IMG/VR virus record: IMGVR_UViG_3300024503_000485
Coordinates: 62,001 to 126,000 of that record
Direction: 5' to 3' (one strand)
DNA: 64,000 nt
The position numbers and the translations under genes were made by a program. The notes beneath the pieces were generated by a model. That model saw nothing but the letters and a program-made list of their open reading frames with translations, searched no databases and was not told where the DNA came from. Each line of letters opens with the position of its first letter. Positions within the stretch are counted from its first letter, which is position 1. Below are positions 1 to 64,000 of the stretch, in pieces.

Positions 1-557
1 CTTGTTTTTGCGATACGGAAATCTACACCGCGGAGGTAATCAGTTGGTAGTTCTTCCAACTCTGGGTCCATTAGTGCTGAACGAATGATTTGATAGATTT
101 GAGGACCGATGATGAATCTGCGAATTGGATTCTCTGGTGTTTTTTCTTCTTTGAGAGCATCTTCAACAACAAAGCCTTGGAAGATATATGAACGCTTTTT
201 CCAATATTTACGACCCATATCCTCTAATGATTTGTCTTTAAACCAACCACGCACTTCTGAAAGGATTGGACATACGGAACCATCGTTATACATTTCAACA
301 CAGGGAACCTGTACTTGAACTTTACGTGAATCGGTTTCGCCTTTAATTCCTGCGAATTCCAATTTGATCATTGCACGTTCAACCCAGAAAAATGTGTTGT
401 TAGAATTGCCATCTGGTAGGAAACGAACTACGGCTTCCTTGCCTTCTTGCATGTTCCAATGTGGGTAAATTGCGTTGTCGCCGCCGCTTGATGTTTGTCC
501 TGTGGACTTTGATTGTGCTTCTTGAAGTTTAGCACGAATTTCTGCTAATGTTGCCAT
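1..557 (-). CDS. gp32: Single-stranded DNA-binding protein, T4 gp32-like (5' part; runs off the window start; missing from ORF track)
   Basis: Manual translation from ATG at 557: MATLAEIRAKLQ...AVVRFLPDGNSNNTFFW...VPCVEMY...CPILSEVRGWFKD...RKYWKKRSYIFQGFVVED..PENPIRRFIIGPQIYQII; gp32-type motifs; AGGAGG SD upstream. Confidence 0.9.
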   Translation of the reverse strand, partial: MATLAEIRAKLQEAQSKSTGQTSSGGDNAIYPHWNMQEGKEAVVRFLPDGNSNNTFFWVERAMIKLEFAGIKGETDSRKVQVQVPCVEMYNDGSVCPILSEVRGWFKDKSLEDMGRKYWKKRSYIFQGFVVEDALKEEKTPENPIRRFIIGPQIYQIIRSALMDPELEELPTDYLRGVDFRIAKT

Positions 558-614
558 TTTATAGCCTCCTTATGCCTTTAATGTAAATGACTTTATGCCT
601 ATCGCATAACAACT

Positions 615-643
615 ATTATGCGCTTTTTATTTAGCAAGATCAA
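615..643 (-). promoter_or_regulatory. Sigma70-like promoter TTGATC-N17-CATAAT with an embedded late-type TAAATA, upstream of gp32
   Basis: Minus strand TTGATC (643-638), 17 nt, CATAAT (620-615); TAAATA at 633-628. Confidence 0.55.
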
Positions 644-682
644 GTCCTTTCTAAAAATTTATTTCACCAAAAAAAATCCACT

Positions 683-1087
683 CTATGAGTGGATTTGGTG
701 ATAACGAATCATAGCCGCTGTTCTTGCTAAAAATAATTTCCACCGGATTTCTTCAGTAATTAAACCTTCAGGATCATCCGGTGTTGGGTCTGTTTGAATT
801 CTTTGTAGATCTTTTCTTCGATAAGATGTAATGATATCGTCAACTTCAATAATGTTATCTTCGCTGTCATCTGCAAATAAAACAATTTTGTGAGGATTGC
901 CTGTAAAAATTTTAGGTTTTTGTATTTTGATAGATCTTGCAAGGACCGGTCCTTTTTTGATCGCAATCTGAGCTGGTGACTCTATAGTTGTAGGTCTCCC
1001 AAAGAGTTCTTTCCCATTGAGACTCGTATTTGCCTGGCTTGTCCCAATTAAACTCATCGCAGCTAAGATTACTGCTAACCTTTTCAT
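683..1087 (-). CDS. Hypothetical protein with N-terminal signal peptide
   Basis: MKRLAVILAAMSLIGTSQA signal-like N-terminus; GAGGA SD upstream. Confidence 0.7.
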   Translation of the reverse strand: MKRLAVILAAMSLIGTSQANTSLNGKELFGRPTTIESPAQIAIKKGPVLARSIKIQKPKIFTGNPHKIVLFADDSEDNIIEVDDIITSYRRKDLQRIQTDPTPDDPEGLITEEIRWKLFLARTAAMIRYHQIHS

Positions 1088-1105
1088 TTCTAGTCCTCAT
1101 TAACA

Positions 1106-1402
1106 TTATTGACAAGTCCTTGTAAGTGTTACACTACCGTCTGGATTGCGCACTTCAGTCCAAGGACTACATACTTGTTGTTGCGTATAAACGGGCGGTT
1201 GTTGAATAACCGCTGGCGGTTGTTGAACAACTACAGGACGAGTTGCGGCATATACCACAGCACCTCCAACTACAGCTGGAACTACCCAATTCCAACCTCT
1301 CCCATGATGCATATGGTGTCCGCCATGATAGCCATGATGTGGACCTGCTTGCGCACCAAAAGCAGATAAACCAATTAAACCTGCAATTAAGAGTTTTTTC
1401 AT
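1106..1402 (-). CDS. Small secreted/membrane His-Gly-rich, Pro/Val/Gln-rich protein
   Basis: Start reassigned to MKKLLIAG (ATG 1402, AAGGAGG SD); signal peptide ending AQA, HHGYHGGHH tract, hydrophobic segment, C-terminal Cys pair. Confidence 0.75.
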   Translation of the reverse strand: MKKLLIAGLIGLSAFGAQAGPHHGYHGGHHMHHGRGWNWVVPAVVGGAVVYAATRPVVVQQPPAVIQQPPVYTQQQVCSPWTEVRNPDGSVTLTRTCQ

Positions 1403-1424
1403 AAAACCCTCCTTGATATTATAG

Positions 1425-1452
1425 TAACGCCCCAATGCCAACTTTCGTTGAC
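1425..1452 (-). promoter_or_regulatory. ECF-sigma-like promoter motif GTCAACG-N15-GCGTTA (copy 1), overlapping a GAAA-loop hairpin
   Basis: Identical motif and spacing to the copy at 1691-1718. Confidence 0.5.
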
Positions 1453-1467
1453 AAGGGGCAACTAAAA

Positions 1468-1641
1468 TTACTTCTTAGCTTCTTCTTTCTTAGCAGGAGC
1501 TTTTGGAGCTTCCTTAGCAGCAGGTGCTGGCGCAGATGCAGCTGGTTTGGCTTCTGCTTTCTTTTCTTCTTTCTTAGGTGCATCTGCAGCGAAAGCGGAT
1601 ACTGCAAATAATGATGCTACTAAAGTTGCTACTAGTTTCAT
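1468..1641 (-). CDS. Small secreted Lys/Ala/Pro-rich low-complexity protein (57 aa)
   Basis: Start at MKLVATL (ATG 1641, AAGGA SD); signal peptide ending AFA, then a KEAP/AAK-rich tail. Confidence 0.75.
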   Translation of the reverse strand: MKLVATLVASLFAVSAFAADAPKKEEKKAEAKPAASAPAPAAKEAPKAPAKKEEAKK

Positions 1642-1690
1642 AGTAATTTCCTTTTTAAAAGCACAGACAATCAGTGCCTGTGTAATATTA

Positions 1691-1718
1691 TAACGCATTA
1701 ATAGGACCGAACGTTGAC
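1691..1718 (-). promoter_or_regulatory. ECF-sigma-like promoter motif GTCAACG-N15-GCGTTA (copy 2)
   Basis: Same bipartite motif and 15-nt spacer as 1425-1452. Confidence 0.5.
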
Positions 1719-1742
1719 TAAAAAGTTTAAATTATTTTGCCC

Positions 1743-1767
1743 AAAAGAAAGGGCACCTAAGTGCCCT
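1743..1767 (-). terminator. Intrinsic terminator
   Basis: AGGGCAC-loop-GTGCCCT hairpin followed by TTCTTTT on minus strand, just after stop at 1789. Confidence 0.8.
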
Positions 1768-1788
1768 AACTATTGTATTTTCTTTTTA

Positions 1789-3504
1789 TTATAGGCCTGC
1801 TAATTCTCTAACTCTTGCCAATTCTGCTAATTCAGGATTTTGTTCTGTTGATTGTTGTGGTGCCATTCTTTCTACAAATTTACGAGCAACTTGTTCTGCC
1901 TGCTCACCAAACTTCTTGCCTACCATTGTGCAAACACCCTCTGGGCCTTTAGGGAATGTATTAGATTCCTTATCATAGAAACTTGTGATAAACTCTGCAA
2001 GTTCTTGAACATTAATTGCTGTACGCTCTTTTCCTTGCTCATTGTCGTCACTGGCCATTTGAGGTTCGTCTTCGGGTGCTTCTTCGCCTCCTGCTTCGGG
2101 TTCTTCTTCTGAGTAGTCACCAAAATCTAATTGGCCGACTACATCTGGTGCGTTTTGTTCTAACCAATCTTTAACCAACCCTCTGCAACATGCCTCTGGA
2201 TCTTCTTTTGCCTTATCTTTAATGGCTTGGTCAAGTTTAGGATCTTCAATGATGCCTTTTAAACTTTCAATGGCATTGCTACCATCTACACCTGCTGGAA
2301 AATGTTGTCCAACTAATTCTTGTAATTCTTTAATCGCTGCGTCTTTTTGATCGGGATCTTGAATAGGGCTTGCTTCACCTAATTGATAAACCCAGTTTTC
2401 AAATTTTTCAAATGGATCATAATTTTCCATTTCAAATGTTTCTTCTTCGACAGCGGCATTGTTGGTCATTGCGACTATGTCGTCGTAGCCTATCGTGTTT
2501 CCTTCTTTCATTAGTCTATATAAGACCGGAAATACATTAGCAATGTCTTCTTTAAAATTTCTAACGGTAAATTTTTCTTTAAAATCTTCTACAACGTCTT
2601 GTGGTATTTCTTCACTATCGTATGCCTGGAAATTTTCTCTATATGCTTCGTAATGACTTTGTTTAGATAGTGCCTTAATTTGTTCACGTAGTCTATTTAG
2701 AGCCTCTCCGCTTCTTTCAACAATATTGTTTGTATCTGAATTCATTAAATCATTACGAACAACATAGTTGCTAAAACTTTTTAGTTGAGCAATTTCTTCG
2801 CTCATTTGTACAATTGATTTACCAATATCGTCGTATGGTACACCGCCATTAGCCACGTGACGTTGCATAGCACGAGCTCCTGCTAAATGAATGAAAGGAT
2901 ATTTAAATCTTTCACCGTCTTGGTTTTCAACAAATAATGCTGAAATATTACGTGTTCTAGCACCTGGTGCTTGATCGTCTGTTAATGCTTGACTATGTTT
3001 AATAATCAAACGTGTATCCATTAGTTTTTGATAGCTTACGGTCTTAGATCCGTACATTGTGCTTTCAGTAACATTCATTGTGCTTTCTCCGACTGGTGTT
3101 GGTTGTGTTGTAACCGCAGGTTCTGGTGAATTATGGCGGCTTAAAAATGCATAATCTCGTTTATCTAAATTGTCTTTAGTAATGTCACGAGTATCAAACG
3201 CCATTAACCTACGTTTAGCAAATAATCTTAATTCTCTTAAAAATCCAAACCAATTCTTCTTTTGAAGATCGTTCATTGATTCAGTAATTCCTGTACTGAA
3301 ATATACCTTCATAGAGTTTGGTTCAGCTAGGCTGATGCTAACATGGCCTACAGGTGTTTCACCTTCCATGTAATCAAAATCAAAAAATCTTGCTTCTTCT
3401 GGGTTTATTGTAATTTCGCTGGTTTCTGAACCTAGCTTTAACCCTTTAAAGCGGCTTCTAATTTTATAAAATAAATCTGTAGCAATATTGTTTGTAGCGT
3501 CCAT
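1789..3504 (-). CDS. Hypothetical protein, probable internal head/core protein (acidic C-terminal part)
   Basis: Long ORF; start reassigned to MDATNN (TAAATA 4 nt upstream); ends ELARVRELAGL like the scaffold C-terminus. Confidence 0.7.
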   Translation of the reverse strand: MDATNNIATDLFYKIRSRFKGLKLGSETSEITINPEEARFFDFDYMEGETPVGHVSISLAEPNSMKVYFSTGITESMNDLQKKNWFGFLRELRLFAKRRLMAFDTRDITKDNLDKRDYAFLSRHNSPEPAVTTQPTPVGESTMNVTESTMYGSKTVSYQKLMDTRLIIKHSQALTDDQAPGARTRNISALFVENQDGERFKYPFIHLAGARAMQRHVANGGVPYDDIGKSIVQMSEEIAQLKSFSNYVVRNDLMNSDTNNIVERSGEALNRLREQIKALSKQSHYEAYRENFQAYDSEEIPQDVVEDFKEKFTVRNFKEDIANVFPVLYRLMKEGNTIGYDDIVAMTNNAAVEEETFEMENYDPFEKFENWVYQLGEASPIQDPDQKDAAIKELQELVGQHFPAGVDGSNAIESLKGIIEDPKLDQAIKDKAKEDPEACCRGLVKDWLEQNAPDVVGQLDFGDYSEEEPEAGGEEAPEDEPQMASDDNEQGKERTAINVQELAEFITSFYDKESNTFPKGPEGVCTMVGKKFGEQAEQVARKFVERMAPQQSTEQNPELAELARVRELAGL

Positions 3505-3514
3505 TCTGTATTTA

Positions 3515-5101
3515 TCACATAAAGCCCGATACAAAGATCGGCATAGGCATTTGGTCTTCTGATAATTTATCAGTCATTTTTTCGTATACTTTAGGGTCCC
3601 AGTCCGCTAGTATGCTAGACATGCGAATTATTAACAATAATGCAGCCACTAAGTCGTCGTGTTCCCCAGATTTAGCTTTAAATCCAATTCCAGTAGCAAC
3701 GAATGTTTTTAACTCTGAAATTAAAGGTTTTGAACATAACTTCATTTTATGAGTTTCAATCATGTGTTTAAGTTGGCTACATGCAGAAATTTTTGTCTTA
3801 TGTGTAGTATTAAACCCTTTGCGGAATTTACGCACATGTCCTTTACGTATAGGCTCACTCAAGAATAATCCGGGGAAATTTTCCTCGCCAATATTTTGAA
3901 TACAAATTAAAGCAGCTTCACCTAAAGTGTTATTTTCAACACTATAATAAATTTGAGGATGACCGCCTTTTAATTCTCCCTGATCCTGGATATAAGAACA
4001 AATTTCTCTTAATATTTTTACTTGACTTTGTACTGGAGTTAAATTATGATACCATTCTGCTACTTGATCCATATGGGGCATTTCAAATACTTGAATAGCA
4101 CCATTGTCACCGCCTGTTCCTAAACTAGGATCTAATGCTACAAGATATGTTGCTTGCGGATTAATCTCTTTGTACCATCGTGTTTGTCCCATAGATAACA
4201 TAGGCTCAGTACCTTTTAATTCAGCAAGTTTAACTGAGTTAATTAACGTTTCGTCAAAGATCAAGAATTCACATTCAAATTCACGACGGAAACGTTCTTC
4301 TCCAATTTTTGCACGTTCTAATCTTGCCCATTCGTCATCTCGGTCTGGATGTTCGCTCCAGTGGGCAAAATAACTATGAAATCCGTTAACTCCTAATTTT
4401 TGTTCATTGCCAAATTCGTCAAATCTTTTGTTTGCTTCGGTCCAAATTAACGCAAACTGATCTTCGTCTGAGTTAGGTGTTGATGTAATGATACACTTAC
4501 CGCCTGTTGCTAGTGTAGGCGATAGGGCAGTCCAGAATTCTTTAGCTTTCTCGGGAGGTTGCACAAACGCAAACTCATCACAATAAATCAATGATAGAGA
4601 TTTACCACGACCAGTATTTTCTGTAGTTGTGGTTGCTTGTATACGAGCACCGTTATCGTATTCGATTGTATTTCTATTGTATGAATAAACACCTGCACGT
4701 ATAAAATCTGGAAGGTTTTCGTAACCATAACGGTAACGATCCATAATATCTTTTGCACCTTCGTATTTGTGTGCGGCAATAAGAACTTGACAATCAGGTA
4801 CAAACATTGTGTACCAGAGTAAGTAAGCAACGGCACATGTGGTCTTACCCATCTGACGAGGCAACATAGCAATACATTGTTTGTTGCCGTGATAGGCTTC
4901 AATTAACCGTTCTTGGTATTCGTACGGTTCAAAGGGAATACTACCTCGAACAGGATGTTGAATTTTAATAAAATTTTTAGCGAAATAAAGAGGACCTGTA
5001 ACAGGATCCATACACGCTTCGAGATGTTTAACTTCTTCAAGTGTGTATCGTTGCTGTTTATGCGCCTTCTTAATTAATACGCCATCTAATGATTTTGCCA
5101 T
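3515..5101 (-). CDS. gp17: Terminase large subunit (T4 gp17-like)
   Basis: YQ adenine-binding motif, Walker A PRQMGKT, Walker B LIYCDE, ITSTP motif III, nuclease ALD...HDDLV. Confidence 0.95.
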   Translation of the reverse strand: MAKSLDGVLIKKAHKQQRYTLEEVKHLEACMDPVTGPLYFAKNFIKIQHPVRGSIPFEPYEYQERLIEAYHGNKQCIAMLPRQMGKTTCAVAYLLWYTMFVPDCQVLIAAHKYEGAKDIMDRYRYGYENLPDFIRAGVYSYNRNTIEYDNGARIQATTTTENTGRGKSLSLIYCDEFAFVQPPEKAKEFWTALSPTLATGGKCIITSTPNSDEDQFALIWTEANKRFDEFGNEQKLGVNGFHSYFAHWSEHPDRDDEWARLERAKIGEERFRREFECEFLIFDETLINSVKLAELKGTEPMLSMGQTRWYKEINPQATYLVALDPSLGTGGDNGAIQVFEMPHMDQVAEWYHNLTPVQSQVKILREICSYIQDQGELKGGHPQIYYSVENNTLGEAALICIQNIGEENFPGLFLSEPIRKGHVRKFRKGFNTTHKTKISACSQLKHMIETHKMKLCSKPLISELKTFVATGIGFKAKSGEHDDLVAALLLIIRMSSILADWDPKVYEKMTDKLSEDQMPMPIFVSGFM

Positions 5102-5115
5102 ACTATTATTTACTG

Positions 5116-5143
5116 AAAAAAATAGGGCCTTGCGGCCCTATTT
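5116..5143 (-). terminator. Intrinsic terminator
   Basis: AAATAGGGCC-GCAA-GGCCCTATTT hairpin plus U tract on minus strand. Confidence 0.85.
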
Positions 5144-5158
5144 GACTATATTTGTAGA

Positions 5159-5515
5159 TTAAGCAACGGTAAAACTTGTACCTAATGTAACGTCAGTTCC
5201 ACGAACATCGACGCCGTTTGCACCTACTGAAGAACCCAAATTACGAATTCTAGTTTGTAGTTCGCTAGCATCGTTGATGTTTTTATCCATTACAACATAA
5301 ATTAACCCTGTAGCAGCATCTACGGTAAAGTAAGCCATAGGATTTAATTCTTTAACAATAACTTCTACTACTTCGTCAACTGCGTCATCTTCTGCGCGAA
5401 GATCAATGTTAGAGTTGCTGTTATTTTGAACTTGAATCTTAAACAAGTTGCAATTAGGAGAATACAATGTACCTACGGTTGCCTGTAAGCCATTAGTTCT
5501 TGTTACGCTTGCCAT
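5159..5515 (-). CDS. Hypothetical protein, possibly virion/head-associated
   Basis: 118 aa ORF coupled by TAATG overlap, followed by strong terminator. Confidence 0.6.
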   Translation of the reverse strand: MASVTRTNGLQATVGTLYSPNCNLFKIQVQNNSNSNIDLRAEDDAVDEVVEVIVKELNPMAYFTVDAATGLIYVVMDKNINDASELQTRIRNLGSSVGANGVDVRGTDVTLGTSFTVA

Positions 5516-6255
5516 TATTTCGCTCCTTTAGCTTCTGCTAATCGTTGCATTAGTTCTGCACGAATTTGAGATCTTAAATCGCCCTCAAATTTTTGTTTTT
5601 GCATTGGGTTATCGCCACCAGCAACTTTAGGATATGTTCCTTTTGATTTGTTTAAATCGTTGCCGTCGTGTGTTGAAAATGATGCATCTTTAGTTTCTGG
5701 CTCTGAACTTCCAACTGAATTACCAAATGCCTCATCTTCTTTATCTTCGTCGTCGTCTTTTTCTTCTTTGTCGTCCATTTCTTCTGGTTCAGGTTTTTCG
5801 CCTTCTGGACCTTCATGTTCAGGACTACCGTCTGGGCCGGGACCTTCTTTTTCTTTATCACCGTCAATATCGATATCGATAACTTTTGGTTCGTCACCAC
5901 CGCCGCCAAGGCCAGGTAATCCCGGAGGATTCATTTTGTCATCACCTGGTTTATCAAAGTCAGGTAACATTTTTAGTGGGGGTAATTCTGGTTTAATGCT
6001 AGCGATAGAAGGACCTGGAGGTGTTAAAGATGGTAAAGTTGGATCTGATTTAATTGTATCAGGATTGACTTTAGTAATTAACTTTAATAAGTCCTCAATA
6101 TTATCCATGCCTTGAGCATTTAGGTTAACACTCATGCTTGGAGGTGTCGTTGGAGGAGTTTGCATTGCTGGAGCAGGCATGTTCATTGGCTCACCGCACT
6201 CTTCAACTGGCCTGTCTAATTCTTGCATTTTTGTTAGCAATTCATGAAAATTCAT
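5515..6255 (-). CDS. Acidic Pro-rich disordered protein, possible prohead core/internal protein
   Basis: D/E/P-rich low complexity; located between TerS and TerL. Confidence 0.55.
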   Translation of the reverse strand: MNFHELLTKMQELDRPVEECGEPMNMPAPAMQTPPTTPPSMSVNLNAQGMDNIEDLLKLITKVNPDTIKSDPTLPSLTPPGPSIASIKPELPPLKMLPDFDKPGDDKMNPPGLPGLGGGGDEPKVIDIDIDGDKEKEGPGPDGSPEHEGPEGEKPEPEEMDDKEEKDDDEDKEDEAFGNSVGSSEPETKDASFSTHDGNDLNKSKGTYPKVAGGDNPMQKQKFEGDLRSQIRAELMQRLAEAKGAK

Positions 6256-6258
6256 TTT

Positions 6259-6843
6259 TTATCCTTTGACTGGGTTAGGGTTATCAACTTTACTCATAGG
6301 TGAGCTTGCACCCGCCTTGTCTTGTTTAAATTTAGGTAATTTGTATTCGACCTGTGTGCCGTTTTCTTTCTTTCTAGTCTTTGATGTTTTTTCTAGATCT
6401 TTTAAAAATCCTTTATTAAAATCATCACCGAAATAATCTTTAACCTTAATCTTGTCGTTTGACAATACTGGTTCTTCTAAAACAGCTTTACCACTTGGCT
6501 CAGAGTCAACAAATACTATGTCTGCTTCGTGAGAATCACCGCCGTTTCTAATACGGAAATGGCTCTCCGGTACAAAGTACTTGACATGTTCTGCAATTTC
6601 TGGTGCAGTAATAGGATATTCACAAACAACTTCAAATGTATGAACTTCCACATTACTTAATTCTGGAAAATCAATGGGTGATGCTTGTATAGGAGTTTTT
6701 GATTTTTCTACAATAGTAGGATTTGTTGCTCCCAAGCATTCTTTGAAATTTTTCTCAAAATTTTCAGGCAGTTCGCCAGCTACCCTTACTTTAAAAGGGT
6801 ACGATTTTTTGCTTTCAGCAAGGTATTCTCTAAAAGTCTTCAT
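6259..6843 (-). CDS. Hypothetical protein with capsid-targeting-like N-terminus
   Basis: N-terminus MKTFREYLAE resembles T4 internal protein CTS MKTYQEFIAE. Confidence 0.6.
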   Translation of the reverse strand: MKTFREYLAESKKSYPFKVRVAGELPENFEKNFKECLGATNPTIVEKSKTPIQASPIDFPELSNVEVHTFEVVCEYPITAPEIAEHVKYFVPESHFRIRNGGDSHEADIVFVDSEPSGKAVLEEPVLSNDKIKVKDYFGDDFNKGFLKDLEKTSKTRKKENGTQVEYKLPKFKQDKAGASSPMSKVDNPNPVKG

Positions 6844-6851
6844 AACTATAT

Positions 6852-7334
6852 TTATTCCTTTTGACCCAATTTCTTAAGAAGATCGTTGCGGTCTGTAATG
6901 ATGTAGCCCTGGCCTTGTAACACATCGTTTGGATCTTCGTTATTATCTTTATCAATCTTATACTTCTTAAGTTGAAGATCAATTGCTTTTAATTTTTTAT
7001 CAATTTTAGCAGTTTTAGCGTTAATAGCATTGCCCATCATGCTTGCTGCTACTTCAAAAATACGGCCGCTGTATCGTACTTCTACATTCATGCCCAAATC
7101 CATTAAATCGTCGTAGGCATCTTCTGCTTTCTTTGCTAGATTGTCAAGTTCTTTATCGTCTAATTCTTCTAACTCTTTGATAACAGGTAACCCTTTGGTT
7201 ATTTCTGCTACTGCTTTATAGCTATCTTCAAGAGAATTAACTTGTTCGTGCGAAACAACAGGAGCAGATTCTTCTGTTTTTTTCTCTGGTTCGGCAGAGT
7301 CTAAATTAAAAAGTTCTTCAAGTTTTTTGGTCAT
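6852..7334 (-). CDS. gp16: Terminase small subunit (T4 gp16-like)
   Basis: 160 aa helical protein with gp16-like RIFEVAASMM..AINAK segment and C-terminal RNDLLKKL; near TerL. Confidence 0.65.
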   Translation of the reverse strand: MTKKLEELFNLDSAEPEKKTEESAPVVSHEQVNSLEDSYKAVAEITKGLPVIKELEELDDKELDNLAKKAEDAYDDLMDLGMNVEVRYSGRIFEVAASMMGNAINAKTAKIDKKLKAIDLQLKKYKIDKDNNEDPNDVLQGQGYIITDRNDLLKKLGQKE

Positions 7335-7341
7335 ATATTAC

Positions 7342-7782
7342 TTATCTACGTTTTTTACCTTGATGAAAAATATCGCCTTCGTTTACAATACGAAATCTTA
7401 CACCTTGCTGTTTACACCACTTACTAGCAGCTTCCCATTTGGCCATATTTTTTACATATTGTTCCTGGTTATAAAGACTTTTTCCAACACTTTCTAATTT
7501 AGTTTGACTTTCCGGTTTTACTTCTACAACTTCTGCATGTTTATTTCCGTTCTTATCAACATAGACAATAAAAAAATCTGGGACATACACGGTATATTTT
7601 CCTGTTAAAGGATCTCGATAAGGTATTTGTATACTTTCGCTAGCCCAATTTTGAACGCCCTGATGTTCATCAAGCATTCTCATAAAAATAAATTCCCAGC
7701 TACTACGAGCTAACGGTGTTTTTTTCCCAACGTATTTGTCGGGATTTTTCATCTCAAACCTTCCTGATGCAAATTTAGGCAT
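7342..7782 (-). CDS. gp4: Head completion nuclease (T4 gp4-like, TnsA-type PD-(D/E)xK)
   Basis: KNPDKYVG, RSSWE, WASE, YVPDF, VEVKP, KWEAA motifs. Confidence 0.9.
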   Translation of the reverse strand: MPKFASGRFEMKNPDKYVGKKTPLARSSWEFIFMRMLDEHQGVQNWASESIQIPYRDPLTGKYTVYVPDFFIVYVDKNGNKHAEVVEVKPESQTKLESVGKSLYNQEQYVKNMAKWEAASKWCKQQGVRFRIVNEGDIFHQGKKRR

Positions 7783-8150
7783 TACGGTGATATATTTCTA
7801 AGAATTTCGGCTTTACTAATAGATAATGATCTATAGCCTAGTGTAGATGTTGATCGTCTATTATTATTCAATATTTCGCTTACGACAGCACTTAGCTCAA
7901 CACCATCAAAAGTTTTTAATGTATCTAATAATTTAAAAACAGAAACTCCATCTATTTTAGCTTGGTTTAATAATGTGTATGCTGTGGCGGTGCCCGCTTG
8001 GCCAGAAAATCCTTTTGACTCAAAAAAACCAATTGCTGCTGATACTTCGTTTGCAGAAAATTCTAAAGGACTGATTCCATACTGATCAAAAAATAATTTA
8101 GTAGCTTCTGCGCTATCTTCGATTATAGGTGCTGGTAGATTAGTTGACAT
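7782..8150 (-). CDS. Hypothetical protein (tail/baseplate region)
   Basis: 122 aa ORF with TAATG overlaps on both sides. Confidence 0.6.
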   Translation of the reverse strand: MSTNLPAPIIEDSAEATKLFFDQYGISPLEFSANEVSAAIGFFESKGFSGQAGTATAYTLLNQAKIDGVSVFKLLDTLKTFDGVELSAVVSEILNNNRRSTSTLGYRSLSISKAEILRNISP

Positions 8151-9241
8151 TATACTATGTTATCCCCGCCGGCCATTATTTTAGGGCTTGCTATTGTGGT
8201 ATCTGTATTGTTTGAATTCTTTGGAAATGTTGCTCCAACAATACCGCCAACGGTATTGATTGCTCCACGAATTGTTGCAGGACTACTTAAAATATTAATT
8301 GCTTCTTGTTTAAGTCCGTCTTTACTTAAACCTTTGATATTTTTAACGGTATTTGCAGCAGCAATGGCAGTTCCTAAGAAGCCGCCGATACTACCAAATG
8401 CAGTACCATCACCTACAGCACCAAACACTGATTCAAGACCGTCTAGAACACCTCCAGGTCCTGTTAATGTTGCAACACCTCCACCGGCAACACTTAATGG
8501 ACTTGGTGTGGTATCGTAGTGTAATGTAGCGAATCCCTTAGGACTTCCAATGGCTACTTGTCCTGAACTATATCTAACAGATTCATATTGAAAACTCATT
8601 GTGTTTTCTAATGCCTCACTGCTTGCCGAGTAATCAACATTACCGTGACTCCAGGATGTTATTTTTGGATTAATATATGTGTATCCGTTAAATCTTCTAC
8701 GACTCATAGTATACACAGAAATACTTTTAATAAAATCTGGGCCTCTGTTATTGTCAAATCCGTATTGGAAGTTGTCTAATCCTGTCTCAGTCTGTCTATA
8801 GTTTGTTTTAGAAAATGCCTGATCAGGAAGATTTCGATCAGCAATATAATATCCCATATACAATGCCCATAGTGCATTGATAATTCCTGCGCTGTCATCG
8901 TAGAATGTTAGATTAACAGGATCGTAAGTATAGTTTTTGTAAATTATTTTTTTACGATTATATTGATTTTTAGTAACAGATTCGATTGTGTACTTAGGCA
9001 AGTCGGTAGATTTTACTAAGAATCCAATTTCGTCGGCATGTCTATTTGTAAATTGAGGTGCTTTAATTGCAGTCTTATCTAATTCAAATCGAACATAAAA
9101 TAAGAACTTGGTTCTCGGAGCCAACCTCATTGTATCGTCTATATACAGACGAGTTGCGTGTTGCCAATTCCCCCAAACACCTTTTGGATTTGTTAGACCT
9201 TGACCGACACCTGTAAGGAAACGAGTAAATTTATTTGCCAT
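8150..9241 (-). CDS. Tail tube initiator/tube-fold baseplate protein (gp54/gp48-like)
   Basis: Tube-fold motifs VKSTDLPKY..E...NQYNRK..Y..YDPVNLTFYDD and TMSFQYE; adjacent to tube gene. Confidence 0.65.
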   Translation of the reverse strand: MANKFTRFLTGVGQGLTNPKGVWGNWQHATRLYIDDTMRLAPRTKFLFYVRFELDKTAIKAPQFTNRHADEIGFLVKSTDLPKYTIESVTKNQYNRKKIIYKNYTYDPVNLTFYDDSAGIINALWALYMGYYIADRNLPDQAFSKTNYRQTETGLDNFQYGFDNNRGPDFIKSISVYTMSRRRFNGYTYINPKITSWSHGNVDYSASSEALENTMSFQYESVRYSSGQVAIGSPKGFATLHYDTTPSPLSVAGGGVATLTGPGGVLDGLESVFGAVGDGTAFGSIGGFLGTAIAAANTVKNIKGLSKDGLKQEAINILSSPATIRGAINTVGGIVGATFPKNSNNTDTTIASPKIMAGGDNIV

Positions 9242-9258
9242 ACAAATATTTATGCCAC

Positions 9259-9289
9259 AAAAAAACCCGGAATATTTCCGGGCTCTTTT
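9259..9289 (-). terminator. Intrinsic terminator after tail tube gene
   Basis: CCCGGAA-loop-TTCCGGG hairpin with U7 on minus strand. Confidence 0.8.
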
Positions 9290-9304
9290 GACTCAAATGA
9301 GTTA

Positions 9305-9946
9305 TTATTGTGCGCCTGAACGTCCAGTAACAGCTTCGCCAATTGTACGACCAACAACTGCGCCAATACCACGATCTGTTCCGGAGCCGTTTGCTCCTGC
9401 AAACTGAATTGCGTTATCGAAACGAATTGTTAATGCCACGGTAGCATGTTCGTTAGTACCGTAGGCTAACTCGCCGTAGTCTGCATTTTGAACAAAGCAA
9501 CCATACATTTCAAATTTTTCAAGAACGTTTGCTTCGCTAGCACCGTTACCGCCGTCAAGTACTTCAACGTTAGTTTGGAACTTGTAGTCGATACCAGAAC
9601 GTGCAGATGCCTGTTCCATAAAGTCAAATTGTTTCTGAATTTGTTGACCAACAAGTTTTTGTACAAAACCAGATGCATCATCACGTAGTGTTAATGTAAC
9701 GGTTTCGAATGAGTACTTACCTGCTAGGTATACTTTTGAGTTGTAAACATCTAGTGTCATTTCTTCAAAAGATACTTTAGGTCTTGTAACGTCTTGAACC
9801 TGCTTAGTTAATTCTACGCTAGATTCAACACCGAAACCAAGTAATGTTACTCTAAAGCGATACTTTAGTTTTGGCATTAGCAACGCTGTGTTGCTGTTTG
9901 CACCTGATGGTGGAATAGAAAATCTATTCAGTGATGATAGTGCCAT
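9305..9946 (-). CDS. gp19: Tail tube protein (gp19-like)
   Basis: PKLKYRFRV, VTRPKVSFE, YLAGKYSFETVTLTLRDD, YGCF...TIRFDNA; directly downstream of sheath. Confidence 0.9.
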   Translation of the reverse strand: MALSSLNRFSIPPSGANSNTALLMPKLKYRFRVTLLGFGVESSVELTKQVQDVTRPKVSFEEMTLDVYNSKVYLAGKYSFETVTLTLRDDASGFVQKLVGQQIQKQFDFMEQASARSGIDYKFQTNVEVLDGGNGASEANVLEKFEMYGCFVQNADYGELAYGTNEHATVALTIRFDNAIQFAGANGSGTDRGIGAVVGRTIGEAVTGRSGAQ

Positions 9947-9948
9947 TT

Positions 9949-12900
9949 TTAAATCTCTCCTGTGTTCTTAACACGCAATGGAATGTAAATGAACTCAACT
10001 GCTTTCACTGGTTCAATTGCGATATCAACATAAAGTTCGTTACGATCGATTCTTGATGGTGTGTTATTACTTTCATCACAAACCACCGCAAAGTCGTATA
10101 GTGCTCTTAAGCCTACTAATTCAAGCAATAAACTTTCTACTGCGCCTTTAATTTCGTCTCTAGTGATTTTATCATTAGGTTCAAAAATGTATGGACGAGC
10201 TAGTTTGTTTAATTGGCTTCTCAGGTATACAACTAAACGTGCTACGTTAATTCTATCTAGTGCAGAAGCATTCTTTGCTCTTGTTTTTTGACCAAATGCT
10301 ACGTGTCCTACGCCAACAAAGAATGGAATTGGATTAATCTTTAGGTCATAAAGAACATCTCTCATACCTTCGTTTAGGAATACGGTTTGGAATTCTCCTG
10401 ATACAGAATCAATGTAACCAACTGATGTTGCATTAGTAATACCGCCACGTCTTGTACCTGCTGGTGCAAACCATGGATAAGAAACTTGATCGCTTAGTGC
10501 AATTGTCTTAAGCATCATGTGTGTTGCAGGAACAACTGCATTAACACCACTTAAGTCTGTTGTAAATCCATTTGGATACCACATTGCAGAATATTCATCA
10601 TAAGTTACAACACCTGCATCACCGTTGTCGGTTACTGCGTTTGCGTTTGTACCCCAATTAATAAGTTCTGTTGCGTTGCTCTTTAAGCGGAATGGAGTAT
10701 CTGCAAGAACAAATGCTGTCATGCCACGATCAATGTTTAGGTTAACTAGGTTGCTGTACACTTCTGAATATCCAGGTGCAGCAATTAAGTTAAAGTTTCT
10801 GCGCTCTTCATCGCGGATTTCTGAACTTGTATCAATTACACTCTTAAGTGCTTGAACAACAACTTTACGTTGTGCCTTGCGACCAAATGTACCAGAACCG
10901 TCTTCGTTATTACCAGATGCTGTTGTCCAACGATCTGTTACGTATAGTTCCATGCTTACATTGCCCATGCGTCCGTTGTCTGCTGTGACATCGATGTAAC
11001 TATTTCTATATTGTTTTACGTTACCGCCAGAACGACGTAGGTTCCATAGCAACATGCCTTTTGGATATAGTGCTGGATCTGGAGCGTCAAAGTCTAAGAA
11101 GTCACTGCTTAATAAATCAACAATTGTTGATGCTGCAAGAGTTGGACTTACAGATGTGTCGCCGCCGCTAGTTGCCCAACGTGCATCAGCAAATACAATT
11201 CCTTCTTCTGAAACTTGATCAGTCTTGTCAACTAAAACCCACTTATCGGTAATACCGCCTTGAATGTCATCATTAAAGCGATAAATTGTTGGGAAGTTTT
11301 CCATATCAGCTGTGCTGATCCACAAATCGTTAGTTACAAGAGATGTTACACCGTCTTGTTGTGTTGTTGGCATACTTGCACCTACATACGGACCTGCTGG
11401 ATCTGTTGAAGCAAATACGTTTTTGTAACCTTTCCATGTAGAACCATTGTGAACCATGATGTCAACATCGCTATAAACGTTGTTAAACCATAATTGGCCG
11501 TCTTCTGCTTCATTTAATGGAGCATCGCCACTTGCTGTAAATCCAGCAGTTGCTAGTGGTTGCCAGTAAGTTGCTAGATAACCGTCAGCTGCGCCAGGTG
11601 CTGCTGAGCTTAAATCTAACACATAAGCAGATGCACTGAATAATGTTGCAAATGCTGTGCTTGATGTATCTTTAAATCTAATTTCGCCGCCAGCTTTGTG
11701 TTTGATTACTAACTGGTTGTCTGCTGAAACACTTGCTTCAACATTGTTTGTAATTTCAACTAAGCCAGTTGAGTCATAAAATGTTAATGCGTTAATTGCT
11801 GCTGCAATTGTTTCTGCATCAGTGCTGTCGCCTGCTGCTGTAAATGTAACGGTAGCTGCTGTACTTAGAGCTGCATCACCTACAACAGATTGTTTAATTG
11901 TAAATGTCTTAGCACCACTTAGTGTTCCATTAGTAATTACTTTAGAAGTAATTGTTGTTGCACCTTTAACAGCACGTCTCCAAATTTTAAATTTAGAAGT
12001 TTCTAATGTAGTGTCAGTTGACGGAGTACCGTTTGGTGTTGAATAACTAAATTCTTCGTCGCTGTTAAATTGAACAAATAAAGAATCTTTGTCAATTGCT
12101 AAACCGCCATTTGAGCGATCTAAATAATAATCTGCGGAATGTGTTGTTCCATAGATTGGAGCAGAAATTGCTGTCCATGCTTGTGTAGCTGAACTATATT
12201 TCTTAACTCTCCAACGAGCACCATTTCCTGGCTCTGTAGTTTTAATCCATACAGAACCTGTTGGATATCCTTGTTTTGTTGAAGGATTATCTGTTCTCTT
12301 AAATGTTGGAACAGAAGTGTGTGGAGCGTGAACTAGTTTTGGTTGTAGGTATGTACCTGTTGCAATTCCTAGATCAGTTAGAACGGTTCCCGAACCTGTT
12401 GCAATTACAATAGCACCACTTAGTGTTGAATCGCCTGCTGTATCTGTAGAACCATCTGAGTATAGATATAATCTGCTGTTTGCTACTTTAGCACTCACAC
12501 CAGTAATGCCTAAGCCGTTAATATAACTTGCTGTTGCTGATAATCTTGCACTTACGCTGCCGCCTGATTGAACTGCAACTGATGTTCCATTGATTAAGAA
12601 TGTATCTGCTGCTGTTAACGCTGTCACGGCGCCACCGCTAACGGTTGGCCAACTTGCTGCCCAGTCATTGCTGCCTACTAAAACCCAGCTACCGGCTGTT
12701 ACACCAGCACCGCTGTTTCCAGGAGTCTTAAAGTATACTGCTGCTGGACCTGTTGATACTGCAACTACGGCATAATCTCCAATAGAACCAACTGATGCTA
12801 AAGGAACATCTGAACCGTCTAATTTTGATGTATCGTCATCGGATAAAACAATTGGAGTTTTTGCGGCAAACTTTTGTCCACCGTTTGGAACGGTTGCGCT

Positions 12901-13350
12901 GTTCCATTCTTGAATACCCCATGTTGTATTTTGTGTGTCTAGCCACCATGCGCCGTCTGTTGGATTTGCTCCCGGGGCGTCTGCTGTTGCTTCTAGTTGA
13001 TCAAGATCTATGTCTGCTCTTACAATGAAAGCTGCGTTCGATGCGCTTAGATAGCTATATGCTGCTAGTAGACCGTATTCGTTACGCTCTCCGCCATGGA
13101 TTGGTGATCCACTGGCTGTCTTTTCAAAGAACGGAACACCAAATGTATCTACCAAATCTTTCTGGCTTGTCATCTTATAAGCCTTACCAGCATTTGCTTT
13201 TAATGTTCCAGCAGCGGTGCCTGTGCCTGCTGCATTTGTTTTATTCTGTCCTGTGGCCACAACGATAAGCGGAGTTGTACCTGGTTCTGCAGGTGTGTAA
13301 AAACTCTCGTCAATTACCGTTACTTGTACGCCTGGTGATGTTAGTGCCAT
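9949..13350 (-). CDS. gp18: Contractile tail sheath protein (gp18-like), enlarged (1133 aa)
   Basis: SPGVQVTVIDES N-terminus; PWFAPAGTRRG, LYDLKINPI, GQKT, DRINVARL, FEPND, CDESNNTP...VEFIYIP C-terminus. Confidence 0.95.
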   Translation of the reverse strand: MALTSPGVQVTVIDESFYTPAEPGTTPLIVVATGQNKTNAAGTGTAAGTLKANAGKAYKMTSQKDLVDTFGVPFFEKTASGSPIHGGERNEYGLLAAYSYLSASNAAFIVRADIDLDQLEATADAPGANPTDGAWWLDTQNTTWGIQEWNSATVPNGGQKFAAKTPIVLSDDDTSKLDGSDVPLASVGSIGDYAVVAVSTGPAAVYFKTPGNSGAGVTAGSWVLVGSNDWAASWPTVSGGAVTALTAADTFLINGTSVAVQSGGSVSARLSATASYINGLGITGVSAKVANSRLYLYSDGSTDTAGDSTLSGAIVIATGSGTVLTDLGIATGTYLQPKLVHAPHTSVPTFKRTDNPSTKQGYPTGSVWIKTTEPGNGARWRVKKYSSATQAWTAISAPIYGTTHSADYYLDRSNGGLAIDKDSLFVQFNSDEEFSYSTPNGTPSTDTTLETSKFKIWRRAVKGATTITSKVITNGTLSGAKTFTIKQSVVGDAALSTAATVTFTAAGDSTDAETIAAAINALTFYDSTGLVEITNNVEASVSADNQLVIKHKAGGEIRFKDTSSTAFATLFSASAYVLDLSSAAPGAADGYLATYWQPLATAGFTASGDAPLNEAEDGQLWFNNVYSDVDIMVHNGSTWKGYKNVFASTDPAGPYVGASMPTTQQDGVTSLVTNDLWISTADMENFPTIYRFNDDIQGGITDKWVLVDKTDQVSEEGIVFADARWATSGGDTSVSPTLAASTIVDLLSSDFLDFDAPDPALYPKGMLLWNLRRSGGNVKQYRNSYIDVTADNGRMGNVSMELYVTDRWTTASGNNEDGSGTFGRKAQRKVVVQALKSVIDTSSEIRDEERRNFNLIAAPGYSEVYSNLVNLNIDRGMTAFVLADTPFRLKSNATELINWGTNANAVTDNGDAGVVTYDEYSAMWYPNGFTTDLSGVNAVVPATHMMLKTIALSDQVSYPWFAPAGTRRGGITNATSVGYIDSVSGEFQTVFLNEGMRDVLYDLKINPIPFFVGVGHVAFGQKTRAKNASALDRINVARLVVYLRSQLNKLARPYIFEPNDKITRDEIKGAVESLLLELVGLRALYDFAVVCDESNNTPSRIDRNELYVDIAIEPVKAVEFIYIPLRVKNTGEI

Positions 13351-13456
13351 TCCCTATTCTCCTGGTAATAGTTTTACTCAAAGTATTTAGCGGTAAAAGG
13401 TAAAAATACCTTCTTATAACATCAGAAAAAGGGGAAGAAAAGGTGTAAATATTTTT

Positions 13457-13795
13457 ATGAGACCACTTTGTAAGGCCTGTAATGAACGGCCTAGAGCATT
13501 AAATTATTATAAAGGTAAAAAACCTTATTATAGAACGCTCTGCGAAGCGTGTCTAGCTCACGGGTCTAAAGCACATATACCTCGTTGGAAACGTGCTGGA
13601 TACAAAATGAAATCGCAATGCGAAAAATGCGGATTTAAAAGTCCGCATTCTGAAGTATTTAGAGTATTTCACGTAGACGGCAATTTAGATAACTGCCGTC
13701 CTAGTAATCTAAAAACAATATGTTGTAATTGTTCTCAAGTTTTAAGCAAAGAGGGCATTACTTGGCGTCAAGGAGATTTGGTCTCTGACTACTAA
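13457..13795 (+). CDS. Zn-finger HNH-like protein (HNH motif degenerate)
   Basis: Four CxxC pairs; FHVDGNLDNCRPSNLKTICCNC; TAAATA 5 nt before ATG. Confidence 0.7.
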   Translation: MRPLCKACNERPRALNYYKGKKPYYRTLCEACLAHGSKAHIPRWKRAGYKMKSQCEKCGFKSPHSEVFRVFHVDGNLDNCRPSNLKTICCNCSQVLSKEGITWRQGDLVSDY

Positions 13796-14395
13796 TTCTG
13801 TCTGCTTAAATAGATCATCGATAGTTCCGTTATTATCTATAAAATGATCAAATTCTGTTCCTACCCATGCAGTTTCACTAGCATGAATTTTACGCATTTT
13901 TAATTCTTGGAACGCCCAGTTATGTCCTTGATTAGCGGCTAACGCTATATCATACCATTCGGGAAGTTCTCCTCTGCGTACCCATACAATTTTACCACCC
14001 GCATTTCTAATACTGCTAATTTCGTTGGGGAAACGACAATCTGAAATTACTACATTATCCTTAGAATTACGAAGTTTATTTTCTAATGATGCTATCCAAA
14101 TATCATCATGGAAGCCTTTGCGGCATACCTCTGTGCCCCAATATTGAAGTACCCACCTTGGAGTAAGTGTAGGCATTGCAAGTCTTTCTGCCCACCAAGG
14201 ATCAACTTGTTCGCGCCACTCTCTTGCTTCTTTGGTTCGACCTTCTAACATAGTTCGATCCCAACCAAACACAGAGCTTACTGCGTCTTTTAATGTATTA
14301 GCAAAAGACTCTCGTCTAAATTCGTGGAAATTAACTAGATAATCGGCAATAGTATCTTTGCCCGATCCAATAAACCCGCATACACCTATAATCAT
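13742..14395 (-). CDS. gp1: Deoxynucleoside monophosphate kinase (T4 gp1-like)
   Basis: GFIGSGKDT P-loop, SFANTLKD, TPRWVLQYWGTE, VVISDCRFPNE, HASE, NNGTIDDL. Confidence 0.92.
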   Translation of the reverse strand: MIIGVCGFIGSGKDTIADYLVNFHEFRRESFANTLKDAVSSVFGWDRTMLEGRTKEAREWREQVDPWWAERLAMPTLTPRWVLQYWGTEVCRKGFHDDIWIASLENKLRNSKDNVVISDCRFPNEISSIRNAGGKIVWVRRGELPEWYDIALAANQGHNWAFQELKMRKIHASETAWVGTEFDHFIDNNGTIDDLFKQTELVVRDQISLTPSNALFA

Positions 14396-14416
14396 AATAT
14401 CCTCCAGTTAAAGGAT

Positions 14417-14445
14417 ATTATACGTGAAATTTATTTGAAGGTCAA
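14417..14445 (-). promoter_or_regulatory. Sigma70 consensus-like (early) promoter of dNMP kinase
   Basis: TTGACC (14445-14440), 17 nt, TATAAT (14422-14417); GGAGG SD downstream. Confidence 0.8.
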
Positions 14446-15200
14446 CCAGTTATCCAGGTATAACCGGAGCCGCCTGGCACCAATTTCATTAGATCTTCAG
14501 TTAACTTATCAATTTCGGCTTGCCCTTCTGTTTTGAGTGCTGCTCCGTTTAATGAGCTTCCGCCGCCAGGACCGGCAATTTGAGCAAATTTTTCACGAGC
14601 TTGTCCTAGCATCATTTTGCAGTTAGCTAAAGCATAATCTTTAATCCATTGCCCAGAATAGGTATCGGTTATGATAGAGCTATCTGGTTTTGTGTTATAG
14701 ATTTGTAACATAACTGACTCATCAGTTCTTGGTCTTTGATGAATTATTAACTTTTTACTCTGCGGATGCCAAGTAAAATTAATAAATGCTCCAAACATTT
14801 TTCCTACAAGCTCTTGATATTGCGAAAAGAGTTCATAGGTTAACAAACCGCCCATATTTGTCGAGCTTAACAAATATGTATTAGTATAGGCTAAATTAAA
14901 AGGTTCAAATACCGTACCTCCGGTACCGCCTCCAGTTCTTGAACCAACGCTTCTTCTAAAAATTTGCCTAACCTGTTGTACTTCCTTAGGCAAAATATAT
15001 TCGTTAACATCGGTTTTTAGCACTAAAAAGGCATAGCTTTCTTCTACAGCATTATCTGAACGCTGACGGAAAACCGCTAGGGCACGATTAAGGGCTGTTT
15101 CGTAGTGGATTGGGTCTAACTCTACATCAACCATGCCGTCGCCTAGCATAGCTTTGCAGTAGTTATAAACCTCTTGTTTTACTTGATCAGTTGAGCTCAT
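14442..15200 (-). CDS. gp13: Neck/head-tail adaptor (T4 gp13-like)
   Basis: LGDGMVDVELD N-terminus; WIKDYALANCK.MLGQAREKF...GG.SLNG C-terminus. Confidence 0.88.
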   Translation of the reverse strand: MSSTDQVKQEVYNYCKAMLGDGMVDVELDPIHYETALNRALAVFRQRSDNAVEESYAFLVLKTDVNEYILPKEVQQVRQIFRRSVGSRTGGGTGGTVFEPFNLAYTNTYLLSSTNMGGLLTYELFSQYQELVGKMFGAFINFTWHPQSKKLIIHQRPRTDESVMLQIYNTKPDSSIITDTYSGQWIKDYALANCKMMLGQAREKFAQIAGPGGGSSLNGAALKTEGQAEIDKLTEDLMKLVPGGSGYTWITG

Positions 15201-15205
15201 GCTTG

Positions 15206-15226
15206 TATTTATCGTAGCGGTAAATA
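15206..15226. promoter_or_regulatory. Back-to-back late promoters (TAAATA on both strands) for divergent gp13 and gp14
   Basis: tattta 15206-15211 and taaata 15221-15226 in a 27-bp intergenic gap. Confidence 0.7.
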
Positions 15227-15227
15227 T

Positions 15228-16496
15228 ATGACTATGCCAAGACTTTCGCTATATCGTCCCGAAAAGGGCAACGACTACAAATTCATTGATAAAACCGTCT
15301 GGGAAATGTTCCAAGTTGGCGGTACAGATGTGCTTGTTCACAAGTATTTAGGGCCCGGTAGTTCTGTACAAGGAGATAATCCTAGTACTCCTACTTACGG
15401 AACCGATTCTGTGTCAAATATTCAAGATCTTTTATTTTTAGAAAATCGTGACCGAAAATATGATCCTGATGTTTATATTTTAAGAGGCGTATATAACCTG
15501 CAAGACATTGATTTTAATCTAAGTCAATTTGGTTTGTTCTTGCAAAATGATACAATTTTTATAACGTTTCATATTAATGATACCGTAGAAAAACTTGGTA
15601 GAAAAATTATATCAGGCGATGTGTTAGAATTGCCTCATTTAAAAGACGAATATGCACTTAACGATTTTAACTTTGCGTTAAAACGTTTTTATGTTATTGA
15701 AGAAGTTAGTCGTGCTGCGGAAGGTTTTTCAGTAACTTGGTATCCACATTTATATCGTGCTAAATGCAAACCTCTAGTAGATAGTCAAGAGTTTAAACAA
15801 ATTCTTGACGGCGTTGCAGGTGAAGGTACAAACCAAACATTACGCGACATTATGTCAACTTATGAAAAAGAAATGCAGATTACACAAGCAGTTCTTGACC
15901 AAGCTGAAGCAGATGCACCAAAGAGCGGATATGACACAAGCAAGTTTTATACTTTGCAGAAAAATTTAACTACAGGCGAAACTGAGCTAGTTACATCGGA
16001 TAACACACAATTAAATGTTTCTTTTGAAACTCAAGCCACTGATGAGACTGGAGATCCGTTGTTTGACGAGAACGGAGATCCAATTTATGTAGGTGCAACT
16101 GCTTCAACAATTTATAAGACTCCGGAATGGGAAGACTATGGCGGTTATATCACCGGTGACGGAATTCCTCCGAACGGAACACCGTTCTCAAGTGGTATTG
16201 CGTTTCCTTTAAATCCTGCAGAAGGACAATTTCATTTACGTACTGATTATTTTCCAAATAGATTGTTTAGATTTAACGGAGCACGATGGGTTAAATTTGA
16301 GGATAATATACGCATGACTATGAGCAATCTAGGTCCTTCCGATACAGAAATTGGCGCTACATTTGAAGGCAAGGATGATCGCAAGACGCAGAAGACTGGA
16401 TTTATTAATAATGAAACGGTTAATAAGATCAATAATAAAATGATCAAAGAAAGACAGAGTTTAAGTAAAGCTCTAAGACCAAAGGCGGATGAATAA
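15228..16496 (+). CDS. gp14: Neck/head closure protein (T4 gp14-like) with C-terminal extension
   Basis: DLLFLENRDRKY, LSQFGLFL.ND..FITFH, GDVLELPHL motifs; start may be ATG 15234. Confidence 0.75.
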   Translation: MTMPRLSLYRPEKGNDYKFIDKTVWEMFQVGGTDVLVHKYLGPGSSVQGDNPSTPTYGTDSVSNIQDLLFLENRDRKYDPDVYILRGVYNLQDIDFNLSQFGLFLQNDTIFITFHINDTVEKLGRKIISGDVLELPHLKDEYALNDFNFALKRFYVIEEVSRAAEGFSVTWYPHLYRAKCKPLVDSQEFKQILDGVAGEGTNQTLRDIMSTYEKEMQITQAVLDQAEADAPKSGYDTSKFYTLQKNLTTGETELVTSDNTQLNVSFETQATDETGDPLFDENGDPIYVGATASTIYKTPEWEDYGGYITGDGIPPNGTPFSSGIAFPLNPAEGQFHLRTDYFPNRLFRFNGARWVKFEDNIRMTMSNLGPSDTEIGATFEGKDDRKTQKTGFINNETVNKINNKMIKERQSLSKALRPKADE

Positions 16497-18004
16497 TGGA
16501 CTTCTTTTATGATGGGCAGATAAGACGCTATGTGACTCAGTTCATGCGCTTTTTTATTGGATTCAAGTATAAGGCCGGTGACGGCGAAGAACGCCATGTG
16601 CCAGTAATGTACGGTGATTTAACACGTCAAGTAGCTTCTATTATTAGAGATAACTCTGAAAATAAAATGCCTACCGTACCAAGAATTGCTTGTTATATTA
16701 CAGGTCTAGAGCTTGACATGACTAGACTAAGCGATGCTACCTTTGTAAGTAAAATCAATATTAGAGAAAGAAAATATTCAGACTTTGATGAAGCAGGTGA
16801 TCCTATATATGAAAGTACTCAAGGTGGTCATTATACTATAGAACGTTTAATGCCAACTCCGTATAAGTTAAGCATGAAAGCAGATATATGGACTTCAAAC
16901 ACTGATCAAAAATTGCAATTGTTAGAACAAATTCTTGTTTTCTTTAATCCAAGTTTCGAAATTCAAACCACTGATAACTTTGTTGATTGGACTAGTCTTA
17001 GTGTTGTAAATTTAAAAAATTTAACGTTTAGTTCTAGAACAATTCCGCAAGCAGCAGAAAGCGATATTGATATTTGTAGTATAGAATTTGATATGCCTAT
17101 CTTTATTACAGCTCCTGCTAAAGTTAAAAAACTTGGAGTTGTTAAAAACATTGTTACTAATATCTTTACTGAAGACGGTGATGTGCTAGGACTTGAAGAC
17201 TTAACAATGGACCTTGGAAAAGCCGGTACTCAGTTATTTAGAACCTATGATCAATACGGTGTCTTGTTATTAAAAAGTAATAACGGTCAATCCAATGACT
17301 ACGATTTATCTATTTTAGACGTTTATGAAGCCGTTCAGGCTGCAGGCCTTGATGTTCCAGTAAAATATGGAGATAGATTAGATTGGAATCTTGTGTTAGA
17401 ACATCACGGTGGTTATACTCCGGGATTAAGTATGGTCTACTTCTTACAGCCTAACGGTAATGAAATTCGAGGAACATTTACAATTAATCAGATAGATCCA
17501 ACATATCTTGTTGTAACAATTGAAGATAAACCTTCAAATACATCGATTCCCGGACCAGCAAGATCAAATAATAGTTGGACAACAATAGATGCAATTATCG
17601 ATCCTTATAAATTTAATCCAATCGAAGTGTTTGGTTCTGCATCGTTAATAACTCCTGGTATTAGATATTTGATGCTAGAAGATGTAAACCCTAGTGAAAA
17701 TAGAGGCGGAGTAATGCAATATGGCCAAAGTCCTGCAGACGGAAGCAGCGGAGATCCTTACGACGGTCCAGATGGATGGAAAGATGTAAACGGATATGAC
17801 CTATATCTTAAAGCAAATTCTATTATTGAATGGGATGGTACTACATGGGTAACCGTTTTTGATCCAGCTGCGGCTACTGAACTAACATATGTTACCAATT
17901 TAAAAACAGGTATTCAATATAAATGGGATTTAGAGCAGTGGCTCAAATCATTCGAAGGCGAATATGCTGCCGGAACGTGGAGATTTAACCTCGACGGAGA
18001 ATAA
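16496..18004 (+). CDS. gp15: Tail sheath stabiliser/terminator (T4 gp15-like) with C-terminal extension
   Basis: FFYDGQIRRY, VPVMYG, PTPYKL, QLLEQILVFFNPS motifs. Confidence 0.85.
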   Translation: MDFFYDGQIRRYVTQFMRFFIGFKYKAGDGEERHVPVMYGDLTRQVASIIRDNSENKMPTVPRIACYITGLELDMTRLSDATFVSKINIRERKYSDFDEAGDPIYESTQGGHYTIERLMPTPYKLSMKADIWTSNTDQKLQLLEQILVFFNPSFEIQTTDNFVDWTSLSVVNLKNLTFSSRTIPQAAESDIDICSIEFDMPIFITAPAKVKKLGVVKNIVTNIFTEDGDVLGLEDLTMDLGKAGTQLFRTYDQYGVLLLKSNNGQSNDYDLSILDVYEAVQAAGLDVPVKYGDRLDWNLVLEHHGGYTPGLSMVYFLQPNGNEIRGTFTINQIDPTYLVVTIEDKPSNTSIPGPARSNNSWTTIDAIIDPYKFNPIEVFGSASLITPGIRYLMLEDVNPSENRGGVMQYGQSPADGSSGDPYDGPDGWKDVNGYDLYLKANSIIEWDGTTWVTVFDPAAATELTYVTNLKTGIQYKWDLEQWLKSFEGEYAAGTWRFNLDGE

Positions 18005-18012
18005 GTAAAGGT

Positions 18013-18402
18013 ATGCAACAGCGTGCCGGACTACTATTTCTTGCCAAAAAAACAGAACGGATTTTGTTAATCTTAGAAGATTACAAATGGACCGTTCCTA
18101 CTTTTCCAAGACAAAATACTTTATTAGAAGATGCCCAGGGTCTTTTAAGAGATTATTCTCAGGGTAGAATATTACCTATTGAATTATATCTTAGCGAAGA
18201 TAAGGGGTTTGAATACGGCACTTATGTTTGTTTAGTTGAAGAAGAATTTTTAACAAGGGCTAGCCCAACAATATGTTGGAGCAGCATCGAATACTTGCCT
18301 AAAAATCTTCATAATGGTTTAAAAACCACACTAAATAATCAGCTTATTAAAACAAAAATTGAAACTATATTGGTCTTAGAAAATGATGAAAATACAAAAT
18401 AG
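18013..18402 (+). CDS. Nudix-fold-like protein lacking a canonical Nudix box
   Basis: AGLLFLA..RILLI..WTVP N-terminus and W...LP.NLH.GL C-terminus; no GX5EX7REUXEE. Confidence 0.45.
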   Translation: MQQRAGLLFLAKKTERILLILEDYKWTVPTFPRQNTLLEDAQGLLRDYSQGRILPIELYLSEDKGFEYGTYVCLVEEEFLTRASPTICWSSIEYLPKNLHNGLKTTLNNQLIKTKIETILVLENDENTK

Positions 18403-18679
18403 CGAACGCTTCAAACAGGAATATCAAAAATTTCAAGAAAGAATTTCTTTGGTAACTGATTCTGATCTACAGAAAAAAATGATCGACATGCTATTGACGA
18501 TCAAATCTAGAGTTCAAGCACTTGATCAACAGCATGATCATGTCTTTTTAACAGGCAAGGTTCCTAATGACATTACTGAAACTAGAAACGATCTAACCCA
18601 AGTAAGACGTGAGTTAGATCGTATGTTGACTAGTTGGGAATCTTCGATTAAGCCTGTGCCTCACCCCAACGAAGAATAA
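18383..18679 (+). CDS. Hypothetical helical protein
   Basis: 98 aa ORF converging on and overlapping the end of the 2153-aa gene. Confidence 0.55.
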   Translation: MMKIQNSERFKQEYQKFQERISLVTDSDLQKKMIDMLLTIKSRVQALDQQHDHVFLTGKVPNDITETRNDLTQVRRELDRMLTSWESSIKPVPHPNEE

Positions 18680-21600
18680 TTGATCCTGGCGTTGCGGTTC
18701 CTGTAACCTTATACACGTTAATAGCTAGTACGTCTGGCCCGTTCGGGAACGCACCTCTACCACCAATAGCTGTAGTTGTTAATTCTTTAAGTTCAGTTAA
18801 TGATATAGCTGTAGTGTTTCCTGGGTTAGCAACGAACGAGAATACCTGTTCACCCGGTAGCGCATACTGCGGATCACCAAACTGGAATGTAACCGTACCT
18901 GCTGCACTAATAGTTGCACTAGAAGTTTGTGTAAATGTAACACGCTGTACAATTGTTGTTCCTAATTGTCTTGATGTTACTGAACCTACAGAAGTACCAG
19001 CTGGGAATTGTGTATAGCTGGTTGCAATACGAGTTCCTACCGATGCACTTGATGCATTCCAAGTTGCTGATGTAAAGAACAAATAGTTAGTATTTGAGTA
19101 AGATGCTGCTGTACCTGCTGCCTGCACCGTTGTTGTTATGTTAGTGTTACCGGGAGATAAAGCATTACCATTGGCACTCATAACAATACGAGTATAAGCA
19201 GTTCCTGCAATAGTTACATATGAAGTAGTAACACTTGCTACGGTTTGACTACTAATAACATAAGTTGTAGCACTTAAAATATCACCAACTTGAAGTTTTG
19301 ATGCGGTATAATCTGCATTGGTTATTAAGAAATCGTTTCTAGCATTACTAAATGCACTAGCATAAGAAATAGATGCTGCGCTAGAAACGGTTATTGATAT
19401 ATTAGAACTTGCCGGACTGGTTGCGTTTGCACCAGAACTCATATCAATCCTAGTATAAATTGTTCCTAAATATCCTCTAGTAATACCGGATATAGATTGG
19501 CCACCGGTAATGTATGTTGCCGCTGCTAGTCGATCGCCAACACGTAATGGTGTTGTAGATAATAATGCATCATATGCAGTATTAAGAATATAGAACGTAA
19601 TGTTTCCTAACTGCAACGCATTAGCATATCCTGAAATTCCTGCAGGATTAGCAATAGCAGTAATTGTATTCGATACGGTAGTAAATCCTCTAGCACTAAT
19701 TGTTGTAGTTAATGCTCCTTGAACGGTAGCTGTTGTTGTAAACGGTGCAACACCACCCCAGTTAATAGAACCACCAAGTGCAATTTGTGCGAAGCTTGGT
19801 TGTCCACCAGATGCAGCACTGGATAAACCAGTCCAGGTAATCTTGGTAGGATCTGTTGGATAATTTCTTGGGTTTAAAATACCTTCAACAACAATAGCAC
19901 CCGTACCAGAGTCAGCAGTTAACGCAATTTCATTTAAGAGTAACTGCGCTCTGTTTAGCAGATCGCGTTCACCTAAATCTCCAACAATAGCGTTAGAAAC
20001 TGAAGGCGCTAGTCGAATCATAAATGCTGTTTGTTTTGATGTTGTAAAACTCAAACCAGTTGACGCATAGTTAAAAATGTAACCGCGGTCTGTATCAAAC
20101 ATACCGTCAGTTAGTAAAGCTGAACCCCAGTGACTAATTGTTGGGGTTGTTGTACAACTAATTAATTGAACTCCTGCATTTACTAAATGTGCTGCGGCTG
20201 TTCCTGCCGAGAAAGTTCTGTTTTGGCCTGCTGTAAAGGCTAAGAAAGAAGCATTTCTTGTACATCCTAGTAGTCTATTTCCAGATTTTCCAGAGTAAGA
20301 AATTAATTCGTTATCAACATATACGGTTCCAGTTGTTGGGAATCTTGATGCATCTGTAAGATCCATATAGTTTTGACCGGAATTCATAGCTGCTGATAAT
20401 TTGCTAACTGCTGATCTATTTTCAACTTCGTAGCGCACAGGCAAGTTAGCAGTACGCATATACGCTTCGGTATTTACGTTAGAGTTTCTTACCTTATGTA
20501 AGAATACAAATCTACCATCAGCTCCACGAAGCATCCATTCTACAAAACCAGCAGCATACCATGAGTATTGCATACCTAACATCTGCATACGCCATGGTAA
20601 CATTTCGTAACCACTTGGTCCTGTTCCGTCAATAGGATCAATGTTCCAGTCACGTTGAGGAATATACAATTCTGTAGTTACACAGACTCTTGCTCCTGTA
20701 ATAGAGTTTGCGCCGCGCCAGTCTGGAGCCATAGTCATTGATGTTTGACTTGCTATACTTGTTACAATATGGCTCATCCCACGAATAACAATTTTGTCTC
20801 CAACTTTTAATTGATCTTGGAACCTAGTATTTGTACCAGTTACGGTATTGCTGTCTAGTGTAATTGAAACGGTTCCTGTTAATTGGTTTGTACTTGATCG
20901 ACGAACCAACGCCATTTCTTGACCATCGTATTGATAGAATAAACCGTTTTGCTCATCAAATGCACCAATACGAACGGTTGATCCGTGCCAGCGTTTTAAA
21001 AGAACTTTGGCATCAGGTCCTAGTGTACCTGTGGTTGATGACAATGGTGCATTTGATCTAACACGGAATCTACGTGCATCAACAATACTTTCAACGGTAT
21101 AGTCACCATTAAATTCAAAATCTACCATACCAATAACTTCAATTTCTGCACCTGGTTGTAGTCCGTGGTCGTTGTCGTCACAGGTAAATGTAATATAACT
21201 ATTAATTACCGTGTCAGCTGCTGTAGCAGAGGCAAGTGTATAACTTGGTGCAAACAAACCACCGGTGGTATACATAATACCTTTACCAGATTGGTAACGA
21301 ATGTATTTTTTACTTTGACGAATTGCCTGTGCACCGTGACTTGGATTACCAGTACCTAGCTGAACACCGCCGTCAAATGGTCTATGTGTAAAGAAAGTAT
21401 CTGGACGAGCGTATAATACTCCGGTTAGTGCAGATGCTGAGGTATCGATTGTACCTGTTGTTCTAGCAGGAAATCTAATTTGAGTTGGTGTTGGAACTTG
21501 TGTTACTACATGAGGACCAGTTGCTAGTTGATGATTAGCTGATAACAAATCAATACTCATGGCGCTTGTACCGTTACCTACTACGGCAAATCTACCAATA

Positions 21601-24600
21601 CCTAAATATGTGGTATAGGCAATTTCTTCCCAAGTTGCTGTTCCTGTTGTAGTTCTTTCAGTAAATGAACCAGTTTCACCTGTAAATGATGTAAGTGCGC
21701 TGGTAGCACCGTCTGCAATAACAACAAAGTTGCTGTCACCGTAGGTACAATTATTCCAGTTTGCTCCAGAAGGTAATGTAACCGAAGTCCATGTTGTTCC
21801 AGTTGTTGAATAAGCTGCGGTTGCTGATCCTCTTGCTACTGCAAAGAATCTATTGTATCCGTAAGTTATTGAGCTCCATGTTGCTGAAGCAGGCAATGCT
21901 CCTGTAGCTGTCCATGTTAGTCCGTTATCAGCGGAATATGCTGCGGCTGTGCCGCCTGAAGCAATTGCCACAAAGTATGCTGACGATCCAATTAATCCTG
22001 CAGATACATCAGTCCATGTTGTCGAACTTGGTAATGCACCACCTGCTATCCAAGTTGCACCGTCTATCGAATATGCGGTTGCTGTGCCACCTGAAACAAT
22101 TGCTACAAAATATCCTCCATAGAATGATACTGATGACCAAGATCCGGAAGATGGCATTGTTGCAGCAGTCCATGTTGTGCCGCCGTTAGTAGAAAATGCT
22201 GCGGCTGTGCCTCCACTGGCAATTGCTACAAATACATCATTTGCACCAATGGTTCCTGCGGCTGTTGCAACCCAATTTCCGCTCGAAGGCAACGCTCCGC
22301 CTGCGCTCCATGATTGTCCATCTGTTGATCTTGCGGTGTTTGCAGAAGAACTACCTGTTGCAATGAACACGCCATTAAGAGCTGAAGTGCTTGACCATGT
22401 AATTGAAGTTGGTAACGTTCTTGCTGTAGCAGTAAATCCCGGTGCTGGCTGTGATGAAATACTTGTTAAAATTGTAGTGCCTGGCAATAATCCGTGATTA
22501 CTTGCAAAATCAACCTGAACGGTTGCAATAGCACCAACACTTAATGTTGTTCCGTCTGGAATTGCGCCAGTTAATGCTTCACTGATTGTTAATGTTGGAT
22601 AAACAGAAACCGTATCTCCTGCATAAGGAGTACCTGATGCAGATACTGCGCCAATTGTTCCTCCACCAGCCGAGGTAACGGTTAATATACAATCATTAGT
22701 AGTCGACGATCCATCTAAACTTGAACCAGAAATTAAAATTCTATTTCCTACATTATAACCTGATCCACCTGCACCTACACCAGCACTAACTACCGCTGAA
22801 TAAACACCATCTGTTCTTGTAACATCAAATATTGCGCCTACGCCTGATACAAGTTCATTTGTAGCTGAAGTAATGTTATAACTAGCATCGCCTGTTGCAC
22901 CAACGGGTGTTCCAATAAGTGTGTAGTCAACAATGCCGCCGGCAGTGACTCCATCTACACTAATTGTAATATCGTTATCTGGGCTTACACCGCCTAGGTC
23001 TGTTCCTGCCCATGTTACAAAATCTCCTTGAGCGTAATTATTACCCGGTGTTGAGAGAGTAATCTGATAAGCACCAGTACCACCTGTTCTTACAACATTA
23101 ATTTGAGCACCATTACCTGCGCCAGTTGTTGAAGATTGATTAATTGCAGTATATGTACCGCCGCCTGATATTCCTGTTCCAGAATATGTAAATCCAGTAA
23201 CACCTCCCTGACTATCTACACTAGATACGGTAACAATAATATCGTTGTCTGGGCTTGTGCCGCCTAGCGATGTTCCGAGAATTACAATTCTGTCTCCAAC
23301 AACATATCCGTCTCCGTTAATTGTACTATCGCCTAAGTCAGTTACGGTATAGACACCACCGGATCTTGAAACAGCAAAATGAGCATTTGCTCCTGTGCTT
23401 TGAATATTTGTTCCGGTAACTGCAAGGTTAGATCCGTTAGCACCTAATTTAGTTAAGCCTAAGGCTGCGGATAAGTCTACTTGATTTCCGCCAATTGCAT
23501 TAATAACTAACGCTGCACCAGAACCACTTGAAATAACCATGCCCTGTTGAACGCCTGTTAAATCAACTAATTCAATTGATGTGTCTGCAGGAGTTGTACT
23601 TTCTTTATATCTTGCAGTAACCGTTCCAGAACCAATAACACCAGATACAGATGTACCCGCAGCAATATTTGGAGATCCTGAAATTGGTGATCCAATGGTT
23701 GGACTAGTTCCGTTGAACGCTATTTGATATGATCCAGATGCTGTTGTAAATTTTGAGCTTACACTTAGGGTTGATCCGTTGCTATACACAGAAAACGTTG
23801 GTTGTCCAATTGATGCTCCGGTATAAAAACCTGCTTGTCTAATCTGAGCAAAACTTGTAAACAGACTTTCTCCGTTAGTTGTTCCTACTTTAGCACTTGC
23901 ATAATATGTAAATGACACAGAACTCGGTACACTATAAACTAAGAATGAACCTTCTGCACGAGCAAAACCGCTAACATTCGAACTAAGACCTTTTACCGTA
24001 ATAGGTTGTTGTACGCTAAAACCGTGAGCTCCGGTTGTTGTTACCGTAATTAAAGAAGAACCAAAATAACCAGTATTAATTGATGCATCTGTGGTTATAG
24101 CTGAAACACTTAGGTCAGTTCCAGGCACTTCGTAAATAGAAGGATACATTCGAATTAAACCTAGTGCCTGCCATTTAGTAGGTTGTAATCCGTACTCAAA
24201 GTCAGCGTCAAGCATGGCCTGCGGAGCAGCAACACGCATACGTTCAATAGCATCTGTACCAAATTGCCAAGGTCTAATTGTTTGGTATTCTTCTTCAACA
24301 AATATTTGTAGATTTGCCGATGATGTTAAATTTGATGTATCGTGAGACAAATAAATTGTAGTGATAGTATCAGTTGTTTGAAACCATGTTCTAAAATCAA
24401 CATCACTTAATAAGTTACCGTCACCGCTAGAACGTCCTTGTTTATATTCTACAGATAATGTTTCTGTGGCGTCGGCAAAATTATAGATAATTTCACCGTC
24501 GTCTACATTAGTAATTAACAATAATTCATCTGGTGTAAATTTTCCTAATAGTCTAATAGAACTTACACCTGGAATCTTCGATGGCATTGCAGGAATACCG

Positions 24601-25109
24601 TCCTCGATAACCGAGCTGAATACATTCCATAATGCTGTATTGGCAGAATCTGCTCCTTCTTCGGCAGGTGCAGAAGGATATTTAATTTGAACGGTTACAT
24701 TACCATATGATGGTGCAACCGTTTGATTTGTAAAAATATAATCATTAATAACATCTCTTAGATATTGTTGACCTGTTATCTCTGGGCTAACATCGCCTCG
24801 AATTTGAGGTTCGCCGTTAATCCAAAAATAATCTGCAACTTGACGACATTTAACATTCCCGCCATATCTTAAATCGTGTATTATCGAATCAATAAAATAT
24901 CCAACGTCTCTAAAACATTTGTCTGATGCATAAGAGTAACCAGAGTAAGGTGCAATATTATTAGTAATTTGATTATTAATAAACGCAACTACTTGATTTT
25001 GTAAAAATGTTTTATTTGCTGTTAGTAATGCTACCGCATTAGGAAACAGGTTATCATTTTTACTAATCCCCGGTTCAAAAATATATTTTTTTATCTGTCG
25101 TTTTGCCAT
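18648..25109 (-). CDS. Large virion structural/fibre protein (2153 aa) with beta-propeller-type repeats
   Basis: S/T/G-rich; DADFEYGLQPTKW and YIRYQSGKG blocks; repeated W..(V/I)..G...FVA....AAYS.DG.TW. Confidence 0.75.
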   Translation of the reverse strand: MAKRQIKKYIFEPGISKNDNLFPNAVALLTANKTFLQNQVVAFINNQITNNIAPYSGYSYASDKCFRDVGYFIDSIIHDLRYGGNVKCRQVADYFWINGEPQIRGDVSPEITGQQYLRDVINDYIFTNQTVAPSYGNVTVQIKYPSAPAEEGADSANTALWNVFSSVIEDGIPAMPSKIPGVSSIRLLGKFTPDELLLITNVDDGEIIYNFADATETLSVEYKQGRSSGDGNLLSDVDFRTWFQTTDTITTIYLSHDTSNLTSSANLQIFVEEEYQTIRPWQFGTDAIERMRVAAPQAMLDADFEYGLQPTKWQALGLIRMYPSIYEVPGTDLSVSAITTDASINTGYFGSSLITVTTTGAHGFSVQQPITVKGLSSNVSGFARAEGSFLVYSVPSSVSFTYYASAKVGTTNGESLFTSFAQIRQAGFYTGASIGQPTFSVYSNGSTLSVSSKFTTASGSYQIAFNGTSPTIGSPISGSPNIAAGTSVSGVIGSGTVTARYKESTTPADTSIELVDLTGVQQGMVISSGSGAALVINAIGGNQVDLSAALGLTKLGANGSNLAVTGTNIQSTGANAHFAVSRSGGVYTVTDLGDSTINGDGYVVGDRIVILGTSLGGTSPDNDIIVTVSSVDSQGGVTGFTYSGTGISGGGTYTAINQSSTTGAGNGAQINVVRTGGTGAYQITLSTPGNNYAQGDFVTWAGTDLGGVSPDNDITISVDGVTAGGIVDYTLIGTPVGATGDASYNITSATNELVSGVGAIFDVTRTDGVYSAVVSAGVGAGGSGYNVGNRILISGSSLDGSSTTNDCILTVTSAGGGTIGAVSASGTPYAGDTVSVYPTLTISEALTGAIPDGTTLSVGAIATVQVDFASNHGLLPGTTILTSISSQPAPGFTATARTLPTSITWSSTSALNGVFIATGSSSANTARSTDGQSWSAGGALPSSGNWVATAAGTIGANDVFVAIASGGTAAAFSTNGGTTWTAATMPSSGSWSSVSFYGGYFVAIVSGGTATAYSIDGATWIAGGALPSSTTWTDVSAGLIGSSAYFVAIASGGTAAAYSADNGLTWTATGALPASATWSSITYGYNRFFAVARGSATAAYSTTGTTWTSVTLPSGANWNNCTYGDSNFVVIADGATSALTSFTGETGSFTERTTTGTATWEEIAYTTYLGIGRFAVVGNGTSAMSIDLLSANHQLATGPHVVTQVPTPTQIRFPARTTGTIDTSASALTGVLYARPDTFFTHRPFDGGVQLGTGNPSHGAQAIRQSKKYIRYQSGKGIMYTTGGLFAPSYTLASATAADTVINSYITFTCDDNDHGLQPGAEIEVIGMVDFEFNGDYTVESIVDARRFRVRSNAPLSSTTGTLGPDAKVLLKRWHGSTVRIGAFDEQNGLFYQYDGQEMALVRRSSTNQLTGTVSITLDSNTVTGTNTRFQDQLKVGDKIVIRGMSHIVTSIASQTSMTMAPDWRGANSITGARVCVTTELYIPQRDWNIDPIDGTGPSGYEMLPWRMQMLGMQYSWYAAGFVEWMLRGADGRFVFLHKVRNSNVNTEAYMRTANLPVRYEVENRSAVSKLSAAMNSGQNYMDLTDASRFPTTGTVYVDNELISYSGKSGNRLLGCTRNASFLAFTAGQNRTFSAGTAAAHLVNAGVQLISCTTTPTISHWGSALLTDGMFDTDRGYIFNYASTGLSFTTSKQTAFMIRLAPSVSNAIVGDLGERDLLNRAQLLLNEIALTADSGTGAIVVEGILNPRNYPTDPTKITWTGLSSAASGGQPSFAQIALGGSINWGGVAPFTTTATVQGALTTTISARGFTTVSNTITAIANPAGISGYANALQLGNITFYILNTAYDALLSTTPLRVGDRLAAATYITGGQSISGITRGYLGTIYTRIDMSSGANATSPASSNISITVSSAASISYASAFSNARNDFLITNADYTASKLQVGDILSATTYVISSQTVASVTTSYVTIAGTAYTRIVMSANGNALSPGNTNITTTVQAAGTAASYSNTNYLFFTSATWNASSASVGTRIATSYTQFPAGTSVGSVTSRQLGTTIVQRVTFTQTSSATISAAGTVTFQFGDPQYALPGEQVFSFVANPGNTTAISLTELKELTTTAIGGRGAFPNGPDVLAINVYKVTGTATPGSIILRWGEAQA

Positions 25110-25119
25110 TTAATTTTCC

Positions 25120-25713
25120 TTATGCTCCAAATGCAATTGCAAAAGCAGTTACACGAGAGTCTACGTAATCTTTTCTTGTTGCATGATTATTTGCAGTAGG
25201 AGATGCACCCAATGTTACTACTCCTGTTATAGCAGTAGTTCCAGATACTTCTAAATCTTCTACGCTTGCTATACCCTGCACGGTTAGTTCTCCGGAACTA
25301 TCTCCGGGACCAATGTTTACTGATTTAAAATTTGCGTCGGCTGGTTCTCTTAACCCAATATCAATATTGTCTATTGAGCCAACATCATTGGCACTTTGTA
25401 TAAAAACGTTTCCGTTAACAATATTGATATAAGGAGTTGATCCTTGTGCGACCGTAAAATCGCCGTCAATATTTAAAAATTCAAGTGTTCCTACACGAGT
25501 TAGATAGCTGTATCTAATAATTTCAGAAAGAGAAATTGTTGAGTCAGATGCATCAATAACTGGGATTCCGTTAATTTCAAAATCACCGGTTGTACTAATG
25601 TTTCCAGATACGGTAATTGAGCCGGTTACGATTAGGTCCCCCAGTTCATTGACTAGAAAACCCGGGCTTTTAAAGCCGCTTTTTGATTCAAATGGTATGT
25701 AAGTTACTGACAT
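25120..25713 (-). CDS. Tail fibre-associated structural protein
   Basis: Beta-helix-like G/V/T repeats; HATRKDYVD motif; ends AFAIAFGA; perfect TATAAATA at 25768-25761. Confidence 0.65.
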   Translation of the reverse strand: MSVTYIPFESKSGFKSPGFLVNELGDLIVTGSITVSGNISTTGDFEINGIPVIDASDSTISLSEIIRYSYLTRVGTLEFLNIDGDFTVAQGSTPYINIVNGNVFIQSANDVGSIDNIDIGLREPADANFKSVNIGPGDSSGELTVQGIASVEDLEVSGTTAITGVVTLGASPTANNHATRKDYVDSRVTAFAIAFGA

Positions 25714-25778
25714 AAAGCCCTCGCTATCCCCCCGACTTCAACTGCTACAAAGACTATGTGTATTTATACGCAGCTTGA

Positions 25779-26216
25779 TTAAACTCTTGTAAGGTCGTTT
25801 AGGCTGTAAAAATAAGTGGCACTAAAAATCAACTTACCGCCTAATAAAAGGCTGGAATTGTCGTAAGTAGAACCGTCTGGACTAGACGCTGGCTGCGCCT
25901 TTAACTGAAGTTTTGACTCTGAAATTGTAGCTGTAATTTCCACTAAATTTTCGTTGATATTAGTTCTGCCGTAGATTGTAATATCTGCTTTACCCGATCC
26001 TGCAACCACCAAACATTTAATCATTTCTTTTCTAATATTGCTAACATCAACAACAATAGTGTACTCTGCCGCGGCAAAATCCCCAACATACCATTCGTCA
26101 ATTAGGGTATCTGACGTAACTGGTATCCAAGGTCCTTTGTAGGAGAAATTAACTCCGTTTTGTAATCTTAGAGTATTTTTTAAACCACGTAGAAAGTATT
26201 TTGCAAAATTTAGCAT
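25779..26216 (-). CDS. Hypothetical virion protein
   Basis: 145 aa beta-rich; resembles the C-terminal domain of 51537-52424 (ITIYG vs VTAYG). Confidence 0.55.
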   Translation of the reverse strand: MLNFAKYFLRGLKNTLRLQNGVNFSYKGPWIPVTSDTLIDEWYVGDFAAAEYTIVVDVSNIRKEMIKCLVVAGSGKADITIYGRTNINENLVEITATISESKLQLKAQPASSPDGSTYDNSSLLLGGKLIFSATYFYSLNDLTRV

Positions 26217-26238
26217 AGTAGTGTATTTATCAGATAGT

Positions 26239-26261
26239 AAAAAAGCCCCTTTCGGGGCTTT
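26239..26261 (-). terminator. Intrinsic terminator after carbamoyltransferase
   Basis: AAAGCCCC-GAAA-GGGGCTTT plus U tract. Confidence 0.85.
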
Positions 26262-26263
26262 GT

Positions 26264-28090
26264 TTATTTGTTAGCAATTTTAACTAGTTTGCCATATTCT
26301 GGCAAATATAGATACTCAATTTCGGACTGCTGTAAGGTCCACAAAGCATCTTCTAGTGTTTCGACTAACGGTTCACCGCCCAAGTTAAAGCTAGTATTGA
26401 ATAAAATAGGAATTCCTGTTTCTTCTTTAAATGCTTTAATTAGATTATAATAGTGTGTATTTTGCTCTTCTGTAACCGTTTGGATTCGACAAGTTCCGTC
26501 TACGTGAATAATACTTGGAATCTTTTCAGCAACTCCCGGTTGACAATTTACAGCATACATCATAAATGGGCTATCTTTCATCCCTCGAAGATCAAACCAC
26601 TCGTGTACATCATCTTGTAAAATTGTACCAGCAAATGGTCGGAAATATTCACGACGCTTAACCGTATTGACAAAATCCTTACCATCTTCAAATGTTGGAT
26701 CAAAGAGTACTGAACGATTTCCTAGGGCACGTGGACCGTTTTCCGAGCGTCCTTGGAAAATTGTAACAATATTTTTGTCACGTAACAGCTTAACAATATC
26801 TTTGTGTGTAGCGTCAGTAAGTTCTCCACCAAAATCTTCAACTTGTTTTTTAATTTCTTCGTTGGTGTAAGATTGTGGTGGTCCGAGATAAAGTGTTGTA
26901 CCTGGACGAATAGTTTCGTCATCTTGCATACCGTACCAGAACATGAGTGCTGCACCGATAGCAGTTCCAGCATCATTACTAATTGGTTCTACATAAATTT
27001 CAATACCGTCATTTTTTAGTGCTTCTAGGTAATGATAATTTGCTACACAATTAAGACCATATCCGCCGCTGATCACAACACGATTTTTTCCGCTTTTTTC
27101 AACAGCTTTTCTAATTAATTTTACTACTTGTTCTTGAGTTTGTGTTTGAACAGCATATGCTAAGTCTCGACGACTTTGCAGATACGTAACATCATCGGTT
27201 GGGTCTGCTGGGTACTCGTCAAGTTCGTCAAATAGTTGAGCATTAACCATTCCACTCATTGGATATTTTGGAACAATCACGTTTCTGTCTGTCAATGGAA
27301 TCCGTGATCTTTCATCAAATAATGGAGGAATTTTATCATTTGGTTTACCATACGGGAACAATCCCATGGTTTTGCCTGCTTCAATTGCAGAAAATCCACA
27401 ATACTCAGTTACTGCTTCATAGGCCTTAACAATACCTGCATGATCAGTAATCCATGCTTCATGGGTATCACCGTCTTCTCCTATTGCATTACTTGGAAAT
27501 TCTGGCGCATAATTAGCGGCTACTGCATCTCTTGCACCATAATGCTTATACAATGTTTTAAAATTTGCAGGATAATCGCAATCAACAATAGATTCGACTT
27601 CCCAAACCCAAATTCCGTTATCCCCGTAACTCATTGGATAAAATGTTCCTGCACCGTCAACAACTAACGAAACGGCATCTTTCCAACCCGAACGATAAAA
27701 TGCGCAGGCTGCGTGTAGTTTGTGGTGCATAAAACTTAGGTCAATAACCTGAGGATGGCGATGCAGGTCGGGAACTTTACGATTAATCAAACCTAATTTT
27801 CTTGCTAGGCCTGTATAAACGTCATCGCCTGTATAATCAACTTTACCTGCTGTTTCATACAAGTTCTGAGTATGTGCAATAATCAAATAATCTAACTTAT
27901 CTGTGTATTCTAAAATCTTTACCATTGAAGCAAACGGACCGCCATCGTATTTTTGACGACTTAGACGTTCTTCTTCAATGCTAAAAACAATTTCTCCATC
28001 TTTTAAAAGACACACTCCTGAGTTATGTCCTCGTGCAATAGCAGCAATCCAAACTGGTTTATCTGATTTACTAATTGATTTTACGGTCAT
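26264..28090 (-). CDS. O-carbamoyltransferase, CmcH/NodU/TobZ family
   Basis: EEERLSRQK, HHKLHA, VVDGAG, GKTMGL.PYG, SGGYGLNCVAN, DAGTAIGAA, GPRALGNRS, KRREYFRPFA, HVDGTCRIQTV, NTSFNLGGEPLV. Confidence 0.93.
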   Translation of the reverse strand: MTVKSISKSDKPVWIAAIARGHNSGVCLLKDGEIVFSIEEERLSRQKYDGGPFASMVKILEYTDKLDYLIIAHTQNLYETAGKVDYTGDDVYTGLARKLGLINRKVPDLHRHPQVIDLSFMHHKLHAACAFYRSGWKDAVSLVVDGAGTFYPMSYGDNGIWVWEVESIVDCDYPANFKTLYKHYGARDAVAANYAPEFPSNAIGEDGDTHEAWITDHAGIVKAYEAVTEYCGFSAIEAGKTMGLFPYGKPNDKIPPLFDERSRIPLTDRNVIVPKYPMSGMVNAQLFDELDEYPADPTDDVTYLQSRRDLAYAVQTQTQEQVVKLIRKAVEKSGKNRVVISGGYGLNCVANYHYLEALKNDGIEIYVEPISNDAGTAIGAALMFWYGMQDDETIRPGTTLYLGPPQSYTNEEIKKQVEDFGGELTDATHKDIVKLLRDKNIVTIFQGRSENGPRALGNRSVLFDPTFEDGKDFVNTVKRREYFRPFAGTILQDDVHEWFDLRGMKDSPFMMYAVNCQPGVAEKIPSIIHVDGTCRIQTVTEEQNTHYYNLIKAFKEETGIPILFNTSFNLGGEPLVETLEDALWTLQQSEIEYLYLPEYGKLVKIANK

Positions 28091-29022
28091 TCTTTTTTCC
28101 CTAATACGTGATTTACTACTAGTGTAGTTATGTCTTCGTTCATAGACATAATGTTTTCGTTTGATCTATTAATTCTTTCATCTGGGAAGATTCTAATAGG
28201 ATCGTATTCTCTGTTTACTTCTCCCATATCTAAAATATCAAAGTCAGGGCAGTTAGGGAACGATACGTTAATAGGGAAAGTCCCGCCAGTTACTACAACT
28301 GCTTCTTTATTCATAGAATATGCTAAATGCTGGCCCAAGCTATCGCAACCTAAAAACTTATCTGCATATTTGATAACTGCGGCCCACACTCTAATGTTTA
28401 CATTTTCTGGTACAGCAACTTCGTCTTTAAGTTTTGCATCAGAAAAATCAACTTTAAATTCGCTCATCATAATAACACCAAAGTCATTATTTTGCAATTT
28501 TTTAACAATTGATTTAACATCACGTAATTCAAAACTTCTTGAAGTTCTGTCAATTAGTGTTTCGTCGATGTATTCAATACCACGACCAAAAGGTTGAAAC
28601 ACAACTACTTTTTCTTTTTTAAGTTTTTTCTTAACATCACTGACCATTTGTCGGCCATATAGCATTTCTTCTTTGCTTAGACGCAGGGTTGGTCTAGGAA
28701 GATCTCTAATACCTTTATTGTTAACTTGAATGTCAAACGCTTGTGCAATTGAACATTGTTGATTGTAATATTCCCAAATTCTATATGGTTCTGTGGTAAC
28801 AATTTCGCGATCTTTTAAATAATCTTTAAAAAGATTTTTATGCCATACATCGTATGTTCTATTATCAAGGGTAGGATGACCCTTAAAAATATCTGTTCCA
28901 CCTTCGCAGACAATAATAAAATCTTTATCGTCTGATTCTTTTTCATATAGTTCAAAAGCAGGAATAGATGCAATCATTCTACCTGCTCCACCGTTAATAA
29001 AAAATGCTTTGGATCTGCTCAT
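28087..29022 (-). CDS. GT9 (heptosyltransferase)-like GT-B glycosyltransferase
   Basis: NGGAGR.IASIPA N-terminus, VVFQPFG, and AAVIKYADKFLGCDSLGQHLA...VVVTG GT9 signature. Confidence 0.75.
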   Translation of the reverse strand: MSRSKAFFINGGAGRMIASIPAFELYEKESDDKDFIIVCEGGTDIFKGHPTLDNRTYDVWHKNLFKDYLKDREIVTTEPYRIWEYYNQQCSIAQAFDIQVNNKGIRDLPRPTLRLSKEEMLYGRQMVSDVKKKLKKEKVVVFQPFGRGIEYIDETLIDRTSRSFELRDVKSIVKKLQNNDFGVIMMSEFKVDFSDAKLKDEVAVPENVNIRVWAAVIKYADKFLGCDSLGQHLAYSMNKEAVVVTGGTFPINVSFPNCPDFDILDMGEVNREYDPIRIFPDERINRSNENIMSMNEDITTLVVNHVLGKKE

Positions 29023-29031
29023 TTAAACTCC

Positions 29032-29086
29032 AAAAAAATAGCCTTGTACTTCATTATATAGTCATATAACGAAAAGCACAAGGCTA
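29032..29086 (-). terminator. Long terminator hairpin with U7 tract containing a sigma70-like promoter
   Basis: TAGCCTTGTGCT..TCGTTATAT-GACT-ATATAATGA-AGTACAAGGCTA-T7; TTGTGC-N17-TATAAT inside. Confidence 0.7.
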
Positions 29087-29105
29087 ATCTTGGTTTAAAT
29101 TTTAA

Positions 29106-29750
29106 TTATAGAGCAGGTTGAATTGGATAAGGAATTTTCCAATGATCTACGCCAGCATACTTTGTTTCAATTGTTCTTAAAAACTCAGCATGTTGCTCAA
29201 TCTTTTCTAGCTGTTCTGGCAAATAGTTACCTGAACTTGCAGCTTCCTCAAAAGTTTTTAATTGAGACTTTTGAGATTCAAAGAACGAAGCTCTAGTGAT
29301 AGCATGGTTTCTATATCTTGGCATTATCCAAGAACTAGTTGCTGCATCCCATTTTGCATCGTTGGTGTAAAATGGTTGTGTGCAACAGCCGTGCTCGTCA
29401 TCATAATGATATTCGTACTTTTCACCTGTTGGAAGTGTTTCTACATAGTTTGGTACAGGACTTTGCTCATATTCGTGAGTAATATAAGATGCTAAAAATG
29501 GATTTTGATCAGCGTCGAGTACAACTTGAATATGACCCTCTGGGTCTAGATTCTCTTGAGCAATTTTCCATTTTTCTAATGCTTCTAAGGTTTCTTCACC
29601 TTCGTCCCAAGCAAACACAGCACCCGTAGCTTTTACTACTCTGATGAGCAGATATCTAGGGCCTGTATAAACACAATCAACCGTTCTGTTTAATTTTGTT
29701 GTGGTCTTGTATGGCTCATCTGGCAATACTGCTTTAAATGCTTTTCTCAT
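29106..29750 (-). CDS. Hypothetical protein, possible tail fibre assembly chaperone
   Basis: Start reassigned to MRKAFK (ATG 29750, AAGGA SD); C-terminus FLRTI...WKIPYPIQP resembles Tfa-type chaperone ends; follows adhesin-like genes. Confidence 0.5.
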   Translation of the reverse strand: MRKAFKAVLPDEPYKTTTKLNRTVDCVYTGPRYLLIRVVKATGAVFAWDEGEETLEALEKWKIAQENLDPEGHIQVVLDADQNPFLASYITHEYEQSPVPNYVETLPTGEKYEYHYDDEHGCCTQPFYTNDAKWDAATSSWIMPRYRNHAITRASFFESQKSQLKTFEEAASSGNYLPEQLEKIEQHAEFLRTIETKYAGVDHWKIPYPIQPAL

Positions 29751-29754
29751 GTTT

Positions 29755-30747
29755 TTAATCCTTAGGTATAAAGTTAATTCTAACTGCACCCATGCCGCCT
29801 CTCCAACCGTTATCTCTAACGTCACCGCATGGTGTTGCTGGATGTCCGCCTATGCCAATTGGCCAAAATGGTTGACAACCTTGTACATCGTAGCATCCGC
29901 ACGATCTAATTGTAGTATAACAAGTAGTCCATGGAATACCTCTAACTGGGCTTCGACTCATGCCGTTAAGTGCATTAATAAACTGGTGATATCCCATTCC
30001 TGACCATTCAGAGAATCCATTATCACCTTCTGTTCCGTATGAAACAACGCCACCATCGCAGGCAAATAGTCCTGGAGGAACAGCTACGTGGTAATGAGTT
30101 GAACATGGGCAGTTACCATAACCAGTCCAGAATGTTACACAGCTAAATCCGCCGCGTTTATTAATATCTCCGCCGTAGGCTTCTGCACAACAGCTACCAG
30201 TTCCTGATCCATAATTACAAATAATACCACAACATCCGTTTGAATAGTTGGTATTACAGAAATTACCTGCTACAAAGCAACAGAACATAACGCCGGATGG
30301 GTTACAGAATGTTGTGCCTCCACGGCCGCCTTGTGTACAAATACATCCGTTAGTTGCTGCACCAGTTAATGGAACACGGCCAAACCAGCATAAGCAGGTT
30401 GCTTCTGAACAACCACGGAAACATAGTGTATCAGCATTGTTACAGCTCTTTCCAATGTATCCACAGACATAACAGCCTGCAACTACGCAGAAACATTTTC
30501 TTGCCCATGCTCCTGGATTTCCTGGAACACCGTGTCCACAGCAGCACATACGTGCTCCTGAACCACCAGCACCCCAAACGTCCATGATAACACGACCTGT
30601 TTGGCAGGCTACCCAGCAAAATCCGTTTACATAGTTATTGTATTCAGCTGACGGTGTATAAAACCAAATTTGTCCTTTTTCAAGATTTGATTCATCCCAT
30701 TCAATTTGGTTTAATTTATTTTCTACTAATGTTTTTAAGGTAGCCAT
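29755..30747 (-). CDS. Cysteine-rich glycine-rich-domain protein 3 (adhesin-like)
   Basis: DVWGAGGSGARMCCC...GGMGAVRI; 34 Cys in 330 aa by manual count; start MATLKT. Confidence 0.75.
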   Translation of the reverse strand: MATLKTLVENKLNQIEWDESNLEKGQIWFYTPSAEYNNYVNGFCWVACQTGRVIMDVWGAGGSGARMCCCGHGVPGNPGAWARKCFCVVAGCYVCGYIGKSCNNADTLCFRGCSEATCLCWFGRVPLTGAATNGCICTQGGRGGTTFCNPSGVMFCCFVAGNFCNTNYSNGCCGIICNYGSGTGSCCAEAYGGDINKRGGFSCVTFWTGYGNCPCSTHYHVAVPPGLFACDGGVVSYGTEGDNGFSEWSGMGYHQFINALNGMSRSPVRGIPWTTCYTTIRSCGCYDVQGCQPFWPIGIGGHPATPCGDVRDNGWRGGMGAVRINFIPKD

Positions 30748-30748
30748 A

Positions 30749-31978
30749 TTAGTACGCATTGCCTCCGTCAGTTGGAATGTATTTAATTCTTACCATACCC
30801 ATACCACCTCTCATAGCATGGTCACGAACACCCGGACATGGGTGAGGTGCTGCACCAGGTACTCCGTAAGGAACATAATGCATACATCCTTCCATTTCGT
30901 AGCATCCGCAAGCACGGTCTGAACGCCAGCAACGAATATTTACTAGGTGTCCAGGTTGTCTAGATAAACCAGTTAATCCGTTTAGGTGATGTGGTTTAGT
31001 GCTTCCTGACCAGTTAACCATTGGTGAATCATTTTCAGTTGTGTATGTATATGATCCGCCGTCGTTGGCAAAAATACCCGGAGATGTAGTAATGTGATAC
31101 TGGAACATACATGTACACATTGGTAAACATCCTTGCCAGCTTACACAGCTAAATCCGCCACAGCAGTTAATATCGCCGCCGTAGCCGCAGGCTTGGAATG
31201 AAGCTGAACTGGGCCAATCACTTGGATTCCAGTTACAGATCATACCGCAAGCAGAGCGAGAAATATCACACATATTGTGTTGTGTACTTAATTTTGTTCC
31301 GCACCATGCGTTGGTTATGTAGCAAGAGTATGGTGATTTATCATCAATACAATAACTAATACCACCACGACCACCCTGAGAACATAAACAGCCATTTGAT
31401 GCACCTGCTGCACAGCAAATACCCCAGTTAGCGCAGCCTTGGCCGCCATAACGTCCACATTGGCCGCCTTCAAATTGAATGCCGCCACCGGCATTGCCGT
31501 ACGGATCGCCTGCCATTGGGTTTCCGCCACCTTGGCCCCATCCCCACGGATTGTTGCCTCTAAATGATTCTTGTCTATTTGGTTCTTGTCCGCCTTCCCA
31601 TACAGGTTTAGGAGCACAACCAAACCAGCATACGCAGGTTGCTTCCGAACATCCTCTAAAACAAAGTGCTGAAGAGTTGTTGCATGAACGACCTACATAC
31701 CCGCAAACATAGTTTGAAGGACATACACAAATACATTTTTTTACATAGGCTGCTGGGTTTCCAGGTAATCCCACACCGCAGCAACACATTTGTGCGCCTG
31801 ATCCAGACGCACCCCAAATTTCAATAATTGCTTTACCGCATCCTGGTGGTTTCCAACAGAAACCATTACAGAATGATGTGTACATATTGCCGTCTGAGTA
31901 AACCCAGATACGACCTTTTTCTAAGTTATCTTCCCAGGCTAATTCACGATTACCTAATAATTGTGTTAATGTTGACAT
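30749..31978 (-). CDS. Cysteine-rich glycine-rich-domain protein 2 (adhesin-like, with Gly-rich insertion)
   Basis: EIWGASGSGAQMCCC...GGMGMVRI; 40 Cys in 409 aa; start MSTLTQ by TAATG overlap. Confidence 0.75.
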   Translation of the reverse strand: MSTLTQLLGNRELAWEDNLEKGRIWVYSDGNMYTSFCNGFCWKPPGCGKAIIEIWGASGSGAQMCCCGVGLPGNPAAYVKKCICVCPSNYVCGYVGRSCNNSSALCFRGCSEATCVCWFGCAPKPVWEGGQEPNRQESFRGNNPWGWGQGGGNPMAGDPYGNAGGGIQFEGGQCGRYGGQGCANWGICCAAGASNGCLCSQGGRGGISYCIDDKSPYSCYITNAWCGTKLSTQHNMCDISRSACGMICNWNPSDWPSSASFQACGYGGDINCCGGFSCVSWQGCLPMCTCMFQYHITTSPGIFANDGGSYTYTTENDSPMVNWSGSTKPHHLNGLTGLSRQPGHLVNIRCWRSDRACGCYEMEGCMHYVPYGVPGAAPHPCPGVRDHAMRGGMGMVRIKYIPTDGGNAY

Positions 31979-33006
31979 TAGTAACCGCCTCCTAGTCTTG
32001 AGCAATTCTGTTCATATATTCCAGAACCTCTATATGTTAATCTAATTGCACCGTGGCCGCCTCGTCTGCCGTGGTCACGAACGTCTGGACATGGAAACGG
32101 AGGTCCACCGGCTACACCATACGGCATATGAACTTGACAACCGTTTTGTTCATAACATCCACATGATTGAGTGCCTGAATAGCAAGTGTGCCATGGCATA
32201 CCGCCACTTGGCCATTTACCTACGTTGTTAATTGCATATTGTTGATTGTAGTTACCCATTCCTGACCATTCAGAATATTCTGGGTCTGCATCGTTAATAT
32301 ACGATAAGTAACCACCTTGTGTACTATACACGCCAGCAGCAAAAGGAATGTAAACTTCAGTTTGGCAAGGACATGATGGATAGCAACCTTTAAAGTGTAC
32401 ATATCCAACGCAACCGCAGCAGTTAATGTCGCCACCGTAGCCGCAGGCAATCCATGCGCCTGGACATTGGTTACACACAATTGCGCAGTTATCGCAACCT
32501 GTTGGAGAATTATAACGTGTTGTACAGAATGTACAATATAGATAACAGCAATAAGCAGATGTTGAAGTTGAGCATATAGCAATGCCTCCACGTCCGCCTT
32601 GAGCACACATACATCCGCCGGTATAACCGCAAAGGTCTCGAGCATTACCCCATCTTAGATATGACGGGTCGCTGCATCCTGAAAAACATAAGCTGTGAGA
32701 GTTACAAGACATTGATGGACAAGCACAAATATAGCTGCCACAAAAAACTGCAATAGTCTTTTTAGAATATGCCGGAGCATTTCCTGGAAGGCCAAAGCCA
32801 CAACAGCACATACGAGCGCCGCTGCCTGCTGCACCCCACATCTCAATAGTTAGTGTTCCACAACCAGGTGATGTCCAGCAGTACAACATGTCAGATCTAA
32901 TACATGAATACATGCCGGTGGGTGAGACCGTCCAGACCTTGCCTTTTTCAAGATTATCCTGATTGGCTGTAATCTCTCTTGTAGATAATAGGTCTGATAA
33001 TTTCAT
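31978..33006 (-). CDS. Cysteine-rich glycine-rich-domain protein 1 (adhesin-like)
   Basis: EMWGAAGSGARMCCC...GGHGAIRL; 37 Cys in 342 aa. Confidence 0.75.
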   Translation of the reverse strand: MKLSDLLSTREITANQDNLEKGKVWTVSPTGMYSCIRSDMLYCWTSPGCGTLTIEMWGAAGSGARMCCCGFGLPGNAPAYSKKTIAVFCGSYICACPSMSCNSHSLCFSGCSDPSYLRWGNARDLCGYTGGCMCAQGGRGGIAICSTSTSAYCCYLYCTFCTTRYNSPTGCDNCAIVCNQCPGAWIACGYGGDINCCGCVGYVHFKGCYPSCPCQTEVYIPFAAGVYSTQGGYLSYINDADPEYSEWSGMGNYNQQYAINNVGKWPSGGMPWHTCYSGTQSCGCYEQNGCQVHMPYGVAGGPPFPCPDVRDHGRRGGHGAIRLTYRGSGIYEQNCSRLGGGY

Positions 33007-33019
33007 TTGTTTTCCCTAA

Positions 33020-33346
33020 TTATGGTCCAATAAATACCCAACCAAATGTTGAGCCTGAATAAATCATTGTTACCGCAGCATTGTTAAGGTTTAAAACTAA
33101 ATCTTCTGATAAGTTTTGAATTTTATTACCATTTCTGCCAATGGTTACGTTGTTAGTAGCAAAGTTTCCTGCTACGTCAATAATTTGAATTGTATCACCT
33201 ACTGATGGTGATGCTGGTAAAGTAAGAGTAAAAGCTGTTGATGTTGCATCAGCAAAAATTCTTTCTCCAGAATTCAATGTTGTTGATGAAGTTAACGTTC
33301 TGTTAGTTACTGCATCTGTTCCGAAGGATGATACCTGTCTTCCCAT
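33020..33346 (-). CDS. Small tail-fibre domain protein
   Basis: TLTLPASPSVGD.IQIID..G.F..NNVTI.RNG..I....DL......GW module typical of T4-like fibre/baseplate proteins. Confidence 0.7.
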   Translation of the reverse strand: MGRQVSSFGTDAVTNRTLTSSTTLNSGERIFADATSTAFTLTLPASPSVGDTIQIIDVAGNFATNNVTIGRNGNKIQNLSEDLVLNLNNAAVTMIYSGSTFGWVFIGP

Positions 33347-33366
33347 TTTATGTTATCTCCTAATAA

Positions 33367-33687
33367 TTAAGTTGTAGATGTCTCAATACCAAACGCATTC
33401 ACTGATACGTTTGCATTGCTGGCATAAACAACTAAATTTTTACCAGCATTCATCATAATACCTGTTCTCTCTAGCACACCGTTTGCACCAACTTGCACAT
33501 CATATTCAATGTATTCTGCGTTTGTCGGAGTCGAAGTTGCAGCTAGAGCCATTCTAATACTCACTGCTGTTGTTCCTCTATTCAAAACGTTAATTGATAG
33601 TACGGTGAAATAACCAGTTGGAACGGTATAGACTACGGTATTGGTAGCTGATGCTAACGCTGATTGTCCTAATAATCCTGTTGCCAT
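33367..33687 (-). CDS. Small beta-rich virion protein (paralog family with 48863 and 52968)
   Basis: VYTVP...INVLN...YIEYD.......LERTGI pattern. Confidence 0.65.
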   Translation of the reverse strand: MATGLLGQSALASATNTVVYTVPTGYFTVLSINVLNRGTTAVSIRMALAATSTPTNAEYIEYDVQVGANGVLERTGIMMNAGKNLVVYASNANVSVNAFGIETSTT

Positions 33688-33701
33688 TTATAAATTCTCC
33701 A

Positions 33702-36700
33702 TTATTTGTTCAATAAAAAGTAGTTCAATACCAGTGGATCGCCAGCAATACCGCCTTTGAAATTCACCTTAGTATTTATGTTGATTTGAACATTCGTAGT
33801 AGTAGCGATGGTCTGACCAGCTATGTATACAACGCCCGCTGTTAGGGTGTTTACGTTCAAACTAGAACCGCCGCCACCAATTTGGCTTGTTATATATGCT
33901 TTAATAGCACGTTGAGTTGGAATAACAGAGTCCGAATCTTGTGTAAAGAACGGATCTGTTGAAAATTCAGAAATTGTTGCTCCTGAACCGCCCAATGCTA
34001 CAGAACCCAGCGAAAGTTCGTTCAACCCTGCAATATTAAATGCGTCAGCATTCAATGTTGCAACACCAGTTGATTGCTCAACGTTGAATAATCCACCAAC
34101 TCTAAAGTTACCGTCTTGGTCAGTACTTGTGTAGAACACACGACCGCCTTCTGAGCCAACGGTTTCGTTAGCAGGAACTGGATCTTGTAACGGCAAGTCT
34201 GGGTAATTTGTTTGTGTTTTATTACCTGTTCCCACGTCTAAGAAATCATGTCCTGTTAAACGAACCTGTGAATAACGTCTACGAATTGAAATTGCTGTTT
34301 CATGATCCGGTGCTTCGGCAGCTCCCAATGCTGGACTTAGTTGTAGAGTTGCATTGTAAGTACCGTCAGTATTTGGTATTAATCCAGTTACGGTAACTAG
34401 TCTATACCAAACATCGTTAATTCCTGCGATCTGAACGTTTGAACCTGCTCTTGGAACATCGGTTAGATTCTTAAATCCAACATATGAACTTACTTGATAG
34501 TTGTCAGCATATCCGTCGCCTGTTACGGTTGCAGATGCTGCGGTATAACCTGTTCCTCTATTGGTCCAAATTGGTTGACTTAATGCTCCATCTCCTACTC
34601 TAATTTCGACGGTTGCATCTGATCCTGTGTTATTAGGATCAGTGATAGTCATAGTTGGAGCACTTGAGTAACCACTACCTGGTTCGTGAATCCAAATTTC
34701 AGTAATTTGGTTATTTGTTACATAAGCTCTGGCTCTAGTCTTGGCGCCAGCAACTACGCCTTGTGCTTTTGGACTTGTTGGAGCAAGTACCATCCATTTT
34801 GGACTTCCAGAAATACTTCCTAATGCAGATGCTACGTATTCTTTAGCCACTACCGCTGTCATTGTTCCAGATGCCGCTGAAAGAACTAGGGCGGATCCGC
34901 CTTTAGATGTAGATACTGAGAATTGTGTAGTATTTGTAGATTCAACACTAATTACCCAATAGTATGTGTCATTTCTAACACCACCAAATGTAGTGCCTGT
35001 GAATCTTACACGATCATTTACACTAATATTTGCTGTTGTATCAGATGTTGTTATTAAATTTGTATTCAATACAAAATTAATGCTTGCAGCACCACTCGAT
35101 GCTGTAGTTGGAAGTGCTACATTTCTATTATTTCCATAGGCCGCAGCATTCCAGTTACGTGTTGCAGGTAGTGCTGGACCTTCTACCCATGTAATACCAT
35201 CTGTAGAATATGCTGTTCTTGTAGAGTTATAAGCAAAAGCTGTATAAGCTCCGCCACCATAAACAACTCTATACCAACGTGCTGCTGCACCCGGCATAGT
35301 TGCCGATGTCCATGATGTACCGTTTGATGAGTAAGCAGCCTTAGTTGAAGTTCCATTTGGTCCTCCAGCTACCGTTACAAACTTACCATTGCCATAAACT
35401 ACTGAACTCCAGTAGTCTGCACTTGGCAATGTATTACCTGCGGTCCAAGTAATACCGTCTGTAGAATAAGCACTTAATTGGCTAGTTGCTGTAATACCTG
35501 TTACTACAACATAATATGCTGTTGCTCCTGGCTGACCGTATGCAATACTTGTATATTCTGTTGAGCTAGCACTAATTGTGCCGTTTAACCATGTTACCCC
35601 ATCTGTTGAGTAAGCGGTTCTATTTTGTCCACCGCTAATTGCAACATATTTGCTGCCAGCATAGATCATATCTGACCACTGGCCTTGAGTTGGAATAGCG
35701 TTAGTAGTTCCTGTCCATGTTACTCCATCTGTAGATGTAGCAAGATGACGTGTATTTGCTATAACAGCAATATACTGATTAGAACCGTTATATGCAATTG
35801 CTGTATATTCCCATGAACTCGATGGTGTTGCTAGTGTAACAGATGTCCATGTTTCGCCGTCTGTACTTGAAGCAGCATATGGAGTTGCTACGTTATCGTG
35901 ACCAACTGCAACAAATTTGCTGCCTGTCCAGATAACATCTTGCCAATATGCACTTGCAGGCAATGTTCTTGCAGTATATGATCCAGGATTAGTATCTTTA
36001 GCTGTTGTTGAAATTGCTAGGCTAGCATGTGAACCGTCACGTAGTGTCCACGTTACACCATCTTCAGATGTTGCTGCGTAATCACCGTACGATGTTACGT
36101 AGAATACACCGCCGCCATAGTTAATAGAACTCCACTCATATATTCCTGGAAGTGTGCTGGCTGTCCATGTTGCGCCATCAAATGAGTAAGCTGCATTTCC
36201 AGAGCTGTCTGAAATTGCCACATAACGTCCGTTACCATAAGCAACGTCAATCCAATTTGATGTAGTTGAGTCATTGTTAGCTGGTAGGCTAGTTGCTCCA
36301 ACGGTCCATGTTGATCCATCTGTTGAATAAGCACTTGCTCTGCTGAAGCCGCCACCGATCATAACAAATCTATTATAACCGTATGTAACTGCTACTGCAT
36401 CAACGCTCTGTGTTGAAGTTGACCATGAAGTTCCTGTTGTACTTACAGAGTAATAAGCAGAACCAGATGTTCTAGAAACAGCAACAAACTTTTGATTACC
36501 GTAGGTAACATCTGACCATGAAGCTGATGTTCCTAAACTTGCGCTAGTCCAATTAATACCATCTGTTGAGTATGCAGCACTTGTGCCACCACTTGCTACT
36601 GCTACAAAGTAACTAACTCCTGTGCTAACTTGGCCGTAGGCAATAGCGGTCCATGTTGCAGATGCTGGTAAAGTCATTGCAGTCCATGTTGATCCGTCTG

Positions 36701-39700
36701 CGGAATAAGCACCACTGGCTGTTCCACTAGCTATGGCTACGTATTTTGGTGTTACAGCAGTACCAGATACTGACACGCTTGTAATTCCACCACTTACACC
36801 GGATACGGTTGACACGGTGATTGTTAAATTATTAGTTGGCGTGGTACCACCTAAACTTGCACCTAAAATTGTAACGGTATCACCAACTGCATATAATACA
36901 CCCGGCGAATTGATAGTTACACTATAAACTCCATTTCTTCTAGAAACATCAAATGTTGCTAGATTTCCTGAACCGCTTGTAGTTCCAGATAGTCCGGTGT
37001 AAGTTGAATAACCATCGCCAAATGCAATGTCTGTCCAGGTAGAACTTGCTGGAAGAGTTGATAATGATTTAGTAAATGCAGGTGCTGTAAATGATAGTCT
37101 TGGAGTAATAACATAAGTTGATGTTAAACTTAGCGAGCTAGCAATTGCAGTTCCTGGAACAACGTGATCCCAACCTGCTGTACCTGTTGATTCTTTATAA
37201 ACGGTAGCTACTTTTGAACCAGCGTTATAAGAATTAATATAACCGTATTGTCCTGCACCTGTACCTGCTGTAATATAAACAGCCATTCCAACGTATGCAG
37301 AACTTGTTGCTGTATCTGCTGCGGCAAGTGTAATTTGAGTTGTGTTTCCTGCCTGAGCTTGGTTAGAAGCAGTGACATAACCAGTGCCGCCTGTTCCGGA
37401 GCTATCGCCTGGATCAGTTAATCTAACTTGGAACACTCCGTTATCGCGGAATTCTCCCATTCTAGTTGCTGCACTATAGCCTGCACCGGATATTGAATAC
37501 GACCCTGTATGATAATCGCTACCAGCGTTTCCATATTCTAATAATAAAATATTGTTACCGTCAGTAATAACGTTTCTAATATCTGCTTCTGTTGAACGGT
37601 TATTGATTAAACCGGTAATTGGTGTTTCAGTAACATCAACGCCTTCTGCTACAGCACCATAGTCGCCGTAAGAGTTGTTACCGTTTGTTCCGCGAATTTT
37701 ACCGCCGTTTTCTGCTAGATAGCCAACGTGTGCATAGTAAGTAAAGATCGAAACAAGTTCTGCACGACCTAAGTTAGTTACCCATGCGCCAATTCCATCG
37801 CTAATAACTTGAGTAAAGTCATTAGACACCATCGAATCAACACCGCCATTGTGTAATGAGCCGTCAATCTTCTGACCAACAGCCGCTGTACCAAAGGTTG
37901 TAACGTTTTGTGTATATGTTGATTTGTTAGTTACCCACACGCGGTCATCGTTTGGTCCCCAACCATAGTCTAGAGAAACATAAGAACCTGCTAATGGACG
38001 TTGTGTACCAAATTCGTTTGCTGGTAATAGGCCTGTTGCGCTTACTGGGTTAGCTCCAGGTGTTGTTCCGTCTGAGCTTCCGTCAAGGCCTAGTAATGTT
38101 TGATTTCTAACTCCACAACCGTTTCTAACTAGATACATATCTTCTAGTTTTGAACCAGTTAATGCGTTTCTGTAATAACGAGCTGCTAATGCAGATTTGT
38201 AGTTTCCTGTATATTTTAAATCGTAAGCTAGTGCTTCAACGTAATTTCTAATATCGTTTTGGCAGTAAGAGCTTAGATAGTAGAATGTCATAGTCATTGA
38301 TCCAGAGGCTGCTGATAAATCAAGAGCTCCTGTCAATGATTCTGAAGTACTGATCTTAAATTGTGTTGCACTTATAATGCTATAAATGTAATATGTTGTT
38401 CCTGTTGAAACACCACCAAATGTAGTACCAGTAAATCTTACAGCATCTCCGACTTGCATCCATGCTGTGCTTGAGCAAGTTAGTTTATCATCTGAAGTTG
38501 TTGCTGTTACGGTTGCTTTGTAAGTGTTGTTGATATAAGCTGTTGCTTCTGCGGCTAAAAATTCTTTGTTTAGTAGTAGAATTTCTGCAGCATTTAACAC
38601 ATCTAAATCTTTTGTTGGAACATTTGTTCCAGTAACAATTGGAAGTGCTCCTGAATTTGCATATCCGATGATGTTTGAAAGTAAAATTTCTACTTGAGAA
38701 ACTGCATCGCCGGCAGCAACTAGCGCAGAACGAACTCCAATAAAGTCAATAATTCTACTAGTTGCTTCTAACTGGCTAGCAAGAACAACACCAGTTGAAG
38801 AAAGGCCTCTTTGATATGCCATTCCGTTTTGAATCGATAAGAAGTTTGATCCAAACATCATATCGTAGCCTAGTGCATCTACAATATACCCAACGTCTCG
38901 TGAACATAATGTTTCGTCAAAGTCTAATGTTGCAAATTCTCTCTTAATATGTTGAACCGCATCAGTTTGAATAGATGTTTTAGCTGCTTGTAATGTTGTA
39001 TTAGCGGCAGAAAGTGTTGCACTTACCCATGTTGTTTCTGGGGCAACACTAGATGGTGTTGTGCCAGTATTGATAGTGTCACGTATTTCTGTTAAACGTG
39101 TTGCTGCATAAGTACCAGCTGTTGAACTTCCTGCTGTGCCTGTTGTATCTTGAGTAGCAGCATTTCCTGTTGTCTTTGTCCAGCTACCTGTATTACCTTG
39201 TGCAATGTAAGTAATAATTGCAATTAAACGATTTTGCACAGCAATAGCAGCAGTTTTCTCGGATGAAGGTTCAACAAATGTTCCATTACTATAATATGAA
39301 CGTGCAGCAATAACGGTTGCTAGGTTACCACCATACATTAAATCATAATACAATGCTTCAACAATATATCCAATGTCTCTTGTACATGCTGTTTGTCCAG
39401 ATACTCCTAAACTAGTCCATAAAGAACTATAGTTTAAAACCATATATGCTGTAACTTCAGCTTGTAAAAATGATTTGTTAGCAAGAATTAATCTTGCGGC
39501 ATTGTAATAACCTGAAGTATAACCATAAGTTCCGCCGGTTGGTGTTGGACGAACATAAGAATCTGCATAAGCAAGACCGTTGTTAAGAACATCTTTAATT
39601 TCTCTTGCATTGTTTACAATAGAAAGTGCAGAAGTAGATAGTCTTAATTGTTCTTGAACTTTAGCAAAGATAAAATCTACGGTTGCTAAGGTTGGAGCAA

Positions 39701-42700
39701 GTTGGCTATTTAAAACAACCTGTGTTGATGTGATTCCTCTTCTATATGAACTTGCGGTTTTAATAGACATATAATTAGAACCAAACAAGAAGTCATAGTA
39801 TAATGCATCAATAATATATCCTGTATCTCTCTTACATAGAGTTTCATCATATGATAGAGTTGGGAAATATTCGTTAATATATTCGATTGTTTCTGTTTGA
39901 ATATATGATTTTGCAGCAAGAATTTTAGCACCAGCAGTTAACAAACCTGCGGCTGGCCATGTAATATCTGGAGCAACGGTTGTTGGTGCTGTTCCAGTGT
40001 TGATTGTGTCATAAATTTCTTGAACACGAGTCTGTGCAGTTGTCGCTGCACCTGCTGAGCCAGCTGTACCTGAAGTATCTTGTGTAGATGTGTTTCCTGT
40101 AGACTTAGTCCATCCGCCAGTATTACCAGTTGCAATATTGTCAATAATGTCTTTGATTCTATTAACGGTGGCTAATAGTGCTGTTTTTTGACCTGCTGGT
40201 TCTACTAATACTCCGTTACTATAATAAGCACGAGCGGCAATTACGGTTTGTAGATTACCGCCGTATGTTAAATCGTATACAAGAGCGTCTACAATGTAGC
40301 CCATATCACGAGTACATTTTGCTTTATCTCCTGCGCTTAATGCTGTCCAAACAGCATTATAGTTTGTATTCATATATGCTGAAACTTCGTCTTGAATAAA
40401 AGACTTGTTAGCAAGAATTAAACGAGCCGCATTTAGATAGCCTGCATCTGAAGCATTGTTAGATCCGCCTGTTGGAGTTGGATATACAAATGCTGATGCA
40501 TACGAATCTCCAAGTTCAATTACTTTCTTCATTTCTAAGATATTACTATCTGTGAATAAAGTAGCTGCTCCGGTGCCTGTGCCTGCTCTTTGTCCTGTTG
40601 TATTCTGTGTTTCGCTGTTTCCTGTTGTAGGTGTCACAGCAGTATTTGTAATAATATCATCAACAATAGATTGAATACGTTGAAGAGCTGATATAGATTT
40701 AGTTTTTTCATTAGCTGAAATTACACTTGGTGATGCTTCAGTTCTTGTTCCACGTAATTCATCTCCAACCACTGCGGTATTTGCAGGTACGATAATTGGT
40801 AATGTTTCATAATAATGGCCGGTTTTAACAAAAATTGTAAAGTGTGGAATTTCTTCTGCTGGAAGAGAATCTGTATCTCCGGCTGTGATTGCATCTGTTA
40901 CTATAGAAACTAAAGACGAAACTAAGTCTGATGCATCGGTTTCGGCTGTATAGTTTGTGTCAATTACCTGTTTAATTCTGTTTCCTACAGAAATACCATT
41001 CAATGTTTGATAATTTGCAGCAGGTGCAGCATTAGATAAAATGCTATCCATCAAACTTACACCGTAATTAATTGCAGCAACGGTCTGAGCTTCTTGTCCG
41101 CTAATATAGCTTGCGCCTAATGTTGTAAAATAGGCTTGAGCAGCTTCTATAGTTTTACCATTTCCTGTATGAGAAATATCATAGACAATAGCATCTACTA
41201 ATAGACCCATATCTCTTTGGCAAATAGTTTTATCATATGAGAAACCTGACCAAATTCCTGTGCCTGCGGTAATTTGATAATCAACCCATTCAACAATTTC
41301 TTTCTGAATAAATGTTCTGTTGATAGAAAGTAGATATTTTGCATTTGGGTATTCAGTACCTGCTTCAACTTGTTGAGCAGCATATCTTACACTTGCCCAT
41401 GGTTGGTCAATGGTTAGACCAAATGTTGGAGCAGGAGTGTTTGTTCCGTGAGGGGCAACATAATAAACTTTTGATACACGACCAAAGTATGCCCATGCTG
41501 GATAACCACCATCTACTGAAAGTACCTGACCTTCGTCGCCTATTGGTAATCTTGTTGGGCCAGATCCTGAATAATAAACTAAGTCGCCAGCAGTAGTAAG
41601 TACGCTTTCTTCGTTACCTGCTGTTAATAAATTCCAATAAGTTCCAAGAGTGTCGTTATCTGGACGGCTTGGTGTTGATGCTGTGTGGGCTTGAACACAA
41701 ATATAAGAATTTGGTCCATACTTAACTGCGTCGCCTAAAATATAAGCCGTTGAAGTTACCCATGTGCTTCTCCACTTGATACCTTCGTTTAATAAACTCC
41801 AATACGATGCGTTTGGCGGTCTTTGGTTTGAATTATCGGCTGTGGCAACATAGGTAAAACCGCCGTTACGAACAATTTCGCCAACTTTATAAGATGCACC
41901 AGACGACCAATCGCCAGCAAGTCTAAATCCTGTTGTAAACAAATCCCAATCTGTTGAATTAGTTGACGGTGCAAATCCGCCAGCAGATACATGATCTGTT
42001 TTTGCAATATAAGTATTTCCACCGTAGCGAACAATATCGCCGGGTTGATATGTTGTACCTGAAGTCCAATCGCTTTCAAATTCAACACCTTCAACAAATT
42101 GATTCCATTTAGCAACATCGGTTACAAAACTTGCTGCTGCTGTGTGGTCAGTAATACAAATATAAACGCCACCGCCATTTTTAACTAGGTCGTTGACCTT
42201 GTATCTTGTTGCTGTAGTCCATGCACCTTTGTATTCAACGCCTTGATTAAAATAATCCCACTTGCTTTGATCAGCTTCTAATCCAAGAGCAACGGTAGCA
42301 GCTGATGTATGATATTCGTTACATACATATGTTGTACCGCCGTACTTGATAACATCGCCTAGTTTATATCTAGTAGATGATGTCCATGCACCTTTCCAAT
42401 CAAGTCCTTTAGAAAATAAATCCCACTTGCTTTGATCAGCTTCTAATCCAAGAGCATTTGTACCTGCGGCAGTATGTGCGGTGTTACATAGGTAGGTGTA
42501 ACCACCGTACTTAACAATATCATTTACTTTATATGTTGTTCCAGCGACCCATGCACTCTTCCAATCAAAACTTTCTGCAAATAAATCCCAATCGCTTTGA
42601 TTATCTTCTAATGTCGAATCACTAGTATGTCCATTATTACAAATATAAACATAACCACCGTACTTAACGATGTCGTTTTCTTTGTAAAGTGTTGTTGCAG

Positions 42701-42917
42701 TCCAATCACCTTTCCAAACTTGACCGTCTGCAAACAAATTCCATTTAGTTGGAATATTATCTAAGTCTGTATAGAAATCAGCTGCTGCTGTGTGACCGAC
42801 TACGCAAAGATATGTACGTCCGCCATATGCAATAATGTCGTCTTTATAGTATGTAGTACCGGTTGTCCAGTCATCTTTCCATACAAATCTAATTCTACCT
42901 AATTTAAACTCTGCCAT
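33702..42917 (-). CDS. Giant tail fibre/virion protein (3071 aa)
   Basis: N-terminal ~50-aa W.G.W...Y..GD.V.YGG..Y.C...H repeats (CBM5/12-like), helical C.RD.GY repeats, beta-helix-like region, many AYS.DG.TW propeller repeats, conserved GRVFYTSTDQDGNFRVG C-terminus. Confidence 0.8.
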   Translation of the reverse strand: MAEFKLGRIRFVWKDDWTTGTTYYKDDIIAYGGRTYLCVVGHTAAADFYTDLDNIPTKWNLFADGQVWKGDWTATTLYKENDIVKYGGYVYICNNGHTSDSTLEDNQSDWDLFAESFDWKSAWVAGTTYKVNDIVKYGGYTYLCNTAHTAAGTNALGLEADQSKWDLFSKGLDWKGAWTSSTRYKLGDVIKYGGTTYVCNEYHTSAATVALGLEADQSKWDYFNQGVEYKGAWTTATRYKVNDLVKNGGGVYICITDHTAAASFVTDVAKWNQFVEGVEFESDWTSGTTYQPGDIVRYGGNTYIAKTDHVSAGGFAPSTNSTDWDLFTTGFRLAGDWSSGASYKVGEIVRNGGFTYVATADNSNQRPPNASYWSLLNEGIKWRSTWVTSTAYILGDAVKYGPNSYICVQAHTASTPSRPDNDTLGTYWNLLTAGNEESVLTTAGDLVYYSGSGPTRLPIGDEGQVLSVDGGYPAWAYFGRVSKVYYVAPHGTNTPAPTFGLTIDQPWASVRYAAQQVEAGTEYPNAKYLLSINRTFIQKEIVEWVDYQITAGTGIWSGFSYDKTICQRDMGLLVDAIVYDISHTGNGKTIEAAQAYFTTLGASYISGQEAQTVAAINYGVSLMDSILSNAAPAANYQTLNGISVGNRIKQVIDTNYTAETDASDLVSSLVSIVTDAITAGDTDSLPAEEIPHFTIFVKTGHYYETLPIIVPANTAVVGDELRGTRTEASPSVISANEKTKSISALQRIQSIVDDIITNTAVTPTTGNSETQNTTGQRAGTGTGAATLFTDSNILEMKKVIELGDSYASAFVYPTPTGGSNNASDAGYLNAARLILANKSFIQDEVSAYMNTNYNAVWTALSAGDKAKCTRDMGYIVDALVYDLTYGGNLQTVIAARAYYSNGVLVEPAGQKTALLATVNRIKDIIDNIATGNTGGWTKSTGNTSTQDTSGTAGSAGAATTAQTRVQEIYDTINTGTAPTTVAPDITWPAAGLLTAGAKILAAKSYIQTETIEYINEYFPTLSYDETLCKRDTGYIIDALYYDFLFGSNYMSIKTASSYRRGITSTQVVLNSQLAPTLATVDFIFAKVQEQLRLSTSALSIVNNAREIKDVLNNGLAYADSYVRPTPTGGTYGYTSGYYNAARLILANKSFLQAEVTAYMVLNYSSLWTSLGVSGQTACTRDIGYIVEALYYDLMYGGNLATVIAARSYYSNGTFVEPSSEKTAAIAVQNRLIAIITYIAQGNTGSWTKTTGNAATQDTTGTAGSSTAGTYAATRLTEIRDTINTGTTPSSVAPETTWVSATLSAANTTLQAAKTSIQTDAVQHIKREFATLDFDETLCSRDVGYIVDALGYDMMFGSNFLSIQNGMAYQRGLSSTGVVLASQLEATSRIIDFIGVRSALVAAGDAVSQVEILLSNIIGYANSGALPIVTGTNVPTKDLDVLNAAEILLLNKEFLAAEATAYINNTYKATVTATTSDDKLTCSSTAWMQVGDAVRFTGTTFGGVSTGTTYYIYSIISATQFKISTSESLTGALDLSAASGSMTMTFYYLSSYCQNDIRNYVEALAYDLKYTGNYKSALAARYYRNALTGSKLEDMYLVRNGCGVRNQTLLGLDGSSDGTTPGANPVSATGLLPANEFGTQRPLAGSYVSLDYGWGPNDDRVWVTNKSTYTQNVTTFGTAAVGQKIDGSLHNGGVDSMVSNDFTQVISDGIGAWVTNLGRAELVSIFTYYAHVGYLAENGGKIRGTNGNNSYGDYGAVAEGVDVTETPITGLINNRSTEADIRNVITDGNNILLLEYGNAGSDYHTGSYSISGAGYSAATRMGEFRDNGVFQVRLTDPGDSSGTGGTGYVTASNQAQAGNTTQITLAAADTATSSAYVGMAVYITAGTGAGQYGYINSYNAGSKVATVYKESTGTAGWDHVVPGTAIASSLSLTSTYVITPRLSFTAPAFTKSLSTLPASSTWTDIAFGDGYSTYTGLSGTTSGSGNLATFDVSRRNGVYSVTINSPGVLYAVGDTVTILGASLGGTTPTNNLTITVSTVSGVSGGITSVSVSGTAVTPKYVAIASGTASGAYSADGSTWTAMTLPASATWTAIAYGQVSTGVSYFVAVASGGTSAAYSTDGINWTSASLGTSASWSDVTYGNQKFVAVSRTSGSAYYSVSTTGTSWSTSTQSVDAVAVTYGYNRFVMIGGGFSRASAYSTDGSTWTVGATSLPANNDSTTSNWIDVAYGNGRYVAISDSSGNAAYSFDGATWTASTLPGIYEWSSINYGGGVFYVTSYGDYAATSEDGVTWTLRDGSHASLAISTTAKDTNPGSYTARTLPASAYWQDVIWTGSKFVAVGHDNVATPYAASSTDGETWTSVTLATPSSSWEYTAIAYNGSNQYIAVIANTRHLATSTDGVTWTGTTNAIPTQGQWSDMIYAGSKYVAISGGQNRTAYSTDGVTWLNGTISASSTEYTSIAYGQPGATAYYVVVTGITATSQLSAYSTDGITWTAGNTLPSADYWSSVVYGNGKFVTVAGGPNGTSTKAAYSSNGTSWTSATMPGAAARWYRVVYGGGAYTAFAYNSTRTAYSTDGITWVEGPALPATRNWNAAAYGNNRNVALPTTASSGAASINFVLNTNLITTSDTTANISVNDRVRFTGTTFGGVRNDTYYWVISVESTNTTQFSVSTSKGGSALVLSAASGTMTAVVAKEYVASALGSISGSPKWMVLAPTSPKAQGVVAGAKTRARAYVTNNQITEIWIHEPGSGYSSAPTMTITDPNNTGSDATVEIRVGDGALSQPIWTNRGTGYTAASATVTGDGYADNYQVSSYVGFKNLTDVPRAGSNVQIAGINDVWYRLVTVTGLIPNTDGTYNATLQLSPALGAAEAPDHETAISIRRRYSQVRLTGHDFLDVGTGNKTQTNYPDLPLQDPVPANETVGSEGGRVFYTSTDQDGNFRVGGLFNVEQSTGVATLNADAFNIAGLNELSLGSVALGGSGATISEFSTDPFFTQDSDSVIPTQRAIKAYITSQIGGGGSSLNVNTLTAGVVYIAGQTIATTTNVQININTKVNFKGGIAGDPLVLNYFLLNK
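34094..34145. repeat. 52-nt exact repeat, copy A (copy B at 43365-43416)
   Basis: caccaactctaaagttaccgtcttggtcagtacttgtgtagaacacacgacc identical in both paralogs. Confidence 0.9.
42254..42456. repeat. 38-nt exact direct repeat, 165 nt apart (42254-42291 and 42419-42456)
   Basis: aatcccacttgctttgatcagcttctaatccaagagca twice; encodes ALGLEADQSKWD. Confidence 0.9.
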
Positions 42918-42972
42918 TTATAGCTCCGTTATGCAAGTATTAATATTTATTCAATCCGTAAATGCTAGGTTT

Positions 42973-45900
42973 TTAAGTTCCTGATAAGAACTTAGATGCC
43001 ACTAACATAGTTCCGTCTATTCCTCGTTTAAAGTTTACTTTTGATGTAAAAATTAACTCATCCCCTGTAGTTGTGCCAAGTGCCTGTGGTCCAACTTGAA
43101 CAATACCAGCAACAAGTTGGGCTGTAACTGCGTCTGCACCACCTCCAGAAACACGTCTTTGAATATACGCTTTAATTGCTCTCTGTGTTGGTACAACATT
43201 GTTTGAATCTGCTGTAAACGTTATGTCTGTTGAAAATTCTCTAACGACAACGCCTGATCCACCAACGGTAACACCACCCAACCTCAATTCTTCTAGACCT
43301 TGTAGTTCAAAGAATTGAGCATTTAATGTAACCGTGCCCGTTGCCTGTTCAACTGAGAATAATTCACCAACTCTAAAGTTACCGTCTTGGTCAGTACTTG
43401 TGTAGAACACACGACCTCCATCGCGTTCTCTAACTTCATCTTCTGGAGCAAGAACGGTTCCGTTTGGATTTAATGTATCCGGGTAGTTAGTTGAATAGAA
43501 TCCTCCAAGACCGATATCTAAAAAGTCATGTCCAGTTAAACGAACCTGCGAATATTGCTGACGAATTTCAACCGATGTTCCGTGTTCTGGGCTTTCTTCT
43601 CTTCCTAGATCTTTAGCAATGGTTAATCTTGCGGTATAGTTTCCAATTGATCCGCTTAAGATTGTTGCTGTTAATAATTTATAAGTGTAATCGTCAATTC
43701 CAGCAATGTTTAAGTTATCGCCCGGTCCTGGAATTCTAGTCAAGTTATTAACAACTAAAGAGTCTCCAATTTGATATTGATCTTTATACCCGTCTCCTGA
43801 TACGGTTAATACGGTACTAGAAGTTTCGTAACCTGTACCTGCATTAATAATTGTAGGATTACCTAAAACTCCATTACCAATTCTAACTGCTGTAGAAACA
43901 TCTGAGCTGTTACTTGGATCTGTAATGGTCATTGCTGGTGCTGATGTGTATCCGCTACCAGGTTCCCAAATATTAATACTAGAAATTCTTCCTGCAACAA
44001 CTCTTGCTCTTGCCTGTGCTTGTACACCAGTGCTGATTAATCTACCAACATTGCTGTTAGTCGAGAATCCTGCAATTGCTAAGAATTTTCCTGGTTTCAT
44101 TGGGTTTCCAAAACATACTGCTGCCCAAGGTGCTGTTGTGCTTATCGATTGATAAGTCCAATTATAACCATCTTTTGATATTGCTATAGTATTTGTACCG
44201 GTTGCAACGGCAACAAACAGACCTTGACCATAAGTTACCTGTTGCCAGTTAGCCGCAGTTAGTGTTGATTCATACCATGTTGAACCGTTAAAACTAATTG
44301 AAACTTCGGTAGCACCTGCATAACCGCCTGATAGTGCTACCCAGCGATTGTTACCAAAGGCTAGGCTAATTGCACCTTGTGGTATGCTTGTGGCTGTCCA
44401 CGCTGTTCCATTTGTTGAATATGCAACCGCAGCACCTGCTGTTGAAGAATCACTAGCGGCTACTATAACAAATTTTCCCGAACCGTATTCGATAGCGTTC
44501 CAGTCAGCACCTTCTGGTAACGAAGATGTAGTCCATGTTGTTAGATCCAATGATGTAGCAACAATATTTTTGCTTCCAGAAATTGCTACCCATGTAGAAT
44601 TTCCATATGATACATCTCTCCAGTCTGTTGATCCCGGAATAGTCACCGATGACCAAGATGTGCCGTTAGTTGATTTTGCTACATAACCTCCTGTAGCAAA
44701 AGCTAATAATACTCCTCCAGTATATTTTATTTTTGTCCATAGTGCGGTTACTGGAAGTGTGCCGTTAGTCCAGGTTACCCCGTCGGCTGAATAAGCAGCA
44801 ACGTTGCTGTCAATAGCTACCGCTACCCAATATGTTCCATTGAATGCCAAACTACTCCATTGTCTGCTGTTTGGTAATGTAGTTGATGCTGACGTAAATC
44901 CCGGACTAGTAAATGTAATTCGTGGTTCAATTGCATAATTTGCTGTTGTGTTCAACGATGTTTGTATAGGAGTACCCTCAACAAGATGTTCCCACCCTGC
45001 TGCATGTAATAAGAATGAACCTGTAGCGTTAATTAGACCATATACTGAACCGCCTGACGATGTGCTAACTTTAATTTTGTTGTTTAATGAATCAATAGTA
45101 TGAACAAAATAAACAACATAATTAGCAATGTTTCCTATAGTTGTTCCAGAAAATACCACTGGTTGATTTACACTTAATGTTGTGGTGTCTAAAAGTGTAA
45201 TCCAGTTTCCTGATGAAGATGTTGCCGAACATGATATTGGGCTTGTAGATTCTTTAGCTACATAAACAACTTTTCCTGTTGCATCATAATCGGCAATATA
45301 TCCATATTGGCCAACACCTTGACCAGATGGAATTAAAATTCTCATTGTTTTATAAGTTGCAGCATCGTTTTCGTCTGATCCTGCAATTACAAATGTATAT
45401 GCATCAGTTGTACCTTGGCCGGCGTTGGTTGTAAACACATATCCAGAACCTCCTTCTGCAGACGAATCGCCTCTATTTGTAATTCTTACTTCGTAAACTC
45501 CACCATCTCTAATTTCATTACCTGAAACTTGTGCATTAATTCCAGAACCAACAATAGAGTATGAAGCACTAGAATAACCGTTACCGGCATGAGAATAAAA
45601 GACCTTCATTAATCCTTGGTCGTCGTTAACCATAGTCTGATACACATCTGCATCATAGTATCTATTGTTTACGGTGCAGGTAATTGGATCTTCTGTGGTA
45701 TTATATTTTTCAGATACAGCACCATAGGTTCCGTAAGAGCAGTTTCCGTTGGTTCCTCGGATCTTACCACCGTTTGTACATAGATAACCAATGTGGCAAT
45801 AATATGTAAAGATCGAAACACATTCTGTTCGGCCTTCACCGTTGGCCCATACACCAATACCGTCACTTAAAATTTGTGTGAAGTCGTTAGCAACCATTGT

Positions 45901-48471
45901 TTGATTGCCACCGGCATGAAGGTCTCCATCAATCTTAAATCCAACACAGCCTGTACCAAACGTAGTGCAGTTAACTACGAACGGTGACTTAGTTCCTACC
46001 CATACACTAGTATCAGTTGGTCCCCATCCCGGATCTAGAGAAGCATAAGCCCCCGCAGACGGTCTTCTTGTTCCGTATTCATTAATTTCACCGAGTGTTC
46101 CTTCGAGCCCAATTAATGTTGCATTTCTTAAACCGGTTCCGTCTTGTAACAAGAACATGTTTGAAGTTTTGTTCATTTCTGCATTGTTGCCGTTGATAAA
46201 AAAGTTTGCAGCATTAATGGTATAGAAATTTCCAGGATATCCTATATCGTGAATCAATGCTTCAACAATCCTAGTAACATCTTGCGTCCATCTAGCAGGA
46301 AGTTCTGCTAGAGTAGAATCAACAAAATTTGCTTCAATGTATGATGTTGTTTCACTAATAATAAACTCTTTATTATTAACTAGCTGATTATATGCATTTA
46401 ATCTTGCAGAAATTGCTGTTAATGTGTTTGTTCCAGAAAAAGTTACTGGGTTATAACTTTCAACTCTATTTTTAAATTGAGTTACTAAAGAGGTAATTGC
46501 TAACACTTCGTCGTCACCGCCAGGTGAACCACTGAAGTCTTGTGGAAGATGGCCATATACTCTAGTACCGAATGCTGGACTTTCTTCGTCAGTATCTCCT
46601 ATTACATCTTCTTTTACTATCAATGATGCAATAATTCCTATGTAATCAACAGCATCTAAAATTCTACTAATATAATCATTGCTGAATATATTTTCAGCAG
46701 GCTTAATAATAGTTCCACGAAGTTCGTCACCGACAATGGCTACAAATGCAGGAATTCTAATAGGTAAAATTTCTTCAAATACGCCTGTTCTTGCAAAAAT
46801 TGTTGCATAGCCTGTAACATTTTCTGTTGCATATCTAAGTGTTTTCCAAGGTTTTTGTGGAGATGTACCAGAACTTGCATCATCAGATCCGTGAGGTGCA
46901 ACATAATAAACCTTGTTTGATTCGAACATATTTTTCCAAGTTGGAAGGCCGTTCTCAACTTGTAAAACTTGTCCCTGTTCGCCAACTGGCAATCTAGTGT
47001 ATCCAACGGTACTGCCATCTTCTGTTGGGCCAAACATTCTTATGTCGCCTAGATTTTTTAATCGATTGTTTTTATTTCCGTCGGTAATTTTTTCCCAATA
47101 ACGGCCGTGTAAGGTACTTCCATCCTCAGCATCGTCGTCCGGTCTGTTTGTTTGATCGGATTCGTGATTGTCTAAGCATCTGTAAGAGCTAGAAACCCAA
47201 ACTACCGTATCACCTGCACGATAAAAAATGTTCGGAGTCCATACACCAACCCAACGAGAGCCGGGAATAACTAAATCCCAATATGCAGAATTTGTTGAGC
47301 TTCCGTCATTAAGAATATCAGGATCTTGGCCAATGCTATCTGAAAATGCTAGATATAAATTTCCGCCTCTTCGAACAACATCTCCAATTTTATATTGAAT
47401 AAATGCATCCCATGTTCCGGCAATTCTTGTGCTTTGAAATAATAATTGCCATGCTGTTGTCTGTGTTGATGGGTTTTGTCCGACTACGCTACTGCTCAAT
47501 GCAACATATAAGTTTCCACCGTATCTAACAATATCGCCTTGTTGATAATTTGTTGTTGATGACCAATTTACATCGTATTCTGCTCCAGGGCAAAATATAG
47601 ACCAATTACTAATATCAAAATTTGTAGCAGATAAATGAAATGTTGTGCAATAGTACAGATAAGAACCGTATTTTACTACATCATTAAGTTTATAGGTAAC
47701 GCTATCTTCCCATGTACCGACATATTCGTATCCGTTATGTAAAATACTCCATTTACCGTAATCAGCATTTAACCCTAGTGTATCAGAACCTGCTGCTTTA
47801 TGACCAACGGTACATTTGTAAGTAACACCACCATATTTGACAACATCATTTACTTTATATCGTGTGTTAATAGTCCAAGTTCCTTGCCAATCTAGAGAAT
47901 CATTAACTACGTCCCAAAAACTTTGACTATTTTCTAAACCAGATTCAAATGATCCGGCTGACAGGTGTGAGGAATTACAACGATAAGCAATACCACCATA
48001 ACGAACTACATCGTTTAATTTATAATATGTTGATGGTGCCCAATCTTCTGCCCAATTTTTTGAAGTGATTTGAATTGTCCATTTATCAGCATCTGCTGAA
48101 AAATATGAATCTAAAGTTGCAGAAGTTGGATTTTCAGGATCTGGGGCAGAAGAAGTATGACCTTCTACGCATAGATAAGTTGTTCCGCCAAACTTAACAA
48201 GGTCACCAACTTTATAATATGTATCGGTTTCCCAGTCTCCTAACCAGCTGACACCGTCTGCTACCAATTCCCATCTTGGAACTAATAATGGAGGAATATC
48301 ATTATTATAAAATTCTAAGTCAGCATAAAAATCAAAATTTGAAACGTGTGTTGTTAAACAGGTGAAAGATTTTCCACCGTAACTTACAATGTCATCAGGA
48401 TTATATCTTGTTGCAGGAGCCCATTCGCCCTGCCAAGTATATCTAAATCTACTTAATTTAAAATCTGCCAT
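42973..48471 (-). CDS. Large tail fibre/virion protein (1832 aa), paralog of the 3071-aa protein
   Basis: MADFKLSRFRYTW vs MAEFKLGRIRFVW; same N-terminal repeats, KVYYVAPHG, YSQVRLTGHDFLD, VPTQRAIKAYI. Confidence 0.8.
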   Translation of the reverse strand: MADFKLSRFRYTWQGEWAPATRYNPDDIVSYGGKSFTCLTTHVSNFDFYADLEFYNNDIPPLLVPRWELVADGVSWLGDWETDTYYKVGDLVKFGGTTYLCVEGHTSSAPDPENPTSATLDSYFSADADKWTIQITSKNWAEDWAPSTYYKLNDVVRYGGIAYRCNSSHLSAGSFESGLENSQSFWDVVNDSLDWQGTWTINTRYKVNDVVKYGGVTYKCTVGHKAAGSDTLGLNADYGKWSILHNGYEYVGTWEDSVTYKLNDVVKYGSYLYYCTTFHLSATNFDISNWSIFCPGAEYDVNWSSTTNYQQGDIVRYGGNLYVALSSSVVGQNPSTQTTAWQLLFQSTRIAGTWDAFIQYKIGDVVRRGGNLYLAFSDSIGQDPDILNDGSSTNSAYWDLVIPGSRWVGVWTPNIFYRAGDTVVWVSSSYRCLDNHESDQTNRPDDDAEDGSTLHGRYWEKITDGNKNNRLKNLGDIRMFGPTEDGSTVGYTRLPVGEQGQVLQVENGLPTWKNMFESNKVYYVAPHGSDDASSGTSPQKPWKTLRYATENVTGYATIFARTGVFEEILPIRIPAFVAIVGDELRGTIIKPAENIFSNDYISRILDAVDYIGIIASLIVKEDVIGDTDEESPAFGTRVYGHLPQDFSGSPGGDDEVLAITSLVTQFKNRVESYNPVTFSGTNTLTAISARLNAYNQLVNNKEFIISETTSYIEANFVDSTLAELPARWTQDVTRIVEALIHDIGYPGNFYTINAANFFINGNNAEMNKTSNMFLLQDGTGLRNATLIGLEGTLGEINEYGTRRPSAGAYASLDPGWGPTDTSVWVGTKSPFVVNCTTFGTGCVGFKIDGDLHAGGNQTMVANDFTQILSDGIGVWANGEGRTECVSIFTYYCHIGYLCTNGGKIRGTNGNCSYGTYGAVSEKYNTTEDPITCTVNNRYYDADVYQTMVNDDQGLMKVFYSHAGNGYSSASYSIVGSGINAQVSGNEIRDGGVYEVRITNRGDSSAEGGSGYVFTTNAGQGTTDAYTFVIAGSDENDAATYKTMRILIPSGQGVGQYGYIADYDATGKVVYVAKESTSPISCSATSSSGNWITLLDTTTLSVNQPVVFSGTTIGNIANYVVYFVHTIDSLNNKIKVSTSSGGSVYGLINATGSFLLHAAGWEHLVEGTPIQTSLNTTANYAIEPRITFTSPGFTSASTTLPNSRQWSSLAFNGTYWVAVAIDSNVAAYSADGVTWTNGTLPVTALWTKIKYTGGVLLAFATGGYVAKSTNGTSWSSVTIPGSTDWRDVSYGNSTWVAISGSKNIVATSLDLTTWTTSSLPEGADWNAIEYGSGKFVIVAASDSSTAGAAVAYSTNGTAWTATSIPQGAISLAFGNNRWVALSGGYAGATEVSISFNGSTWYESTLTAANWQQVTYGQGLFVAVATGTNTIAISKDGYNWTYQSISTTAPWAAVCFGNPMKPGKFLAIAGFSTNSNVGRLISTGVQAQARARVVAGRISSINIWEPGSGYTSAPAMTITDPSNSSDVSTAVRIGNGVLGNPTIINAGTGYETSSTVLTVSGDGYKDQYQIGDSLVVNNLTRIPGPGDNLNIAGIDDYTYKLLTATILSGSIGNYTARLTIAKDLGREESPEHGTSVEIRQQYSQVRLTGHDFLDIGLGGFYSTNYPDTLNPNGTVLAPEDEVRERDGGRVFYTSTDQDGNFRVGELFSVEQATGTVTLNAQFFELQGLEELRLGGVTVGGSGVVVREFSTDITFTADSNNVVPTQRAIKAYIQRRVSGGGADAVTAQLVAGIVQVGPQALGTTTGDELIFTSKVNFKRGIDGTMLVASKFLSGT
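43365..43416. repeat. 52-nt exact repeat, copy B
   Basis: Identical to 34094-34145. Confidence 0.9.
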
Positions 48472-48477
48472 TTATTA

Positions 48478-48852
48478 TTATTCCTCTGATGATCCGTTAT
48501 CATAGACATAACCTTCATTAACACGAACAACTAATTCACCTTCTTCATTAATATAATAGAACATTGGACGATCGTCCCATCTATACTGAGTATAGTTTAA
48601 ATTTTCGTAAACAGGGTTATGGTTAACATCTATGCCTTCAAAAAAATCTACACCAGTTTCAAAATCTGTGTAATTATTTTCTTCTAAACCTGGATTATTA
48701 ATTGTAATAATTCCTTTATCTTTAACTTGGTCAACCCTAGCTAAAAATAAACTTCCATTTTCATTTTTTCTTAGTCCGTAGAAAAATCTAGGAGTGTCGC
48801 CTAGGCGTGATACCGGATCATCGCCTAAATAATAATTATTTCCGCCTGCCAT
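48478..48852 (-). CDS. Hypothetical virion protein
   Basis: 124 aa; FFYGLR...QYRWDD..FYYINEEGELVVR; GGAG SD. Confidence 0.65.
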   Translation of the reverse strand: MAGGNNYYLGDDPVSRLGDTPRFFYGLRKNENGSLFLARVDQVKDKGIITINNPGLEENNYTDFETGVDFFEGIDVNHNPVYENLNYTQYRWDDRPMFYYINEEGELVVRVNEGYVYDNGSSEE

Positions 48853-48862
48853 CTTCTACTCC

Positions 48863-49195
48863 TTATGATATCTCAACGTAACTTACTACTGCGTCAACGC
48901 TTGTTTCGGTATCGCTGACAATTCTTAATCCTGCTGTTTCTGGTAATATTAATTTTTCTCCGTTAGTAATTAACTTTACCGATGAGTTTGGAGGTATTGG
49001 TAGTCCTTTGATATAGACTGCTTCAACACTATCCTCACTAACTACATAAACGTCAACAACGCAAACATCGTAGTCAGTTGTGTTTGCTAGATTACATCCG
49101 ATCACGGTAATTCTATAACCGATAGGGGTTTGTAATACGTCAACTGGTGATGTTCCTATTCCTGTGTTAACTGCATGTTTAAACGTGGTTGGCAT
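48863..49195 (-). CDS. Small beta-rich virion protein (paralog family)
   Basis: TVIGCNLAN...IPPNSS....GEKLIL......DAVVSYVEI. Confidence 0.7.
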   Translation of the reverse strand: MPTTFKHAVNTGIGTSPVDVLQTPIGYRITVIGCNLANTTDYDVCVVDVYVVSEDSVEAVYIKGLPIPPNSSVKLITNGEKLILPETAGLRIVSDTETSVDAVVSYVEIS

Positions 49196-49202
49196 TTTAT
49201 TC

Positions 49203-50258
49203 TTATCCTAATGTCAATGCATATTTGATTGCAATGTCGTTTGCTGTACCTTCAGAAACAGCACCAATGGTACCTGCCGGACTGGCCCAAACTAATCCGT
49301 CCCAAATTTCTAAAGCCTTGGAGTCAGTATTATAACGAGTCATACCAACTTCTAGATAAGGTGCTACTGGTCTTTGTCCAGAAGTTCCTTTAGGTGGAAC
49401 AAACGCATTTGTTCCTGTGATTTTAAAATACCCTGCACCAGATTGTACAAATTCAGTAACAGAATTTGAAACCGTATTTGTAATTACATTATCTCTAATA
49501 GAAAAATTACCAACTCTTAACGCACCAGAGCCGTTTGGATCTAAAATTAAATCTTGCCCTGATGTTGTGGTGATTGTATTATCAAATATTGTTATGCTTC
49601 CAACATCAAAAGTGTTTAAATTTAAAGTATTAGCATAAAAATTATTAGCATAGATATCTTTCCATCTATTTCCTGATGAACCGATATCATAAGTATTATC
49701 TGTTTCTGGTACTAGGTCGCTTTTAATACTAGCGTTAATTGTAACGGTATCGAATAAACTATCACCGATTACTAAATTGCCGCCAATTGTAACATTTCCT
49801 GTAGCATTTATGTTTCCGCCAATTGTAACATTTCCTGTAATGTTTGCAGAACTTTGAATGTCAACTATTCCTGTTCCGTTAGGGCGTAATTCTAAATTTG
49901 AATTAGAAACGGTTGTTGAAATAGTGTTATTATTAAGTTCTAGATCATTAACAATTAGTCTAGAATGGTATGCTGTTGCCTCACCGCCTGATGCGGTAAA
50001 GCTAATAGTTGGAAGTGTGCTGTTGATTGTGTTACCAGAAATGGTAAAGTTACCAATATCAAATTGATTAGTAACTTCTAAATCTGTTGTTCTGGTTGTA
50101 CCTACTACGTCTAGGGCGAATTGTGGATCAGCAGAGTTTATGCCAATCTTGGAGTTGACTACATCAAGATACAGAAGGTCGGTCTCAAAAGCCAAATTCA
50201 CACCATCTCTAATGAGATTGGCTTTTAAGAGCGGCCCGGAAATACGACCAATCGCCAT
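49203..50258 (-). CDS. Tail fibre-like structural protein
   Basis: Start MAIGRISG (ATG 50258, GGGGAG SD); LLYLDV.N.KIGIN, L.L.PNG.G repeats, P.GT..QRP..GM.RYNTD; ends YALTLG. Confidence 0.75.
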   Translation of the reverse strand: MAIGRISGPLLKANLIRDGVNLAFETDLLYLDVVNSKIGINSADPQFALDVVGTTRTTDLEVTNQFDIGNFTISGNTINSTLPTISFTASGGEATAYHSRLIVNDLELNNNTISTTVSNSNLELRPNGTGIVDIQSSANITGNVTIGGNINATGNVTIGGNLVIGDSLFDTVTINASIKSDLVPETDNTYDIGSSGNRWKDIYANNFYANTLNLNTFDVGSITIFDNTITTTSGQDLILDPNGSGALRVGNFSIRDNVITNTVSNSVTEFVQSGAGYFKITGTNAFVPPKGTSGQRPVAPYLEVGMTRYNTDSKALEIWDGLVWASPAGTIGAVSEGTANDIAIKYALTLG

Positions 50259-50370
50259 ACGCTCTCCCCTAGACACCGTGTTTCACGGATAACCACTTTT
50301 TCAGCTGTTCGCTCTATGCGGGTTTACCACAGGTTAATTTTACAAGAAAATTGGTCTTCTCTTGCAATTA
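50259..50370 (-). promoter_or_regulatory. Structured ~110-nt 5' leader (candidate cis-regulatory RNA) after late promoter TAAATA at 50380-50375
   Basis: Stems TTGCAAGAGAA/TTTTCTTGTAA, TAACC/GGTTA enclosing TGTGG/CCGCA, and CCGTG-AAA-CACGG before the SD. Confidence 0.5.
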
Positions 50371-50394
50371 GTAGTATTTAGTCGTATAGGAAAA

Positions 50395-51534
50395 TTAACC
50401 CACTACAAGGGCCCAAAGATTAGTAAGCTCTTCCATGATAGGTAATGTAACTACAACGCCACCACCAGTGGCTACGGTATAAACATTACCATCAAAACAC
50501 TCTAAATAACCTTTTTCGGTATTCCAGCGAGTGTCACCTTCTTCAATGTATGGACGCTGAGAATTATTACCTACAGGAACAACTACACCAGTATCTGTAT
50601 TAAATTTTGTCCATCCAGCGGCAGTTTGTGTAATAGTAATTGGGGTATTTTCTAAGTTTGTTATAACACCAGCGTTTATATTAATCTTTTCTAATGTTAT
50701 ATTCCCAGATGCTGAGTCAAGTACAAGATCGTCGTTGCTTTGAATTGTTGATATTGTATGTCCTGTTATTAGTGTTTGCCCACTAATAATTAAATTTGTT
50801 GTATTAATGCTTGTAACGCCCGGATCGTCATAAAACCAAAATTCTGCCCAGCGTTTGTTTGGTTTTCCAAGATCGTACAGGTTGTTATCTCCAGGAATAA
50901 TACTTTGTGTAAAGTCCGGAGATACAACAACGGTATCAACAGCGTTATCGCCAATGGTTAGTGTACCGTTAAATTGTAAATTACCTGCGGCACTGATATT
51001 TCCTCCTACAGACAAATTATTATTAATATTAACACTTGACTGAAAATCAACTATTCCTGTTCCGTGAGGATCTAATATTAAACTTGTATTTGTAGTTGTA
51101 ACATTAATGTAATTGTCTTTTAATTCTAATTTAGGATTTGTAACTTTTCCATATTCAACATACGGATTACTACCTTGAGGTTCAATAATAATAGGACCCA
51201 CGGTAGAAGTTATTGAGCCTGTAGAATTAAAAACAATATTATCAAATGTAGCTGTGGTTCCGCTGGCTATAAAATTATCTGAAACTTTAGTTTTTCCAAT
51301 AACTTCAAGTGCAAAATTTGGATTTTCTTTGTTAATACCAATCCTATTGTTATTAACATCAATATATAAAAGATCAGGATCGGTTGATGTATTTCTAAAT
51401 GTAAGATCTACACCGTTTCTTAAAAGATTTTCTTTTAATAATTTTCCACTAATTCGCCCTAGGGCAGAGGCAGGATTATATTCATCGCCACCAAACCCTT
51501 CGCTAAATCCACCATCTGAAATAATATCTGACAT
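50395..51534 (-). CDS. Tail fibre-like structural protein, paralog of 49203-50258
   Basis: LGRISGKLLKENLLRNGVDL, LLYIDVNNNRIGIN, QRP..EGDTRWNT. Confidence 0.75.
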   Translation of the reverse strand: MSDIISDGGFSEGFGGDEYNPASALGRISGKLLKENLLRNGVDLTFRNTSTDPDLLYIDVNNNRIGINKENPNFALEVIGKTKVSDNFIASGTTATFDNIVFNSTGSITSTVGPIIIEPQGSNPYVEYGKVTNPKLELKDNYINVTTTNTSLILDPHGTGIVDFQSSVNINNNLSVGGNISAAGNLQFNGTLTIGDNAVDTVVVSPDFTQSIIPGDNNLYDLGKPNKRWAEFWFYDDPGVTSINTTNLIISGQTLITGHTISTIQSNDDLVLDSASGNITLEKININAGVITNLENTPITITQTAAGWTKFNTDTGVVVPVGNNSQRPYIEEGDTRWNTEKGYLECFDGNVYTVATGGGVVVTLPIMEELTNLWALVVG

Positions 51535-51536
51535 AA

Positions 51537-52424
51537 TTAATCAGTTCCAAACATTTCTAATACATTAACTCGAACATTAGCATTAACCGTTGATGTTATT
51601 GTAATTTCTATACTTCCAGCAACATAATTTCCATCAAATGTTGCCAACGGGGTTGCTCCAGTATAAATTAATCCATAAGCCGTTACATAAACATTACCAC
51701 TTAACTGATCGTAGATAGCCAATAAATCATTTGCTTGCGAGGCATATGGACTAAAAGATTCAACAAATACTACTAATTTAACTGCTCGAATGTATCTTCC
51801 ATTGCTGCTGTATATACTAGTTTCAATTCCAGAATTTACCGTTTGATATTCGCTAGAGATACTAATTGAGGAATCTAAATTTAATCTTCCAGAGGTATCT
51901 AATGCAAACGTATGTCCGTTGTTTGCAAGCTCTACACTTTGTCCTGAGCTAGAAATTGTAATAGAGTCTGAAACAGCATTAGTTGTTATACTAACTCCGG
52001 TTCCGGCTATTAAAGTTAATGTATCGGTTGAGCTGTCAGCAGAAACGGTGGATTGTCCTGATACTGCTATGTATTTGAAGCTGTCAGTGGTGCTGCCCCC
52101 GCCACCGACAAGATAACTTTCTGCAAGGCTTGACGGAAATGTCACTGAAACATTTTTGCCGCCTACTGGAAAATTAACTAAAGAATTATTGTTAGATGAA
52201 GATACAATCGTATCTCGTGTTAGACTAGAAGTGATTGTAAAATAAGTACCGCGACCTACTTCCCAATTACCTGCATTATCTATAATAAGATAATAAGTTT
52301 CGTTTCCGTCACCGATAGCATCATTAAAACTCTGAAAACCAGGATAAGTTGTGGTCAAGATGAAATCACCCGTTCCTGTGCTATGTGAACGAACTTTAAC
52401 TCTATCTGCTAAAACAAAAGCCAT
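51537..52424 (-). CDS. Virion structural protein (fibre-related)
   Basis: LADRVKV...GTG N-terminal module, WEVGRG, V.ADS.TDTLTL.AG.G..ITT segment. Confidence 0.65.
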   Translation of the reverse strand: MAFVLADRVKVRSHSTGTGDFILTTTYPGFQSFNDAIGDGNETYYLIIDNAGNWEVGRGTYFTITSSLTRDTIVSSSNNNSLVNFPVGGKNVSVTFPSSLAESYLVGGGGSTTDSFKYIAVSGQSTVSADSSTDTLTLIAGTGVSITTNAVSDSITISSSGQSVELANNGHTFALDTSGRLNLDSSISISSEYQTVNSGIETSIYSSNGRYIRAVKLVVFVESFSPYASQANDLLAIYDQLSGNVYVTAYGLIYTGATPLATFDGNYVAGSIEITITSTVNANVRVNVLEMFGTD

Positions 52425-52470
52425 TTACGTATCTCCGCTCCATTGATACGTATATTTAACCGTTTTAATA

Positions 52471-52971
52471 TTAGTTTGCGAAACCGAAATATATGGTTAT
52501 TGACTTATCTAATGGTACTGCACTAGTAAACACAATATAAGCATCTCCTGAACCCAAGTGATTATAGGATATATTGTAGTTTGTTACCGAAATTTGAATT
52601 ACGTTTTCAACTAGGACAATAATATTATCATCGGCTGCAGGAATAGAATACAGCGGGCCAAATGTTGTTTCAATATCGTCGCCTGGTCCTAACGTTTGTT
52701 TGTATATTGATGTTGCGCCCGGCGCTCTAACTACTTCCCAAACGCCGCTAATTAATGCTTCTATAGAATTTGTGTCTGTGTTATATCTAATAAATCCGTC
52801 AGCTCCTTCCGGATTTCTTACACTAGATGTTTGCGGTCTTTGAGCTTCTGTTCCTTTAGGAAGTCTAAGACCACCGGTTAGATCCATAACTGCACGACCA
52901 TAGTGATTAGTAAACAAAGTGTTATCACTAGGACTATATTTGCTAATAGTTTTTTGTTTAAGAAATCTCAT
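52471..52971 (-). CDS. Virion structural protein
   Basis: LRLPKGTEAQRP...GFIRYNTD motif; IVLVENVIQ module. Confidence 0.65.
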   Translation of the reverse strand: MRFLKQKTISKYSPSDNTLFTNHYGRAVMDLTGGLRLPKGTEAQRPQTSSVRNPEGADGFIRYNTDTNSIEALISGVWEVVRAPGATSIYKQTLGPGDDIETTFGPLYSIPAADDNIIVLVENVIQISVTNYNISYNHLGSGDAYIVFTSAVPLDKSITIYFGFAN

Positions 52972-53336
52972 ACTGCCAATGTGCTCACGGTTATACTTAA
53001 TAGATTTGCTGCGCTTGCAGTCATTCTAATTGTATCTCCTGCATCTAGAACAATTTTTTCATCGCTGAAAAATACGGTTTCTCCTGCAGGTATAATTAAA
53101 TTTTTAACAATTGTATTAGTATCAGAAGCACTACCGCCACCTGCACATAAATTAATTGTTATTGTAGAACTATTGACGGTTTCGTCTGTTAAATTTGGAG
53201 TCCCTGTGTTGCAGATGATAATCGATGTAACTGCATTTTCTTGTCCTAATACAGGACCTGCAATTGGAGCCCCAGTTGTACTACTGGTGTATACTAGTGT
53301 ATCGCTAGTTGTTGTTAGTCTGGTGCTATATATCAT
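52968..53336 (-). CDS. Small beta-rich virion protein (paralog family)
   Basis: AVTSIIICN...IPAGET....EKIVLDAGD. Confidence 0.65.
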   Translation of the reverse strand: MIYSTRLTTTSDTLVYTSSTTGAPIAGPVLGQENAVTSIIICNTGTPNLTDETVNSSTITINLCAGGGSASDTNTIVKNLIIPAGETVFFSDEKIVLDAGDTIRMTASAANLLSITVSTLAV

Positions 53337-53349
53337 GTTTTTCTATCTC

Positions 53350-54366
53350 TTAAAATATTACGCTGTATAAAAAGGCTTTTCTTTTACTTATTAATTCGTC
53401 TGTGGTAGATGTATTAACAAAATATAAACCTGTTTTACCTGTTCCAATTGTTCCGCCGTATAGCAATGTAGCATTATCAACCGAAGCTGGTGTTACTCCG
53501 TTGTCGTCTAATTGCAACGCATAGGTAATTTCAACTTTACCTGTGCTGTTTGTTTCTAATTTAATATTACCACTTGAACTTGTAGTTTGAATAACAGCGG
53601 CATCTGCTGTACCAAATGGTGCTCCCGGGGCGGCGTCTTCAGTAAAGAAATTTAAACCCGCAAAGCGAATTTGTGATCTAGAAAATGCTGCAACTTCAAA
53701 ATCGTCTACTAAAATAGAAACTAAACTTTCGCTCGGCTGTGAAATATAAGGTCCGATAGAATTTGATAATGATAAAGAAGGTATCAACGGATCATTAGCA
53801 TCAAATGCTACAACACGAGTATCATCTCTTCTTAATTGATATGTTGGATTATTCAAAATTGCATAATCAACATAATCTTTATTTGGAATGTCATCTGGAT
53901 CGGTAACTTGTAAACGATAGTTGTCAGTACCTAATACTTTAACAACTCCTGTTCCAAATCCAATTAATGTTAAATCGCCATCATCAGTGTCAGCGTTAGT
54001 TAAAACTTCTTTAAGTCTTAACCTGCTATCATTGTAATCATATCCACTTTCGGGTGTTCCGTTACCAATGTTCCAGGTATCATCATTTTCGTCATAGATA
54101 ATAGCAGTTTTGTTTTCTGTACCTCTATCAACTTCCATGCCTGAATAGCGCAGGGTCACCCCTGCGCCAGTTTCACCATAGTTTAATGTGATCAAATTAT
54201 CCTGAACCTGCAAGTTTTCTGCAGATACGGTTAATGTATCTCCGTCTACTACTAGGTTTCCAGTGACCCTAACTTCTCCCACACCCGGTCCGGTATTTAA
54301 AGTTACCTTCCCACCAGTTTTGGTTTTTATATTATAGTCACCGTTGACTTGGATATATTGACCCAT
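53350..54366 (-). CDS. Virion structural protein (fibre/baseplate-related)
   Basis: GNLVVDG...VQDNLITLN.GE...SGMEVDRG; PNKDYVD; ends KAFLYSVIF. Confidence 0.65.
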   Translation of the reverse strand: MGQYIQVNGDYNIKTKTGGKVTLNTGPGVGEVRVTGNLVVDGDTLTVSAENLQVQDNLITLNYGETGAGVTLRYSGMEVDRGTENKTAIIYDENDDTWNIGNGTPESGYDYNDSRLRLKEVLTNADTDDGDLTLIGFGTGVVKVLGTDNYRLQVTDPDDIPNKDYVDYAILNNPTYQLRRDDTRVVAFDANDPLIPSLSLSNSIGPYISQPSESLVSILVDDFEVAAFSRSQIRFAGLNFFTEDAAPGAPFGTADAAVIQTTSSSGNIKLETNSTGKVEITYALQLDDNGVTPASVDNATLLYGGTIGTGKTGLYFVNTSTTDELISKRKAFLYSVIF

Positions 54367-54382
54367 GAATACTTCCTAAAAA

Positions 54383-54766
54383 TTAAACTGCTGTTAGAAC
54401 AATATAATCTGCAGATGAATCAGACTCTAAGTACCATGTATAACGATTGCCGCTAAAGTCTGTAAAAATACGCTTAGTAATTTTTGCGCAATTTACTAGG
54501 TTAGCATCTAACATTCCAGATGTTGAACCAGTGATTTGCATTTCACCGCCTGCACTTGGTGTTCCGTTTGTTAAAACACAAGTATAGATAGTTGTTGGGG
54601 AACCTCTTCTAGCAACAACAAAAGTTTTTGCACCACGTTGTTTAATGATGATTCCGTCTGTTCTTAATGAGCTACCGTCATGAAATTTTACGGTAATACC
54701 AGTATCGCTAACTGGTGTGTTAATTACGTCAGTACCTCTGACATCTTTTCTTAATGGACGTCCCAT
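54383..54766 (-). CDS. Hypothetical protein, possible head decoration/fibre protein
   Basis: MGRPL start, IIKQRG..TFV; strong AAAGGAG SD; near MCP. Confidence 0.6.
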   Translation of the reverse strand: MGRPLRKDVRGTDVINTPVSDTGITVKFHDGSSLRTDGIIIKQRGAKTFVVARRGSPTTIYTCVLTNGTPSAGGEMQITGSTSGMLDANLVNCAKITKRIFTDFSGNRYTWYLESDSSADYIVLTAV

Positions 54767-54833
54767 TTGTTTTCTCCTTTGAATGACGTTCTGGGTCTAC
54801 GCGGTGGGTACCGCATAAATCATTACGATACTT
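54767..54833 (-). promoter_or_regulatory. Structured 5' leader after late promoter TAAATA (54839-54834)
   Basis: AATGAT/GTCATT outer stem and TTATGCGGT-ACCC-ACCGCGTAG inner hairpin immediately upstream of the SD. Confidence 0.5.
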
Positions 54834-54839
54834 TATTTA

Positions 54840-55106
54840 TCAGCGACCAAGTAATGCCATTAGCTCTAATTTTTCTACTAATTCGATTACTCTGTTAATT
54901 TCGTCTATTTCTGCTTGCGCTCTTTCTAAATATTGTCTTTGATGCGTTTGTCTATAGTGTACTCCAGCAATTGCAAAATTTTGTATGTGATTTTCTATAA
55001 TTTGTTCGATTCGATTAACATCATGAGTAAACATAGGAAAACGACTACGCCATGCTTGAATATGCTTGCGTAGTAAAGAAAAATCTTTTTCTCCTTCAAT
55101 TCGCAT
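54840..55106 (-). CDS. Hypothetical helical protein
   Basis: Start reassigned to MRIEGE (ATG 55106; TAAATA 5 nt upstream; the track start lies in the terminator). Confidence 0.6.
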   Translation of the reverse strand: MRIEGEKDFSLLRKHIQAWRSRFPMFTHDVNRIEQIIENHIQNFAIAGVHYRQTHQRQYLERAQAEIDEINRVIELVEKLELMALLGR

Positions 55107-55124
55107 ACCAATATTTAAGTCAAA

Positions 55125-55150
55125 CAAAAAGCCCCTTGCGGGGCTTTTTG
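55125..55150 (-). terminator. Intrinsic terminator after major capsid gene
   Basis: CAAAAAGCCCC-GCAA-GGGGCTTTTTG. Confidence 0.9.
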
Positions 55151-55174
55151 AATTTCGCTTATGAAATTTACTAA

Positions 55175-56344
55175 TTAAGCAAACTTCAAGTTAGCTGTTG
55201 TAACAGCAACTTTAGCTAGGTAGTCAGCTGCATTACCTAGAGAAGAAGCTGTGTTAGTTAGTTCTACATAACCATAACGTGTCATGAAGCTAACTACTGG
55301 TTCAAATGTTGATGGATCCAATACAACACCGCTGCTCATCAATGGAATGTATGGGCAGTAGAATGCTGGAGCATCAGATTCGCTAGAACCTTTGTAACCA
55401 ATTAGAACGTCATCGCTTGTAGCGTATGTGTTAACAAACACTCTCATTGCGCCGTTCAATGTACCAACAAACTTAGTGTTTGTAGGTGCTTCGAATGTAC
55501 CTTCTGTTGTTCTTGCGAAAGCAGAAGTTGTAGCACTTTGTAGAAGTGTCAATGTTGTTGGGCTAACAACTGCATAGTTACCAGCACCACGACGTGTACG
55601 CTGAGCGATTAGGTTAGAAGCACGGTTGATTTGAACAGCTAGAGCAGCGTGTTCGTCACCAACGAATGTAGCAGTACCAGAAACGCTGTTTTGATCGTAT
55701 GTTAATACGGTACCAGCTAGGCTGTTTAAGCTACCAATAACTTCTTGATCAATCTCAGCAGTAATTTCTTGTGCCAATGCGGCCATGATTTCTGCTTCGA
55801 TATCAATACCTTGTTGAGCTTGTGCATCTTGTGCAGCTTCGAAAGTCCAGCGAGCTGATAACTTACGAGTTTTAGCTTCAACGGTTTGTTTCAAGATTTG
55901 AATGCTTAGTCTGTTACCAGCTACGCCTTCAAGAGCTGCTGTAGAAGCTGCCTTGTCGTTAGCTGCACCAGAATAGCCTTCAGCAATCTTGAATGGGCTT
56001 AGTGCTTCGTCACCGGCTGTAATATCAGTACCACTTGTGCTGTTAAAGCTATCTGCATAGCGAACACGCAATGTGTGGATCTGACCAACTGGTCCAGTCA
56101 TAGGCTGTACGCCTACCAACTCGTTAGCAATAACGGTTGGCATAACACGTCTGATTACTGGAAGAATGACGCGATTTAGTGTTGCAACGTTACCGGCGGA
56201 AGTAGCACCAGCTGTAGCACTTTCTGCTAGATACTTGCGAGTATTTTCTAGAGTAGTTGCCATAACGGTACGCTTGTTACCTTGTAGGCCTTCTAATAGT
56301 GCCTCTTTGGTTTCCGACCAGCGTGACTCGAGTAGTTGTGACAT
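55175..56344 (-). CDS. gp23: Major capsid protein (T4 gp23-like)
   Basis: GVQPMTGPVG, VEAKTRKLSARW, LAQEITAEIDQE, IAQRTRRGAGN, FYCPYIPL, FMTRYG. Confidence 0.97.
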   Translation of the reverse strand: MSQLLESRWSETKEALLEGLQGNKRTVMATTLENTRKYLAESATAGATSAGNVATLNRVILPVIRRVMPTVIANELVGVQPMTGPVGQIHTLRVRYADSFNSTSGTDITAGDEALSPFKIAEGYSGAANDKAASTAALEGVAGNRLSIQILKQTVEAKTRKLSARWTFEAAQDAQAQQGIDIEAEIMAALAQEITAEIDQEVIGSLNSLAGTVLTYDQNSVSGTATFVGDEHAALAVQINRASNLIAQRTRRGAGNYAVVSPTTLTLLQSATTSAFARTTEGTFEAPTNTKFVGTLNGAMRVFVNTYATSDDVLIGYKGSSESDAPAFYCPYIPLMSSGVVLDPSTFEPVVSFMTRYGYVELTNTASSLGNAADYLAKVAVTTANLKFA

Positions 56345-56354
56345 ATAGTTCTCC

Positions 56355-57452
56355 TTAAACTTTTAGTCCCGCAAGCCTGCGGATGTCAAATATTTCAGCG
56401 GTTTTCTCTTCGCTTCCGCTGATTGATTGTGCCTTTTCTTTATTGCCTGTAACTTCTTTAGCCTCTGTGAGTGCTTTCTTCGCCGGTGCTCCACCATCCA
56501 TAACGGCTGGTAGATACTTGTCGAAAGCTCCATGTAATTTCTCAGTTTGAACTGATTCTAGTAGTTCGCGCATAACTTCTCGCTTATCACCTGATAATGG
56601 GCCAAGCAATTCGCTCATAACGTCCTTGCGTTTAGCTTCATTAACGATTTTAGCAATTTGTGCTTCTTTGCTCTCTACTAGTTTTTGTGATTCTGCAACA
56701 ACTTTAGCTGCTTCTTCAACTTCTTTAGTTTTTTGTTCAACAACTTTTAGAAGTTTAGCTGTCTCTGATTTCTCATTGAGATAGCTCGTTGCAAATTCGC
56801 TAGCAAAACTTTCAAAAATTCTGCGACCAAAGTCATTCTTGCGGGCTGCTTCGATGTCTTCACGTAACTGAGTCATTTCAGAACGTAGGCCTTTGCTTAC
56901 GGTTTCTTCAATGATTTTAGCTGAACGTGCAATAAATTCCTTGCGAACTTGTTCAAACTTAGCCTTGCTTTCGCGGACTAGTTTAACTTTAGTTTCTGCA
57001 AGATCTTTCTTATCTTGATGGAATTCTGCAATTTCCTTTGCTAGAGCATCAACGATAAATGATTCTAATTTAGAGACATTTTCTGCAACTGACTTGCGAT
57101 CTGCGTGTAGTTCTGACACTTCCTTTTGTAGATTGTTAAAAATAAATGACTCAAATGCTTTCGCATCAGTAGTCATTTTCTTAACGTACTTGGCTTTAGC
57201 TTCAATCAATCCTTGACGATCTTCTGCAAGTTCTGATAACTCAGCTTGTAAACGATCAACTAACATCGATTCAACGGCTTCAACCATTGCGGACTTGTCA
57301 TGCTCATATTTTTGAGCAAACTCTTCACGTAGTGCAGCAGTGACTTGTTCACGGTTTTCTTGAATTCTGCTATCCCAAGCAGCTTCAATTTCCGATTTAA
57401 TTTCTTCGGAAATCACATTGTTCTCAAACAATTGTTTTACGATATCTAGCAT
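56355..57452 (-). CDS. gp22: Prohead scaffold/core protein (gp22-like)
   Basis: Coiled-coil, E/K-rich; FGRRIFESF motif; between protease and MCP. Confidence 0.85.
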   Translation of the reverse strand: MLDIVKQLFENNVISEEIKSEIEAAWDSRIQENREQVTAALREEFAQKYEHDKSAMVEAVESMLVDRLQAELSELAEDRQGLIEAKAKYVKKMTTDAKAFESFIFNNLQKEVSELHADRKSVAENVSKLESFIVDALAKEIAEFHQDKKDLAETKVKLVRESKAKFEQVRKEFIARSAKIIEETVSKGLRSEMTQLREDIEAARKNDFGRRIFESFASEFATSYLNEKSETAKLLKVVEQKTKEVEEAAKVVAESQKLVESKEAQIAKIVNEAKRKDVMSELLGPLSGDKREVMRELLESVQTEKLHGAFDKYLPAVMDGGAPAKKALTEAKEVTGNKEKAQSISGSEEKTAEIFDIRRLAGLKV

Positions 57453-57468
57453 GTGATTCTCCTACTGG

Positions 57469-58095
57469 TTATTTGAGCCTTGCGATTATTCGCTTTAGGC
57501 TCTCTGCTAAGTATTTCTGTGCCTTTGGGTCGCCTTTAACTTCTTGTGCTATTCTATAAGCCTGATATCCACCTGTATTGTTCATCAAGTGTTCATAAAC
57601 TGGTGTTGGATAAGCGCCTGGTGCGCTTGGTTGTGCTACTACATCAACCGTAATAATTTCAAATCCTTGAACGTTTCCGCTGTTATCAACTTCTCCAGAT
57701 CCACGACTTGAAACTCCAAGTTTAACTCCCGACTCCAACATAGTCTTAACTAATTGACCCATTGGAGTAGGAAGAATTTTTAGTTTTCCGTAGCCGTTAG
57801 GGCCGTCCATCCACATTTTAGTAATCATGTGTGATACACGGTCGAGGTTGATACGTAAATCCTGAGGATGATCAACTTCCCCTAGCACGGAGTATCCGCC
57901 AGAGATTTGTTCGTTGAGCGTCTTGACAGCCCTGCCAATTTCTTGAGAAGAATAAACACGCTGATTTGCATTTCGGATATCGCCCTGGATGCAAATCCCG
58001 TTTAGGAAGAGCGACTTTTTGTCGCCCTCACCTTCGCTCTCTAAGACAATCTTAGCCTGGTCAAAACTCAGATGTTCTGCTAAGGTAGTTTTCAC
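57469..58095 (-). CDS. gp21: Prohead protease (gp21-like)
   Basis: GICIQGDIRNANQRVY, GEVDHP, VSH, LPTPMG, GVSSRGSG, DVVAQPSAPGA; GTG start. Confidence 0.95.
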   Translation of the reverse strand: MKTTLAEHLSFDQAKIVLESEGEGDKKSLFLNGICIQGDIRNANQRVYSSQEIGRAVKTLNEQISGGYSVLGEVDHPQDLRINLDRVSHMITKMWMDGPNGYGKLKILPTPMGQLVKTMLESGVKLGVSSRGSGEVDNSGNVQGFEIITVDVVAQPSAPGAYPTPVYEHLMNNTGGYQAYRIAQEVKGDPKAQKYLAESLKRIIARLK

Positions 58096-58109
58096 CTATT
58101 TGTCCTCAA

Positions 58110-59000
58110 TTATCTACGACCACGGAAAAGGCTTTGCTTGTTATCGGCGCTTTCGCCGGAACCTTTTTTCTCAGCACCATGACCTGGTTCTTTTGATTTG
58201 AAACCAGTTTTACCAGCGTTACCGCCTGGTACATTCACGTTGCCTTTAGCATCTGGATTGTCGCTTACCTTACCTTTTTCAAGACCATTGCCTTTTAATG
58301 CGCCTTGGTTAGCGTAAGTAGCTGCATCTTCTTTAGAAGAAAGGATGTTAGCAGTTGTACCGCCCATATCATTCTTCATGTTGTCGATTGTAGACTTTGT
58401 GTTGTCAGATTTTTCAGCAGCACCTTTCTTTTCAGCACCGTGACCTGCTGGAACTTTTTCTACATATTCACGAACGGTTTCTAAATCAAAACCTTCTTCT
58501 TCAGGCATATCGTCACTGCCTTCTTCGTCACCAAACTCGCCTTGGGCTTCTTCTTCGCCTTTTAGCTGCGCAAATTTAGCTTGTAGTTCGTCAACAATAG
58601 ACTCTAAATCTTGCATAATTTCTTCTTCAGATTGCTCGCCGCCTTCTTCGTCACCCATTTCTAGGTCACCTTCTAGGTCGTCTGTTGGATCACCGCCCAT
58701 TTCAGGCTCGTCGCCACCTTCAAAAGCAACATCTTCGAAGTTTTCATCTAGATCATCTTCGTCGCTATCTTCTTCGGAAGCTTCGTCAACTTTGTCTTCT
58801 TCTGCATCATCATCTTGTGCAGCTTCGTCCATGTCTTCGTCTTCTTTATCTTCTTCTTCTGCGATTTCAGATTCAATTAAATTTTCGTAGATTTCGCGTG
58901 ATGCTTGTACTACGTATTCGTGGAAAAGCTCATCAGCTTTTGCTTGATCGTCGTTAACCAAATGCTCTAGCATTTGGCTTAATAAATTCTTATCTGCCAT
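58110..59000 (-). CDS. Highly acidic prohead core protein (gp67/gp68 position)
   Basis: D/E-rich disordered; position between portal and protease; TAAATA at 59044-59039 and AAGGAG SD. Confidence 0.65.
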   Translation of the reverse strand: MADKNLLSQMLEHLVNDDQAKADELFHEYVVQASREIYENLIESEIAEEEDKEDEDMDEAAQDDDAEEDKVDEASEEDSDEDDLDENFEDVAFEGGDEPEMGGDPTDDLEGDLEMGDEEGGEQSEEEIMQDLESIVDELQAKFAQLKGEEEAQGEFGDEEGSDDMPEEEGFDLETVREYVEKVPAGHGAEKKGAAEKSDNTKSTIDNMKNDMGGTTANILSSKEDAATYANQGALKGNGLEKGKVSDNPDAKGNVNVPGGNAGKTGFKSKEPGHGAEKKGSGESADNKQSLFRGRR

Positions 59001-59066
59001 GTTAAATTCTCCTTCAAGGTATGGTTAGGCTGTGTTTTTATTTACTGCGTAGATTAAAAAAAGGGG

Positions 59067-59765
59067 TTAAATGACGTTTTTTTGATTCGTTTGGTCAGAA
59101 TATATAGTTCCGGGGAACTTTTTTTCAAATTCTTCAAAACTTATATGTTTTAAATTTGGTAATGTAGGGCCAAGTTTTTCTGGAATAAATGATCCCGATT
59201 CTACTACTCTGTAAAACTGATTACCTCTCCAATCTCTAATCGTTTTTTCTGTTTGACTTAGCCAATTACCGTGGTAAGTGGGCGGTTCAAAACTCTTTTT
59301 ATAGTTATATGTATCGGCATAAACATTGTTAAATTTACCTTCTATGCCTTCATAATCAAATCCAAAAATATATATGTCTTTGTGGCCGCAATCGCAAGCA
59401 AAATAAAGAGCTGTTGGACCGCTACTCCATCCCCTATGCGGATGGAAAAAGTTAACTCCGGACTTAGTATTAACTCCTTTGTTTGGATTTGTCCATACAG
59501 AATGTGTTCTGTGATACCCGCTGGCTATAATTTCGTTGACCATTTTTACGTCAACTGCAATTAAAAAATCGGGTTCAAATTCTCTGTAAAGTGCGTTACA
59601 ACCAAATGTAGTGCCGTATTCTGGCAGGGCAGCATGATTTAATCTTAGTCTGCTACGCCCATTACCAAGTACGAAAGCTGGTTCATTCCGCGGGTTGCTG
59701 TGCTTCAACTGGAGTACCGTACATCTGTTGTATAAACGAACGCTCTGATTGTTCTTCCATTTCAT
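59067..59765 (-). CDS. Maf/DUF115-like (sialyltransferase-fold) putative glycosyltransferase
   Basis: AFVLGNGRSR, TFGCNALYR..PDFLIAVD, SSGPTAL..A...G.KDIYIFGFD; true start uncertain (possibly TTG 59708). Confidence 0.6.
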   Translation of the reverse strand: MKWKNNQSVRLYNRCTVLQLKHSNPRNEPAFVLGNGRSRLRLNHAALPEYGTTFGCNALYREFEPDFLIAVDVKMVNEIIASGYHRTHSVWTNPNKGVNTKSGVNFFHPHRGWSSGPTALYFACDCGHKDIYIFGFDYEGIEGKFNNVYADTYNYKKSFEPPTYHGNWLSQTEKTIRDWRGNQFYRVVESGSFIPEKLGPTLPNLKHISFEEFEKKFPGTIYSDQTNQKNVI

Positions 59766-59931
59766 GAGCTTCGCTTTGTTGGCGCAGTTGGTTGATTTGT
59801 CGTAAAGTTAATCGAATTTTACGAGTATCTGATTTTTTTAAGACAGAACTATCTCTGGAAGCGTCATATCTTTGATCGTTTCCAAAGTCGTTTGTATTGT
59901 CGTTAAAATAGAAAAATTCACGTAGAAGCAT
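59683..59931 (-). CDS. Small hypothetical head-module protein
   Basis: MLLREF start; DTRK.RLTLRQINQLR; TAAATA 5 nt before ATG. Confidence 0.7.
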   Translation of the reverse strand: MLLREFFYFNDNTNDFGNDQRYDASRDSSVLKKSDTRKIRLTLRQINQLRQQSEAHEMEEQSERSFIQQMYGTPVEAQQPAE

Positions 59932-59948
59932 AATAATATTTACCTAAG

Positions 59949-61646
59949 TTAGGCTGCTGGAGCAGCTTCAGGTTCAGCCCCTGGTTCAGCTGCTTGTGCT
60001 GCTAAATCGTCGGGTGCTTCTGCGTCTTGTCCACCCGCTTCTGCCGCCATACCTCCCGGTGTTACGCCAGCCGATCTTAAGTCTCCAGCAGCATCATCCG
60101 TAGGTGTTAGGTTAGAACCATTTTCTTCGCGCCATAATGATTCATTTTCTTTAATTTCTTCTTCAGTTAATCCTAAGAAGCGTTTTAGTGCAAAACGTTT
60201 GCTTAGATGAGGAATTTGTGAAACTTGTGAATATGTTGCTGCTCTTGCTGTGTCAAGTTCTGATTGACGATAAGCAGCAAAGTTTTGTGGAGTATTAAAT
60301 TTTAATTCAAATAAACTATTGTCAATGTTTACGCCCTGCGCAGCCATCCAAAGTTTAAATTCAACATCAAATGTTTGCGCTATCATTGATTGTAAACGTT
60401 TGCAATATTCATTAAATCGTAATTCTTGAATATATGCCGTTCCAACTTTTCCGTCGGCAATAGTATTACTTGCTTCTTCAATACCTGTTGGCAAGTATGC
60501 TGCTGGTATTCTTAAAGCACGGAAAAGTTTGTTTGTAAAGAATCGTAAATCTGTAATTTCACCTAGATTAGTACCACCCGGTAGTGTTTCAACTTTAGAA
60601 CCACGACCTTCAGCAGTTTGTGGGAAGAAGTAATCTTCGTTTACACTTAGTGGATTATAACTAGCGTCAACTAAATTATTGCCACCACCGCTGGCGCTAG
60701 GAATACGTCTTTGTTGGATTTCGTTTTTAACACGTTCAACAAAGCTCATAGCCATGTGTGCTGGCATATTTCCAACGTCTACATAGAAAATACGTCTTTC
60801 TGGAGCACGTTGTATACGATAGATAATAATAGCATCTTCAAGCAATTCTTTTTGCTTGTAGACTTTGAATACAGATTCTAAAATTGAATTGCCAAAAGGA
60901 TAATTGTTGTCTAATCCTTCGCTTAAACTAATATGCACAACATTTTTTGCATCAACCGTTATTTCGTTTACTTGATTGTGAAATCTAGTGCCAGGAGGTC
61001 TTGCTGCATCCCCAACAAATCCTCTACCAAATCCACCGCCCGATACGGTATAACTACCAGTACCACTAGGTTGTGTATTTGATGTAGCATGAGGAGTTGT
61101 TGCAATTAGATTTGCAAAGTTAAAATTAATATCTTTTAAAACATATTGCTCGGGAATTTTTCCTTCGCTTTCGTTAACGATAATTTTTGTAACCTTAGCA
61201 GGATCAACATACAACCATTTTTTAGTTTCTGGATCTCTAACAAAGAAACAATCTCCGTATTTGAAAGAATTTCGAACTATACGAAAAATTCTTGTGTCAA
61301 ATTGATTTTGTTTTGCCCACTTCTGTAGGCTTTCTTTAATTAACTTAACTTCGGTTCCGGTTGGTTTGCCTTTAAATGATAGTTGAAACGCTGTTCCATT
61401 TTCTCTATCTTTTTGTGTACAAAATTCAGCTAAGATATCTAGAGCTGCGTTAACTTCGCTGTCCATATCCATAGTGTCATATTGCATATATCGTTCGACA
61501 CGATTTGGATTACCTGCATATACGTCAGGCAAGAATGATGAATAATTAGTTCTTGCAGGTCCTGGTCGCCCTCTACTGCCAATAGGACTCATTGTTCCTT
61601 GTTGGTTATCGATGTTGACAGGAGTAAAATATTTTTTCCAACTCAT
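59949..61646 (-). CDS. gp20: Portal protein (gp20-like)
   Basis: EDAIIIYRIQRAPERRIFYVDVGNMP, EDYFFP..EGRGS.VETLPGG.NLGEI.D, ELRF motifs. Confidence 0.96.
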   Translation of the reverse strand: MSWKKYFTPVNIDNQQGTMSPIGSRGRPGPARTNYSSFLPDVYAGNPNRVERYMQYDTMDMDSEVNAALDILAEFCTQKDRENGTAFQLSFKGKPTGTEVKLIKESLQKWAKQNQFDTRIFRIVRNSFKYGDCFFVRDPETKKWLYVDPAKVTKIIVNESEGKIPEQYVLKDINFNFANLIATTPHATSNTQPSGTGSYTVSGGGFGRGFVGDAARPPGTRFHNQVNEITVDAKNVVHISLSEGLDNNYPFGNSILESVFKVYKQKELLEDAIIIYRIQRAPERRIFYVDVGNMPAHMAMSFVERVKNEIQQRRIPSASGGGNNLVDASYNPLSVNEDYFFPQTAEGRGSKVETLPGGTNLGEITDLRFFTNKLFRALRIPAAYLPTGIEEASNTIADGKVGTAYIQELRFNEYCKRLQSMIAQTFDVEFKLWMAAQGVNIDNSLFELKFNTPQNFAAYRQSELDTARAATYSQVSQIPHLSKRFALKRFLGLTEEEIKENESLWREENGSNLTPTDDAAGDLRSAGVTPGGMAAEAGGQDAEAPDDLAAQAAEPGAEPEAAPAA

Positions 61647-61660
61647 TTAATTAATGATCC

Positions 61661-64000
61661 TTAAGCAGAATATACATTGCCCGTCATAGACTTTTGTGTA
61701 GTAAGCTGCTTGTCGTTAACTTCTAATAATTTTCGATTTATCATAACTAATAGATCCATCTTAGTATTTAATAGCGATAACTGCGATTCAGCTGTTTCTT
61801 GAGTTGCCTTAGCGGGTGTAGGTGTTGTTGCACCAGTTCTTGGTTGAGCAGTTGCTGCCGCTGGTGCTGGCGCTGCTGGTTGTTGTGATACACTAGTTTG
61901 AGCTGTTGAGGTCGATGGAGTTACGCTGCCACCTTTGGCAAATTGTCCAGAATAAGAATTTACTTTTCCTAAAATTTCTTCTCCAATTGCGCCTTTTCGT
62001 CTTATGTCTCCACCGGCAATTTGGCTTGTTGCTAACAAGTTTGCTTGTTCTTGAGATAATCCAGAAGTGCCCATACCAAGTTTGCTAGCCATTCCGGCTT
62101 GACCTTTTTTCATATACCAAGCACTAACTTCCGCAGCAACCTGTGGATCGTTAACTAAATCTGGATTTTTAACTAATCTATCATCACCGTAGATGGCTTT
62201 TGATGCAGCGGCATAATTATTTTTACCAGTTAACTGAATAAAACCTCTGCCTCTATATTTCCATCCATCTCCGGGTTCCGTATTCCCCATTTGACGACCC
62301 ATTGCTGTGCCGGAACCATACATCATTTCGCCCATTTTTTGCTGGTCGCCTTTGATAGCATTTAGTTCTGCATCGGATTTTCCAGCAGCCCTACTACCAA
62401 ATATTTTTCTAATACGATCGTTAGATGTATTAGCATAATTCATATTTTCAGAAATACTCTTACCGCCAGTTTCTTTCATTATGTTGCCTTTGACAGCAGC
62501 AACATAAGCAGGATCAGTAATTCCTTGTTTTTTAAGAGCTGCTTCAACTAGAGCCATGTTTTTCTGTTGATCTTGATTTAACGGTCCAGCAGCTCCTGGG
62601 GCCGGTCCTCCTGTTGGTGCAGCGGGTGCAGTAGCAGGTGTGGCAGGTGAAGGAGCTCCTCCTCCCATAGTTTTTCTTTCTTTAAAGGCTTTAAATGTTT
62701 CTTCAGGACTTGTGTAATTAATTTTCTTCTGTGCTTCTACTTGAGCTTCTGTTGTTTTAGTTGCCTCTTGAGCCGCAGCGGTAGCAGCTTGTGTTGTTTT
62801 AGTATGTTCTTGAGTAGCTTTCTTATCTTCCTCGTAAGTTCCACGTTCTATTGCTTTTTGTTTTCTCTTATCGTCTCTATCTTTTTCTTTAGCGTCAAGT
62901 TCTTTACGTTGGTCATCCCTTAAGGCTCTACGTCTATCAGCTTCTGCTTTACTAATACCACCAATTGCATTTGGTATTTTCTCTAATAAAGAATCCATCC
63001 AATCTTGCAAAGTCATCCATAAACGTTGGAAATTATCTTTTAAAGCATCAATAATTGTTCCAAATGTCCAACCACTATCATATAATTTCTTAAAGAGATA
63101 AACAACACCTGCAACCGCTGCCGCTACTGCAATAAATGGCGCTGCGGCCGCTAGTACAGGAGCTACGGTTGCCCATACTGCTGATGCCAGTGCTGTTAAA
63201 CCTAAAACATTAACTGCTTGAACTAAATTTGCAGCAGCAGTAATGGCGCTTGAAACTACTATAAGTCCACCTAGTATTCCCATTCCTATAGCTACTTCTT
63301 TTGCATGGTCTGCCACCCAAGTCAATCCTTCAATTAATATAGGAGTTAGTTCTTCTATGGCCGCTGTAAATGACTGCAACATTTTATCTAACAACGGACT
63401 ATTAGCCAATGCTGCCATAAATTTATTTGAAAGGTCAGCTAACTTTTCCATGTTACTTTTCATTTTAGCAGGATCAAGACCTTTGGCGCCTTCTGTTAAT
63501 TGTTTTTGTCTGTCTAATTCTTGTTGTGCCGCTTGTGCTCTTAGACTTCCGTTATCTTTTTCTGCCCTGTTGGCTCGATCTAAATTAGAAACAATACCCT
63601 TGCCCCATTTTTCAGCATCATACGTGGCCAACGTTACTTGAGCAGCATTTTTTTGACTAGCAATAGCACCAGCATTGAATGCTTCGTCAATCTTAAATGC
63701 TCCTTCTCTAGTCATTGTTCCTGATTGTCTAATATCACGAGAAGCCTGTAGCAATGCTTTTGCGGCCTGCGGATTTGTAATCATTAATTGCTGAGCTGCT
63801 TCGCTGTTTAATGATCCTGTGGCTAAAATAGTTTGTGCTGCTTGTTTTTCAGATTCACTCATGCTATCCATTAGCATGTTTAAATTTTTAGCACCTTCTT
63901 TTCCAACTTTAGCCTGTAATATTCTAAACTGCGCATCGGCTTGTCTTGCTTCTTGTTCTCTTTGAAGTATTTCTTTATTCTTACCAGTAAGTTTTGAAAC
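61661..64000 (-). CDS. Tape-measure-like protein with GH19 (chitinase/lysozyme-like) domain; 5' end outside window
   Basis: Frame open to 64000; helical region, hydrophobic TM-like segments, then KETGG...GDGWKYRGRGFIQLTGKNNY...NPDLV GH19 motifs. Confidence 0.8.
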   Translation of the reverse strand, partial: VSKLTGKNKEILQREQEARQADAQFRILQAKVGKEGAKNLNMLMDSMSESEKQAAQTILATGSLNSEAAQQLMITNPQAAKALLQASRDIRQSGTMTREGAFKIDEAFNAGAIASQKNAAQVTLATYDAEKWGKGIVSNLDRANRAEKDNGSLRAQAAQQELDRQKQLTEGAKGLDPAKMKSNMEKLADLSNKFMAALANSPLLDKMLQSFTAAIEELTPILIEGLTWVADHAKEVAIGMGILGGLIVVSSAITAAANLVQAVNVLGLTALASAVWATVAPVLAAAAPFIAVAAAVAGVVYLFKKLYDSGWTFGTIIDALKDNFQRLWMTLQDWMDSLLEKIPNAIGGISKAEADRRRALRDDQRKELDAKEKDRDDKRKQKAIERGTYEEDKKATQEHTKTTQAATAAAQEATKTTEAQVEAQKKINYTSPEETFKAFKERKTMGGGAPSPATPATAPAAPTGGPAPGAAGPLNQDQQKNMALVEAALKKQGITDPAYVAAVKGNIMKETGGKSISENMNYANTSNDRIRKIFGSRAAGKSDAELNAIKGDQQKMGEMMYGSGTAMGRQMGNTEPGDGWKYRGRGFIQLTGKNNYAAASKAIYGDDRLVKNPDLVNDPQVAAEVSAWYMKKGQAGMASKLGMGTSGLSQEQANLLATSQIAGGDIRRKGAIGEEILGKVNSYSGQFAKGGSVTPSTSTAQTSVSQQPAAPAPAAATAQPRTGATTPTPAKATQETAESQLSLLNTKMDLLVMINRKLLEVNDKQLTTQKSMTGNVYSA

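What the first reader, a model, noticed from the sequence alone, without database searches (positions are those of the whole stretch)
59067..59765. Glycosyltransferase-like gene inside the core head operon
Seen: a Maf/DUF115-like protein lies between portal and prohead core, overlapping a small late gene. Established: Maf proteins transfer nonulosonic acids to flagellin; capsid glycosylation is known in some actinobacteriophages. Inference: it glycosylates capsid/portal proteins. Together with the tail cassette, this suggests separate head and tail decoration enzymes.
Basis: partly seen in the sequence, partly recalled or inferred. Interest (0 to 1): 0.6.

Follow-up and report, generated by a model that had tools for sequence, protein, structure and literature searches.

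The report
Maf-like sugar transferase in phage head operon
A large group of uncultured river and marine giant phages keeps a small enzyme, related to the bacterial enzymes that attach sialic-acid-like sugars to flagella, between the genes that build the phage head; it may sugar-coat a virion protein, but this has not been tested.

Summary
The gene is real. It most likely starts at TTG 59708 (213 aa) rather than ATG 59765.

**Family.** It is a single-domain, phage-only member of the Cst-II (GT42) / Maf / MptE (DUF115) fold group.
- Best structural match: Maf catalytic domain (Z 13.2). MptE kinase scores 10.1 and Cst-I 9.5.
- A profile of 96 diverse relatives hits only GT42 sialyltransferases in the PDB (E 1.6e-9).
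- A 40%-identical homologue passes Pfam's PF01973 threshold.
- The GT42 catalytic histidine is also absent. The invariant D53, S95 and D118 align with conserved Maf-profile columns; I infer these are the positions mutagenesis found essential in Maf.

**Position.** The order portal, small gene, this gene, acidic protein, protease, scaffold, capsid holds in all 80 related viral contigs examined. Cultured relatives such as Serratia phage BF lack the gene.

**Possible donor.** Both near-complete relatives (330 and 335 kb) encode KdsA and a KdsB-like enzyme, which points to CMP-Kdo. The window's own genome lacks them at the matching site.

**Verdict.** It is probably a CMP-ulosonic-acid transferase made together with the head proteins. 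The acceptor is unknown, and capsid glycosylation is inferred from gene position only.

The parts
59067..59708 (-). Target gene, most likely form: 213 aa from TTG 59708 to stop 59067-59069. A single-domain Maf/GT42/DUF115-fold protein.
   Evidence: The collection's own record of this protein is this 213-aa form (P0009, 100% identity). Homologues are 211-218 aa. AF2 model: pLDDT 78.9, pTM 0.80. Fold matches.
59709..59765 (-). Possible 19-codon N-terminal extension if ATG 59765 is the start (232-aa form). It lies inside the 3' end of the upstream small gene.
   Evidence: No strong Shine-Dalgarno sequence precedes either candidate start. Homologues use an ATG equivalent to about 4 codons upstream of the TTG.
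59649..59666 (-). Motif G15-N16-G17-x-S19-R20 after the first beta strand. It aligns with GNGPS of Cst-II and GPS of Maf, the nucleotide-binding loop.
   Evidence: Invariant in 71 of 71 clade sequences. Aligned to Cst-II residues 1-34 and to Maf G46-P47-S48.
59550..59552 (-). D53, an invariant acidic residue at the end of the third strand. It aligns with the D/E column of Maf-type proteins.
   Evidence: Equivalence to MmMaf E324 / CbMaf D272 (bioRxiv 10.1101/2020.06.03.131540) is inferred from the profile alignment, not checked residue by residue on the structure.
59418..59426 (-). S95-S96-G97, inside the motif G-W-S-S-G-P. It aligns with T131-S132-G133 of Cst-II and with the T/S column of Maf.
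   Evidence: Invariant. Alignments.
59355..59363 (-). G116-F117-D118, the G-x-D motif shared with Cst-II (G152-I-D154), Maf (invariant G-x-D) and MptE (GMD).
   Evidence: Invariant. Alignments.
59265..59354 (-). Lid-like loop, residues 119-148. It carries the invariant N127, N128, Y130, N135, Y136, T144 and N148 and is predicted with low confidence.
   Evidence: pLDDT is below 50 for residues 121-147. HMMER aligns the loop to the Cst-II lid region 155-191. Conservation. The Cst-II lid orders only when CMP binds (PMC4202792).
59683..59931 (-). Small 82-aa gene (P0002) directly upstream, overlapping the target.
   Evidence: phrog_13986, E 2.7e-9. Present in every related locus whose flank reaches that far, and also in Serratia phage BF, where the target is absent. 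It is therefore a head-module gene, not a dedicated partner.
59949..61646 (-). T4-type portal protein (565 aa).
   Evidence: Pfam Portal_T4 E 7.3e-108; phrog_213.
58110..59000 (-). Very acidic 296-aa protein directly downstream. It occupies the position of the BF gp252 'virion structural protein'.
   Evidence: (phrog_15696, weak).
57469..58095 (-). Prohead protease (S77, gp21-like).
   Evidence: Pfam Peptidase_S77 E 1e-24; phrog_207 E 3.6e-57.
56355..57452 (-). Scaffold protein (365 aa).
   Evidence: phrog_10922 E 2.9e-81. Position matches the BF scaffolding protein.
55175..56344 (-). Major capsid protein (gp23 family).
   Evidence: Pfam Gp23 E 3.2e-99. 81% nucleotide identity over 175 nt to the Serratia phage BF capsid gene.
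55125..55150 (-). Strong terminator-like hairpin after the capsid gene. No terminator-like site was found on the coding strand between portal and capsid.
   Evidence: 11-bp stem, 6 GC pairs.

Best explanation
The gene encodes a minimal, phage-specific enzyme of about 213 aa. It consists of the catalytic domain of the Maf / GT42 sialyltransferase / DUF115 fold and nothing else.

Proposed mechanism (inferred):
- It binds a CMP-activated 2-keto-3-deoxy sugar acid. Kdo, taken from the host or from phage KdsA/KdsB, is the leading candidate; a nonulosonic acid is the alternative.
- Binding uses the GNG-S, C-N, S-S-G and G-x-D motifs under a flexible, Asn/Tyr-rich lid.
- It transfers the sugar to a hydroxyl group. 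D53 (with E59 and D118) would take the role played by the acidic residues of Maf, not by the histidine base of Cst-II.

The gene is co-directional with portal, core, protease, scaffold and capsid genes, with no terminator-like site found between them, and this order is fixed throughout a large jumbo-phage clade. The most likely acceptor is therefore a protein present during head assembly, such as a head, core or other virion protein.

Shown: fold, family relationships, conserved residues, synteny, and KdsA/KdsB in relatives. Inferred: the donor, the chemistry and the acceptor.
For: **Fold**
- VIA-align against 48,161 PDB representatives gives only four chains at Z>=8. They are Maf 5mu5 (Z 13.2, rmsd 3.6 A, 174 residues aligned, model 3-200), MptE-HPPK 8sd5 (10.1), Cst-I 2p56 (9.5) and SteA 9hmy (9.1).
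- The top Foldseek hits are GT42 sialyltransferases and Maf.

**Sequence**
- The profile of 96 diverse homologues hits only Cst-II (E 1.6e-9), Pasteurella GT42 (8.5e-8) and Cst-I (1.1e-6) in the PDB.
- hhalign against a bacterial Maf-type PF01973 profile gives 95.5% probability, E 1.6e-8, over 160 columns. D53, S95 and G116-x-D118 fall on the conserved D/E, T/S and G-x-D columns.
- Mutating an acidic residue, a Ser and an Asp abolishes Maf activity. I infer these are the positions that correspond.
- Homologue P0133 (40% identical) passes the Pfam PF01973 threshold, 49.9 against 34.6 bits.

**Signs of an enzyme**
- About 45 invariant, mostly polar residues persist across sequences 47-100% identical.

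**Context**
- 80 of 80 IMG/VR loci keep the same gene order. In 60 of them both portal and protease are visible.
- Both near-complete relatives carry kdsA (passes the NCBIfam equivalog cut-offs) and a kdsB-like cytidylyltransferase at one syntenic site.
- No WaaA-type Kdo transferase was found in these phages, and the gene is single-copy in each.
- Maf enzymes can use CMP-Kdo.

**Distribution and expression**
- The family appears to be phage-specific. Only 22 loci were found in 185,579 species genomes; all lie on MAG contigs, none in a cultured isolate.
- Contigs from four river metatranscriptome libraries cover the gene without a mismatch.
Against: - No biochemical or virion data exist, and the phage is uncultured.
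- The protein itself fails the Pfam thresholds for both MptE-like (15.8 against 34.6 bits) and CST-I (15 against 25).
- hhalign scores the archaeal MptE profile almost as well as the Maf profile (94.5%, E 7.4e-8), though over fewer columns.
- The GT42 catalytic His is absent and the Cst-II phosphate-binding tyrosines are not matched by the alignment.
- The protein lacks the N- and C-terminal acceptor-binding domains of Maf.
- The window's own genome (62% complete) lacks kdsA/kdsB; at the syntenic site only about 280 bp separate the flanking orthologues.
- No NeuB was found in any of the four viral records searched (G000-G003).
- Distant homologues are not in head operons.
- Eneladusvirus phages assemble the same head module without this gene.
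- The mapping onto Maf E324/D415 comes from a profile alignment, not from a structural superposition.
- The RNA-library contigs could come from DNA carry-over.
Confidence: 0.4

Rival explanations
1. It is a CMP-sugar-dependent glycosyltransferase, but the acceptor is not a virion protein. It could be a host surface glycan (as with Cst-I/Cst-II acting on lipooligosaccharide), a phage-made oligosaccharide that is then carbamoylated, or a small molecule. In that case the head-operon position only provides late, abundant expression.
For: - The sequence profile is closest to the GT42 enzymes, which act on glycans rather than proteins.
- The protein has no acceptor-binding domains.
- More distant family members sit among auxiliary genes. 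HTVC008M gp007 lies next to a Nol-like carbamoyltransferase and 2OG-Fe oxygenases. Others lie near a GGDEF/EAL protein, a nucleotide-sugar epimerase or a methyltransferase.
- The kdsA/kdsB cassette in G001 encloses an OmpA-family gene.
Against: - The position inside the head module is invariant in 80 of 80 loci while the portal diverges to about 60% identity. That is hard to explain if only timing mattered.
- The family lacks the GT42 His base and resembles Maf, a protein O-glycosyltransferase, most closely in structure.
Confidence: 0.25
2. It is an MptE/thiamin-pyrophosphokinase-like kinase that transfers pyrophosphate from ATP to a small molecule such as a pterin or thiamin-like compound.
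For: - MptE-HPPK 8sd5 is the second-best structural match (Z 10.1, 139-142 residues).
- Thiamin pyrophosphokinases score Z 7-9.
- hhalign to the archaeal MptE profile gives 94.5%, E 7.4e-8.
- Pfam's nearest model by name is MptE-like.
Against: - The residues invariant in 14 archaeal MptE proteins (T-D-L-D-G, H-A-H-G-D-N, G-G-F-T-D-G-D-R) fall in gaps or opposite unrelated residues of the target family.
- The match covers only residues 10-125 and omits the conserved lid and C-terminal part.
- No kinase in the PDB is hit by the family profile, whereas GT42 enzymes are.
- No folate or thiamin pathway genes were noticed nearby.
Confidence: 0.07
3. It is a non-catalytic head-assembly or prohead-core protein that merely retains an old enzyme fold.
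For: - It sits where T4 has the core genes 67 and 68, between a gp67-sized gene and an acidic core-like protein.
- The catalytic His of GT42 is missing.
Against: - All nucleotide-binding motifs and a dense set of polar residues (N, D, E, R, S, T, Y) are invariant, including in the flexible loop.
- There is no (L/I)-x-E protease site or T4-like capsid-targeting sequence at the N terminus.
- Homologues function outside head operons.
Confidence: 0.08

Closest known systems
Maf (motility-associated factor) flagellin nonulosonic-acid O-glycosyltransferases; central Maf_flag10 / PF01973 domain, e.g. Magnetospirillum magneticum Maf (PDB 5mu5)
   Same: - It is the best structural match (Z 13.2, 174 residues).
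- The profile-profile match has E 1.6e-8.
- The acidic residue after strand 3, the Ser/Thr in the glycine-rich loop and the G-x-D aspartate are all conserved.
- There is no histidine base.
- Maf enzymes transfer CMP-activated sugar acids, including Kdo, to Ser/Thr of a structural protein that then self-assembles.
   Different: - Maf proteins have about 450-800 aa and three domains. This protein is the central domain alone (213 aa).
- It fails the Pfam threshold itself.
- GPSL is replaced by G-N-G-x-S-R.
- The lid carries its own invariant N-N-x-Y...N-Y...T-x-x-G-N-W motif.
- It is encoded in a phage head operon, not next to flagellin and Pse/Leg synthesis genes.
CAZy family GT42 sialyltransferases Cst-I / Cst-II (Campylobacter jejuni) and the Pasteurella multocida enzyme (PDB 1ro7, 2p2v, 9c08)
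   Same: - These are the only significant PDB sequence matches of the family profile (E 1.6e-9 to 1e-6).
- The size is similar and the architecture is also a single domain.
- Shared motifs: GNG-S, C-N, (T/S)-S-G and G-x-D.
- Both have a flexible lid over the donor site.
- Z 9.4-9.5 over 166-178 residues.
   Different: - The general base His188 (Cst-II) / His202 (Cst-I) (PMC4202792) has no counterpart. No histidine is conserved anywhere in the clade.
- Tyr156 and Tyr162 are not matched by the alignment.
- The helical insert 35-118 of Cst-II is missing.
- GT42 acceptors are lipooligosaccharide sugars.
Archaeal MptE 6-hydroxymethyl-7,8-dihydropterin pyrophosphokinase (PDB 8sd5) and thiamin pyrophosphokinases
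   Same: - They share the Rossmann-like core, the G-x-G-x-S loop and the G-x-D motif.
- Z 10.1 for MptE-HPPK and 7-9 for the thiamin pyrophosphokinases.
- hhalign E 7.4e-8 over 115 columns.
   Different: - The invariant acidic/His motifs of MptE (TDLDG, HAHGDN, GGFTDGDR) are absent.
- The C-terminal third and the lid do not align.
Virion glycosylation in actinobacteriophages (Freeman et al. 2023, cited in PMC12619734)
   Same: Phage-encoded glycosyltransferases decorate capsid and tail-tube subunits.
   Different: Those phages infect mycobacteria and are unrelated to this clade. From memory, their enzymes belong to other glycosyltransferase families that use NDP-sugars and lie downstream of the structural genes; I did not check this here. 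No Maf/GT42-like enzyme or sugar-acid donor is involved, and no such system is known for jumbo phages with a T4-type head.

Membership tests
Pfam PF01973 (MptE-like / DUF115 / Maf_flag10) | Score above Pfam's gathering threshold (34.6 bits) | tested here: not met
   The target scores 14.5-15.8 bits; 11 of 28 close and 11 of 96 diverse homologues give sub-threshold hits. However, homologue P0133, a tandem duplication 40% and 37% identical to the target, scores 49.9 bits. Membership of the wider superfamily therefore holds by transitive homology.
Pfam PF01973 (MptE-like / DUF115 / Maf_flag10) | Shared fold with the solved members (Maf 5mu5, MptE 8sd5) | tested here: met
   Z 13.2 and 10.1, ranks 1 and 2 of 48,161 chains. 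hhalign 95.5% and 94.5%.
Maf flagellin glycosyltransferases | Catalytically required acidic residue, Ser and Asp (MmMaf E324/D415; CbMaf D272/S334/D357) | tested here: inconclusive
   D53, S95 and D118 are invariant and align to the conserved D/E, T/S and G-x-D columns of a Maf-type profile. Identity of those columns with the published residue numbers is inferred; no residue-level structural superposition was available.
Maf flagellin glycosyltransferases | Three-domain architecture with N- and C-terminal domains (or a GlfM adaptor) that bind the acceptor | tested here: not met
   The protein is a single 213-aa domain, and most relatives are 185-260 aa. The upstream 82-aa gene also occurs in phages that lack the target, so it is not a dedicated adaptor.
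Maf flagellin glycosyltransferases | Genomic association with flagellin and Pse/Leg/Neu biosynthesis genes | tested here: not met
   The gene sits in a head morphogenesis operon. No NeuB was found in four phage records. Two relatives carry KdsA and a KdsB-like gene instead.
CAZy GT42 (Cst-I/Cst-II) | Significant sequence similarity to characterised members | tested here: met
   The family profile hits Cst-II at E 1.6e-9, 9c08 at 8.5e-8 and Cst-I at 1.1e-6. The Pfam CST-I model stays below threshold on single sequences (best 2.6e-5).
CAZy GT42 (Cst-I/Cst-II) | Catalytic general-base histidine (His188 in Cst-II, His202 in Cst-I) | tested here: not met
   HMMER places His188 opposite the variable Y/F145. 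No His is conserved in 71 clade sequences.
CAZy GT42 (Cst-I/Cst-II) | CMP-sugar donor-site motifs (GNGPS, C-N, T-S-G, G-I-D) and a lid | tested here: met
   All aligned counterparts are invariant: G15-N16-G17, S19, C37-N38, S95-S96-G97 and G116-x-D118. The roles of these residues in Cst-II are recalled from Chiu et al. 2004 and were not re-read here.
MptE-type pterin pyrophosphokinase | Invariant motifs T-D-L-D-G, H-A-H-G-D-N and G-G-F-T-D-G-D-R of archaeal MptE | tested here: not met
   These motifs are invariant in 14 archaeal sequences. In the hhalign alignment they face a gap or non-conserved residues of the target family.
Any of the above | Enzymatic activity with the family's substrates | not testable with these tools
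   Requires expression and assay.

The most novel reading that the evidence does not exclude
A very abundant clade of environmental jumbo phages with a T4-type head O-glycosylates a head or core protein with Kdo or a related sugar acid during prohead assembly. The enzyme is a stripped-down Maf-like transferase that is a fixed part of the head morphogenesis operon, and some members bring their own KdsA/KdsB to supply CMP-Kdo. To my knowledge this would be the first virion glycosylation system of this type in phages outside the actinobacteriophages, and the first Maf-type protein glycosylation outside flagella.
Probability: 0.3. Interest if true: 0.8.

Novelty: new variant of a known kind. Interest (0 to 1): 0.58.

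Why it matters
If the enzyme decorates virions, sugar-acid glycosylation of capsids would be common in river and marine phage communities. More than 4000 sequence clusters and at least 599 IMG/VR contigs carry the gene. Such decoration would affect virion surface charge, stability, adsorption to particles and recognition by grazers or immune systems.

The protein is also the smallest known version of the Maf/GT42 catalytic domain. That makes it a convenient model for how these enzymes work without a histidine base, and a possible tool for attaching Kdo-type sugars to proteins.

Even if the acceptor turns out to be something else, the finding gives a testable function to a large family of 'hypothetical' phage proteins (PHROG 30607).

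Tried and rejected
- **Single-sequence and close-homologue searches of the PDB** gave only spurious ankyrin-repeat hits on the G-P-T-A-L...G-H-K-(D/E)-I stretch and a weak Cst match. Diverse homologues were needed.
- **NCBIfam** gave nothing.
- **tblastn against 50,697 phage records** found only Pelagibacter phages HTVC008M and Mosig. No cultured phage carries the head-operon form.
- **Residue-level alignment to Maf 5mu5** through the PDB sequence search failed. I used a profile of bacterial Maf-type proteins instead.
- **The first attempt to collect archaeal MptE proteins** sampled a phylum of small genomes without the family. A second phylum worked.
- **T4 late-promoter motif TATAAATA**: one match in 64 kb, fewer than chance, and not near the gene. 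Sigma-70-like sites occur at or below chance.
- **Processed prohead-core protein**: I found no (L/I)-x-E cleavage site or T4-like targeting peptide at the N terminus. The capsid protein does have L-A-E at residue 41, in the position expected from T4 gp23 (that comparison is from memory).
- **The 'moraphage' paper on aquatic jumbo phages** (PMC12619734) describes a different lineage, related to Lak phages and with predicted Bacteroidota hosts. I could not link it to this clade.
- **No complex prediction was run.** I do not claim a specific binding pair, and neighbouring genes alone are not reason enough.
- **Lee et al. 2011 on Cst-II** was not held, so the donor-site roles of Asn31, Ser132 and Asp154 rest on memory.
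Full report
**What is there.** The window is bases 62001-126000 of a 219,444-bp IMG/VR virus record that CheckV rates 62% complete. Its right end carries a T4-type head module on the minus strand:
- a tape-measure-like protein with a GH19 lysin domain (61661-63877)
- the portal (59949-61646; Portal_T4, E 7e-108)
- an 82-aa gene (59683-59931)
- the flagged gene (59067-59765)
- a very acidic 296-aa protein (58110-59000)
- the S77 prohead protease (57469-58095)
- the scaffold (56355-57452)
- the gp23-type capsid protein (55175-56344)

A strong terminator-like hairpin follows the capsid gene, and no such site was found on the coding strand between portal and capsid. The only nucleotide similarity to known phages is a 175-nt stretch of the capsid gene. 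It is about 80% identical to 350-kb Eneladusvirus-type phages of Serratia, Erwinia and Yersinia.

**Gene limits.** From ATG 59765 the frame gives 232 aa and overlaps the small gene by 83 nt. The collection's own record of this protein is 213 aa, which corresponds to TTG 59708 and a 26-nt overlap. Close homologues are 211-218 aa and start a few codons upstream of that point. I take 59067-59708 as the likely gene. In more distant relatives the two genes are separated by 25-190 nt, so the overlap is a local feature.

**The gene is real and constrained.** The word search found 4293 homologous clusters, all unnamed. The exhaustive search found 1428 representatives at 50% identity, 780 of them with E<=1e-10, mostly single-domain proteins of 185-260 aa. 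I ran that costly search because Pfam, NCBIfam and the word search had left the protein without a family. In 71 distinct sequences from the head-operon clade (47-100% identical), about 45 positions are invariant and most are polar.

**Fold.**
- An AlphaFold2 model of the 213-aa form has pLDDT 78.9 and pTM 0.80. Only residues 121-147 and the last seven residues are uncertain.
- Foldseek ranks GT42 sialyltransferases and Maf first.
- VIA-align, run both on Foldseek's list and exhaustively on 48,161 PDB representatives, gives Maf 5mu5 first (Z 13.2, rmsd 3.6 A, 174 residues, model 3-200 on the Maf central domain 267-513).
- Next come MptE-HPPK 8sd5 (10.1), Cst-I (9.5), Cst-II (9.4) and SteA (9.1-9.6), then thiamin pyrophosphokinases (6.4-8.7). 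Nothing else reaches Z 8.
- In BFVD and the ESM Atlas the nearest models are small uncharacterised proteins of tailed phages.

**Sequence relationships.**
- The protein and its close relatives give only recurrent sub-threshold hits to Pfam CST-I and MptE-like.
- A profile of 96 diverse relatives (A2) hits, in the whole PDB, only Cst-II (E 1.6e-9), the Pasteurella GT42 enzyme (8.5e-8) and Cst-I (1.1e-6).
- One relative, a tandem duplication whose halves are 40% and 37% identical to the target, passes Pfam's PF01973 threshold.
- hhalign gives target family against Maf 95.5%, E 1.6e-8, 160 columns. Against MptE it gives 94.5%, E 7.4e-8, 115 columns. Maf against MptE gives 99.1%, E 1.7e-18.
- The family is therefore a separate branch of this superfamily, roughly equidistant from the two PF01973 groups and detectably related to GT42.

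**Active-site reading.**
- The motifs G15-N16-G17-x-S19, C37-N38, S95-S96-G97 and G116-x-D118 are invariant. They align with GNGPS, C-N, T-S-G and G-I-D of Cst-II. As far as I recall from Chiu et al. 2004, these form the Cst-II CMP-sialic acid site; I could not re-read that paper.
- The uncertain loop 119-148 aligns with the Cst-II lid, which orders only when CMP binds (PMC4202792). It carries invariant Asn, Tyr and Thr residues.
- The GT42 general base (His188 or His202) is missing. HMMER puts it opposite a variable Tyr/Phe, and no histidine is conserved in the clade.
- In Maf, activity depends on an acidic residue, a Ser and an Asp (MmMaf E324 and D415; CbMaf D272, S334 and D357). In the profile alignment the target's invariant D53, S95 and D118 fall on the conserved D/E, T/S and G-x-D columns of the Maf profile. 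I infer, but could not verify by superposition, that these are the same positions.
- The residues invariant in archaeal MptE (TDLDG, HAHGDN, GGFTDGDR) face a gap or unrelated residues.

**Genomic context.**
- A scan of IMG/VR found at least 599 contigs with a relative. In the best 80 (47-100% identity) the order portal, small gene, target, acidic protein, protease, scaffold, capsid is kept wherever the contig reaches.
- 60 loci show both portal and protease. The other 20 are cut by a contig end, and none contradicts the order.
- Across this set the portal falls to about 60% identity, the capsid protein to about 81% and the target to 47%.
- Serratia phage BF has the same module (portal 47%, capsid 67% identical) with the small gene but without the target.
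- More distant family members lie elsewhere. HTVC008M gp007 sits by a Nol-like carbamoyltransferase and 2OG-Fe oxygenases. Others sit among replication or auxiliary genes.
- In 185,579 prokaryotic species genomes only 22 loci were found. All are on MAG contigs, several obviously phage. The family is therefore effectively phage-specific.

**A possible donor pathway.**
- The 93%-complete relative G001 (330 kb) encodes a Kdo-8-phosphate synthase that passes two NCBIfam equivalog cut-offs. It also encodes a KdsB-like cytidylyltransferase whose best matches are all CMP-Kdo synthetases, just under the cut-off.
- A 335-kb marine contig, filed inside a Neomarinimicrobiota MAG, carries the head-operon gene and the same kdsA/kdsB pair (69% and 45% identical) at the same syntenic site.
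- The window's own genome has the flanking genes, but only about 280 bp lie where the cassette would be.
- No NeuB and no WaaA-type Kdo transferase were found in the four viral records searched (G000-G003), and the target is single-copy in each.
- Maf enzymes are known to accept CMP-Kdo, which I expect a Gram-negative host to supply for LPS synthesis (general knowledge; the host is unknown).
- This makes Kdo a reasonable donor candidate, but the link is circumstantial.

**Occurrence and expression.** The exact sequence is held by about 20 river metagenome and metatranscriptome runs. Contigs from four RNA libraries cover the gene and its neighbours without mismatches (4301 letters were laid, within the operators' limit). 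Contigs show neither strand nor level, and DNA carry-over is not excluded.

**Conclusion.**
- 'Glycosyltransferase-like' is well supported at the level of fold, motifs and relatives.
- The MptE-kinase alternative is disfavoured.
- That the enzyme glycosylates the capsid or portal remains an inference from an unusually rigid gene position. It is strengthened somewhat by the KdsA/KdsB genes of relatives. It is weakened by the absence of those genes here and by family members outside head operons.
- I put about 0.9 on membership of the Maf/GT42/DUF115 superfamily, about 0.55 on a CMP-sugar-acid transferase, and about 0.3-0.4 on a virion protein as acceptor.

Noticed in passing
window 26264-28090 (-), with neighbours 28087-33006: A NodU/Nol-type O-carbamoyltransferase (Pfam Carbam_trans_N/C; phrog_1601, E 2e-170) lies between giant tail-fibre-like genes (2153 and 3071 aa). 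Next to it are five ORFs with no Pfam family, three of them paralogues (phrog_4205). A second carbamoyltransferase copy lies outside the window at G000 39.6-40.6 kb. The same enzyme sits three genes from the HTVC008M homologue of the target.
   Followed up: partly
L094:8295-10257 (G001) and L150:8043-9543 (G271:C57): A kdsA and kdsB-like cassette sits at one syntenic site between replication genes in two near-complete jumbo-phage genomes. In G001 an OmpA-family gene lies between the two. The cassette is absent from the matching site of the window's genome (G000, about 44.9-45.1 kb).
   Followed up: yes
L096 / L097 (PBPT01000082.1, 153 kb; PBPT01000016.1, 335 kb): Two large contigs filed in a 'Candidatus Neomarinimicrobiota' MAG from the Red Sea carry the full phage head module. 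They look like jumbo-phage contigs binned with a bacterial genome, and the shorter one duplicates part of the longer.
   Followed up: partly
window 61661-63877 (-): A 738-aa protein upstream of the portal has a hydrophobic, Ala-rich central part, coiled-coil-like stretches and a GH19 (chitinase class I / endolysin) domain at residues 537-594. It looks like a tape-measure-like or ejected lysin. Relatives have a VgrG3-like C-terminal domain at this position (L003).
   Followed up: no
window 58110-59000 (-): The 296-aa protein downstream of the target is extremely acidic in its first 170 residues. Its C-terminal half carries two copies of a P-x-G-H-G-A-E-K-K-G motif. It diverges fastest in the module, down to about 35% identity.
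   Followed up: no
P0133 (metagenomic protein, 435 aa): This family member is a tandem duplication of the whole domain. Only its first half passes Pfam PF01973.
   Followed up: partly
window 59067-59100 (C-terminal tail of the target): Close homologues (>=60% identity) share a conserved, predicted-disordered C-terminal tail ending Q-K-(T/S)-x-I. It is lost in more distant head-operon members and could be a docking peptide.
   Followed up: no
window 57832-57975: In all four RNA-library contig sets the summed word depth is 10-50 times higher over part of the protease gene than over the target. This may reflect reads from related phages sharing this conserved stretch rather than expression level.
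   Followed up: no
NC_020484.1 (Pelagibacter phage HTVC008M): tblastn finds three separate places in this genome that match the target family, so this phage holds several copies. Only gp007 was inspected.
   Followed up: partly
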